A stretch of DNA of 64,000 nucleotides from Camelus ferus (taxonomy: Eukaryota). This document shows positions 1-64,000 of this stretch, piece after piece. A program made the translations under genes and the position numbers. The DNA is taken from NCBI RefSeq assembly GCF_009834535.1, contig NC_045696.1, positions 85,810,001 through 85,874,000 on the forward strand, in the 5' to 3' direction. Under the pieces are notes generated by a model. It was not told where the DNA came from. It saw only the letters and a list, made by a program, of their open reading frames with translations, and made no database searches. Positions within the stretch are counted from its first letter, which is position 1. The number at the start of each line of letters is the position of its first letter.

Positions 1-360
1 TATTCGAGAGAACATTTTTAAGTAGAATAAACTGAGTTCATTAAAAAAAACTCACATTATAATTAGTTGATTTGAAAATATCAGTAGTTGACTTAATTTG
101 TATTCACTGAGCAAATAAATAAAGGCCACTTAGGCATGTCACTCTGGTAAATGTTGGAAGGGAAGAAAGATGTCCTTCATGCCTGTGAGGATTTTTTAGT
201 GTAATGAGAGAAAACTCAATTATAAAGAGCTAGTTGTAATAAGAGACAGCATAGACAGCAAAAATCAAATCCTTTTTTCTTTAATGAAATGGTCCTAAGT
301 AGAAATATCTGAAGAAAATACCTCATGTAAAAACTTACAGATCCTCTCCATCTATATTAG

Positions 361-494
361 TGCACTGCAGAAGGCAACTGGCAAAAGAGGAATTGTTATT
401 TCTCGTTCCACTTATCCTACTGCTGGACAATGGGCGGGACACTGGCTGGGAGACAACTATGCAAAATGGGACAGTTTGGACAAATCTATCATTG
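361..494 (+). CDS. SI: Sucrase-isomaltase exon (human exon 38 equivalent), sucrase catalytic domain
   Basis: AG at 359-360, GT at 495. Translates (D)[44 protein letters not shown](G). Contains the GH31 HWLGDN motif with the acid/base Asp codon GAC at 452-454. Confidence 0.97.
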
Positions 495-1481
495 GTATGT
501 GAGAGCCACCATCTTTATCATTCTTCTTTTAAATTTAAATTTAAATTCTTTTAAATTTTCTATTAGGTACTCACTTTTGCTAGTTCATATACTTTGTAAG
601 TCCTTCTCTGAGATATGCTTTTGGCATCATATTTTATGACAAATAGCATTATGAAAAGGCAGTGGGCCAGAAAGCAGGACCTGGGGTGCTGTGTAGAAGT
701 TAATGATATCCAGCTAGTTTATGTTGAGAAAATAATTTCATCCCTTTTGGTCTCAATTTCCCTGTTGGAAAGAGTAGAAACTGGAAAATATATAGAGGTA
801 AGAAGAAATTCTAGATTCTAGGGAATAAGAATCACTCATAGATGCTAAAGTATGAAACATTTCATACCAAATTTTGAAAGTTTTCTGAAAGTGGTCGATT
901 AAAGAGTAAAGAAAATAAAGTATCAAAGGAGAAATGGATTCTTTTCTGTTTCAGATCTAGACTTAAAAATACTTTACTATTTATATTAGAGTTCAAGGAA
1001 AACAATGTTTAGAAATATTCCTTTAAAATAAGAGCTGTGAAATCACATGCATTCTATTTTATTAAAGTAATCATTCCTTATAGGAGTTCGTCTAACAAGG
1101 ATAATTCAGTGATGAGACCTATGGTTAAATGATAATAGAGACAGCCTAAATTTATTTTAAAAACAGAACCAAGGAAACCACTAAGACTTTCTTCTCATAC
1201 TGTAATGTGTCCATAACAGTTTTGTGGTCTAAATGTGACATCTTGAAAATGTCAAGGAAGCGATATCGTGTCTTATTTTTATAAATGCCATTAACACTAT
1301 AAAAAATATATATATAAATTTCATTAGAAGAAATATTAGAAAAGTATATTAATAATCTGAAAAATGTTTCATTGAATTAGTGGTCAGTATTAGAAATAGA
1401 ATATACCAAAATCAGGAAAAAGCAAATGTTAAAATATATGAAGTAGTGGCTTTCTACAAGTTTATTCCTCTTTTTTTTAAG

Positions 1482-1516
1482 GTATGATGGAATTTAGTCT
1501 TTTTGGAATGTCATAT
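1482..1516 (+). CDS. SI: SI exon 39 equivalent
   Basis: Acceptor ttttaag, donor gtaagt. Translates (G)MMEFSLFGMSY, in frame with the flanking exons. Confidence 0.95.
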
Positions 1517-1603
1517 GTAAGTATCTCTATTCCTTTTATGTTTATCACTTGTTAATATTAGGGAACAAACTGTACAAATTAATTAAATGTAACTATATTT
1601 TAG

Positions 1604-1801
<198 letters not shown>

Positions 1802-2744
1802 TGATCTGGAGATGAATGCTTTGAATCTCTTTACATTTACTGAGGGTCATCTGAGCCCATCACTTTGAGAAATTTCTGACTTGGGTTCGACTTGGTTAGC
1901 TTGCATACTTACTATTGTTCTGTGTAACTTCGGAGTAGCCTGGGGCAGTGGGGGTGAAAACTGCTTCTGCAGATTCTTAACAAGCTGGAACAGAAAAATT
2001 AAGAAACCAGTTTCAAACCAAATAATTAGAAATGAAAAGTCATTTGAAATACTAGTATCAGTACATGAAAGGGGCAGAACTAAAAGCATATGTTAAAAAA
2101 ATGAGTTGATAAACTGAGGGAAAAAAGAAGGAAAAGGGAATCATGACAAGTAATTTCTGTGTGGTGGCACAACTATGTACTTTATTAAACTGGAGGAACT
2201 TTGGAATGAAGAAGAGACAATAATAAAAATTATGGAACAGTATAAGCAGTTACAAGCATTAACTTTCAGTGAAGAATTGTAGAAGAAAGATAAATTATCA
2301 GAACACACCTTATGGGAGAATTGTAGACAGAACTGGTCTTTTACGGAGGGTTCTAGCCATTGTAAAGTGAATGGTAGAGCGCATCACGTGCTGTGAATTC
2401 TTCATGTCGCCCTGGGAAATTTTGGAGTAAAAGGGAGAATTTATACTAGAAAATGAAAAGATAAATGAAAATTTATACAAGGTTAGAAGGCAGTATGGGA
2501 CCACCCTTTGGAAGAATTTGAAAGTTGGGCAATAGAGACAAAACCTGAGGGGACAGGAATATTTTAACAGGAAAACTTTATGTCAATAATGCAGTTTGGA
2601 AAGCTGTATTGTTGGGAAATTGAGGCATTCGTCAACACAATCCTGAACAGGGATTCATTCAAGAAGAATTTATTGAAAATCTATTATTTAATATTTATAA
2701 TATCCATGCCCTAATGATTTATAGAATGTAGGAAGGATAGAGAT

Positions 2745-2785
<41 letters not shown>

Positions 2786-2796
2786 GTAGATAGATA

Positions 2797-2838
<42 letters not shown>
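2745..2838 (+). repeat. (GATA)n microsatellite, SI intron
   Basis: More than 20 near-perfect GATA units. Confidence 0.97.
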
Positions 2839-4174
2839 TTAACAGCAGGTGCAAATAAATCATACAAGGGAAAACTAGACTATGCTAAAATGATTGGGAT
2901 TTATGGGGGCTATGTTTTCAAAAGAGTGCTCAGGAAGTCCTCTTAGATGAACTGACATTTTCATTAGAGCAGACTTGAGTTGAGGAGAGCAACAAATATA
3001 AATACATGGGGGAGAAGAATTTCATTGTGGGAACAAGTGAAAGACACCAAGATGGGAATGTGGCTGGAGTTTTTGAGATGATCAGATAGGCGAGAGAAGA
3101 CTGAGAAAGTATTTCTGAATAAAAATCTACAGAACAAAAGCCTCAGTGTAAGTTTATGAGGTAACATAATTAAATTTAAAAATGTATGGTTTAGAATTAA
3201 ATGCTCGTTTCAACATGTTAAAACTAGAATAATATCAGCAAAGTCAGTAAGCAGCAGTTACGATCTTGGCCTCTTTCTTCTGACCTGACTTTGAAACTGG
3301 TTAACAATAGGATCAGGTGTAGCTTAATAGTTCTTGGACCATTTTACTTTCAAAGTTTTGCCTATTCTAACATTACATATGCCAGTGATAAGTCAGTCAT
3401 CATACAAGCTTTCTTACTGTTGAAATCTAGAAAAGTTGGACTCTGCATAGATATGATACCACAATAAAGGCTTCATTCCTAATGATAGAAATTTAAAAAA
3501 AAACATTGAAAGTGTTGCATGATGAAATTATGTGGCAACCGTGTTTGTTCTCCTTGTATAAATTAGAATATAAGATACTAGTCACTTTCTCTGTTATTTT
3601 TTAACCAATAAATATCAGCAACTTTTTTATAGTCTTTTACCTTTCCAGTATCAATTTTAGTCTTTTTACTTGCAGAATGTATTCCAGAGCAGACGTCGGC
3701 ATGTTCTTTTTTCTTATCCAACATAAATTAGGTCCTCTCTTCCTCCTATGCTATTGACTCTTTAGTACCATAATTATCCATTTCTCGTGAGAACACACAA
3801 TGCACTGGGTCACCATGATGAGCTCTGCATGTCTCTGTTTATTTCAATCCACTTTTGTGTATCCTCTGCTAGACTTTTCACCCCTACACTGAAAATCACC
3901 ATAGTTGACAGTGTATTTGTCAGCTATACAGATGTGAACTGCTCTTTACATATGTTTACCTAAGTGAAATCAAGCCGTGGGCTTAATTTGCGTTGTCTTA
4001 TTAAAACATTAATATTATTCTCTCTCTTTCCATTAGATGAGGTAGAAATACTACTCCATAAGATTTCTGTGAATAAAGTATAAAGCACATAACAATGAAA
4101 TAAATTATTCCATACTTTTTATTCTTCAAATATGATTTGAAAATTATGATTTTAACAAGGACAAGAGCTTATGA

Positions 4175-4348
<174 letters not shown>

Positions 4349-5554
4349 TAAGTGCAAAATTCTTTTCCTAACACGGAGGGATAGCTTTCATTTAATTTAC
4401 TCAATAATCACATATAGTACAACATAGAATATTCTAAGTCAGAAATTTTTTCATTTTTATTTTAGCATACACTTAGTATTGATAAACCAGTAAAAAATAC
4501 ACGGAATATTTACTCAAATTAAACAATAATATTCAAAGTAAAACTACCAAAATAATAAATTGATCAATATACCTTCTGTTCTAATAATAAGACAAAAGAT
4601 CTAGATTTCTAAAAAAGAAAAAAAAAATCCTAGAATCAAAATATCCTGAGTAATCTAGCTACCATAATCCCTTCTTTATTTCTGGTAACATTTTATTAAT
4701 CTCTTGCCTCTCTTATTTTCAGACTTTTCCTCTTTGTCTTCACCTTGTTAACTTTCCAGAATAGTTGGAGTATCAGCTCTGGTCTGAGTCCCCAGCCAGA
4801 AGCATTATTACTAACTATGCGCACTCGTCCTGTGGAGAACTTCTGGGACTTTGCTCCCATGGGAAGTTCTAGGAGTAAACCCAGCAGCCCAGTTTGGCAT
4901 TAATCTCAGTTTAGAGTAAAACAAAACAAAAAAACCCCAGAAAAACAAACAACAAAAATGTGCACTTCCATTTCAATTAAAGAAAACAATGTGGACGTTT
5001 AATAGTGGCTATTCTCAAACTAGACAAAGCAGGTTTTGTTTTTTCTAGCCATTTATATCTCAAATCCAGAGGTATATGAACAGAAGAACCTTTAAGGACA
5101 TATAAATCTATTGTTCAATGAGCTTAATTTACATAAATAAGCAAACTCTTTCTAAAGTTACCAAATAAAGATTCCTATCGCACACTTGTCTCACACTTTT
5201 CTCCCACAGTGCTTATAATTTTTGCTTCCTGGTTTGTTGGTCTTCTAATAGACAAAGTTAATATTTGAACCTATGAGTTCTCTTCGAAGATTTCTCATTC
5301 AGTTGGTCTTACATGTCCATCACAACTCTCTGCATTTTGTCAGGAACTTTAGTCATGGTCTAGATTTACTCATAAAATATTGTACTACTGCACATTGAAC
5401 TCCAAGTGATACAACTATTCTTGATTTTTTATGGTTTGATTTTCATTTCAATCCACAAAAGTTCATACTGCAAAATCTGATTTTAATAATTATTTTATGG
5501 TCTTCAGAAGAGGTAGATTTATTTGATTTAATTATTTGTAAATATTTTGTCCAG

Positions 5555-5639
5555 GTTCTTCAATGAAAAGCCAACCTGGGATATATTCAAGCAGTTCTTG
5601 TGGGGCCCAGCATTTATGGTTACCCCTGTACTGGAACCT
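5555..5639 (+). CDS. SI: SI exon 42 equivalent
   Basis: Acceptor gtccag, donor gtaagt. Translates [28 protein letters not shown]. Confidence 0.97.
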
Positions 5640-5722
5640 GTAAGTCCTACCACTTATTTTTGTTCACAAAATAATTTTTCCTTGGTTTATGTGTTTTTAA
5701 TGACTATATCTTTAATTTCTAG

Positions 5723-5779
5723 TACGTTGACACTGTAGAAGGCTACGTCCCTAATGCTCGGTGGTTTGATTACCATACA
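5723..5779 (+). CDS. SI: SI exon 43 equivalent
   Basis: Acceptor ttctag, donor gtaagt. Translates [19 protein letters not shown]. Confidence 0.96.
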
Positions 5780-6373
5780 GTAAGTAGTTAAGGAATTCTG
5801 GGGGATTGACTAAACAGAAATGGGTAACAGTTTGTTAACAGCCTGTTTATTAATGGCATAGTTATTTTCCTTTCCACTTAAAAACAGTAAGATATTTCTT
5901 GCTAATTACAGCTGGATCAAATTAACAGTGAAAGATAATTTATTCTGCCATAGTTGGTTATGTAGTCATTCATTTATTTTACCAACTAAACATAGAAATT
6001 GTACATTATGCACAAAACGTCATTGCCCTTTTACTAGATATGCAAAATGATCATTAAAAGTAATGCAGTCCTTCCAAGAATAATATATATGACGAGTCAT
6101 AAATAGCTTCTGCGATTGATCAAAAAAACATACATTTTCTGCAAGTGAGCACCACAAAAACAGGTAGTGGTAAATTACTTTCAAAGTTTGCAGTCAACCA
6201 AGGAATAAGTATATATTGTAAGCAACTTGATTTCCTGAATAAATGTTTGTAGTTTTATTATGTTTTAAACTAAAGAATATATTATTTGATTTTATAAATG
6301 TGCCTCCTCAAGCACCAATATTGCTGATGACTCTTACTCCTTTTGTTCTTTCTTCTAACCCTCTCATTTCCAG

Positions 6374-6498
6374 GGCAAAGATATTGGTATCAGAGGAACA
6401 TTTCATACATTTGCAGCTCCTTTATATGAAATAAACCTACATGTCCGTGGTGGTCACATCCTACCATGTCAAGAGCCTGCTCAGAACACATTTTACAG
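6374..6498 (+). CDS. SI: SI exon 44 equivalent
   Basis: Acceptor ttccag, donor gtaagt. Translates [41 protein letters not shown](S). Confidence 0.97.
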
Positions 6499-7871
6499 GT
6501 AAGTGAATAATTCACTTACGTGAGCTCATATTCGATTTTGAGATACATCATGCTAGAATTGTCAAGAACCAGGAAATGTCTAAGATTTTATCCTACTTCC
6601 AAGCTTATATGCTAGCCTGCCACAGTTTCATGGATGCTGGGGCAGAGACAAAGGCCTTTCTTACTCATGGCATAGCAAGAAATATGAGTTTCATGTTTGC
6701 TTCAGTTTCCTCTGTCCCCCAAGTTTCATGTGGGTGACATCGAGTGGCCCAAGTGGATGCTGCACATGCAGGAGATTTGTGTCACATGTAAAGAATGCTG
6801 CACGTTGGGAAACTCAGCTTTTTATTATAGGCTGTAAGCAAAAGCATCCGTTCTTTACTTTGAGGGGAGAAAAACTGTCATTGCCTCTGTATGCAAAATA
6901 TATAGAAACTTGAAAGATTCATAGAAAATTATGTTCAAACATGATAGGAATGTTTCCCAGGCTAAAATACCAACTGAAACTTAATATCCTCTGTAAAAAT
7001 ATGCAAAGGTATTGGTAAATAAATGTCTTGTATTTTAAATGGCTACCTCACCTAGGACTTAATCATTTTTTCTGAGTCTGATCTACGGAAGGAAATATTA
7101 ATTACTTTATGAAACATGATTTTTTAAAATGAACTTTTCTATAAGCTTTAAGCAAATATTGCTCAGAGGACTTCTCTTTCCCTCCATCTTTTCCAGTCTG
7201 CTTTTTCTGCCTCCATCAGTTCTGTGAAATATTCCCTGACTCGCTTTAGTCTATGAAATGTAGATATCCATTGACAATATCCCTGCTCCTTCAAACTACT
7301 AAATCCCCAGCTGTCCACAGAAGAACCAGACCTGTTTTTAGCAGCCCTGTCCCATATGAAGATGAAGGGTAACTCAGATTTTCTATCCATTACCATTTAT
7401 AACTGATCATCTGCTAAGACCCTTTGTGTGGTATTCTCTCCCTCTCATTCAGCAACATGTCCAATCTACCAGGGATCATGGGTCCACTCTGTCTCCTGTG
7501 ACTGATGTAAGAGTGACTCTCTTATCACAGTCAGAGTCTATTTCCACTGACTAAATTCCTGGCTTAGACAGATTCCAGAGGATTCAGTTTCTGTTCATCA
7601 TCTTTTCTCATGCTGTACCCAGTCTCGTGGTGATGTACATGGTGACAGCCTCAGTTGGCATGAATAGACTCTTTCTATCTCCTGGAGCCACCCAGATCCA
7701 TTTCTATCTACCTTGATATCAATTAAAGAGGAGGAAATGATTGTACCTGAGAAATGAGAGTTTCATGGAGGAGACCATTTGTAAGTTGTGCCTTGAATCC
7801 TTGTGTAAAGAGAGAGAAGTAGAGAGGCCATTTTGGGTGTGTATGTGTGGAAATTTTTCAATAGTAAGTAA

Positions 7872-7967
7872 TACAGTACTATTCGGTCCATGGTTGGTTG
7901 AATCTGCAGATGTGGAAAAACTGGATATTTGGATTAATACCCATGTTGTTCAAGGGTCAACTGTATA
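7872..7967. mobile_element. Tigger1-derived fragment
   Basis: ggttggttgaatctgcagatgtggaa...catgttgttcaagggtcaactg-TA terminus. A related decayed copy lies at about 51812-51995. Confidence 0.7.
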
Positions 7968-8886
7968 CACAGAGCAGAGTGAATGAAAGTTGTGAAACTC
8001 TTTTTAATCTCAGTTTACATATTTTGGAAAATTATGGGTTATACCAGGTTTTTAATGTTGCTAGTAAGATCTACTTATCTTTTACCTCAGTGACTATGAA
8101 TTAAAATACATAGATACCTGCATGCTAAGGCATGCTGACTTTTTTACATGGAAAATACAAAGCTGCTGTATAGATTGGAACTCTAGATATTTTGGATATT
8201 TTAGAAGACTTCCATAGCAGTACAGCCTTCAACATTTGTGATTGGAAAAGGGAACACAATGTGTCTGAGAAATCCTTTCTTAGCCATATGAGGCTGTCAA
8301 ACCCAATCACTTGTATCCTGAGCATGAAAGCAGATATTTAGTTCACAGGTAGGCCTGTTTGTAGGCACAGGCTTGGGAGGTGTTGTGCATTCCACAGATA
8401 GGACTTGCAACTATGTGGCTACTCCTCACATTCTTATTAACAGTTGCCAGTAATAATTCAGTGATTTATGCATGGAAATTTTCAGAAAGTTTAAGTTATA
8501 TGAGATTGAAATATGTCATTAAAATAGTTTTATGTTAAATGTTCAATGGCAAGGTTACCTGAGAGAAGAATGAATATATCAAATAACTTACTATGGTTTT
8601 CATTATAAATGAGACCACTTCTGATTTGTTGCAGTAGGTGAACCCTTGAGATCAAAGACATGCATGATATCTTCTATGAAATATGAAGGATTCTATGGTT
8701 TATATCTTTTTCAATTAACTCATTAAAAAAGGAAACTCCTTTAATTTTTTTTGTCTAAAACAGTTTATATTCTCTTTAACTGATATTCTTATTTGTGTTT
8801 CTTTGGACACATAGATGGATGTCATATCATAACAAGACATATGCTAACTCTAGAAACATTGGTAAAATTATATTTCTTTTTTATAG

Positions 8887-8975
8887 TCGACAAAATTACA
8901 TGAAGCTCATTGTTGCTGCAGATGATAATCAGATGGCACAAGGAACTCTGTTTTGGGATGATGGAGAGACTATAG
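8887..8975 (+). CDS. SI: SI exon 45 equivalent
   Basis: Acceptor ttatag, donor gtgagt. Translates [29 protein letters not shown](D). Confidence 0.97.
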
Positions 8976-11835
8976 GTGAGTGTTCCATTTAGGAGATAAA
9001 TATGCTTGATAACATACATATTATCCCATTACTTTTATATTACCTATTATTATACTTTGGAAACTGAATAAAAAGCCAATAATATTATTCAAAGCTAAAA
9101 GAATTTAATAAATAGTTGAATCAACTTAAAAAATAGTGTTAAAATATTTGAAGACTTTCTTCTTATCGTAAATATATTTAATCCCTATGACCAATGTCTA
9201 GATAACTAAGAGATTTGTATGAGATTTGTATGTGTTCCCAGAGGCTGGTCCCCACGCTAGTCCCCACAATAGACACTCCATAGGTGTGAAGTCAACTAGC
9301 TGACGAGCCCTGTCCATGTGCACACATTGATGCACAAAGGATACCTCTAAAACATGAGATTGTTCAGAAGCAAAACTCTCTGTACCTTATAGCTATAGTT
9401 TTTGTTTTGTTTTATTTTGTTTTAATATTCATCAGTTTTTTACATGAACAGTTTAAGAATTTAAGTTTAAATCCTTGTTTATTCCATGGCTGTTCCTCAA
9501 GACCAGACTGAACTGCTAAACTTTTAGCAGTGTGTACTCTGCTGATCATTTGAGCAATGTGTGCTCTGCTACCTGGGGTAGTTTGTAAAGAATGCATATT
9601 CTGGGGCCCATCCAAATTCCATTAATTTGGGTAGAGGCCCAGGCATCTGTCTTTGAGTAAAATGCCCCCAGGTGATTATTATGCTGTTAAGTAAACACTG
9701 TTAGAGGATTAGTTTTACTGACTGCCATTAACAGTGCCAGCTCTACTAGATGGGAGTTTTGAACATTCTCCTGACACAAACCTTAGTCATAATAACTAAC
9801 ATCTGTGTGGTGCTATAGGGCAGTTCACTGCAATTTAAATAAATTATCTATAGATGAGAGATTTTTCATTAATAGCAAAGACATATGTCTTTCATCTTTT
9901 CAGGTAAATCATAGTTAATATTTTGCATCCATAAGAAGCAGTTTTCTATTAGTAAATAAAATATATCAGAAAGTTGATATAAGAATCATATGGTAGTGGG
10001 CAAGACTTAAAAAAAAAAAAAAACCTCTTCCTAGTATTTTGTGATTTAGAAGGTGAAGAACTCAACTGCTATTAGTTAAAATTCTATGCTTTCAGAGCCC
10101 TGAACTTCATTAATACATTAATTGAGGTTCTACAAAGTTTGCAGCCTTTTCTCCTCACTGGGCCCAGCAGATTCACTTTTAATTTGACTGCAATTTCCCA
10201 GGGGTGTAAAATTGAGTTATGCATAATTTTCATGCTTGTCTTGGGATGTCTGAATCTTACAATCTAACAAATTGAGTTAATTCATTTTAACAGTAAGGGA
10301 GACAAAGCTTCTCTTAGACTTTTTTCTCCAGCTCTTTCTCTCAAACTAAGATGAAAGAACTTGTTATGACCTTTGCCCTGTTGAACTTCATGGCAGATTT
10401 TTGTTTTATCACTGGAAAGTAAGTGAGCATAATTCATGTATTTCTCCATGATCTCTTTATGCAAGCATACACGATTGTTCTGGCCCATCATCTCTACTTT
10501 TTTGGTTTTATTTCACAATCTCAGTATATTTGTTACAATTAAATATGGAGATTTCAGCTAATCCCTTGAAATTTCTTGACTAAACAGCAACAACAGTATA
10601 CAACAAGTGCTTGGTCTCTGAATTATTAGATCATTACAAGATTAGATTTATTCTTCTGCAAAGAAGTTTTCTCTCACAGCAAGCTTGCCAGTCTACTTGA
10701 TAGACTAGATGATATCTAAATGGTTTCCTCTTTAAAGTATATTCATTATTTTTATGGAATATTATTGTTTGTTGACATATTCTTTCTCTTAAAGAAAATC
10801 AAAGAAAAAGTAAAGTTATTTTGAAATGAGTGTACATTAAGTCAATTTTGATTGTTCTAGCTTAGTAAAATATTAAATTGTCCTACTCATCTTAGTGAAA
10901 TAGACATACACATACCCTTGACCAAGATCACGTATAGTATCTTTCTCTTATTCATTAAAAATAACAAAACTACTCATATCCTTTTAATAGCAGTCACTTT
11001 TGTTTTATCTCATAGATCTATACTTTAAAAATGGCTCTTAAAAACTTGTTATAATTATATATTTAAAAATTAAGATTAAAAATTTTGCCTCAAAACATGT
11101 TAAATAAGCCATGTCTACATTATTATATATAGAGAAAAAATATTTGGAGCAGAATATCATTTAATTTTAATGTAGGCAAAATTAGTCATAAATTAAGCAA
11201 TTTTTTCAGGGAATTAATGAATACAGTGCTGGCATGTATAAGTGGAAAAGAAAATTAAAATTTAGGCTTTTTCAATGTTATCTTAACACTTGTTTTAATC
11301 ATGCATTTGACTCCACTTTTACCTTTCTGTCTTACACATGCTTGTTTGGTTTTACATATGAACACAATCATAGAAGTCAGGGAAGACTGGACCTGAGTCC
11401 ACACTTGATAATAATTAGTTTTTCACCTTTGGCCATTTATTTAACTTTTCTGAGACTCACTTTCCTCTTTCATACAGTGGGAATGATAATAATACACAAC
11501 TCTTAGAGCACTGTAATAAAGTACTTAGAATTTGACAAATAGTAATACATTCTGGCTCTAAGATTATTTTTAAATTGATTTTAGATATGGTAAGATTGTA
11601 TCTTATTTTAAAAGATGAATATAAACCCTATGTTTTATCAGTTTGGTTTCAATTCATATGTCAGTGCTCCTTGGACTGTGTTTGAACCAGTTATGTAAAC
11701 TTAGAGAAAAATTAGATATGCTTTGATGGTAGTTGGTGCCCTTTGTACTATGAAAGAAAAGCAAAATATACTAGTATTTACTACAGTTTTTATTTGGAAA
11801 TTTAAATACATCACTCTTTTGTTTTTCCTTTCTAG

Positions 11836-11885
11836 ACACCTATGAAAGAAGCCTTTATTTCTTGGTACAATTTAATTTGAACAAG
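11836..11885 (+). CDS. SI: SI exon 46 equivalent
   Basis: Acceptor ttctag, donor gtgtgt. Translates (D)TYERSLYFLVQFNLNK. Confidence 0.95.
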
Positions 11886-12128
11886 GTGTGTATTCATTAC
11901 AGATCATTTATATGCAATTGTGTTAACTAATATTTGAAGTTTTATGCCATATTTTATATTTACTTTATATTTACATATTTTGTATATATTATATAACATA
12001 TAGCTTTTCAAATATATGAATAAACAATTTGCTATACTATGAATACATTTTGGTTAACATACATGCTTTTAAAATATTTAACTGCTTTTGCTAGATGAAG
12101 GGTTTAAATTATCTCTTTGTCTTTTTAG

Positions 12129-12296
12129 ACCACCTTGACAAGCAGTATACTGAAAAATGGTTACATAAACAAAAGTGAAATGAGACTTGGATATATCCAC
12201 ATATGGGGGAAAGAAAAGACTCGTGTTAGTGAGGTTAATCTCATATATAATGGAAATAAAGAGTCTCTTAACTTTATTGAAGACCCAAACCTGGAA
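12129..12296 (+). CDS. SI: SI exon 47 equivalent
   Basis: Acceptor ttttag, donor gtaagt. Translates [56 protein letters not shown]. Confidence 0.96.
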
Positions 12297-15086
12297 GTAA
12301 GTGACATAAGAAAACATTTCTTTTTAAATGGAGCTATGTCTACATGAATGTTTTATATTTCTTAACCTTAAAGAAACATAATTATGGGTCAACTATGACC
12401 TTTCTTGTTTATTCATTTTCATTAAACTCCCATCTCTATTTCCATAGTATCATCCTTGGTAACTTATCATATAAATTAACTTAATGGCATCTATTTTGTA
12501 ATTATCCTGAAACAAAGCAAAATTAAATTTACATTAAATCTCTAAATCATTTTTATCCTTTTATGGTAAAGTACCTCAAACCATAATAATTTTCAAAAAC
12601 CAAATGTTCACATTTGAACATTTAATTTGTCTTAGATAAAATATATTTGAAAATTGTTGCAAAACTAATAAAATTGTATGTTAGCATCTGTGAATAATTT
12701 GACATGTGGGTGTATGAGAATATGATTCACACATTAAACAAAAAAATCAGAATTCATATGTTAAACTCCCTTTGCTAGTAATCATGAGCTTTTTACTTTG
12801 AATAAATAGTTTCAGGGCTTCTTTTTCTTTCCAATTAAATAAGAATATGCAAATAAACAATCTAAACTTCCAATCCTAAATTCTGTGAAAGTGGGCTTTA
12901 AAGAACATATATTCTAGAAACCAGCTGTTTTAAGTATTTGATCCAAATTTAAGGCTACATCTGCACTGCTAAAACTGTGTGAGTGTGTGTACACATACAA
13001 GCCTATTTGTGTTTAAAGTTGAATAAAAACAACTAGCGTTTAACCAACTAACCACTTCAGGTGAACTTAACTTAAAAAATAACTAGTTGTTTGGCTGACT
13101 GCAACTTAAAAAATAATAACTGTTTTGGACACAATTTTATGTTCTCATAAGTTATATTAAGATGTGAGAGTTGAACATCACCTGAGAAGCCATTTCTTGC
13201 AGTTGAAACTTAACACTTGTCTTATTGTTACCGCTGTTTTGTAGGCAATCAGAATTTCCCCTTTAATATGTAGCTTTTTCTTAATTACTACTTTGGCATT
13301 AAAATACTTTTATTTATTTAAATTCTATCAAGGTTAGGAAACTAGAGTTTTATATATTTAATGTCCTTCCAGGGTAAAATAAAAGTTGATAACCCAGCAT
13401 CTCACCCCATTTTTCTTCTTTTTAAAATTTATAAATTTCCAAAGTAAGGGAATCAGTTATTTAGTCCAGTGATCTTATATAACAGACAAAGAAACTGCCC
13501 TTGAAAGAAAAATTAATTCCCCAGGAATAAATAGTCAATGATTATCAATCATAATTAGCAATCAGTTTTTTTGTTAAGCCCAGTGTTCAATGAGATTATA
13601 AAATGATGGTTTTCCCTATATTTTCTTGTTATTTACTACTACAATGGTAAAACATAAAGCTCAGAGTTTTTACCATAAAAATAAATAAATACAGTCAGCT
13701 GAACAATGTCAAGTAAGATATTTTAGCATATTAAGTATTGTTTCAAGTTAATTTTGACCAAAGATTTGGCATAAAAAACACCTTTATAGAGCAAAGTTTA
13801 TCCCACTGCTTTCAAACACAGTCACAAAGGATTTTATGTATCAAGAATAAATTTTGTACAATGTCTCATTATCTCTATGATTTCAAAAGCAGATACTAAT
13901 TTTAGTAACAAAGGAGCAGTCCTTTCTAAGAGCATTTGAATAAAACAAATATATATGAGCACCTACTATTTTCTAAGTTTTTGTAGATATATGGTGACAA
14001 GAGGGAGTGGTCAATTTCTTTCTCTATCCTGGTTGCCCTTCTCCTTGGATGTGGGTTAAATGCAAAGGATGATTTAATTGCTCTATCAATACAAATTTTA
14101 AAACATTTCCTAGTATGCCTTGTTGGTATCCGTATAGGTATTAAAAGCTATGTGGTTGTTTTTCACTTTTGATATAAAGGAAGAAGGTTAGGTTTTCGTG
14201 TAAGATGAATCAGCTTCAAACCTAGGTAACGGATATTAAGAAGATTATCAACCTTTTACCTTTTAAATTCTTCCACTATGAAGTATGGGAAATGCATCCA
14301 AAGATGCTTTGCTGTAGTAAAGAATACATTTTATAAAGCCCCCAAGAGAGTACCTGGCATTTGGTTAGCAGTAAAGGAATGTTGATTTTCTTCCTCTTCT
14401 CTTGCATATTTGATGACTGAATCTAAGCTTTCTGAGCTAAGGCACTGAGAGTCATGTGAGTGTATCAGAGCAATGGAAAAGTCTAATGAAATCATTATAT
14501 TTTAAAAATATTACAGGAGATTGAGTACAGCTGCTTAATTGGTCACCTCCATACTTAGTCCCTTTATGGTCTCATACAGATTCTCTCCAGTGAAAGAAGC
14601 ACACATATAATTGAAATCATTGGCAATAAATCAAGCATCTTAAAGCCCTTTGAGATTGATGTAAAAGAAAGCATATTTCTAAAATCTAAATTGTGTGTAT
14701 AGATGACTAGATAATATTTGAGGGTGGAAAGCATAGGGATTTATGTAGCACAACTTATTAATAACTCCATATTTAGGAGTCATGGAGAAAGAGCAAAGTA
14801 ACACAAATAAGATAATTGGTTACTAGTTTCAGTTTTTCATTGTATTTCAACAACCATTCTCCTTCTTCAAGATTTAATTTCATCATCTGTATAATGGATG
14901 GGTTGGGTGAGATTATTACTGAAATGGTTGTGAACTCTCTGGAATAAAAATTCATCAAAATGAAAAAGAAAAACAAGGTATAGCCTGTTTAGTTATAGAG
15001 CATTTATTTATGGAAATAGTCTTTGTTTAAAAAAAAAACACAGTTTTGAATAAACAATTAATTACCATTTTACTTTTTTTTTTTAG

Positions 15087-15155
15087 ATATTAGATATTGA
15101 TCTAAGAGTGAAGAATGTTACTCTAGATGACCCCATAGAAATCAACTGGTCATGA
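15087..15155 (+). CDS. SI: SI terminal coding exon (exon 48 equivalent)
   Basis: Poly-T tract plus AG acceptor. Translates ILDIDLRVKNVTLDDPIEINWS then TGA at 15153-15155, matching the recalled SI C-terminus PIEINWS. Confidence 0.96.
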   Translation: MLDIDLRVKNVTLDDPIEINWS

Positions 15156-15597
15156 AGATCACCATCAGTCCCAGCTGTCAAAGGGAAATTAATAGGTGGA
15201 TTTAAGTTTCACCATAGTTATAATTTTCCCTCTTCATTTGTTTCTTGTATTGTGTAAAAAATGATTTTTATAACATCTGTCTAAAGTTATTGCATACTGA
15301 ATATCAACTTTAATACTAATTTTACTATATTAATATGGCTTAGATTCAATTTTTTAACATATTTAGTAGAATTTAATAGTTCTAATTACCTTTGCTAAGT
15401 ATCAGCTAAAACTGTAAACTAGTTACTAAATATATATGTGTGTTAAAATATCATTAAAACAAGTGATTTTTAAATTAAGTGAAATTTTTGTGTAATTTTA
15501 CATAATATCTTTTCAACATTTCATCGCTTTAAGTTATGTACCAATAATTGTCATCAGATTTAATTATTTTTAGTATGTATATTTAATTAGAAAACAA

Positions 15598-15603
15598 AAT
15601 AAA
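15598..15603 (+). terminator. SI: Likely SI polyadenylation signal
   Basis: AATAAA about 440 nt after the stop codon, followed by T-rich sequence and then an LTR fragment. Confidence 0.7.
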
Positions 15604-15659
15604 ATGTATATAAGCATATACAAGGTACATTTCTCTTTATTTTCCAAAAAGGAAATTGT

Positions 15660-15814
15660 CGTAAACAAATTACTATAGACCAAGTGGCTTAAACAGTAAA
15701 CAGTTATTTCTCATAATTCTGAAAGCCTGGAATTTGAGATCGAGGTGCTGGCAGGTATGGTGTCCAGTGAGAGTCCTCTTCCTGGTTTGCAGACAGCCAT
15801 CTTCTCCTTGTGCC
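15660..15814 (-). mobile_element. MaLR LTR (MLT1) fragment directly after the SI 3' end
   Basis: gtaaacaaattac...gtggcttaaac...atttctcataattctg...ctcttcctggtttgcagacagccatcttctc. Confidence 0.8.
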
Positions 15815-16329
15815 ATATACATATATATATAGTAAAAAATCAAATAATTATTCGATCAAATAATTATTGTCTTAATTACCCAGGGTTTTCACATTTTGTT
15901 CCTGATGTATGTTATTGCCATATCTGGTTAAGTTTTTTCTCCTATGATGTATGTCATTCATGTTTCTTAATGTCACTTTAGTAAGTATTTTAAAGCTTTT
16001 TGATATAACTTTGTTTACTATGGGTATGAATATTAGTTCATTTTTGTTATGAATATTAATAGTAGGTAGTGACCACTTACATCATTTTACTTTAGAAATG
16101 AGATTGCAATAAAATAGATTAACTGGAAAGAAAACATATTTATTATGGTATTTTAGTCCCTTTACACTGTGGACTTTGTATCTTGTTATCAACTAGTCTT
16201 TCATTTCTTATTAGTATGTTTGGGAAAACTTATAGCTCAGATGATCCTTGATCCTTGAAATATATGAATATGATATATGCAGCAAGTCACAATATATGAT
16301 TTTGGGAATTCCATTACCACCATGCTCAC

Positions 16330-16860
16330 CCATCAATGGCTTCTCTTTACTCTTAAGGTAGAAATAAAGCCTTCACATGAGCCCAAGGGCCTTCTGGAGC
16401 TGGTGTAAATCTATTTCTCCACACTTTCCTTTTGTCACACTGTCCTTCACTCTCCCTACTTCAATTACATTCACCTTCTTTGCGTTCCTAGAAATGCGAC
16501 ACTTCCTTCCACTTAAGACATTTGAACATTCTCCTCTCTTTGGACACTTCTTGTTCTCCAGGTAATAGCACATCTGGCTCCCTTTTCTTTCAGGTCTCTG
16601 ATAATTGTCACCTTCTCAATGAGATTGTTCCTGACCACACCACTGCATTCCCTACTCCCCTTCCATGTTCATCGTTAGCACTTACTGCCATAAAACACAC
16701 TGTACGTTTTAACTACATACTGGTATATTGCGTGTCTCCCCACCCTCAGAATGTGAGCTCTTTGAAAGCAGGGCTTTGTCTTATTTGCTCATTGCCTTAT
16801 GTCTTAACTCCTAGAAGAGTGCCTGCCAATGAGTAGACAGTCAAACATTTTTGGAAAAAT
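16330..16860 (+). mobile_element. L2 3' region
   Basis: gaatgtgagctctttgaaagcagggctttgtcttatttgctc...cctagaagagtgcctg...gtagacagtcaaacattt is a typical L2 end. Confidence 0.75.
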
Positions 16861-17679
16861 TAATTGGTCTTATTATTTAACTCTCCTGACAACACTTGAG
16901 GTTTGTATTTTTACCTCTATTTTTTTTAAACGAGGAAGCTGACTGTGAAGCCCAAGCCACATGAAAGTGGCCAAGCAGGGATTAGAATCTCAGCTGTTTG
17001 GCTGCAAAGTATTCTGGTTGGATGCCCTCATGTGCACTTGCACGAATCAGGAATGGCAGAAAAGAAGGTGTTTCCTCTAATAGAATGGTTAGTATTTTAC
17101 ATGGAAATTCACTATTTCTACCTATTTTAAATGATGTCTGTTACAAAGAAACAGAAATCAGTATTATTTACCTTGGTGCTGATGGGGTTCTGCACTTAAT
17201 TAGACATGTATGTGGTAAAATTTAGCTGACCCGAGGAGCATTCTCACCCTTGAAACATCAAAATACAGGAAATATTTACATTTGATACACTGAAAATATA
17301 GATGCTTACTTTTTCAGTTCAACACAGGCTAATAGGTGTAAATTGGTTTAAAATAGGATTCAGAAATGTGTTTTATCTCTTCAAATATTGTTAACATTGA
17401 AAATAAACATTTCCTTAAAAGGAACGAAATTTCCCTTGCTAGAAATAGTGTTATGAAATAAAAATTTTGGAAACTACATTCTATAGTTATGATAGTAGAA
17501 TCCCTGCCAAACACTACCACAGCCATCAACACAACTACCATAGCAAATACATGATTATTATTATTTTTTTGAAAAACATGGTATATTTGCTCAAACACAA
17601 GACCATAGTAATAAGATAGATACCCAGTTGAAGATTGTTGATCTGAAAGCTTTATCTTTGGTCTATTTTAACACCCAAT

Positions 17680-18170
17680 TGTGGTATACAGAATAATGCT
17701 CCCTCAAAGAGGTCCATGTCCAAATCCTTAGAACCTGTAAATACTTTAGGTTACACAGCAAAGGAAAATTAAAGTTGCAGAAGAAATTAAGAAACTAAAC
17801 CTTGAAATGGGAAGATTATACTGGATTATTTGAGTAGCCCTGATGTAATCACAAGATCCTTATAAGTGGAGAGGGAGGCAGAAGAGAGTCAGTGTTGAAC
17901 GATGCAATTGGCCGTTTTTAGCTTTGAAGATGGAACGGTAGCACAAGACAAGAAACGCAAGCAATTTCTAGAAGCTGAAAATGTAAGAAAACAGATTTTC
18001 ACCTGGAGCTTCCAGAAAGAATGCAGCTCTGCTGCCACCTTGATTTCAGCTGGTGAGGCTATTTCAGACTTCTGACCTCCAGAAATGTAAGACAACAAAT
18101 TTGTGTCATTTTAAGCAACTAAACTTATGTTTATGATATTTTGTTGCAGCAGCAATAGAGAATGAATACA
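17680..18170 (+). mobile_element. MaLR solo LTR (MLT1-type)
   Basis: tgtggta..cagaataatgctccctcaaagaggtccatgtcc...gacttctgacctccagaa...gcagcaatagagaatgaataca, with TG...CA ends. Confidence 0.88.
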
Positions 18171-21100
18171 GGGATATTTAAGGTATAACCTTAAATGATA
18201 CTCAGAACCACTGTTTTGAATCTGTAAGTAGTATCTTAGAGGAGAAGCACTAATAATGTATATATCAAGAATGACGTCCATAACTATGGTTCAGGAAGAT
18301 ATCTAATCCCTAAGGGCAAACCCCTGCATCTGCTTTCTGATGTCCACACAACAGCCCATAGCCGCCAACAGGGAATAATGTCTTCTCTTCTGGGTTCAAT
18401 ATCAAATACAAGCACCTCTAACAGGAGCTCTTTGGCAAGAAAATCTGGAAAATGTTTACAGGTCTAATGCCCCTGTGGCAAGAGTCTATAAAGATGGGTG
18501 TGGTATTGAATATCAGCAAGCATCACTGGGACTATTTATGACTTTGGGCAAAATTATGTAATTATTTTCATCTGTAAAAAGGGCCAATAATAGTACCTAC
18601 CTTATTTGTATAGATTAATGGAAATGGTCCTTGAAAATAATTTAAAGGAAGTGTGATACATGGAAAGATCTTAAAATAGTTTAGAAATTGTTTTAAGAAG
18701 AAAGTATTAAAATACTAATATATGCAAAACTTAGATGGTCATGTATTTAAATCCTGATTATAATATCACTTACTAGTTGCGTATATTTGCTAAGTTACTT
18801 AATTCTCTAACCATTCTTTTCCTCACTATAAAATGTAGACATGTTCATCTACGAGATAACACGTGGTGGACACAGTCATCAGCTTATTGAAGGCAATGTT
18901 ATTATTAATAATTATTATCACAAATAATAAATTTAAATATCTTCTGATTCGATAAATTTGTCTGTCAATAAATGAGAGCTGAATACAAATATCAGAAATG
19001 TGAAGCAGGACTTGTGATTACATTGTAAGTCTAGCTTTATCTTGAGAAAGGATGTTAAAACAGATAATTCATGACAAGCCTTTTCTCCCTATTCCCACTC
19101 CAGTCAAAAACTATTGTATGTTAAACTCAACTGACTTGAAACCTGGGCTTTAGTATTTAGTGAATGATGAAAGCACATAATAAAACAAATCATCTTGGAA
19201 TGCCTATATAATATTTAAAGGTATTAGAAAACGGTTTTTGTTATTTTTAATTGTCTATTACTTAAGTAAATAAAATGCATTGCAATTTTTTGAATTGAGC
19301 AAGGCAGAAAATTACAAAGAGAAGAAATTTTAAATCACCTAAAATCACACCACCCAGAAATGACGTTATATACATTTGATGACCACTGTTCTAGAGATCT
19401 CAGTATTTATATATACAGAGAAACACCAAAAACTGTTTCTTAGTGTCAGAGCATAAAAATTTCAGTAGCTTTTGTATTCTTCTTTCTGCTCTTCTTACAC
19501 ATTTTATAACTAGTACTATCTTAGAAAAATGTATAACTTATAATTATAGGGGTTACCACACTACAGCTTTGTTTGAAACTGTCATTTTATAATGTTCTGC
19601 TTAGATTGTCATTAGCACAATGTTAGAAAAGATAAGATTTTATTCTTTTACTTCTAAAACAAGAAAACAATCATTTTTCCTTTAACTTTGACTTTACCTT
19701 CTAATGACCATAAAACTACAGGTTTTCTAGCACAACATGTTTTGTGAATGTGTGTGTGTGTTATTTTCTGAAAGAGGTTTAATTAATTCTAATCTTTAAT
19801 GAGAAACAAAAATTTGTAAGTCTATTCCCAGGATTCAAATTTCCAAATTTTATACCTACAAACTACCAATGGAAACTTTAGGTAACAACCTTCAGCCCCA
19901 CATTAAGCTTACTGAGAGAGCAGACACAAGTGGAAAGGAGGGAAACTGCACTGAATTTTTGATGCTTTGTAGTAAACTGGGCTCAGTTCCCAGATGAGTG
20001 CCTCCCTTCCACAAAGAAGGCTTCCAACAGGTGTATGATTAAAATTCGTTTCACTACGAAGTTGCAAATTACTATGCCAAAGACTTCCAAGTCATTCATG
20101 AATTGTTCAAACCAAGAATGCAAATGAAAAATTCTATGGCATTCCTTTTCAGATATTTATATTTGCACTTCTGGCTTGAATTTCCAGAGTTTGCTTTGAA
20201 TTATTTAAAGAAGGATATAACTTTGACTTTTCAGACTGCTTGATAAAAATAAATCCACTCATGGTAATGATAAAAATCATTCACCTGAGATTGTAAGACT
20301 GTTGGGCAAGTTCTGATACTTGGCTGGTCCAGTAAGGCAGTTACTAGTGGCTACATTTATGGATTTCTCTGAATTACCATGAGCATCTTCTTACTAGAGA
20401 TCTCAAAAATGTGCATTTAAATTTTAGCACTGTAAACTTTCAGATAAATTTATTATGTCTAAGAATAGAATCTTCTAGCTCTGAGATGAATAATATCTGG
20501 CTGTTTTGAATTTTTATAAACCATTTTGACATAGTTGCTCTACATTTTACTTTGTAGAAATGAGAATTTCATGGCTGTAAAGAATTGCAGTACAAAGAAG
20601 ATTAATTGCCAGGAGTAGAGCATCAATAGGAACATCAGGAGTAGAGGAGAGCTGGCTCAGCAGGTGCCCATGTGATTTTCTTGTGTGGCTTTGTAATGGG
20701 GAAGATGGTGGTAACTTCAACTGAGATATTGAGATGATGAAGTAGGGAAATGGGGGGAAATTCCAGAATATAGAAGGGGAGTCAATGGACAGATAATTTG
20801 CTAAAATTAGCTTTTTTTTTTTTTTTTTTTTTTTAATGTGCAAGGAAGGAGAGGATCAGGTAGAAAATGATCAAACATTTTGCCCAAGTCCTGCAGCTAG
20901 AAATAGTGAAGTTAAATATTAAAAGTCAGCCTTTTCTGGCTCAAAAGTCAGTCTCTTACCCAGCATATAGGTTAAAAGCATGCATGTAAATGAAATAACT
21001 ACTGAATGACACATAACATAAGGAAAACAATGGGCTAAGGACAGAACTTGGAGAAAGATCAACATTTAATACTTCAAAGTAAAAGAAACTTTTGAAGATC

Positions 21101-21419
21101 ATTTAGGATGGATGATACTAAAAAACAGAGAGAGCAATCTCCTGAAGTAAAAGAGAGTAATAATCTCACATTAAAATGAGGGGAAAAAAAAGTTAGGTGC
21201 ACAATATAAGAAAATAAAGCATTTTATTCAACTTCAATAACAATACGGTATAGTATGGGGGAAAAAAAAGGGTGGACTGAAAATCAAAAGATTCAGTCCA
21301 GCCCACAATGAAGCACTAATTTCCCAAAAAAGCATTAGTAACTAACTTATCTTTAAATTAGAGCTATTTTATAGCCAATCCCAGATTAAGACCTTTTTTT
21401 TGCATTGTGCAATTAGTTT

Positions 21420-21484
21420 TTTTTTTAATGGAGGTACTGGGGATTGAACTCAGGACCTTGTGCATCCTAAGCTATACCCACCTC
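21420..21484 (-). mobile_element. Short tRNA-derived SINE, camelid-type (Vic-1-like), internally deleted
   Basis: Poly-T, then aatggaggtactggggattgaactcaggacc (reverse B-box-like). Flanked by the direct repeat caattagttt at 21410-21419 and 21485-21494. Confidence 0.75.
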
Positions 21485-23478
21485 CAATTAGTTTGTTAAT
21501 ATTAAGATACCATTTGCACTTTAATGCTCACTTGTACCAAAGAAAGAGGAAAATTATAACAAAGAAAGATGAAAATTTAAAGAAATTCTAAAAAAGAAAA
21601 AGGAAAATAACTGAAATTTCCAGAGATAGACTCTTCTTTTTCTTTCCATTTTTACTTTTTTTTGTTTGTTTGTTTAGGCAATTTCTTTCCTCTGGCTATT
21701 ATATTGCAATGTTTGATCATACGAGATTTGATTTTGTACTTAATAGATAGCTAATGCTTACTGGAAATACATATAGATAGGAGATGTTTATAAGAAAATT
21801 TCAATAGTATGAGTAAACTGCCATGTTAGCAAACACAGAGTAATTATATTACTCATTAATATTGAAAAATCATTGAGACTCCAAATGGTTATCTCTTGAA
21901 GTGTTGTATTTCAATATTTCCTATTGTGTGAGTTAAAATTTACAATAGCAAAAACATGTTGCATGTTGCATGTTGAATTAGTCTATTTCTTAAAATATTT
22001 AAGGCAAAACATTTTCCATTTCTTCATTTTGTAATAAAATGTGTAAGTTTTTCACTTTTGATCCTAAAACATAAAAATAATTGTCCAACCTCATATGGCT
22101 ACACAATTGGAATATTTGTTTCCAGAGATTATTCTGGGGAAAAACTGAAAAATTCTATGTATCAGCCTCTTTATGAAGGTTAAAATGTTCAATACATATG
22201 AAACATATTGTGAAATCCTGAAATATTGAGACCTACATAAATTAGTTTACACAGCAATTTTCAAACTTATATGCCCATCAGATCTGTTTTCCATAATAAC
22301 ACCTTTCAACATGCAGTGGAATTATTGTCCCAAAGACTATAATTAGTAGAGTTTCGTTACAGTCCTCCTCTTAAAATTTACTTTTTCTCCCTATATGTGG
22401 GTTGTACTAATTTGGGGAAGCAAGGTAACTCATTTACTGAAATTCCTAGTTTTATTTCCTAGATTACACAGATTATTTTCATAGTCAAATTTGATCAGCC
22501 GTACAATTACAATTCTCTGTGAGCTACAATTACATCATGATTCAGTATATCATTTTCCAAATTATCACAAGCATATTTTGGTAAAAAAACACTTATTATT
22601 TTCCAGTTTTACAGGTAGAAACCTAAAGCTTCCCATTTCAGAGTAACAAGACAAACTATTAGAATATTTTGAATTAAAATCTATTTTTCTTCATTATCAC
22701 TGCATAGTAGACAATGCTTCCCAGCTGTTACTCAAATGATTCTCTGGGAAATACAATCAATGTTTTATTCTGACTCTTTAACTATGTATGGGACTCTGTT
22801 ACAATATGATACACATGCATGGGGCAGATGTGCATATTCCACAATATTGCCTCTCTTTCAACAAAGGAAGAATATGGATTTTATATGATGAAACATTTTT
22901 TACATTTAAGATTCCCTAGAGGTTTGAATATATTATACCTATGATGTTTGTTTTTCCCCAGGATAATTTAACCATGGACTTTTTTTTTCTCTTTTCTCTC
23001 TCCTCTCCCTCTCTTTTTTTCTAAGGAGCATATCTCCACACCAGTATCAGGACACATCAGGAAAGACTAGACTCATTTCTCATTATATTATTCTTAGTTG
23101 CTTGAAATATGGAATTCAAAATATAACTACCTAAATAAGTAAATAAATGTAAATAGAAATGATTTGTTTTAAAATTAAGTATTGGCAGCATTTTACATCA
23201 TCACACATTTAAGTTAATTTTGTTACCTCATAAAGTATTACTTAAACATCATTAAGTCACATTGTTTAGGTACTCTAGCAAGCTGAAACATTCTTTTGGG
23301 AATATTTTGGGGAAAAAAATGGGTTGACAAATAGGACCATTAGTTCTTGAAAACAATATACATGATTTTTAATTAATTTTTATTTTCTTTAAAGTAATAG
23401 CATTGCTCAGGAACAATCAATTATAGCTATTCTGTTTTGTAGCCATGCAAAGTTGTGTATTGTTTTATGTTCAGAAAG

Positions 23479-23481
<3 letters not shown>

Positions 23482-23528
<47 letters not shown>
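23482..23528 (+). repeat. (GT)n microsatellite
   Basis: About 23 perfect units. Confidence 0.97.
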
Positions 23529-23529
<1 letters not shown>

Positions 23530-26500
23530 CAGAGAACGTGAGCATGTGAACTATTGAAATTACTTAGAGGTGAACTATGAAGAAAGGTCTACCTTGCATC
23601 CTCCTGTATGGAATGGCTGCACAACTGTACAACATTAGTTTTATTTCTACATTGAATACATTGAAACTAGATGCAGAAAACTAGTGAGAAGTTTAGGAAC
23701 TGGTCATCAATCTATAGAATTTGGCTTTATTCAGCTCTATATCCCTAATTCCTCAAATCCTAATCCTATGCTACCAGCCAAACCTTCCAAGAAAGGAATG
23801 TGTTGAATTGAGCTGGTGCAGTCTAAATTATGATAAAAAGGAACAAAATCATTGAGTATACTTACCAAGGAAATTGACTTCACATTTATCCTGAAAATAG
23901 TAATTCATAAACTCATCTATAAACATTACAAATTCTGTTCTTCCTCACTTTCATAAAGTTAAAACACTTATTTTCAGAAAAGAAAATCCATCTAGTCATA
24001 ATGGTCATAAAATGTTAATATTTAGAAATATTTATAAATAGAGTGAAAGAACAAGGAGTATGATACTCTCAGGTGTACTGATTATGGTTTATGTAGCCCA
24101 AACAGAGAAGAAAAACAGAAAGGAAGATTAATGTAAAGTCAGATAATTTTTTACTAACCCAGGGAAGAGATGAGACTGAGTATTCTGGAAGAAATTGAAG
24201 AGAAAATTCAAAGGACATCTTGAGGTTCAGATCAAATGTATAAAACAAAAGTAGAAATCCTTTTTGATATTTATTAGTGAAACTATTAATAATAGTACTT
24301 CATTAAAAAAAAAAAGGGAAAAATTGAGATAAATACTAAATGGGATAAGATAATAGGATGACAATTTTTACCTAGGACCTTGCTGGGCAAACCAGGACCT
24401 ATGTTCACTTTAGGTATAAATAAGCATTCTGATTTGATTGGAACTTTTCGTCGTGAAGTGACAGAATCCAACTCAAACTTGTTCATGCCCATCATACTAC
24501 ACATGCATATACATACCGAGGAAGAGCCAGCAACTCAAGGGATGCCTTCAGTTCTTCCTTCTCTCTCATCATTTCTGTTTTCACTTCCTATTTTTCTTAA
24601 TGTTATTTCAGCGAAGCTATCCATGCATGACAGTAAAAAAGAAGTCATCAATATTTCTAGGTTTTTTTTTATTCTTATAGTTAATCATTTCAAATAAAAG
24701 AGAATGCATACTTTTTAATGGCACTAGAAGAGTTTTGAGAGATGACTTGATGTACTCCACTTTGGTGGGGGTCAACCATCTCTGAAACAATCAGTGTGAC
24801 CAGGTAGATAGGATTTACTGATTGGCTAATCTTTGTCAAGTGGCCAACCTAGTCACTGGGAAACCAGATCCATGAGATTGGCAGCTCAAATAGATGAAAA
24901 AAATGAAGTTCTCAAATGAAAGGATGTTGGGGAGACAAAAAGTACCAGATAGTCCCTGTAGTGTATTGGTGGAGGTGTCTAGAAACTGGCCTCCATAGAG
25001 TGACAAATATATATTGTGACAGTGGAGGGATGATTGTTTAGAAAAGATGGAAAAAAATTAAGGATAACCTTGAAATTCAAGGAAAGAGTTTTAGATTAAT
25101 AAAAGGAAATACTAGCAATAAAAAAGAGAGAGAAACAAAACCACTTTCTAGACTAGTGTTCTGCAAAAATTTTTCATGAGTTTTATCCTTTCTGTGCCAA
25201 ACAGCAGCAGTTAAGCTATGTTTTGCATGACTTTTGCATATTGTTCTAGGTTTGCCTGTGAATTAAGGCAAAAGGGTTGTAGGATAAACTCAAGTTAGTC
25301 TGAGTTCCTTGATCCTCTCCTTCATATTAATTATAGAATATTTCCTTATGTATACACATTGTGGCATTTTTAGGATTTAGTAAGATCATACAATGAAAAA
25401 TTAGGGAAGCAATCATACACTTTACTCAGTATAAATGGAAAGTGGAAAACACTGAGATATGCAATAGCTTGCCTATTACACAGTATAGCTTAACATTACC
25501 TTTTGTGTCTTATTACTTGCACATTTTGAAGAAGAAATAATTTATTACATCAACTTTTATTTCAATAATTTATATAGTCTGCTCATTACTGTTGAACACA
25601 TGCAGAAACATCCTTGACAATAAAATTAGAAAGATAGCAGTGCATTCGGTGAGAAAGGATGTAGGGTAACCTATGACATGTATACATGTTTGTGGTAAAG
25701 AGGACAAGGTCACAGCAGTGAAAATCAAATAAAACCACAAATAGAATTCTCTTTAAAAAAAGAAAAAACATAGCTTTTGTAGATAGTATTCATTATCTAC
25801 AGCATTTAATGATAGGGGACAGATAACGTCTGGAGAAGATAAGCAATAGAATGCTCTGATAAAGAATGGAGCATACACAAAATAAAAAGCTTAAAATATA
25901 CAAGCATTGCTTAAAAGGTTAGATAAAATGGATCAGGAATGTGAGTCACAGATTTAGGTGTGGTTCACCAACTCACTGCTTGACTTGAGTCAAACAATTT
26001 CACATATTAATTTAACTCTTTGGGAAAATAAATCAGGAAGATGCAATAACAGGGATAGGGGTACTTAAGGGCCCACAAATTGAAATTATTTTGTGATGGA
26101 ATCTAGGCTAACAGGAAAAAAAAAAAAATCTGACATTAGGAAAGCAGATAATCATAAATGGAACTAAAACATGACCCATTAGAGGAAAAGAGATACTTAA
26201 TATCAACAGTTAGTAAGGAAGAATCAGTTCTGGGGATCTCAAAATATGTGACATGAATTTTAATATACTACATTAATTGTCTTCAGGTATAAAAATAGTA
26301 TGATTGCTGGCCATTCAGAATACACACTGTGTAAAAGGAACCCAGCTCTATAAGATTAGGGATTTTTTCCATTCAGTCATTAGAATAATATATAAAAAAT
26401 ATACCAAAAATTCTAAGGTAATTGCTCCTAGAAAACTATTTAGGATAATGTTAACTTATGTTTTGGAAGCTTGAGATCAATTAATATTCATAAAGTAGAT

Positions 26501-28535
26501 ATGAGTAACTCTGGACTTTACATATGTATTATTTATGATTTACTTCTACCTCTACTCTACCAATTCTCTCCCAATAACTTCCTGGCACCAAGGATAAATA
26601 GCTGTACATTATTTTTTTATCATGATATGATCACCTTCAGAGTATGCACAAACAAGTGAATTGTTATTCCTGGAAAGAATTCATGCTAAATAGATGGCAA
26701 ACTAAGAAAACTGGGGAGAGAAAAGATTATTGACTCCAGAAAAAAATAAGAATGCATTGCATTCTAGGAAAAATATTAAAATAAGAAGGAAATTTAAATT
26801 TGGGGGATCCAAATTCAGCAGTGAGCTGTATTTATTCCTTCAACAAAACTTTGTTGAATATTACATTCCAGGTATTGCTTAGTGCTTAGAAATAGAGCAG
26901 AGAAAAAGACAACCCCATGTTCTCATGGAACTTACATTATAAGAAGAAAGGGAGAAAATAAAAAAGTATACAAATTAATATAAAATGCAATATCAGGTAG
27001 TGGTAAGTGTTAGGAAAAAAATTAACACAGGGTAAGTAGATAAAGAATGACAGCATGGACACAGAGTGGGAAGGACTCTGTGAATAACTACAAGCCTTTA
27101 AAAAAGAGCAAGCAGGTGAGATAAAGGAAAGTGAGATGATGCAATAATGTTCAAATTTCATCTTCCCTAATAGACATTTTGTTACATAAATAAAATTATT
27201 TTAAAACATAAATCTAGTATCCAAGACATATTTTATTGTTCTTTTCCAGTTTATTTAAAAACCCAATCATTTGACACATTGTAAAATGATTATAAATCAA
27301 TAAAAAATGTTAAAAAAAAAAAAAAAAAACAAAACCCAATCAGGTAGTATCAGTCCAACCATGTTCAGCTAGTCATACTCTTTTCAGATAAACCCTGGAA
27401 AACCACTTTGGCAGCTTGTAACAATGAATAGGCTCCATCCCTTCTCAGGATGACAGGCATGAAATGCAAATAAGTTATGTGGGTACCAAAATTAACCCCT
27501 ATGTTCACTGCTTTCAACACTGCCAAATTCACTAGAAAAGTAAAAGTATACAAAAAAAGTAAAATTTTAAGTTGAGTAAGGACGAAAGTAAAACAAAAAT
27601 AACTATGTATTAATGAAAACTCAGTTTATTAAAAAATGTACTGAAGCTCATGGACATATTTTCAAGGGTCTGACTTGCAACTGATTAATGGAATTTTTCT
27701 TAATGGCTCAGTGATACTGAGAGCCAGTATGAGAACTTTAATCTAAAATTAATTTGTTAGCAGTAAGCAGAACAAGGAAAGGAAGTATCCTAAGCAAATA
27801 TTAAGATTTCATTAACCAAGTGACTAAAAAACGTTATATTGTTTCCTTTGATAGTAAAGGCCAGGTGCCAGCTGCTAAAAGTGAAAAGAGAGAAGCTAGC
27901 TTTTTGATTAAGCCATAAGACAAGGATTATTTGGACTTTAAACCATAGGGTGTATCTTGTTCTATCAAGAAAACAGGATTTTTCTCTGGGTTAGTTAATT
28001 GGGGAGTTTAAATTCAAGGCATAGAAAGTTTCCATTATTAAAATAACCTAGAAACAAGTTATTAAACTAATAAAAATTTATCTTATACTCCATAGTTTGT
28101 TGTGATTATAAAGTTGATGTATTAAGAAATTAAATATCAAGGAGTTCATATCTTCTGAAGACTGGTTAAACATTTTAACTCTGTCTCAGTCCCTGTGGTA
28201 CTAAGTACGATAAGACACAGTGACTCCTTCAAGGAGCCTGCGGTCTGGTGGGCTACCTAGTCAAGGGCGTAAATGACTATAACACAGTCCTGTGGGTCCG
28301 TAAAAGTGTGTGAACAAGATGCTATGGGAACGAGATAAATAGGGTACTATGGTATTACTGCACCTCACATTCCTCAGTAAATCCCATTTGGTCATAGTGT
28401 ATAATTGTTTCTTGAATACCATGGTTTGTTTTTTTGAAAGAAAAAGGTGTTTGCAATTTTTTTTTAAAGAATCAAAAATAAATAATGCTCATACACATGA
28501 GAAAATCTACTGATATTATGTCCTCCAACGCACAC

Positions 28536-29033
<498 letters not shown>

Positions 29034-29900
29034 GGCTGGCCTCGCTTGCGACCACAGCTTCTCGGCCTCCGTAGGGCGGTCACACCTACACACCTCATGA
29101 CATGGTGACAAGACTTGTATATCGTTACAGTTAATGCTCATCATAACCATTTAAGGTAGGTAAAATAATACTCTGGTATATAAGAAATGATTCACAGCAA
29201 GATGGAAAAGTGCTGGTCGGGAGCCTTGTCCAGCCTTACGTGTGCAGTACGAGCCAGCTCTGCCTGGTCTTCTGAGACCCCCGGTTCTCGTGCTTTTGGG
29301 CCCAGCCACACAGGTAGGCCAGAGCCAGGGGGGGCCCCGAGCGCCTGGCCTGTGGGCTCTGGGCCGGCGACACCCGCTTCCTTTATTTCCTGCGTTCTTT
29401 CCTCAGCATCCTTCTTGACTCTCTCGTCCCTGGGGGACACCGCCTCAGCGCCGCTGCTCCCTGGAGGATGAGGGGGTGCAGGTCACCTCCGCAGGCCTGG
29501 GCCTGTGCTTCCTCAGTGCCCGGCGTGGCCTCGGGCGCCAGCACCATCTCTTCAGCTGACGTCTTCAATTTTTTGTTCTGTTTCTCAGTCACTTGAATAA
29601 CTTCTGTTTTTCCTGCCACTGCCTCATTTACTCGCTAGGCTCTCCCCTCCAAGGCAAGCTCCCTGGCTCGGGGCTGTTTCTCCTGGGGCCGCGTGGACAC
29701 GCAGGAGGAACCCACCGGGAGGGAGGGAAGGCTGGGCGGAGGACGAGAGGCCCGACTCGGCCCGCGGCGCGCGCTCTCCTCAGGCCGCTGACTACTGCAC
29801 AGCCAGGCCCTCCGCGCGCCCCGGCCGCCCCGCAGGCCACGCACCCGTGCGCCGCGGCCTCCGGCTCGCCACCCACCTCCCTCGCCTGCCTGCACATCTG
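29034..29900 (-). other. Unidentified GC/CpG-rich segment fused 5' of the C15orf61 copy
   Basis: Abrupt switch from AT-rich flank to CpG-dense sequence (about 29640-29895), then broken Glu/Lys/Ala-rich frames (VAGKTEVIQVTEKQNKKLKTSAEEM..., SPRDERVKKDAEERTQEIKEAG...) and a short AT-rich stretch at about 29090-29200. Confidence 0.6.
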
Positions 29901-30038
29901 TGATTGAGTTATATTAAAAGCTATTTCAAAGAATAATTTTTTTCATGAGTCCAAAACTCTGAAATGCATATGTGATGTTGAATATTTTAAACCTCATGTA
30001 ATTACTATTGGTGACTGAAAGGCGCAATTGCTGGTCAG

Positions 30039-30167
30039 GGTGTGCAGTTCACTGATATCAATTACATGAAAGACATGAAAGATCCCTTCTGATGAAGTTA
30101 AATTCAAAAGCCTTCTTGAACTGCTGAAGATTTGCACATCCATGGTCAAAAATACTTCAAAATTCTG
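30039..30167 (+). pseudogene. Decayed GH31 alpha-glucosidase exon (SI exon 11-like) of an SI-like paralog
   Basis: cag|GVQFTDINYMKDMKD..DEVKFKSLLE..AEDLHIHGQKYFKIL|gtaat versus recalled human SI [44 protein letters not shown]. Small frameshifting indels. Confidence 0.9.
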
Positions 30168-30252
30168 GTAATGGTTAAAGATACAGTGATTAAACGTCCT
30201 TATTTGAAAATATACTTGGTTTTTCTTATGCTTTTCCTTTTCTTTGGCTATG

Positions 30253-30372
30253 GATTCTGCTATTTTTATGAAAAAACACAGTAATGGAGAATCATATGAA
30301 CTCTGTGATAGAGGAACAGCACAAAAAGTGTGAACTATTGAGTCCTGTGGGTTTTACACCAATTACTGAAAA
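30253..30372 (+). pseudogene. Decayed SI exon 12-like exon
   Basis: DSAIFMKKHSNGESYELCDRGTAQKV*TIESCG..TPITE|gtaac versus recalled SI [40 protein letters not shown]. TGA at 30331-30333 replaces Trp; acceptor AG is lost. Confidence 0.88.
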
Positions 30373-32277
30373 GTAACTAGTAAAAAAATCTAGTTTTGAG
30401 CCAACTACTATGTTATTTAATTTGTTAGAGGAGGAGGTTGGATTGAAAGGATAAGACTTCCGTTTCACTTACTCCGATCATGTATTCAGAACCTGAGATC
30501 ACTCCACTTAACAGCTGCCAGGTGGAAAGTTATTGTCAAAATTACAATTAGTCTGTCCTGAATGTATTAGAAGAGAAGACAGAAAACATAATCATATTGA
30601 TAAGCATGTTGATAAGCAAAAGGTGAACATATTGTTAGAATAATTACAATCACTTTTCTGCTGATCCCTTGTTTTGGAAAGTTCTGTCCTCATTTTCTGC
30701 ACTATATTTTCTTCATGAACTTTCTCTTTCCATCTAGTCTTAGTGTCCACAGATCTCTATAGATGCTTTAGAAGTTATTTACAGAGGCTAATAATTTACC
30801 AGGTCAGTTGGTTCTTCATCTTGAGACATACCCCCCTTATTTTCTCACTGCTTCATGTCCCCTAAGGAACAGAAATTTCTTAACGGTAGAATATATTATT
30901 TTTCTGAAAGTTATTGTCTCTGAACTAACCTCAATTCTTCGTTTTCCCATCTCAGTTTCCTGTCTCAAAAGGAAACTTCTTAAACCTGCTTTAGGGTCTC
31001 AGTTTCCCCTCTTGGGTTGAAAACAACCAGAAGCTGCAGGCTTGGCCCTTTTCCTGCTTCTGAACAGTTTGGTAGAATATATACCGTCAGAGCTCTCAGG
31101 GCAGCTTGGCGGATAGTCAAAGGCACTTAACAATCTCCTGGCTACTAAAGGACAAGTGATGTATCAAAAATTCTGAGATTTATGTGGTGGCATGCTTTCT
31201 AGTTCCAAAAAATAATTAAGAAGTTTATCATGCTCCGGTGGACTATTTACTACCATTTGTCATAAAAACATCAGTTAAGGTTTGTGTGGGCCATTCTTGC
31301 CCGTGACTGGATGTGATTCCCACAAAACCCTGATAATAGCTACTATAGAAATCATTATTCTCATTGTATAAGCTGATAAAAGAAGTTCAGGGAATTTGCT
31401 CAAGTTTCTCATATTAAAATAGAAGTCATATATTTTTGTTAAGATTGTTATGAGAATATACATGATTTAATGTACATAAATGCACTGAGTTGAAAGCAGA
31501 GTTTTGAAACTTCGCAGGTGTCTAATAACTGCCAAAAACAGTATAATAAAAAGTAATATAATGTTAATAATTTTAAGGACTAGAATTCCCATTTTCTGAT
31601 TCATGATCAAAAGTAGCTTTTAATACTCTCGTTTAGTTGTTTCCCATAATTTAGTGCAATGTTTGGCACATTATAGAGACTCAAATGTTTTCCAAAGAAT
31701 AGGTGCTTCTGAAGCTTTATGTACAGAAGGGAATAACAGGTATTCCAGATAGCCAAATGTTACAGTGTTTACATTTTTCCTTTAAAAAATAAGTCATTTC
31801 AAAACTGCAGAGATAGTTATAAGGACAAGGAAAATTATACCAGATAATACTAGATAGTACTATAATTACATAATGTTGGAGTTAAGCTATGCATGCAGTT
31901 TATTTCCTCTTTAATAAGAGGTATAATTTTTGAAACTGTAATCAAAAGTTGTGTTGTTCAAAACTGTTTGTTCCATCTTTATGGTATGAACTTACCATTA
32001 TATGACTATTCTGACAAGTAAAGGAGAGTATTCTCAGTATACAAAATAAGTGTGCCGTATGTCTTTATATTGAGATTAGTTGATATTAATCTTATGATAT
32101 TTTAAATTTTAATTAGGAATCACACATTTTAGCATACATTAAGCTATGCTAAGCACTTTTATTATAAAATATTTAATAAACAGGGTTAACATCTTCAAAT
32201 TCTAAGCCTGAAAAAATACATTATTTATGTTTTTTTTTTCTTTTGGTTATAGATAGATGGCACAAGAGTTCATTTAG

Positions 32278-32425
32278 ATCTGGCCAGAATTTACTGTGAC
32301 CCTAACTTTACTAATCTGGCCAGAATTTACTGTGACCCTAACTTTACTAATCTGGCACTTTACAAATTATTGGGTAAATGAGTGTGAGCTTTTTCACCAG
32401 AAAGTGAATTTTGATGGTTTTAAAT
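32278..32425 (+). pseudogene. Decayed SI exon 13-like exon with an internal 36-bp tandem duplication
   Basis: tttag|IWPEFTV.PNFTNL..TNYWVNECELFHQKVNFDG..|gtaagt versus recalled SI [38 protein letters not shown]. Confidence 0.9.
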
Positions 32426-32927
32426 GTAAGTAATTATTTTACATTTCAGCAAGGAAAGAAAATGACAATGTAAATTACTAGTATTATTCAGACCTAATGA
32501 AATATCTTTTCCCTTCCCATTTACTAAGTATTTATTTTAGTAATTCTAATGATTTTCTGTTAGAAGTTCAGACGTAATTTCTATTCATACAAAGGGAGGG
32601 AGAAGGAGAAATTTCATTCTCTGTCTCTATTTACTCCTCTACCCCTTTTCCATTCATAGAATTAAGACATGAAAAATGTATCTTTTTCCCTCTGGAGCTT
32701 ACTAATTTTAAATATAGTATGAGCTCTTAATTGCCAATGGCATACATTTTTGAAGTAATAGCAAAAATTATATTAAAAGAACAATGTTCATTAGGACATA
32801 TGAGGATTGAAATCAGTAATTTTAGCTTCACGTGAGCTATGCAGCCCCTACTAAAATAAAACTTCTAATTCGAAGAAGTTCACAAGTTCTGAACTTGTGT
32901 TCGGTACCAGGCACTGGGTTAGGTAAC

Positions 32928-33142
32928 AGTAGTGGTCTGATCTGGGAGTGATTTTTGTCTTTCTCAGGGACTTTTAGCAATGTTTGAAGGCATTTTTGAT
33001 TGTCTCAAGTCGGGAGTGTTACTGGCATCAAGTGAGTTAAAAGCCAGGGATGCTCTTAAACATTTTATAACAGCACAGGACAGCCTCCCAGAACAAAGAA
33101 TCTCACCTAAAGTGTCAATAGTGCCAGTGTTGAAAAATTATG
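32928..33142. mobile_element. MER20-like hAT DNA transposon
   Basis: gcaatgtttgaaggcatttttgattgtc...actggcatc..gtgagt...gccagggatgct..taaacat...cacaggacagcc...aacaaagaat. Confidence 0.8.
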
Positions 33143-34753
33143 GGCCCCAGGGATGTTAAGATAAAGTAAACACATAGTTGTGTATTTAAAGCATTGTATC
33201 TACTTTGTGTTAAACTTTGCACAATATTAACTTATTGTCATATTTATCTAAGAAAAAGTTTCACTTGAAAATATATGGCTTCTTTAAAACGCATCAGTAG
33301 CCTCTGCTTGTTGGCAATGGGCAATGCGTTACATCCCTTTACCCATGATCTTGCTGGTACGAGATATATTTCAGTTGAATTCAAGTCTTATACAAGACTT
33401 TGCCAACATAAAGACCTTTCTTAGCAAGTGGGCTCAGTAACAATCTTCATCTTATTCTCTAAGCTCCAAAAAAACTAATTTTCTGTCCTAGAAGTGCTTC
33501 CACTAGCACATTATACAGAATGTATATTCTAGCAGAAATACTGGCAAACTCTCTCCTCATCTTTGATTACAGGGATTATCTGGATCCTAAACTTGGGATG
33601 CATTTCTAAAGGGTATAAGCTATTCGTTTCACTGGATGCTTTTATCTAGTACATACAAGGTGGAGGGCCTGAAAAAATTTTTCTAGCCATGTACAGATAT
33701 TGAATATCTCATCTAGCAATGAAAAAATATTTAAATATTCATAATGCTGGTTAATGAACTCTTTGACATTTAACAGAAATAAAGATAGTTGAAGACATTG
33801 GAGTAGCTTCATATAGAAAGTGGACACTTGATTAGAATCTTTCAAATACTACTTTATCACTCTAGGGTGAGTGTGTATTCCTGATCAGAGTTAAATATTG
33901 TGCACGTATTGAGGTATTTTAAAATAAATAAGAGGCAACCTTATATTCACTTATATCTCACATTCATTTTGCTAACACAAACATTGATTAAACACATGCC
34001 CAAGATTACATAGATAGTAAATTACTGATCAAAATTTGACAAAGGCTTGTTTAACTACAAAGTTCTTACTCTTATCTTCAAATGCAATAATGTTACATGT
34101 GCAAATAAACTAGTTTTAAACAATAGGAAGACATACTCTCCTTTTAAGTAATTGTTTTATCTTTTCATTTTTAAGCATATACCATATACATAAACACACA
34201 AATGATGTGTTCAGCTTGATTAACTTGTGTTTATGATTTTGATTAATGTATATCTCTGTGTAACCATGGAAATGTAATTTTTAAATAATAGAAACTATTT
34301 AATCACTCTTTCCTTTTGAAAAAATAGAATTCATGAGAATTATGTTGCAAGGACAAATGCCTGGCTCATGTAGTGGAAGGTTGTGGGTTGTATTGCACAG
34401 TGAAGATGTGGTCCATATCCTTGTTCCTTTGAGGGCTAAAACCTGAATTAATTTCTAGTGAAATGTGATCCTATAATAACTAACATTGATAAAAATGAAC
34501 AGTTAAATACAGAAGTCCTTTCATGAGTAATGTATGCTTACTTGACAGAAGTTTTCTTTGAATGAGGATAAAATTTGGATTATAGAATCTTATTTAAAGA
34601 AACTTAATTTGATTAGTTTTTAGTAACACTAGATGAAGAAGAGATTATCTCCACCCTCATGTTCATGGCTTCAAAGGTCCCTTCTGGGTTTACGTGCTTT
34701 GAGCTGAATTCTGATTTTACCTGATTTTGGCTTCCAAGAGGAGATCCTAAGTA

Positions 34754-34754
<1 letters not shown>

Positions 34755-34787
<33 letters not shown>

Positions 34788-34797
34788 AATAATAATA
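34755..34797 (+). repeat. (AAC)n(AAT)n microsatellite
   Basis: Compound trinucleotide run. Confidence 0.95.
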
Positions 34798-35914
34798 GTT
34801 GCTAGTATATATTGAGCACCTTCTAACTGCACTGAGGACAACTGGACCCTTAAGCAGATTACTGTTTTCTTCTTTTCATTTCATAAGGCTGAAAGATAGT
34901 AAGGCGATAGTTTTGCTTCTTTACATATCAAGAAACTGAAAGGTGTGAGTTAGAGCCTTGCCCTGCAAATATCAGAAATGTATTTGAGACAGAGAATTAG
35001 TTTATAAGCAGAAAGGAGGACAAAAATCCATCTAGAGCTCAGAAAAAAACCTGGAAAGCTAACACAATCTTCCCGTCATCTCTTTGCCTGTGACTGATGG
35101 AATTCATCTGTTGTGCTGACCTATGGTGAGGAAATAGGTTCCAACCAGAAGTTCTTTATTTACTGTAAGTCTGTGGCTTTGAAACCTAAATATAGAGGAC
35201 AGTTCAGGGATTCACCTGTGGTTCAAGCAGTCGCAATTAGGGTACCAGGTTTAGAGATTACACACATGGCTATATGTTCCATCCCTGTGTGGACAAGGTA
35301 CTACCCACCTGGTAGTAGGAGTGACCATAAAGATAATCTGAAAGGTTACCATTACATTGTCAGGAAAGCTTAATTTGCCATGAGTCCTGTATAAAAGATG
35401 CCCCCAGATCTGTCTGGAACCCTTACCCTTCCTACTATACATTACAGACTCACAATAGAAAAAGTAGTATGTATCAATTGATTTCTTTCTTTATTTTTTT
35501 TACTAATTTGTTGAGTTCTTTTACAGCTAAATTCTCAAGTATAAGAATTCTTTGTGTTTTGTGTACATACTATTGTATTTAAAATACTGAATATAATACA
35601 GAAATCCCTTGCTTTGGCCTTACTAGAGAAATATGTAAAGCCATACACAAACAAATCTGACTTTTAACCAAGATGTTTTATTAAACATTGGATAATTCCT
35701 CAAAATAAAACCTAATATCTCACTTCATTATTTCCTTCTAGAAGTCTCATGAAAGGTTAATGAATTGCAAATCCAAATTGTAATATATATTTGTCTTATC
35801 CCTACAGTGGCCTGGTAATGTGATAATAATGCTTTTAAACATAAGGGAACTGAAATTATCTAAATAATGTCTAGCAACCCCTCCCACGCTCAATTTTTTT
35901 CCTTTGCATTTCTG

Positions 35915-36606
35915 TTTATTTTGTATTGTGCTAAAAAAAAACACCTAACATGTGATGTACCTGCTTAACAAAATTTTAAGTGGACAGTACAGTATTGCTA
36001 GTTATATGCACATTGTTGTACAGTAGATCTCTACAACTTATTCATTTTGCATGACTGAAATTTTATACTCATTGAATAGCAACTCCTGATTTCTGAGTCC
36101 CTTCAGCCACTGACAACCACCATTCCACTTCCTGTTTCTACGAGTTTGACCACTTTAGATGCCTTGTGTAAGTGGAATCATTGCAGTATTTGTCTGTCTG
36201 TGACTGACTTATTTCACTTAACAGATAGTCTTCATGGCTCACCCATGTTGCAGCATATGGCAAGATTTCCTTCTTTTTTTAAGGCTGAATTATATTCCAT
36301 TGTATGTATGTACCATATTTGTTTTATCCATTCAGCCATCCAGAGACATTTAGCTTGTTTCCACTTCTTGGCTGTTGTGAAAAATGCTGCAATGAATATG
36401 AGAGTGCAAATACCTTTTTTGAGTTCCTATTTTGAACTCTTTTGGATAAACACATAGAAGTGGGATTGCTGGATCAAATGATACTTCTATTTTTAGTTTT
36501 TTCAGGAACATACATACTAACAGTGCCTGTATCTTTTTCCCTTCCCACCAACGTTCTACAGAATGTTGAGGTTCCAATTTCTGCACATCCTTGCCAGCAA
36601 TTGTTA

Positions 36607-36637
<31 letters not shown>

Positions 36638-36655
36638 GTATATATTTTTTTTTCT
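35915..36655 (-). mobile_element. Older L1 (L1MA/L1MB-like) 3' fragment
   Basis: Antisense L1 hallmarks: aaggctgaattatattccattgtatgtatgtaccatattt and gggattgctggatca. Minus-strand ORF FLKKLKIEVSFDPAIPLL. Confidence 0.9.
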
Positions 36656-39600
36656 GTGTATAGGAGAGCTCTTCAAATTTTCACCCAAGTTCTTTCAATC
36701 TTAGGTTAGACATATCTTACAAGCTCTGTTCTTACACTGTTTCATCCCTACCTTTCTATGTGCTCTTGTGGCTCAGGTAAAACTGGTGGAACCTAACACC
36801 TTATTCATTTAATATGTTTTTCTTTATTACTCTTAGTCCAGTTTAATAAAACATTTTTAAAATAAAAGATGAAAAAATTATAACAGCAAAGCAGCCAAGA
36901 CTACTTCATATCAATATTAATTTATTAGATTTAATAGTGCTTATATTTCAATTATCTACTGTTTATGCCAATGTCTGAAAATTGACAATATGCCATTAAA
37001 AGTTATAAAACTATGTTCTGCATCCTTAGTGAAAGAAGAGAAATATTTAATACATTTCACACATTTTAAAAAAATGTTTAAAATAATACAATTATTTAGA
37101 CTTAAATAAATTGGAAATGAGTAGCATGATTGATGCTTTCAAGAATGATAGCTAATTGACTGCTGCTCTCCCTTGGTAACCAAGTATAGGATGGAGAATT
37201 TGTTTTCTTTTTGAAAGACAGTTTTCCTCAAAGCAAGTAAGATGTCTGAATTTAAATAAAGATATCTTAGAGAGAAGTATGCTTTTTCGGGAGATTTAGA
37301 TAACCCATAGCCACAATCAAGAGAGAGAATAATAATGAACTGCATAAGTGTATGGTAATCCAAGTAATATAAACTCTTAAAATATCAGTGAGTTATTATT
37401 TAACCATGCATATTTATCTATAGTTATGCATTGTTCTGATGTCAACAGTGAGCTAAATGTCATTACAGTATTCCCCAAACTGGTGTGTTGGGAAATAATA
37501 AAACAAAATCCAAACAAAACAAATCAACACATCTTACACACACACACACACACAATCATACTGCTATGTTATAATAAAATAGCGTTTTATGTTCCAACAT
37601 GTAAAGGAAATACTGATACAGAGAATTGAAGAAGTAACTTTACAGAGGGACTTCTCAGGTGCTGTAATTTAACGTGCTACTATGACAGTATGCACTGAGA
37701 ATCTCCAAGAAGTAGGCACTCTGTATATCTTCACAAGCATGCATATTCAGGAAAAACTTTTTCAGGTCACTTCTGTGAACCTCTCTCAGAACAGAACTGC
37801 TAATTTAAATCAATGCATTAGTTATATGTGGCTTTAGGAGTCAACATACATTTAAGATGTATGAATGAATATTCTATAGAGTAACATCCAGTAATAGTGA
37901 GGGTAAATTGAGTCCATACAGCTATATGATAATTCACATTGCTTTTTAGCCAATAAGAATCTTGAAAGAGATTGGACTGTGGTACACACACTATTTTATC
38001 TTATTTTTTCTCACTTAAAATACTGGAGAGTCTTTACAGGTTGTTAATACACTGGTTCCATTAAAGAACTTCAGTTTTCAGTTTGCTATTATTATTTTAG
38101 TAGCCTGCCTGAAAATTCATAGGGAGTATTATAATATATTGTTAAGGATGTAACCTTGAGTTTATGATGGCTCAATCCTTACCAAAAGCTGTACTGAAAA
38201 AAAATACTTTTTAGGGAGTACAACTTGAAGAAAATGCAAATGTCCTTTTTGAGATTTGTGAAAGATGACCCTTGGATACAACCCAGATGATCAGAGAGTG
38301 CTGCTTAGGTCACATGCAGTTCAAATTTGCTGAACTCTGCCTTAGCATAATGTTACAAAAAATGACCCTTTGATGTTCTCTGTTGTATTTTCTGCGGAGC
38401 TATCATTAAAAAACAATTTATAGCGTAGCACACTATTTCATGAAGATTCTTGCAAGCAAAATGTGTTTTTGCCGATTCACTACTTGTTTTTAACTTATGC
38501 GTGTAGAACAATTTAACCACTAATATGTCCTACTTTGTGATGGTTAGTTGCAAATCCCAAAGACTTGCTATCTTCCTTTAGCAATTTTTATAAGTTGCTT
38601 ATAAATGACATGCAATTTGAATTTTAATGCTGCCTGCTCTTATTTTGTTCCTTGATCTGATTTTTCACAGGTATGTTTTTACCTTCTGGTATGATTTTAT
38701 AAGCTATTTCAAATCCTTTTTCATATTGAAGCAAGGTAGAAATTATTACATAGTGAAAGACATAGGTAAATGAATAAAGTTGGTTCTTTTGTTCATATAA
38801 GGCTAACTGTTGGGGGAGAGTCCACATTTTGGCTCTTGAGGACTAAGACCATTGGTTTCTGAATGTGGCTTTTGGGAACAGAGGTTTGTGGATGAGGTAT
38901 GTAGTTATGAGATTTGTGTTGCAATGAATGTTTGCCCATTTGTTTAAATTCTCCTGTCAACCTCTTCAGTTTGGTTCATGTATCTATTTAACATGACCCC
39001 AGTAATCTTCATCACATTCTTTGGTTTTAGGGATTAAACAAGCAAACGAACATGCTATGGTTCACTCTACATTTCCTATTCCGAACCTGGAATTTTGCAT
39101 TTAAATAGGATAGTTCCCTTATAAGAAATGATATTTATAGTCCGCCATCAAAATAATAGGATGCTTGTTCCTCATTCCTTGATTTGGTCACTGTTTCCAT
39201 ACCTATTGTAATGAGCAGAGCTGGAAAAATATGTGTAATATAAAAGAGGAAGTGTATTTGGAATTATATTGATATTGCTAGTTTTAATTTAGAATTGTGT
39301 TTTTTCTTACCTTCTTTAATATAGCTTGTTTTTTTTTCATAACACTAAAAATCTTAGCTCCTATGCACTAATGTAACTATTTGGTATGCTTATTTTAGAA
39401 TAAAGGTATTAATATTATCTCTAACAGTATTACAAAAAGCTGTTTAAGGTTGTTTTTCCTTTTTTCCCCAGTTATTTTTATCCACAAATTACTGTGCTTT
39501 GAGGTCACTTAAAATATTTTCTTTCAGCATGATGGAGCTACCAACTTAGGTTTAATGGTCATATTTTGCTCATGGTTTTTAGAGGTTGCTTTTTTTTTCT

Positions 39601-39858
39601 ACTTTTATTTAATTTTTGCTTGATATTTATGCAGAACTTTTACATGCCTCCAATGTCGAATTTACAAAGCAGAGTATATTCAGAGATGTGGAGTTTTTAT
39701 TTTCTAATTCTCATTTCTGTTCTCCACATAACCATTTTATTCACTTACACTTATTACATATTTAAGCAAATACAGATAATTTAAAATTTTGTTTCTAAAA
39801 TACTTGTTGCCTCAAATATGTTTTAATCATCTGCATACTTAAATTTCTTTTACTATAA

Positions 39859-39940
39859 CATCAGAATCTCATGGGACTCACAATTGCTCTTAGTGATAAT
39901 TCAGCAAAAGGAGACTTCTTGAATGATGGAGAGTCTAAAG
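39859..39940 (+). pseudogene. Decayed SI exon 22-like exon
   Basis: HQNLMGLTIALSDNSAKGDFLNDGESK(D)|gtag versus recalled SI [29 protein letters not shown]. Also aligns to this window's own SI exon at 8887-8975, with the same phase-1 donor. Confidence 0.88.
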
Positions 39941-40063
39941 GTAGACATATTATATATAACATATCCCTGGATGAGTGAGACAAGTTGTTAAATGGTCAAA
40001 CAGTCTAATAAAACTAGTAGCTAAGCATAATCATTTTGCTTTGATCTAAAATTAAGGGTGACT

Positions 40064-40396
40064 CATCTACAAAACAGAAACAGACTTGCAGGCATAGTAA
40101 ACAATCTTATTATTACCAGGGGAAAGGGGGTGGGAAGAGTAAATTTAGGAGTTTGAGATTTGCAAATATTAACTGCTATATATAAAAATAAACAAAAACC
40201 GAATTTCTTCTGTATAGCACAGGGAACTACAGTCAATATCTTGTAATAACCTTTAATGAAAAAATATGAAAATGAATATATGTATGTGTATGCGTATATA
40301 TATATATATATATATATATATGCATGACTGGGACATGCTGTACAACAGAAATTGACACATTGTAATTGGCTATATTTCAATAAAAATAAATAAATG
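40064..40396 (+). mobile_element. 5'-truncated L1 3'UTR insertion with 15-bp TSD
   Basis: ctgtatagcacagggaactac...aattgacacattgtaa...A-rich tail. TSD aaattaagggtgact at 40049-40063 and 40397-40411. Confidence 0.9.
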
Positions 40397-40630
40397 AAAT
40401 TAAGGGTGACTAAAATATAACTAAAATTGATTTTCATTTGTGATTTCTAAGAGTCTAGAAAGAATGTCATGATAGGCAAATATTACTGAAAAATCATATT
40501 TTTACATACATACAGTTATAAAAAGAGGAAAAAATAGAAGTAGAGACTAAGAAAGAGAATTTACACTGTGTACACACAAAAACACAAAGATGAAAGAGAG
40601 AGAGAGAGAGATAAAAGATTAGAAAGTAGG

Positions 40631-42795
40631 ATTCAACATAGTATTGGAAGTCCTAGCCACAGCAATCAGACAAAAAAAAAGTATCCAAATTGGAAGGGAA
40701 GAGGTTAAGTTGTCATTATATGTAGATATCATGATACTATACGTAGAAAAACCTAAAGACTACTCACAAAAACTGCTAAAACGGACAAACTCAGCAAAGT
40801 AACGGGATACAAGAGTAACATACAGAAATCTGTTGCATTTCTTTACACTAACAATGAAATATCAGAAATGAAAAGTAAAAAAAAAATCTGTTTTAAAATT
40901 ACATAAAAAAAAATACTTAGTAATAAACCTGAACAAGGAGGTGAAAGAGTTGTATGCTGAGAACTATAAAACATTGATAAAGGAAACTGAAGATGATTCA
41001 AATAAATGGAATGATATCCCATGCCCTTGGATTGGAAGAATTAATATTGTTAAAATGGCCATACTACCCAAAGCAATCTACAGTTTAATGTGATCCCTGT
41101 GAAATTACCCAGGATGTTTTCACAGGACTGGAACAAATAATCCTAAAATTTATATGGAATTACAAAAGACCCAGAATTGCCAAAGAAATGCTGAAGAAAA
41201 AGAATGAAGCTGGAGGAATAACCCTCCCAGACTTCAGATAATACTACAGAGCTACAGTAATCAAAACAGTGTGATATTGGCACAAAGACAGACATACAGA
41301 TTAATGGAACAAAATAGAGAACCCAGAAATAAACCCACAGACTTACAGTCAGTTAATCTTTGACAAAGGAGGCGAGAATATACAATGCAAAAAAGACAGT
41401 CCCTTCAAGATACAATGGAGAAAAGAGTGTCTCTTCAGCAAGTGGTGTTGGATAGCTGCCTGGAAATCAGTGAAGTTAGCATACTCCCTCACACCATACA
41501 CAAAAATAAACTCAAAATGGTTTAAAGACTTAAATATAAGGTAAGACACTATAAACCTCCTAGAAGAAAACATAGACAAGACATTTTCTCACAGAAATCT
41601 TAGCAATGTTCTCCTAGGGTGGTCTACCAAGGCTATAGAAATAAAAGCAAAAATAAACAATTGGGACCTAATTAAACTTCTAAGCTTTTGCACAGCAAAG
41701 GAAAATATAAGAAAAACAAAATGGCAACTTACAGAATGGGAGAAAATATTTGCAAATGATGTGACTGACAAAGGTTTAATTTACAGAATATATAAACAGC
41801 CCATACAACTTAATAACAACAACAAAAACAAGAAAACCCAATCTAAAAATCGGCAGAAGACCTAAAAAAGCAATTCTCCAGTGAAAACATACAAATGGCC
41901 AATAGGCACATTAAAAAATGCTCAACATAGCTAATTATCAGAGAAATGCAAATCAGAATGAGGTATCACCTCACACCAGTCAGAATGGCCATCATTAAAA
42001 ATTCCACAAATGATAAATGCTGGAGAAGGGGTGGAGAAAAGGGAACCCTCCTATACTCTTGGTGGGAATGTAGTTTGGTGCAGCCATTATGGAAAACAGT
42101 ATGGAGATTCCTCAAAAAACTAAAATAGATTTACCGTATGATCCAGCAATGCCACTCCTGGGCATATATCCAGGGGAACTCTAATTTGAAAAGATACGTG
42201 CACCCCAAAGTTCATAGCAGCACTATATACAATAGCCAAGACATGAAAACAACCTAAGTATCCATTGACAGAGGACTGGATAAAGAAGTTGTGGTATATT
42301 TATACAATGGAATACTACTTGGCCATAAAAAAGAATAAAATAATGCCATTTGCAGTAACATGGATGGACCTGGAGATCATCAGTCTAAATGAAGTAAGCC
42401 AGAAACAGAAAGAAAAATACCATATGATATCACTCATATATGGAATCTAAAAAGGAAAAAGAAGACAGTAATGAAATTATCTACAAAACAGAAACAGTCA
42501 CAGACATAGTAAAAAAAAAAAAATATGGTTACCTGGGGGAAAGAGTGTGTGAAGGCATAAATTGGGAGCTTGAGATTTGCAACTATTAACTACTATACAT
42601 AAAATAGATTAAAAAAAAAACAGATTTCTTCTGTATAGTAGAGGGGAACTATATTCAATATCTTGTAATAACCTATAATGAAAAAGAATATGAAAAGGAA
42701 TATATGTAGGTATATGATGACTGAAACAGTGGCTGTTCACTAGAAATTGACACATTGTAACTGACTGTACTTCAATTAAAAAAAAAAAGAAAGAA
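40631..42795 (+). mobile_element. 5'-truncated LINE-1 (ORF2 RT/C-terminal region, 3'UTR and poly-A), disrupted
   Basis: Begins attcaacatagtattggaagtcctagcc. ORF2 peptides include [44 protein letters not shown] and WIKKLWYIYTMEYYLAIKKN. Same 3'UTR family as 40064-40396. Confidence 0.96.
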
Positions 42796-43249
42796 AACCA
42801 TGAGAAAAAAAACCAAACATATGCTTTGTAAGTTCCTGCAACATTATTGAATGCAGACTAAATATTTGTTCCTGATATTCTTTTTTTAATTCATTGAAGT
42901 ATAGTTAATTTACAAAATTATATCAGGTGTACAACAGTGATTCAATATTTTTATAGAGCATGAATCATACAAAATTATTAAAAATTATGAAAGGGAAATG
43001 TATGATTAGATGTAAGATTCAGTGTCATTATCTTAAAAATTAATATTAATTGTTCATGAGAAGCAAAGCTTTTCCTAGCCCTGAGAACATGATCTCTCAT
43101 AAAAGGGACGTTGAAAGATGTGGAAGATAATATATTTGGCAGCATCACTACAAATGACACCATAGTGAGTAGCACTTGAGTGAAGTTTGGAGTAAAAGTT
43201 GGAAGCATTGGGCTATTGTGATATCCACCAAAGAAATGTGTTGAGAGTG

Positions 43250-43395
43250 GTTCATAAAAGTTCTCATCACAAGAAGTATGTGTGGTAGTAGACATTAACT
43301 AGACTTATTGTGGTGATCATTTCCAATATATACATATATTGAATCATTATGCTGTAAACCTGAAACTAATATAATGTTATATGTCAATAAAAAAA
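43250..43395 (+). mobile_element. L1 3' terminal fragment
   Basis: ttctcatcacaagaa...ttattgtggtgatcatttc...tgaaactaatataatgttatatgtcaataaaaaa. Confidence 0.8.
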
Positions 43396-43439
43396 TAAAA
43401 GAGAGAGAAAGAAGAAATTTGGGCAAAGAAACACCAAGG

Positions 43440-43602
43440 ATGAACATTTATTAAAAAAAAGACCAGGTGAAGACATACCTGGAAGTGGCTATCTGCAAGC
43501 CAAGGAGAGCGGCCTCAGGAGAAACCAAACCCACCAACGCCTTGATCTTGGACATCTAGCCTCCAGAATGGTGAGAAAATAAATTTCTGTTGATTAAGCC
43601 AA
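43440..43602 (+). mobile_element. MaLR LTR (MLT1-type) fragment
   Basis: ctgcaagccaaggagag..cctcaggagaaacca..ccttgatcttggac..ctagcctccagaa.gtgagaaaataaatttctgttg.ttaagcc. Confidence 0.85.
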
Positions 43603-44629
43603 AAAAAGAAAAAAAAAAGAGAAAAAAAAGAGAAATGTACTGTTCTCAAAGAGAAATATTTTGAAGGAGAAAAAGATTTATTCATATTTTAATGTTATAA
43701 AAACTTCTCAATATTATATAGCCACAGATATTTTGTTATGTTTATAGAATGAATGTATTTTACATAATTTGATATTACTGTGCCCACTAAAGAATCCTTA
43801 AGAACCTAGAAGAACTGAAACTATATAGAAATATTCCAATATTATATTCCTATTTTACAAATGAGGAATCTAAGTTTCAGAGATAAGGGTTTTAGTAAAA
43901 ATAACAAATTATAAATGTTAAAATCAGGAGAAACCATAAATTCTTACTCTTTTTTTTGTTGTACCATGCCATCTCTGTCACGTATGCACCAAAATTTGAC
44001 TCTTATTTAAGATAGTAATAAGTGATATAATAGTTTCTATTATTTCTGTGCATTATCAATATAAATGAGAACTAAAAGAATCCATTATTATATTTTCAAA
44101 GTTAGTAAAATAATTTTACGGACATTGTCTCATTTGACACTCAGAGCAACTTTGAGATATAGTATTGTTGACTCCATTTGTTAGTTTAGAAACAGAAAAT
44201 CAGAGAATCTGTGGTTTCTCCAAACTCATAACTATTAAACGATAGGAGGGGATTCATATTCTAAGATTTTTGAGTCCAAATTTAGCATTTTTTTTACTAA
44301 TATATAATTTTCAGTACCATAACAGCTTAATCTATTGGTTGAGGCATTTATTCAATAAACATTTATTGAACACAAGTTTATACTAATTATTATGTGAGAG
44401 ATAGAAAAACACATAGTTGTAATAAGATTTAATTTCTGCTCAGTAAAAATTCACAGTATATACAGCAAATAAAATGACACTAGTCATTTTCATGACCAAA
44501 GTTAGTTTTCCAAATGTTCTAATAACTAGTTCATTTGCTGTTAATAAACTTTTTTGTATCATGAGTGATATCAAATGGTAACTCACCAAAATTTGCCTGA
44601 GCTAGCACTACTCTAGAATAATGTACATT

Positions 44630-45171
44630 TGTTACCCAAAAGGGAAAAGGAAAAGACCCCAATTCTTGTCTTAACCAAAAGATAAGATTTACAGATGGGA
44701 GATGGAAAGCGTTGTGTGGCAAAAAGATTCTAAAAGATTTATTTAGGAAAAGAAGAGTACGCCTCCAAGAATGGGAGGCGGGCTGAATCAAGGGGGAATT
44801 GCGGTGTTCTTTGTCTCCTTTCTCTTACACCGTGGCTTAGAGGTGGTCTTTTGATTGACTGATGATTCTTGTCCCTGGAATGCTTATTCATGTTTAATCC
44901 CTTTGCACATGTCCTTTCCCAAGGTATTCATAGAAAAACCCAAGGTGGGGGGCTAATTGCAATGTTAATTATAATACAATGAACATTGGGTTGTGTCCAG
45001 TTAAGTCCTTTCTGCTACCTACAGTCGTGGCTGTTGGGTCTTAACCGGTGGTATTCACTGGTACTCATTTAGAAGAAGTAAAGTCCCTTTATGCTGGAGG
45101 TGGGCATAACGCCATTTTCTCTTCTCCTTCACCTGTCTGCCCGGTGCCCCCACTTATCTAACTACCTAACA
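44630..45171 (-). mobile_element. ERV1-class solo LTR
   Basis: TG...CA termini (tgttac...cctaaca) with 4-bp TSD CATT at 44626-44629 and 45172-45175. Confidence 0.85.
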
Positions 45172-46364
45172 CATTTAACACATTTGCTTTACTTAAGATA
45201 CATGAGTGTATGGTTATCACTAAACACAATAGGTGACACTGTGAGAACTGTTAGTAGTTATAATACTAATGAGAATTGTTAATGGTTATTATGATAAAGG
45301 TAAAAAAATAGTAATTTTTATGTATGCTGTTACAATGAAAAATTCACTTGGTAAACAATGTATGCTGAATGGAAATTCTTCACAGTGATGTTATTTCCTC
45401 TTTTTAAACAATCCTATGACAATTTAAGAGGTCAAGTAAGGATCACTGTGAAATGAGTTGAAAGGATTACTGGCATCATTCATCATTTTTATATTGTATT
45501 ACTATAGTGCAAGACTTTTTTGAACTTTAATGAATGCTACACTTGTCTTTGAAATTTACAGTGATTTCCCAGTCATGATGTATACAGTCTGATTCAGAAT
45601 TTCTTTTTCAGTAGAATATAAAGCACATTTAAATGAATGCTAGGAAAAGTCATCACCTGCATAAGATATGAGAGATTCTTTTTTTTTCCTTCATATTTCA
45701 TTTAGTCCTCACCTTCATTTACCATGCTTTGACCTCTTTCCTTTTTTTTCCCCATAATTAAATGCCTCTGTAGTATAATGGTTCTAGGTGCCCCTTTTGG
45801 AATCACTCAGTTACAATTTGGGATCTGATTCAAACTAGTTATGTGACTATGGGTAAGATGCAACACTTCTATGATTCACTTTCTTTTTCTGTAAAATGAT
45901 GACTAAAAAAGAAAAGCCTCAACTAATTACTACAAAAAACTCATTTAGTATATGTAGTAAATATGCCCCAAGTTGTATCTCTAACCTTTATCGTCCACAT
46001 TATATTAAGAATTAAATTGAGGGATGTAAAGTTATTTTAAGGAGGATTAAACAGTAAAACTATTGTGTGTTTAAATATATAGTTATTGCTGTAGAGGGGA
46101 GAGAGAGCAAACAGCATCCTCCTCACATGTAATAGTGTTGTGTCTTCAGAAGAAAAGGAAAATATAAGAACTCTTGAGTTTATTAAGAGTAAGAGTAAGA
46201 ATGTACCTTTAGTTTTGGACAAACCTATCTACTTAGTAAACATTTCCTGGCTTGTTTCAGTTAACTTACCTCTTTAAGAAATGCATATCTTATTAACAAA
46301 AATTAAGATTATTTTTCTAGAAATGCTCTAGCTTTACTATGGAGTAACTTTTGTTGTGTTTCAG

Positions 46365-46415
46365 ATAATGTAGAAAAATGCAGCTACATTTTCTATGGGT
46401 TTTTAAATCTCTAAT
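46365..46415 (+). pseudogene. Decayed SI exon 23-like exon
   Basis: tttcag|(D)NVEKCSYIFYGF..ISN|gtaag, 51 nt versus the 50-nt paralogous exon at 11836-11885. Recalled SI counterpart is DTIQNGNYILYTFSVSN. Confidence 0.75.
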
Positions 46416-47410
46416 GTAAGAATTTTCTTTGGATAAAAGTGTTTCCTGTGGGTCTTTACAATGAAAAGTTTTATACTTCATGCTATATATGCCTTGCTTT
46501 TGAAGATATGATTGCTAGGAACAGTGGTCATCTGCATAAGATATGAGAGATTCCTCATATCTCCTTTAAAGGTTCATATAAAATAAATATTTAGATAAGT
46601 TTCCTATGCCTGAGTCAAAATCAGTAAATGTACAGTTTCACTATCATTTTATTAATAATAGACTTCATTTATTTCTTAAATTAATGTGTATTTTTAGCTT
46701 AATAGAAGAGGGTGAGCTCTTGGAAAATTCAGCTATGATAGGCAAAGATTAATAAAGGAGGGGAAAAAAGTCCTATAATGAGTTATTAACCTAAAATAAC
46801 TTATAAAAATAAATTATTATAAATAAAAATAAATTATAAAATTTAATTTTACACATATACTTAAGTTCTCAGTGCATGTTTTAGACTAGCAACTAGCTGT
46901 CCTTTTATCCTCACTGAGGCAGAGGAAAAGAAAATGAGTATGGACTGCTTTAGGTTAGCTCTCAAGGAAATTGGATAGGTTAAGAGTGGAGATGTAGCTT
47001 GACTAAAATATTTATAAGAATACTGTTGATTCTGTGTCGCAGTGATAATTTTCTCCCATGAAGGGGAATAATTGAATTGCTCATTGCTTTTATAAACTGT
47101 TTTTATCTTGATGAAAATGTGAATATTTGAAGCATCATAAAACAAATACTTCCAGTAACTTAAATTTATGATTTCTTTAAAGAAATTAATGCATCTATGA
47201 CTGTTACATCATTTCTTACCATTATGACTCCTCACAGGAAGTTGTAAAAAGAAGGTGCATACTCGGTTACTCTCTTCTTTGAGGGGTATGTGTTTAAGCA
47301 TATTTAAGAATGTGAAGAATGTGGCAGCAACATTTCCTCAAGGATATTTCTGCCTTTATTTTAGATTCTCAATAGATAACCTAATATCTAATGTTTAATT
47401 TTTTTTTCAG

Positions 47411-47580
47411 AATCACATAGCATTGACTTGTACACAGTCACAATATCTACAGGAAAAAAATTTGAATTTTTCTGATATTAAAGTTCTTGGAAAAGAGACC
47501 AGACCTATATCAAATACAGCGAAAGAAACAATCAAGAAACCACACCTGCTTTCTCTTTTAATTTTAATGATGTGAATAAG
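47411..47580 (+). pseudogene. Decayed SI exon 24-like exon
   Basis: Strong acceptor (T)n-cag and donor AAG|gtgagt. NHIALTCTQSQYLQEKNLNFSDIKVLGKETRPISNTAKE/NQETTPAFSFNFNDVNK with a 1-nt frameshift, versus recalled SI [57 protein letters not shown]. Length 170 nt versus the expected 171. Confidence 0.85.
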
Positions 47581-48929
47581 GTGAGTAAAACCTAATTATG
47601 TATTTTATGTCTAAATATAGTTCTGGGCTATCTAAAGTTGTTGCTAAAACAGATTCATAATATTTTAACAATTTTCCCCTACAATTCTAATTCAACTTTC
47701 AATTCAATTTTCTACTTATTTATATTCAATTAAGTTATCATAGTAACCTCATTCTTTCAATACTCCTTCTGTTAATTATTAAATTTCTTCTAGACTGTAC
47801 CAATAGCTTCCTAATCAGTCTCTCTGAATCTGTACTTGGTCTTGATTAGTATCATTGGATACAGTTTCTAAAATACTACATTCATAAAATCATTTGCTTT
47901 GCAAAAAATCTTCTGTGGGCCTACCCTAAATATCTATTGTATACAAATGCAAGTGAACTGTGCTGAAATTCAAGACTTTCCATTACCTATGTGCAAACAG
48001 CATTTCTAAAATTGTGCCAGGAGCAAATGTTTAATATCACCAACTTGTTCATTTAGCTATCTATTTAGTATATTATGGGTCATATAGTAGTGATAGCTAT
48101 CCTAGTTGTTGTAGTAGTTATAATGCCTATATTTATTCATACTGGATGTCCCACTATATTGATCTCATTCAATCTGTACAAAACTATTTTAGAAGAATCA
48201 TAGTTATCCTCACATTATAAATGGGAGAACTAAGATTGAGAAAAGTTATTGGTAACTAGACCCAACTCAGGTAGTGGCAAGTGGCAGAGACAGGGTTTGC
48301 ATCTTGGCTTATTATACGCCAAATTATGTTCTTTCTGAAGGGTTAAATCAGGGTAATCTTTGACTTAGTAAAGGATAGTTGTTCAAGCCTAATTCAGTCT
48401 GTGTTCATTTAATAATGTCTGACTTGTTTTCTACTACCTATTATATTATGTAAACCACTAGCTTAAATCAAAGTCAGATTTGTTTCTAGAACACTTTTAT
48501 TTTAACAACTCTAATGCCTTTAATTATCATATTTTATTTTCTAGAGTTTCTAGCTTTTGAATTATTACTTGTAACTTAAGAATGTTTCAAATACAATTCT
48601 TCTAAGAGACTTCTATCCTGGCATCAGAGTTACTTAAATAATTTTAGGAAATAGCCCAATAGCCATGTGACCATTAGCAAATTATCTTTTTATTCTCAGT
48701 CTTGTTTTACTCTTCTACCAAATGAAGTGGTTGAACCAAATGGCCCCGAAATTATCTTTCCTAAATAGTGTGATTGTCAATTGAATTAATCTGTTTAATC
48801 CTCAGTTACTTAATCTGTATGTATATATATATAATATATATATTTATATATTAAATAATAGTACCTACCACATAGAGCTATGGAAATTAAGTGTGATTTT
48901 ATTTATGAAAGGATTAAACAAGATGATTG

Positions 48930-49257
48930 TGTTACTGGTGGATCCAGCCGGTGTTCCAGGTTCTTGTCCCGTCCCAAAAAGAATTCAGAGACAAGACTTA
49001 GAAGTTAAAAAAAGTAAAGTGAGGATTTATTAAAGGATGGATAGTACACTTTTAAGGGGAGAGCAGGCAGGCTCAGGTGAGGAGCTGCACTGAGTTTCTT
49101 TGGCAAGTTAGCTACATAGGGTGTAAAAATGAATGGGACTGCCGGTGTACGATGTTTTCCTGCATTTGACTTGTGCCCCTTCTTTCTGCCCAATTCCTAC
49201 CATTTGGTCTTTGTCCTCCTTTCTCTGCTCATATCTAGCTATCTGCCTGCTCTAACA
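48930..49257 (-). mobile_element. ERV1-class solo LTR
   Basis: tgttactgg...ctctaaca termini with 4-bp TSD ATTG at 48926-48929 and 49258-49261. Confidence 0.85.
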
Positions 49258-49483
49258 ATTGTATGTAATGAATATTTAACAAATGGAGTTACTATTTTTG
49301 TTATTGTTATTATGTATCAGAACCTGTAGTCATACTTTGTGAATAATTCCAGATACTGAATAAGTATTTGAAAATTAACAAATATTAATAGACATTTTGC
49401 CAACATTTGTTCTTCTGTGGTTTCTCTGTACTTTGAGAAAATAGTGTCACATTTATGATTCTGGACAAAACGTGGTGAGATGG

Positions 49484-49973
49484 TATGGTAGGAATGGTGG
49501 CCTCCCAAAGATGTCTGCATCTGAATCCCCAGAACCTGGGAAAATGTTATTTTACATGGCCAAAGGGACTTTGTAGATGTGATTGAGTTAAGGTTGTTTT
49601 GGTAGGGAGATTATTTTGGATTATTTGTGCCCGATGTAATCACAAGGATCATTACAAGAGAAGAGGGAAGTAAGAGAAACAAGAAAGGGAAGTGACAATG
49701 GAAGTAGAGGTCAGGGTAAGAGAGAGATTGAAGGTACTGTGCTGCTGGCTTTGAAGACAGAAGAAGTGCCCATGAGCCAAGGAATACAAGTGGTCTCTAA
49801 AAGTTCAGAAGACAAGAAACCGGTTTCTTCTCTACAGTCTCTAGAAGGAACAAGGCCTGCTGACACCTTGATGAGAGCCCAGTGACCTCCAGAGCTGTAA
49901 GATAATGAATTCATATTTTTTAAGCTATGGAGTTTGTGGTAATTTGTTACTGCAGCTATGGGAACTTAATACA
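49484..49973 (+). mobile_element. MaLR solo LTR (MLT1-type)
   Basis: ggtaggaatggtggcctcccaaagatgtc...gtgacctccagagctgtaagataat...gtttgtggtaatttgttactgcagc...taataca. Confidence 0.88.
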
Positions 49974-51198
49974 AATGGTAAAGTGGAATGAGAATGAAAA
50001 ATAAGAAAAGGAAAACTGAAGAGAAAAGGTAAAAGATGACTTTGTAAATTTGTGAGGCAGATGAAATTCTTTGTAAGCTATAAACTTCCTACTCGTGTGT
50101 CATTAAAGGACAGCCACCTCCTCCAGTGCTCTGTTACAGACTCATATTAAACATTTGTAAGGCTGAAATGTTTTGCATTTTAGTGAGAAAAATCCCTAAA
50201 GTCAAGCTAATGAAGTTTTAATGCTGTAAGGTCATGCAAAAGTCTGACCATATGAAAATAATTATTTAAGGAAGCAAGTGGGCTTTTCATGTTTCCAAAT
50301 TTCCATTTTCTCTAAATCTGAGCTTTGCCATAAGAGTAAAGTTGTTCCATCTCCCACAGAGAACTTCTGAAATCATCCTCTGTGAAACAATACTCTGTCA
50401 TCTATTCATCTCTCTTATCTGCACATTCACTTTGACCCTCTTTTGTGTTTCACCGTAATATCTAATCCTTCAGTGTAGCTGCATCCTTGCTTCTGACCTT
50501 TTGCTTTTCATCAGTCAGGCAATTCCTAGCCTTTTATCTCTGCCCCTTCTTGTCATCCACACTGTGTTGCTGGAGAAGTCACACCAATGTGGTGGCTGGG
50601 CTTTCAGGACAATTTTGTTTTTATTTTTTCTACTAACACATTGTTTGGCCTTCTTGATGCCCAATATCATTATCCTTTTTATATCATTTAATTTGGGAAG
50701 TTATATTTTCCTTTATTAAATTTATTTCACTCTGAAAACTCTCTCCCCGGCAAACATATTTCCTAACCTACAATCTTCCCCATCTCGTTAATTGCCACAA
50801 TCATCCAGGTAGTTAAATCCAAAATCTTATTACTGTTGCTTTCCTTTCCCTTGACCTCATATCCATCATCCTCATAAGAACTATCACTTCTAACTCCAAA
50901 ATATCTCTTAGATTTTCCATTTTTCTTCGTATCTACTGCCACCATCTTAATGCCACCAACCCTCATTTTCTTTTAACTGGTTCTTCTGTTTCCTCTTATG
51001 CTTTTTTCAGATAACTTCCCATATAGTATTGCAAGTGATTTCTTAGGATGTAAAAAATCATATTTGGGCCTTGCTTAAAATATGACAGTGGCTTCTTATT
51101 GTACCTAGAGCTAAATTCAAATTCTTTTACCTGTTACATAAAGTTCTTCATGGTCTGACTGCTGCTTACTTCCCCAGGCTCATGGCTTGTTATGTTCT

Positions 51199-51779
51199 TG
51201 TTGCAGGAAAATGGGGCACAAGAGGATGGTCATGTCCCAGGTCTTAGGCAAGCTCTACCAAATGAGGGTCCTTAGCTTTGTCCAGGAAAGTATTCAAGAG
51301 TGAGCCCTAGTAAAGTGAAACCAAGTTTATTCAGGGAGATACACACTTCATAGACAGAGTGCTGTTTGTCTAAGAAGACAAGAGAGGTCCTGGGAGATGG
51401 AGTCATCTTGGAAAGTGAGACTGGCCTTGAGGTGTGGGGATGGCTAATTTTTATTTTATGGCTAATTTCATTTGCTAACAAGTGGAAAAGATTACTCTAA
51501 CTATTTTGGTGAAGGGGTGGGGATTTCCAGGAATTGGGCCACCACCCACTCTTTGGCCTTTTATGGTTAACCTCAGAAGTGTCATGTTGCCTGTGGGTGT
51601 GTCATTTCACATGCTAATACATTATGATGAGCATATAATGAGGCTCAAGGTCCACTGGAAGTCAAATCCTCCACTGTCTTGGGCCTGGTTGGTTCTAACC
51701 AGTTTATGTCTTTTCCTCAATTGCTGTGTCATTCTTTCAATGGTTGTGCCCTGCCCCCTTCTCTCCTGTCCCATTCTCA
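51199..51779 (-). mobile_element. Probable ERV LTR
   Basis: tgttgcaggaaa...ttctca ends; aggaaagtattcaagagtgagcc and aagtttatt (reverse poly-A signal). No clean TSD. Confidence 0.7.
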
Positions 51780-54700
51780 TTTAGTCACTTATTTCTAGTT
51801 TAAACTCAAATTACAATTGACTCTTAAACACTATGGAGGTTACATTGCCTACTCTGCGCAATTAAAAATCCTACATTGAGAAAACTTTAGTTTGTCTTCC
51901 CTATGGGCAGTTTCTGTAGCACTGTAGTATTTATTGAAAAAAACCCGTATATAAATGGGCCTACACAGTTCAAACCCATCTTGTTTGAGGTCAATGATAT
52001 TTCACTTCTTTCAGTAAGTGTTACCATTTTCTACTGAAAAGCTTTGTCTTATCTTCAGGCAACTTCTTGAATGATTTTGGTCCCATTTTTTTTACTTGGA
52101 TAGTTTCATCTAATTCTTCAAGTCTTATTTTAAATTTCAACTCCTATAGAGGAATTCTTGTTCACTTGATTTAAGCCTGATCCTCTCTGTCAACTTTTTT
52201 CTCTATCTCAGCCCACTGCATATTTTTTCAAAGTGTATTAACTCTGTTTACTGTAATATTTATTATATTATGTTAAAAGGTTTTCTTACCTTTTAATTTT
52301 GTTTCTGTGCTGAAGCAGAAATCATACATGTTTCATTTTGCAACAAATCTCCAACAATCAGCACTGTACCTAATTCATATAAACTGTCAAGTGTGATTTG
52401 TTTAGTGAAGAAGTAAGTGAAACCCTCAGTTACATCCCATGGCACTGATTTCTTACATCAATAGAATGATGAGAATTTTTCAAATTTCTACTTTTCACTT
52501 CAAATTTCTCCATATTTTAAATTATTTTATCCTCTCCAATTTCAGAGAAATACTAAACTCAGCTACCTGAATGACTGGTCTCCTCTCTCCCAACCCCCCC
52601 CCCCCGAATTTCCCTTTTCCCATTGTATCTTTAGTTTCCCTCCTTTCCTGTAGTGACTTTTCCCACTTGACTTCCAAGAACTCAAGACATTCAGTCCTTG
52701 ACTGTGCTCACTTCTTTCTTGCCCATCTGTGTCTACCATCTATGTCTAATGATTTAAAAGCATAGGCTATACTCCATACTATTTCACAACCCACTTCATC
52801 ACCTAATGTGGCCTCTACCAGCAGCCCTCGCTAAAATGTTTGTCAAAGAATATTGATCAATATTTATCAATCACAAACCTCTCCCTTTGGTTTTTTTTTT
52901 TTTTTTTCCCAGCTAGTTTTCCTATTGTGTCTGACTCTGAGGCTGTCAGCTTGAGATTTTTGCGGCAATCTTAACTTTCAATTGATTTTCCTCTGTATCT
53001 TTTGATACTCTCTTCTTTTACTCTGCATCTAAAATGTGAACATATTTCAGTCTTAAATTCTAATCTTTTTTTGAACTATTCTCACTGTGTCAAGGTTTAC
53101 ATCTATTTCGCTTTTCATATCTGTATAAAAGTTTCATTCATTATTATGCTTTATGCATGACAAAGTTCTCAATAAATATTTTCCATGTAGAATTGACTTA
53201 AAGTAGTATGCCTTATTTCTAACTTTAGTTCTTCCAGATTTGAATCTGTTGAGTTGGACTGGCATAGTCACCCCCAAAATATCTGCCAGATAGATTGGAT
53301 CAATGGGGCATAATCTGAGTTAATGAGCCCTTCTTTTAAAAGTGATAGAAGCTGCAAGAGAAATGAAACCATTTTCTATAAATTTCCTACATTAGACAAA
53401 ATCATAGTGATTACTTCTCTGCATTAATGGAGGAAAAGAAATATGAAGAAGACTAGAGATAGCACAGGTTTTATGCAAAAACCATATCCTTTTAATACTG
53501 AGTAATAAATGGTGGTAAAAAAATCAGTGTTGAATTAAATTAGGTGGATAAAATTTTATTGATCCATTTTAAATCTAATTAAAAGGTAGAGTCCCAGGCC
53601 TTCTACCACACCCCAGACATCTCCCCCACTGATATTTTGTCAAACCTTCTGCGATCTGAGACATCTCTAGAAATATGGCTGTCTCTGGTATGCTATTACT
53701 GCTACTTCTAATTAAGCTCTGTTAGTAGGCCTCAATCTTAAATGTGTTCTCTGGTATTTGTAGCTTCTAAGAATATATGCAGGTTATAAAGGCAACAGCA
53801 TAATCCTGTACAGAGAAGTACAAAGCATGTGGCTAGTAAAGGTTGCTTAGAATATGGAAGGAGAGAGATTGGATTGAGGTGGTAGAGTGAGCACATGAAT
53901 CAATCCCAATCAAAATCACAGGGAATATTTAAAATAGAGAGTCATCATAATTGTAAAATGACAAATATCATAAATAGGACAGACTTTTTTGAAGTACACC
54001 TAAAAGATAGAAAGTAGTCATTTCAGAGGGACAGAGAAACCAGGGCTTTGAAATCACTACCTGTACCTCAGATAGAAAGAGGAAAATAGAATGATTGTAA
54101 GCCAAGAACCAACAAACACCATTAAAGGAGATCCGTGAGATATTAACAAAGATAATCAATTGAAATAGTGCCTTTCATAGGAACTGGCTACGGCGGACCC
54201 CAGCCTTTCTCTTGCGTATGTTGGTAGGTGACAACAACGGGGGTTGGTGACTCTTTAGTTGAAGCACTGGCCCTGTTTTCTGAAGCATGTAAGTAAAACT
54301 CTAGGAGCAGAGTAGAATCTTGCTTTGCACCTGCACAGAAACAATAGAGGAAGGAATGGAAATGAGAAAGTGATTAAACTGGGTATTTTCCTTCTGAGTA
54401 ATGAATTAACAAAGGCTGTTGCCAAAACAGATATTGGGGATATGGAAAGAGAAATGTACCCAAAACATAAAATGACCTGGACAATTATGTACTCTGACAA
54501 CGTAAATCAAGCTACACTTATATTCTGCCACTTCAGCTCACATGTCGACCAGCCACACATTAATACCAGCTGCATGAGTCTGTAATGGAGAGCTCTGTTT
54601 ATTACCAAAGAACTCTGATTTTCATTAGGGTACCGTTATCCATGACTCCTCTGATTCCCTGCCTCTGACTGTAACTATGAAAATCATATACATATATGAA

Positions 54701-56048
54701 ACAAGACTCACCAAACATTTGAGGAGAATGCCCCAGTGAAGGGAAGCAGTTAACTCTCAAAACTCTAGAACAGATCTCAATGAAACAGTAGAGGAAAAGT
54801 TTTAAAAAGTATGATTAAAACAGCCTCTATATGATTCTAATCTAGACAATACTGAAGCTACAGAAAATTATCAAATTATACTAAGAAAGGTCTTCATATA
54901 AAAAGAAATCAAACCAGAATACTTGGATTGAAATATTTTTTCTAAGGGCAAAATGTCTTTAAAAAGAGAGACACAAACATGACTGAATTAATGAGTTAGA
55001 AAAAGGAGTTGGCAGATTTTTAGGAAAAAAATCTCTAAAGCTCTCAAACATATCTTTTCAAAATGTCTTTACAAAAAGGCAAAGACATAAACATTAAAAG
55101 AGAAATAATAAGAAATGAAGAAAAAATTTGAAGCTATATGTGTCATAAAAAGAATCCATTAGGAGAGAGCAGACAGAATAGGAGAACAAATAAAAAAAAT
55201 AGTAAAAAATGTTTCTCTGAGTTGAAAATAAGCAAAAGATTTTAGTTTGAAAGGAAGACTAAATAGAATTACTAAATAATGCATTAGACTTGGACATATC
55301 TTCTGGAAATTACAAATTTTCAAGGTAGAAGGAAAGTCCTTAAAGTTCCGTGCATGTGAAGGAATGTCAGATTAGCAATAGACTTCTCATGAAAAATACT
55401 AGAGGGAAGTTCATGTATAGTTTTAATGTATTTGATACCATTGCCTAATAGAAAGCAATTGATGTTGGCCATCAGAGATTTTATATCACTTAGATTAAAG
55501 ATACTGGCAGACTTGTGTAAATCAAATCTTACATATAATATTTAATTTATAATAATAAACAAAATAATTGTATGTAAAATATATTATCTAAAACATAATA
55601 CATAATCATAATAGCTTAATACATTTTAGCATGACAAAAGATTATTTCATAGACTATATCTAGTTTTACACATATTTTATGGTGTTGAGAATGATGGTAC
55701 AGATGGAATAACATAGGGTCTGGTGCACATTAACTGCCTTTATTTAAGTTTAATAATTAGATTCAATGGTGCAAAATTACCTTATATCCAAAAATATTAG
55801 ATGTATAATAGGGAAAATATGTTTAAAAAACAGAAAGAAACTTAAGAAAATGGTGAGAAATGAGTAGGATTCCCCAAATTCTCAAATCAGAATAATTACT
55901 TGTTTTAAATTAAGGTCTTTGAACTTTTTAAATGCATAATACTCATTTTTTTTTTTCAAAAAGTACGATAAACAATGTAAAAACATACTGGAGAAATCTA
56001 AAAATATAAAGTGAAACATTGTTTAGCAGTCTTTATCAATTGTTTGAA

Positions 56049-56232
56049 GCAGAATTTCCCAACCCTGACTGCACATGATCACCCCCTTGGGAGATTTAAA
56101 AAGTATCAGTGCTAAAGACCCAGTCCCAGAGATTCTGATTGGATTGGCCTGAATGACTGGCACTTCTGGAATGACAATTTTTAAATGCCCTCTAGGAAAT
56201 TCTAATGTTCAGCCAGGGATGAAAACCACTGG
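56049..56232. mobile_element. MER5A-like hAT element
   Basis: cagaatttcccaaccctgactgcacat...cccagagattctgatt...attctaatgttcagccagggatgaaaaccactg. Confidence 0.75.
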
Positions 56233-56796
56233 TTGGAATTAATGGTATGGGTTTATTAGTCACTATTTGTGCATGCATAAATATATAAATAGATTTTATT
56301 TTATCTTTTATAAATATGCAGAGACCAGGTGTGGTACAGGATCTTACATGTTTCCTATGATGTTCCTGTTTCTGCTTTAGTTACCACCGATGACAAAGAA
56401 CTCACAGTGCTTGGCATCCAGTAGTTAATTAAATAACTATTTGTAGAATTGTAAATTGAACTCCTTCCTGAAGTTACCTAAATGCATCATACTTGTAATA
56501 TTCTTCCTTGGTGTTTTTAAACATAGAAATCCTTTCCCATGGCACAATCAATGTAATCACCATCTATAATTTCTATACTTGTTACAACTTTATTAAAAAT
56601 AGGATATTATATTTATATCCTATTTCATTCTCTTGGGAATCTCAACTACTTGGATTTCCTGCTCCTTTACCTATGTACTCATTTTTATTATAGCTACTCA
56701 TCTCTCGCTTCTCTTCATCACTATTTAGATAATTTTAGGATAAGAGAAAAGAAAAACATTCATGCTAACCTAGCAGGGAAAGCAATACTTGTACAC

Positions 56797-56874
56797 ATAA
56801 GATAAGATAAGATTAAATTAAATTAAATTAAATTAAATTAAATTAAATTAAATTAAATTAAATTAAATTAAATT
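56797..56874 (+). repeat. (ATAAG)3(ATTAA)n pentanucleotide microsatellite
   Basis: Direct inspection. Confidence 0.95.
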
Positions 56875-57139
56875 TACGTAAATTAGAAGGGTATGGGTTA
56901 ATTTTTAAATTCTCATTGTGAATGTTTTTAATTGCAGGCATCTTAGAGGAGAACAAGTCATAAGTAGAAATCCCCTCCTTTTCCATGGCCACCCATCTGT
57001 GCCCCCTCAGCAGCAGGTAACAACCTGAGAAAAGAATTTATCCTGCCATGTGAATGAAACAGAATTAGACATATAAGATAAGCCATAGAAATCTCATGCT
57101 GTAAACTCAAGAATAATCCTCTTTAGTTTTTTTTTTAAA

Positions 57140-57690
57140 ATGCATGACAAATTACCACAAATTTAGTAGTTTATAACAACACAGATTTATTATCCCATAC
57201 TTCTCATGGGTTAGTAATCCAGGCATGGTTCAGCTGTGACCTCCACTAGGGTCTTGCAAGGCTGCCATCAAGCCGTTGGCCAGATTCCGTTCATGTCAGG
57301 AGACTTGACTGGGGAATAATTCATTTCCAAGCTCATTCAAGTTGTTGGCAGACTGTTCACTTGCAGTTATGTACTTGAAGGCCCTGCCTCTACCTGGCTG
57401 TCAGCTGGAGTCTGCCTTTGAGCTTTAGAGGCAGCCCACAGTTCCTTGTCATGTGGGCTTCTTCAATTTGGCTGCTTCCTTCAAGACTGCAAGGAGAGTA
57501 TCTAGTAGTACCAGTTTGCTGAGGTGGAGTCTTAACAGCACCTAAACTAATAGTGTAGGAAGTGACATCCTGTTCTCTTTGCCACATACTATTGGTTAGA
57601 AGATGGTCACAAGCTCCCTATAGATTCAACGAGAGATTACATAAGGTATGAACAGAAGAGGAAAGAATCATTCAGGTCGTTCTGGGGTTT
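57140..57690 (-). mobile_element. MaLR LTR (MLT1-type)
   Basis: acaaattaccacaaatttagtagtttataacaacacagatttattatc...tttccaagctcattcaagttgttggcaga. Confidence 0.8.
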
Positions 57691-58897
57691 GTTTGTCAAA
57701 AGACCCAATAAATGCAAGCTTGATTATTTATGAAGGGAGAGTTGCTTATTTTGGCATAAAAATAATGGGTGAAATACTAGAGGAAGTTCTTAAAAAGATA
57801 GAATCAGTAAACTATGCCAATCCTTTTCTGTACAGGAAACTTATAAGGGTTTGCCTCTTATGTGGTATTGTGAAAGAAAGTCTGTAGGCCCTGGGGCACA
57901 TTATGTTCCTTATTCCTTGTCCCTGTACATCCCTGGAATCTGACCACCTCTGCATTAAATGGTTGAACTTCTCACTGTTACACATGCATTTACTTTGAGA
58001 AGACACAAGGCAAACTGGTAGTCATAGAATGAAACAAGGAAGGCTAGATTAGGCTATGGTTACAAATGTCTCTTCCCAAATCTTAGCGGATTAAAATAAC
58101 AAAGTTTAAACTCTTGCTCATGCTACACAGCCATTGTGGGTCATCAGGGTGTTCTGCTTCCTGTCTTCTTCACTCCAAGACTTAGGGTGCTAGAGCAGCT
58201 ATCTGGAAAATTGTTGGTTCCCTGACAGTGTGAAAGAGTACATGGAAGATTTTATACCCAGCCCTCAAAGTGCCTGCTAGGGGAGATACATGTCACTTCC
58301 CAAACTGATTAAAATAGGTCACATGGCCACATTTAATTTCAAAGTGCTGGGCCATGGAAGAGAACTGTAAATACATAATGGCCTGCACTGAACACTACTA
58401 AAAGAGTGTTACCAGTTAGAGATGGGCGGTCAGCATACCCTCCAGATTGGAAAGAAAGAAACGTGTATTTTAGATGTTAAACCAGCTGAATATGAACTAA
58501 TACGATCTTTGTTTTACTTAATTTTATCGTCTCCAGAGTTTAACTCAATAGTTTGGGGAAGCTCAAGAAAAGAGGACTTCTTTGTGTTCAGCACCTTGGT
58601 CCTGTTCCCAGGCAAAGTTCCTCTGGTACACTTAGGACAAAACGTGGTACCATTTATTTAAGTACCAGTGCTGCTCTCATACTTTTCACTTATCTTTAGA
58701 ATTCAAGTATTTCTTTTCTTCCTTAGTGGATTGTGTTGTTTTGCTCAGCATAGGAATGATATAGGAAAAATAGTACTTTTATTTCCTGCATATTGTTCTC
58801 CACAATATTAAGTTTGAGAAAATACCATACATGCCTTTATGTATTTGCTTGTACAGAAGTTTTCTTCTATATCTTTTGAGAATGACCAGAGGAAATT

Positions 58898-58922
58898 GGA
58901 TGGATGGATGGATGGATGGATG

Positions 58923-58964
<42 letters not shown>
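58898..58964 (+). repeat. (GGAT)n(AGAT)n microsatellite
   Basis: Direct inspection. Confidence 0.95.
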
Positions 58965-59362
58965 AGGATTAAAAAATACACTAAATGCTAAAGTTTATAT
59001 TAGTCTTCCCAGAGTTCATGGTAGAGTTGTTGGAATGGGAAGTTTGAACAATTAGGATTTTCAGTAGTTCTTCATAGACACGCCCATATTCTTATTGTTG
59101 ATTTCTTCTCTGGCGATTTCCCTTCTTTCATGTGTGATAGCAGTTGCAATTCATTATCAGGAAAACTAGGACTCAGAAAAAAAATTTCACCTTAAGAAGA
59201 TGACTCATATTTTAGAATTCAAAAATGGGGAATTTCAGATATTAAAAATGATGGTGATCAGTGAAACAAGTTAAGATGGTGATAACCATAAATTATTTTG
59301 ATGAACGTGGCCATGAATAAGGTTATAAAGATTAGATGCTTTTTAAAAATGGGATTTTTTTT

Positions 59363-59464
59363 GTTGTCACTTACGTAGCACATATACTAAAATTGTACAA
59401 TGCAGAGTTTAACATGACCCCTGCTCAATGTTGACATGCAAATTCATGAAGCATTCTATATTTT
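59363..59464 (+). pseudogene. RNU6: Diverged U6 snRNA retrocopy
   Basis: gttgtcacttacgtagcacatatactaaaattgtacaatgcagag...catgacccctgctcaatgttgacatgcaaattcatgaagcattctatatttt is colinear with full-length U6. Many substitutions are CpG transitions. Confidence 0.92.
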
Positions 59465-59702
59465 GTGATGATAGTTAACAATACTATATTGTATACCTGA
59501 GATTTGCAGAAGATAGCACTTAAATTAATCTTCTCACCACACGCACATACAATGGTAACTATGTAGAGATGATGGATATGTTAATTAGCCTAATTATGGC
59601 GATTCTTTCACAATGTGACATATATTAAAACATCATGTTGTACATCTTAAATATATACAATTTTTATGTGTCAAAGATATGTCAATAAAGTTGTGTGAAA
59701 AC
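59465..59702 (+). mobile_element. L1 3' end fused to U6 (L1MA/L1MB-type)
   Basis: atagttaacaatactatattgtatac...ttctcaccacac...atggtaactatg..gatggatatgttaattagc...caataaag is a typical old L1 3' terminus. Confidence 0.85.
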
Positions 59703-60429
59703 TTTTAAAATAAGATTTTTTTAAAGGTAAGGTTTATTGTTTAGGATGTTTACAGCCTCTAAAATCTCATATATCACCCATTCTAAAAATCAGACACTAC
59801 AAATAAAAAAGACAATTGATGTCCATCCTGTGTGCGATGTTTTCATGTTATCCTAAATCTGTGTGTTGATAAAAAAAATAAAAGTTGTGGTCAATAATTT
59901 TTATTACTTAAAAGACGTATTTCCAGTTTTCATTTCCTTTTTATTTATGTCATTTTCACTGCAGTAAAGAAAAATGTTTATATAATCAATGTTTATATCA
60001 ATTGGAAAATTCTGATTTAATTTTCTGTGAATGATCTGCCATTCCCTGCCATTCATTCACTTCTGAGAGCACTACTGTGATCTATAATGAGAAGATTGTT
60101 ATTTTCTTGATGACAGATCTTAACTCTTTTTGATGATTGTTTTAGTCTTTTTCTCTTAATTTCAAAGAAAGTCCAGAAACCCTAGATTCATTTCCAAATA
60201 TTAGTGAAGGATTAGAAGAAAGGAAACATAATAATTCCAAGTGTCTTGAAAATGATAGTTTGTCTAAAATAATAAAAATCAAGTAAGTTTCCCAGATAAA
60301 ATGCAATGCGCAGAATTAATTGAGAAGACCATCTCAGTGCTTCCATGAATTTACGGAAGCAGGTATGTAGAAGTTTCTCCGTCTGTTGATATGTAAGTTT
60401 TAGTAGATGGTGGAGTGAGAACTGAAGCC

Positions 60430-60811
60430 CTTAATTACTGCAGCTGATAGGAGTGCCTGTGGCTGGCATCTCTCCCCTCAGTTTCTCTCCAGGAATAGTC
60501 ACCAACTCAAAAGATACACTTTGTCTAAATCCATGCCCCCTTTCCAGGGCAGCTTGCATTCAATGACAGGTTTATAGGGGTTCATAAAAGATGATTCCTT
60601 TGTCTCAAGACAGAATGATTCCATAAGGCCATCCCAGCTCCAGCACTCCCCAAACGTTTTGCTGAGGCCTCTGTCATGATTGCTTGTAGTTCTGATTCTT
60701 CCCCTGCTGAGTTCTACTCCCTAATAATTAATCCCCAACGCACTTTCCAATAAACTTACTGTGTGAAAATCTGAGTCAGAGTCTGTTTCCCAGGGAAACT
60801 TCCTTGTGACA
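60430..60811 (+). mobile_element. Old ERVL-type LTR (LTR16-like)
   Basis: caataaacttactgtgtgaaaatctgagtcagagtctgtttcccagggaa...tgaca 3' end. Confidence 0.6.
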
Positions 60812-61393
60812 GGGCTGTATAGATAAATGACAAAACACAAACATGTTCATGCCACGTATTTAAAGAAATCCATCTTCTGGAAACAGACACAGTCAGGACC
60901 TCTTTAGGCCCAGAATGGAAGCATCCAGGGAAACATTCTAAGAATTTCCTTTTGACCTTCCCACGAAAAACTGAAAAGTAGGAATACAGAGTCTGCAGCC
61001 CTATCTGTGAGTTTTAGAAAACCATCTTCAAGCCAGATTCATGGCTTCTTCCAGGCTTGGAAAGTTTGTAGATTCTTCTGTTCAAATAGACTGTTTCTCA
61101 GCCAGGTCAAGAAGCTTCAGTAACTAACTGACAGCTGAGATTTCTAGATACATATGATGGTGAATTCCTGTTTTCTGGAAAAAAAACATTGAGAATTTGT
61201 AGTATCAAGCAGCAGTGGGCAGTACCTCATGGCTCTACATTAGCAATTGTACATCCAAGCTTTACAGGCATATTATGAAGCTTGCATTACCTTATGTCTT
61301 TAGAGCTCCAGAATAAAGAAACTAGACTGAAAAGAGGATAAACTAAACTAAAGAATTTTCCTTTGGTTTTGCTTAAACTGCCATTTGTAACTA

Positions 61394-61602
61394 AGTGGTT
61401 TTTAGCCAGTCATTTTGCTGCCAGAGTACATCTGAAATTATCTGGAGACATTTTTGGTTGTCTGATCTTTGGAGTGGGGAAAGCTATCGGCCTTTAGTGG
61501 ATAGAGACCAGCAATGCTACTAAACATACTAACAATACACAGTAGAGACCACCTAAACAAAGAATGATTTGCTCCAAAATGTCAACAGGTTGAGAAACCT
61601 TG
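61394..61602. mobile_element. MER20-like hAT DNA transposon
   Basis: tctggagacatttttggttgtc...ctttagtggatagagaccagcaatgctactaaacat...acaaagaatgattt...caaaatgtcaa. Confidence 0.8.
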
Positions 61603-64000
61603 CCAGAAGGCACTCAGTCATTAAGGGAGGGACAGAGTTACTCTATTCCATCTATGGACAACTATTAAATTAGCTAGACAATTCCTATAAATGTGGCATT
61701 ATTCTGTTAACATAGCCACAATTAATTTTACTTCTTTCTTATGCTATAAAGTTTAAACAGCTTTTCCAGATTTCTTAACATCAACAGATGAAGGAAAAAT
61801 GATGAAACTTAACAGAAGTGTACAATATTGTGTCATTGAAGTTATTTGTCCAGCTTAGAATAGACAGGCCAACCAAAGTCAGGAGGGACCTTGGGTTGAC
61901 GCAAAGTAGCCAGAACAAAAGATACACTCCTGGACAGTCAGACAAAGGTGTTAAGTCCTCAGAGATTGGCAATGGAAGAAATTTTAAGCTGTCGGAAATT
62001 TACAGAAGGAGCATCTGGGTCCTGTTGCCTGTCAGGTGGAGGATCCTTCAGTCAGGTTCCAGTAGGTGCCAGCCGATTGATCTATACCTGTTACAAGTGC
62101 TAGCAGGAAAACACCTGAGGGACATTTATTTTCAGTGAAAGCCAGTAATAGATCCTAATAATAAAAAATAAGGAGCAGTGTATCCAGAACCTATGTTCAA
62201 GTATCAGCTCTACCACTTGCTAGCTGTATAGAGACAAATGCCTTAACCTCTGTATCTCAGTTTCTTTACCTGTAAAATCCGAAAATAACAGTGCATCTGT
62301 GGTTGTTGCAAAGATTAAAAGATTTAATATGTGTAGCAATAACGTTAATTCTGCATGTTAGCTACTAGTATATTAAGGTAAATATTTTAGCCACAAATTT
62401 GAGCCTCTAAAATTAGAGATATCAAATATCCTTTCATTTGAATTTTGGTTAGTATTGTCAATATGGTGATTCTAGTTAGTTATTTTACTCAAGGAACATT
62501 TTATTAAGAATTGTTAATCTCAATAGTTGTTTTCCTACACTTAAAATGACCTAGGGTTTAGGCTCTAGTCATACCTTAAATAAGGTTGGCCCAAATTAAA
62601 TAGGACCTAATTATTTAGTGTTTTCAAAAAATGGTTGAAAATATTAAAAATGGAGTTACAATGGATGTGAAAGTAGTCTCCAAATCATAGAATTCTAGTA
62701 CAAAGACTCTGGCCTTGGGGTTAAATGGAGAAAATAAAAGGATTACAGTGTTCAGTACTTTTCATGGATATCATTAAGAAGGAGTCTAGAATGAAATTCT
62801 AAATAGGCTCAAGAAGAATTTACATAAATAATAAATAATTCACCAAAGAAATTATGGATATTTGGGTTACATAATTACATTATAGGATTTTTTATTTAGG
62901 AAAATTGCTTGAAAGGAAATGTTAATTCTCTTTCCAATGCAATCTTTATTGCTCCTGTTAGAGGCAAAATATTATCCCAGTTGGATTATTTTAAATGAGC
63001 AGGATGATAATCATGTACATAGAAATTGTTAGTGAATATTAGACCCTGCAGTATTATAGAATGAGTGGTGAATTTGAATCAGAGTGGAGGTGCCTGTCTG
63101 GGTTTTGCTTCTGTATAGCTGCATGAGTATAAGCAAGACAGTTCATTTCTATGAGCCTTTGTTAGATGTAAAGTGAAAATTCCTATCTTTACCTTACAAT
63201 TTTAATTAAGACGAGATGAAAACAAGTTTATAGGACTTTGTAAACATTAAAAAAAATTGAAACAATATAGTAATTTTACAATTATATAATTATATATAAT
63301 AATTATGTATTATGTTAAAAACAGTGTAATTAAAAATTATTATTATTATTATCACTATGCCTTAACTAACCAGGAAAATAGCCCACTAGTCCATCACCAT
63401 GGTCATTTTTAAACATCCATTCTAGAATAAATGATCATTTAAAAATATTTTTAGCTGATGGAGATTGATCTGAATGATCTTATATAATTCAGGTTTTAGA
63501 TAAATTTTAGTTAAATGGGAAACCTTTCTTTTTGAAAATTTAAAAGTGCTGAATACTTCAATTTTTATTTTAAGTTCCAGAAACTAAAAATATATAATTC
63601 AAAATTCAAAAATTTTATTATAACATCAACTAGTTGAGAAATAGGCAAGTTAAGGGAAAATGATATGGTACACAGTAATGGATAAACCATGTCCTAAGAA
63701 GATGAACCAACCACTCTTGGAAATGAGAATTTCAGTTCGCTGAGCTTAATATGAACTGACGTAAATTCCCTGGTTTTCTAAATATCATCCAGTGATTTTT
63801 CCGAGGTTAACTTTAGTTCCTTTTACATGATTATTTTACTGGGTAGGGAAATAATCATGAACATGACACCAGCTCATTTTCTATTAAGTCCAAAAAACCC
63901 CAAAATTGTATGTGTCAAGTCAAAAGACTAATTCACTGATTTAGTCCTAAGAAAGAGAAGCAATTTAGGCTACAAAAAAACTTGACTTTCTCCAAACAGC

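What the first reader, a model, noticed from the sequence alone, without database searches (positions are those of the whole stretch)
30039..47580. Hidden fossil of a second intestinal GH31 alpha-glucosidase gene in tandem downstream of SI
Seen in the sequence: six exon-sized segments (30039-30167, 30253-30372, 32278-32425, 39859-39940, 46365-46415, 47411-47580), all on the + strand, mostly with AG/GT edges. Each translates to SI/MGAM-like peptide, and they fall in the order, approximate size and splice phase of SI exons 11, 12, 13, 22, 23 and 24. The last three also parallel this window's own SI exons of 89, 50 and 168 nt. None appears in the ORF track. From recalled knowledge: they fit the N-terminal (isomaltase-type) half better than the sucrase half. 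Inference: because introns are retained this is a genomic tandem duplicate rather than a retrocopy, and identity to SI of roughly 30-55% by eye points to an old paralog that later died. I know of no annotated glucosidase at this position in placental mammals. It could be the lost ortholog of an SI-adjacent paralog still intact in other vertebrates (extra SI-derived glucosidases have been reported in birds).
Basis: partly seen in the sequence, partly recalled or inferred. Interest (0 to 1): 0.92.

Follow-up and report, generated by a model that had tools for sequence, protein, structure and literature searches.

The report
Dead tandem copy of isomaltase exons
Just downstream of the sugar-digesting gene SI lie six decayed exons of an old second copy of its isomaltase half: a real but dead pseudogene that records an early duplication of this gene in mammals.

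Summary
All six segments are decayed, colinear, same-strand homologues of SI coding exons 10-12 and 21-23 (exons 11-13 and 22-24 if SI has a non-coding first exon, which I recall but did not check). They start about 15 kb past SI's last coding exon.

- **Not chance:** five segments score 8.6-18.1 bits on an SI N-unit HMM; the best reversed-sequence control scores 2.5. The sixth (51 nt) and three others match own SI DNA (E 5e-29, 4e-10, 4e-10).
- **Structure:** exon sizes (129/120/112/82/51/170 vs 132/120/114/89/50/171 nt) and the short intron 11 (85 vs 89 nt) are kept, so this is a genomic duplicate, not a retrocopy.
- **Dead:** seven in-frame stops, frameshifts, a 36-bp tandem duplication and two lost acceptor sites. 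No trace of exons 1-10, 14-21 (catalytic) or 25 onward.
- **Type:** isomaltase-like and SI-like rather than MGAM-like. Amino-acid identity is 43% to SI-N, 33-37% to MGAM-N and 27-31% to C units. UFBoot is 93 with therian SI-N.
- **Unresolved:** AU tests reject no alternative branch point. Whether it was ever a working gene is open. No other mammal genome or annotation could be examined, so an intact orthologue and novelty are untested.

It is an ordinary kind of object: an ancient duplicated pseudogene.

The parts
200..15149 (+). 3' part of the intact parent gene SI (sucrase-unit exons, aa ~1410-1826); the whole gene spans window coordinates -67031 to 15149
   Evidence: tblastn with SI proteins; own-genome search
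30039..30167 (+). Relic exon e11 (129 nt vs 132 in SI). AG acceptor and a GTAATG donor, as in SI. Four in-frame stops (30090, 30093, 30099, 30117) and a one-codon deletion.
   Evidence: (15.3 bits). Its only PDB hit is 3lpo_A sucrase-isomaltase, E 0.0032.
30168..30252 (+). Relic intron 11 (85 nt vs 89 in SI). Similarity to the SI intron is confined to the ends next to the splice sites.
   Evidence: alignment; the whole intron is 52/82 identical and 16 of 2000 shuffles reach its score; for the core, 1566 of 2000 shuffles do.
30253..30372 (+). Relic exon e12 (120 nt, same as SI). The acceptor AG is now TG. Two in-frame TGA stops (30331, 30367).
   Evidence: (11.6 bits). No PDB or Pfam hit on its own.
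32278..32425 (+). Relic exon e13. It carries a perfect 36-bp tandem duplication (32278-32349, 2.2 copies to 32356). Without it the exon is 112 nt vs 114 in SI, and a 2-nt loss near the 3' end shifts the frame just before the place where SI encodes its WIDMNE motif.
   Evidence: 18.1 bits; 70.6%, E 4e-10; best PDB hit 3lpo_A, E 0.0076
39859..39940 (+). Relic exon e22 (82 nt vs 89 in SI). The acceptor AG is now AA. Two one-codon deletions.
   Evidence: E down to 4e-4; 9.6 bits. PDB hits are weak: MGAM E 0.17, SI E 0.41.
46365..46415 (+). Relic exon e23 (51 nt vs 50 in SI: a +1 frameshift). There is a TAA at 46412. Both flanks resemble the SI flanks.
   Evidence: blastn 46349-46433 vs the own SI exon plus flanks, 75.3%, E 4e-10; alignment. 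Weak alone by tblastn (E 4.6).
47411..47580 (+). Relic exon e24 (170 nt vs 171 in SI). AG/GT edges are kept. An internal frameshift falls near 47510; the second half reads in another frame.
   Evidence: 8.6 bits; 99/166 nt identical end to end

Best explanation
The interval holds the remains of an ancient tandem duplicate of the N-terminal (isomaltase-type) unit of SI. It lies on the same strand, 15-32 kb beyond SI's last coding exon.

Shown:
- Six exons survive with SI's exon sizes, boundaries and order.
- They carry seven in-frame stops, at least three frame-breaking length changes, a 36-bp tandem duplication and two ruined acceptor sites.
- The exons that encode the catalytic motifs (14-21) are undetectable, as are exons 1-10 and 25 onward.
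- It therefore cannot make an enzyme.

Inferred:
- It arose by unequal crossing-over or segmental duplication of SI, or of part of it.
- This happened after the SI and MGAM lineages separated, most likely on the mammalian stem before or near the marsupial-placental split.
- It has drifted neutrally for most or all of its history. The relic-specific change of about 0.26 per first or second codon position gives about 0.3 substitutions per site by my own Jukes-Cantor arithmetic. With recalled mammalian neutral rates, that puts its death at or before the placental radiation.
- The missing middle exons were probably removed by deletion or replaced by repeat insertions rather than decayed in place, because the neighbouring, less conserved exons are still recognisable.
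For: Homology above chance:
- SI N-unit HMM scores of 8.6-18.1 bits for five colinear + strand segments, against 2.5 bits for the best reversed-sequence control.
- blastn to own SI-N exons at E 5e-29, 4e-10 and 4e-10.
- tblastn E down to 5e-7.
- Two of four exons searched against PDB hit the SI N-terminal structure 3lpo_A best or only.

Genomic duplicate:
- Exon lengths match within 0-7 nt, and donor and acceptor positions align with SI's.
- Intron 11 is 85 vs 89 nt.

N-type:
- The C-unit HMM scores 1.6 bits or less.
- Mean identity is 43% to 22 mammalian SI-N units against 29% to their C units.

SI-type rather than MGAM-type:
- Mean identity to MGAM-N is 33-37%.
- IQ-TREE puts the relic with 11 therian SI-N units at UFBoot 93.
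- At sites where the majority residues differ, the relic follows therian SI 18 times and MGAM 5 times (p 0.011). It follows non-mammal SI-type 14 times and MGAM 3 times (p 0.013).
- In this genome's own DNA, SI = relic ≠ MGAM at 101 sites, against MGAM = relic ≠ SI at 54 (p 2e-4).

Old:
- 68.7% nucleotide identity.
- The intron core is no better than shuffles.
- The relic follows eutherian and marsupial SI equally, 7:7.
- It is unique in the genome.

Dead:
- Stops are listed; frameshifts and lost AG sites appear.
- No other GH31 signal rises above control level between 15.2 and 184 kb.
Against: - The branch point is not resolved. AU tests do not reject placement with eutherians (p 0.31-0.37), with marsupials (0.36-0.41), outside all living SI-type units (0.24-0.30), with MGAM-N (0.07-0.10) or with MGAM2-N (0.089, ΔlnL 19.3).
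- Therian SI-N excludes the relic at UFBoot of only 79.
- The therian vs non-mammal SI-type contrast is 7:8. The contrast with MGAM2 is 14:8 and not significant.
- Generic Pfam GH31 models do not detect the relic. e12 has no PDB hit, and e22's best PDB hit is MGAM.
- The phylogeny rests on only 191 alignment columns.
- No monotreme SI N-unit was in the sample.
- Dating uses recalled neutral rates.
Confidence: 0.85

Rival explanations
1. Unitary pseudogene of a once complete, working tandem paralogue ('SI2'). Under this reading it was expressed and under selection for a long time in early mammals, then was lost before the placental radiation. It may still be intact in some other lineage.
For: - 10 of 12 splice dinucleotides are kept. 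About 6.6 would be expected at the relic's own per-site change of about 0.26. By my hand arithmetic P is about 0.04.
- Where SI-N and MGAM-N agree, relic-only changes are 25% and 27% at codon positions 1 and 2 but 49% at position 3 (Fisher p 7e-5).
- Relic vs SI identity is 68.8/66.1/51.9% by codon position.
- The ML tree puts it outside therian SI-N, which would leave time for a working phase.
- The distance from the SI 3' end to e11 (14.9 kb) is close to the span of SI exons 1-10 (about 14.5 kb).
- Passages of PMC6451114 say MGAM2 arose by tandem duplication in primitive mammals, so such events are known in this family.
Against: - The third-position excess is confounded by saturation between SI and MGAM.
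- Retention of conserved residues is not significantly higher at ultra-conserved sites: 29/39 against 24/43 (p 0.11).
- Stops make up 3 of 29 changed residues at well-conserved sites. That is at or above the roughly 5.5% neutral expectation I recall, so nothing signals a long selected phase.
- No exons 1-10, 14-21 or 25 onward, and no second unit, are detectable.
- No closer intact protein was found (weak evidence).
Confidence: 0.4
2. Dead-on-arrival partial segmental duplication. Under this reading a piece of the SI N-half was copied downstream without a promoter or without all its exons, and it never worked.
For: - Only N-half exons are found, and only six of them.
- The relic-specific divergence and stop density fit neutral drift along the whole branch (my arithmetic).
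- AU tests allow a later origin, on the eutherian stem.
Against: - Splice sites are kept slightly better than neutral expectation, and third positions look faster. Both signals are weak or confounded.
- The surviving exons span both ends of the (beta/alpha)8 region, with the expected order and spacing on either side of a gap. This fits a copy that was once contiguous and was later deleted internally.
Confidence: 0.4
3. It is the SI-locus counterpart of MGAM2. Under this reading an ancestral tandem pair existed before the SI and MGAM loci separated. The second member survives as MGAM2 at one locus and died at the other.
For: - Same layout: a tandem paralogue immediately downstream on the same strand. 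MGAM and MGAM2 lie on contig C7 at about 18.00-18.12 Mb.
- The AU test does not reject relic + MGAM2 at 5% (p 0.089), and the site contrast is 14:8, not significant.
Against: - ΔlnL is 19.3 against the ML tree.
- Identity to MGAM2-N is 34%, against 43% to SI-N.
- The relic groups with therian SI-N at UFBoot 93.
- The passages of PMC6451114 read date MGAM2's origin to a tandem duplication within mammals.
Confidence: 0.05
4. Chance similarity, a recent duplicate of this lineage's SI, or an assembly artefact.
For: Single exons are weak on generic models.
Against: - Five colinear hits lie 6-16 bits above the best control.
- DNA matches reach E 5e-29.
- Nucleotide identity to own SI is only 68.7%, and the copy carries many disabling changes.
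- It is a unique locus in the genome.
Confidence: 0.02

Closest known systems
SI (sucrase-isomaltase), N-terminal isomaltase unit; PDB 3LPO/3LPP
   Same: - It is the best or only solved-structure hit for relic exons e11 and e13.
- Exon sizes, boundaries, order and the short intron 11 are the same.
- It has the highest identity of any group: mean 43% amino acid and 68.7% nucleotide to the own copy.
   Different: - The relic has seven stops, frameshifts and lost acceptor sites.
- It has no detectable exons for the catalytic motifs and no C-terminal unit.
- It is a separate locus 15 kb downstream of the intact gene.
MGAM2, the tandem paralogue downstream of MGAM
   Same: It is a product of tandem duplication of a two-unit GH31 gene in early mammals, lying next to its parent. 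This is stated in passages of PMC6451114, citing Naumov 2007, which I did not see. The same passages report that MGAM2 has lost catalytic residues in placentals.
   Different: - MGAM2 is still an open, expressed gene; the relic is a fragmentary pseudogene.
- The relic is SI-type, with 34% identity to MGAM2-N against 43% to SI-N.
Lineage-specific SI duplicates reported in songbirds (recalled: Brun et al. 2020, Mol Biol Evol; paper not held)
   Same: An extra SI-derived alpha-glucosidase gene made by duplication of SI.
   Different: - As recalled, the bird copies are intact and functional and arose within birds.
- In my trees the bird N-units sampled form one clade far from the relic.
- No orthology is indicated.
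Duplicated (non-processed) pseudogenes in general
   Same: It has retained intron positions, an adjacent parent gene and multiple disabling mutations.
   Different: It is unusually old and fragmentary: only 6 of about 24 N-unit exons remain recognisable.

Membership tests
Glycoside hydrolase family 31 (as a working enzyme) | Catalytic nucleophile Asp in the WIDMNE motif. The motif name is recalled and also quoted in PMC6451114. In SI it begins at the exon 13/14 junction. | tested here: not met
   Relic e13 ends in a frameshifted sequence where own SI reads ...DGLWI. No exon-14 homologue lies between 32.4 and 39.9 kb or anywhere in 15.2-184 kb.
Glycoside hydrolase family 31 (as a working enzyme) | Acid/base region (WLGDN motif) and the rest of the (beta/alpha)8 barrel, exons 15-21 | tested here: not met
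   No hit above control level with either the N-unit or the C-unit HMM.
Glycoside hydrolase family 31 (as a working enzyme) | Open reading frame | tested here: not met
   Seven in-frame stops, length changes of +1, -2 and -1 nt in e23, e13 and e24, and a 36-bp duplication.
GH31 by descent (homology to the family) | Significant sequence similarity to GH31 catalytic-domain sequence | tested here: met
   Met with SI-specific tools. Not met with generic Pfam models: 0 of 5 relic exons hit any GH31 family at E<=10, and the relic is not listed in the PF01055 genome scan.
SI/MGAM N-terminal-unit type | N-unit rather than C-unit sequence and gene structure (short intron 11; single exon 12 without the C-unit insert) | tested here: met
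   - N-unit HMM 8.6-18.1 bits against 1.6 bits or less for the C-unit HMM.
- Identity 43% vs 29%.
- Intron 11 is 85 nt, against 89 nt in SI-N and about 700 nt in SI-C.
SI lineage (as opposed to MGAM/MGAM2) | Groups with SI-type N units in phylogeny and at diagnostic sites | tested here: inconclusive
   - Favoured: UFBoot 93 with therian SI-N, site contrasts of 18:5 and 14:3, and own-genome DNA counts of 101:54.
- Not excluded at 5% by the AU test: MGAM-N p 0.07-0.10, MGAM2-N p 0.089.
Duplicated (non-processed) pseudogene | Introns retained at parental positions; disabling mutations; parent gene identifiable | tested here: met
Processed pseudogene (retrocopy) | Exons joined without introns | tested here: not met
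   The six exons are spread over 17.5 kb, with introns at SI positions.
Unitary pseudogene (loss of a once working gene with no remaining functional copy of that gene) | Evidence of past selective constraint, or an intact orthologue in another lineage | tested here: inconclusive
   - Splice-site retention and the codon-position asymmetry are weak or confounded.
- Retention at conserved sites is not significant.
- No intact orthologue was found.
- Other genomes cannot be read with these tools.

The most novel reading that the evidence does not exclude
Early mammals had a third intestinal alpha-glucosidase gene, a tandem 'SI2' next to SI that mirrors the MGAM-MGAM2 pair. Under this reading it worked for tens of millions of years and was lost before the placental radiation, so this relic is shared by placentals as a unitary pseudogene. 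An intact orthologue may survive in monotremes, marsupials or some other tetrapod lineage.
Probability: 0.3. Interest if true: 0.6.

Novelty: new member of a known kind. Interest (0 to 1): 0.4.

Why it matters
SI and MGAM carry out the last step of starch and sucrose digestion, and their duplication history is used to explain dietary adaptation. A dated relic of a further SI duplicate would add one event to that history and give a second locus with the 'parent plus downstream tandem copy' layout seen at MGAM/MGAM2. Shared disabling lesions in the relic could also mark when the copy was lost.

In practical terms, such relics can mislead gene predictors that extend SI models downstream. They can also mislead copy-number counts of GH31 genes. 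Beyond that it is a non-functional pseudogene of an ordinary kind.

Tried and rejected
- **More relic exons.** tblastn with 249 proteins and N-unit and C-unit HMM scans of 15.2-184 kb on both strands found nothing else above control level.
  - 25257-25367 is exon-19-like: 4.0 bits on the C-unit HMM against 2.9 for the control, tblastn E 0.01-0.3, no Pfam hit. It also lies out of order.
  - 26270-26392 has E of 4.5 or worse.
  - 29221-29364 (E 1-10) lies in a GC-rich retrocopy block and would span an exon junction.
  - 41155-41214 is exon-10-like (E 0.2-0.6) but out of order.
  - 58793-58960 on the - strand scores 5.1 bits but is low-complexity.
  - I treat all five as chance.
- **Intron homology.** Only the ends next to splice sites resemble SI.
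- **Intact orthologue.** A read-through query of e12, with X at the stops, shared no three 5-residue words with any of 5.8 billion clustered proteins of 71-2000 aa. This is weak evidence.
- **Monotreme SI N-unit.** The two platypus proteins retrieved contain no complete N-type SI unit.
- **Expression.**
  - The run index lists two RNA-seq runs holding 33-39% of the sampled words of 29.9-32.5 kb, and two runs guessed to be RNA holding 34%.
- **IQ-TREE on 83 taxa, and four constrained searches in one call.** Both timed out. I reran with 39 taxa and with -fast.
- **Literature.**
  - Five full-text searches returned no paper that appears to describe an SI-adjacent GH31 pseudogene. I judged this from listings and abstracts.
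  - I read passages of PMC13651202 and PMC6451114.
  - Brun et al. 2020 and Nichols et al. 2003 are not held, and I did not see Naumov 2007, so prior description there cannot be excluded.

Full report
**Setting**

The window is G000:C1:85810001-85874000 (+) of a 2.09-Gb mammalian assembly. SI is complete on the + strand, from window coordinate -67031 to 15149. The window holds its last sucrase-unit exons. MGAM and MGAM2 lie on another contig, C7, at about 18.00-18.12 Mb.

Yes.

- *tblastn.* Six SI proteins, and then 249 GH31 proteins, gave colinear + strand hits for e11, e12, e13, e22 and e24. These hits map to SI residues 385-501 and 811-882.
- *HMM scan.* I built an HMM from 40 mammalian SI N-units and scanned all six frames of 15.2-184 kb.
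  - The five segments were the five top hits, at 18.1, 15.3, 11.6, 9.6 and 8.6 bits, in model order.
  - The best hit in the reversed-sequence control scored 2.5 bits, and the next real hit 5.1 bits.
- *DNA level.* blastn of 15.3-64 kb against this genome's own SI gene gave four matches.
  - 30035-30373 matches exon 11 + intron 11 + exon 12 (65.4% of 347 nt, E 5e-29).
  - e13 matches at 70.6% (E 4e-10).
  - e23 with both flanks matches at 75.3% (E 4e-10).
  - e22 matches only weakly (E 0.43).
  - This rescues the 51-nt e23, which is weak by protein search (E 4.6).
- *Sizes and edges.* Relic vs own SI exon lengths are 129/132, 120/120, 112/114 (after removing a 36-bp duplication), 82/89, 51/50 and 170/171 nt. 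In total 449 of 654 aligned bases are identical. Splice-site positions align with SI's. Six of six donors are GT and four of six acceptors are AG.
- *Exon numbering.* By my count of SI coding exons these are coding exons 10-12 and 21-23.
- *Against.* Pfam's generic models find none of five relic exons. The PF01055 genome scan did not list them. Searched alone against PDB, e12 finds nothing and e22 only weak hits.

**2. What is it?**

*A genomic copy, not a retrocopy.* Introns sit at SI positions. Intron 11 is 85 nt against 89 nt in SI, and intron 12 is about 1.9 kb against about 1.7 kb.

*It is dead.*
- There are stops at 30090, 30093, 30099, 30117, 30331, 30367 and 46412.
- One-codon deletions occur in e11 and e22.
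- e13 has lost 2 nt just before the place where SI begins its WIDMNE motif.
- e23 has gained 1 nt, and e24 has an internal frameshift.
- A perfect 36-bp tandem duplication lies in e13.
- The acceptors of e12 and e22 now read TG and AA.
- Nothing corresponding to exons 1-10, 14-21 or 25 onward, or to a C-terminal unit, rises above control level in 169 kb downstream of SI.

*It is N-unit (isomaltase) type.*
- The C-unit HMM gives 1.6 bits or less on the same segments.
- Mean amino-acid identity over up to 185 columns is as follows:

| Compared group | Mean identity |
|---|---|
| 22 mammalian SI N-units | 43% |
| Sauropsid and amphibian N-units | 38-42% |
| MGAM-N | 33-37% |
| MGAM2-N | 34% |
| C-type units | 27-31% |

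- The only PDB hit of e11, and the best hit of e13, is 3lpo_A, the N-terminal SI structure.

*It is unique in the genome* at the sensitivity.

**3. Where does it branch, and how old is it?**

*Trees.* FastTree on 83 sequences and IQ-TREE on 39 (LG+G4, 191 columns) both place the relic as sister to therian SI N-units.
- Relic + therian SI-N has UFBoot 93.
- Therian SI-N without the relic has UFBoot 79.
- The wider SI-type clade, with sauropsids and amphibians, has UFBoot 77.

*AU tests.* The data are thin, and AU tests reject none of the alternatives at 5%:

| Constrained placement | p-AU |
|---|---|
| With eutherians | 0.31-0.37 |
| With marsupials | 0.36-0.41 |
| Outside all living SI-type units | 0.24-0.30 |
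| With MGAM-N | 0.07-0.10 |
| With MGAM2-N (ΔlnL 19.3) | 0.089 |

*Site counts.* Simple counts of which group's majority residue the relic follows agree with the trees:

| Contrast | Relic follows first : second | p |
|---|---|---|
| Therian SI vs MGAM | 18 : 5 | 0.011 |
| Non-mammal SI-type vs MGAM | 14 : 3 | 0.013 |
| Eutherian vs marsupial SI | 7 : 7 | not significant |
| Therian vs non-mammal SI-type | 7 : 8 | not significant |
| Therian SI vs MGAM2 | 14 : 8 | not significant |

In this genome's own DNA, SI-N and the relic agree against MGAM-N at 101 sites. MGAM-N and the relic agree against SI-N at 54 sites (p 2e-4).

So the relic is an SI-type copy made after the SI and MGAM lineages parted. 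It shows no sign of belonging inside either eutherian or marsupial SI.

*Age.* The intron-11 interior no longer aligns better than shuffled sequence (1566 of 2000 shuffles reach the score). Relic-only change where SI-N and MGAM-N agree is 25-27% at codon positions 1 and 2, which is about 0.3 substitutions per site by my Jukes-Cantor arithmetic. With neutral rates that I recall for mammals, this is of the order of the whole placental era or more. The copy was therefore already drifting at or before the placental radiation.

**4. Was it ever a working gene?**

This is unresolved.

*For a working phase:*
- Splice dinucleotides are kept at 10 of 12 positions, where about 6.6 are expected (hand arithmetic, P about 0.04).
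- Third codon positions carry more relic-only change (49%) than first and second positions (Fisher p 7e-5). Identity to SI is 68.8/66.1/51.9% by position.

*Against it, or not decisive:*
- The third-position signal is confounded, because SI and MGAM are near saturation there.
- Retention of residues at ultra-conserved sites (29/39) is not significantly above that at less conserved sites (24/43; p 0.11).
- Stops are as frequent among changed residues as neutral drift would give (3 of 29; the expectation is recalled).

I therefore give about equal weight to a once-working 'SI2' and to a partial copy that never worked.

The recognisable exons flank a 7.4-kb gap, and SI's eight most conserved exons would fall in that gap. 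This suggests later deletion rather than decay. A GC-rich retrocopy block immediately upstream of e11 and interspersed repeats between e22 and e23 show that the locus has been reworked.

**5. Comparison with what is known**

The closest sequence is the isomaltase unit of SI. The closest analogue in layout is MGAM2. Passages of PMC6451114, citing Naumov 2007 (not seen), say that MGAM2 arose by tandem duplication next to MGAM in primitive mammals. They add that in placentals it has lost catalytic residues while remaining a gene.

The relic fails every test of a working GH31 enzyme but meets those of a duplicated, non-processed pseudogene.

An origin as the SI-side twin of MGAM2 is disfavoured, though the AU test does not formally exclude it.

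The third unit seen in the roughly 2700-aa squamate, tortoise (Gopherus) and amphibian 'SI' proteins is C-type. The N-type relic is therefore not a lost third unit of that kind.

**6. Novelty and limits**

- Five full-text searches returned no paper that appears to describe an SI-adjacent GH31 pseudogene. I judged this from listings and abstracts, plus passages of two papers.
- Key papers (Naumov 2007; Brun et al. 2020; Nichols et al. 2003) were not available.
- No genome annotation and no other mammalian genome could be consulted.
- The read-through search with e12 found no closer protein (weak evidence).
- Expression could not be examined.
- Ancestral reconstruction was not available.

**Verdict**

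This is a real, ancient, dead tandem copy of SI's isomaltase half. It is a new member of a known kind and of moderate interest.

Noticed in passing
window 28550-29980: A GC-rich block (55-77% GC in a 33% GC region) lies directly upstream of relic e11. Bases 1-112 and 117-527 of the block match two places 4.4 kb apart on contig C6 (88% and 75% identity) without the intervening sequence, as a processed retrocopy would. Bases 1081-1321 match contig C18 (74%). One - strand ORF gives a sub-threshold Pfam DUF4528 hit (E 0.004).
   Followed up: partly
window 32278-32356: A perfect (100%) 36-bp tandem duplication, 2.2 copies, lies inside dead exon e13, bounded by a 7-nt direct repeat. Given its zero divergence it is a recent slippage event.
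   Followed up: yes
window 42098-42795, 40044-40292, 35969-36608: Interspersed-repeat copies that match SI introns at 69-80% identity (for example -16426..-15736 and -12477..-11840), some at several places. They fill much of the relic's introns. I did not classify them.
   Followed up: no
window 25257-25367: A short + strand stretch resembles the conserved GH31 '...YTLLPY.YT...' exon (exon 19 or 44 type). tblastn E is 0.01-0.3 across 83 proteins, and the C-unit HMM gives 4.0 bits against 2.9 for the control. It lies out of order upstream of e11 and is not significant, but it could be a further scrap of a relic.
   Followed up: partly
window 29900-32500: The run index lists two RNA-seq runs (X15, X18) holding 33-39% of the sampled words of this stretch, and two runs guessed to be RNA (X16, X17) holding 34%.
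   Followed up: no
proteins P0278-P0293 and others (not in the window): Squamate, tortoise (Gopherus) and amphibian proteins named sucrase-isomaltase are about 2700 aa long, with three GH31 units (N-C-C). The mammalian SI proteins retrieved have two units. Several mammalian MGAM models have three or four.
   Followed up: partly
window 2688-2884: A tetranucleotide-type microsatellite in an SI intron reads as a long 'SIYLSIYL...' ORF on the - strand.
   Followed up: no
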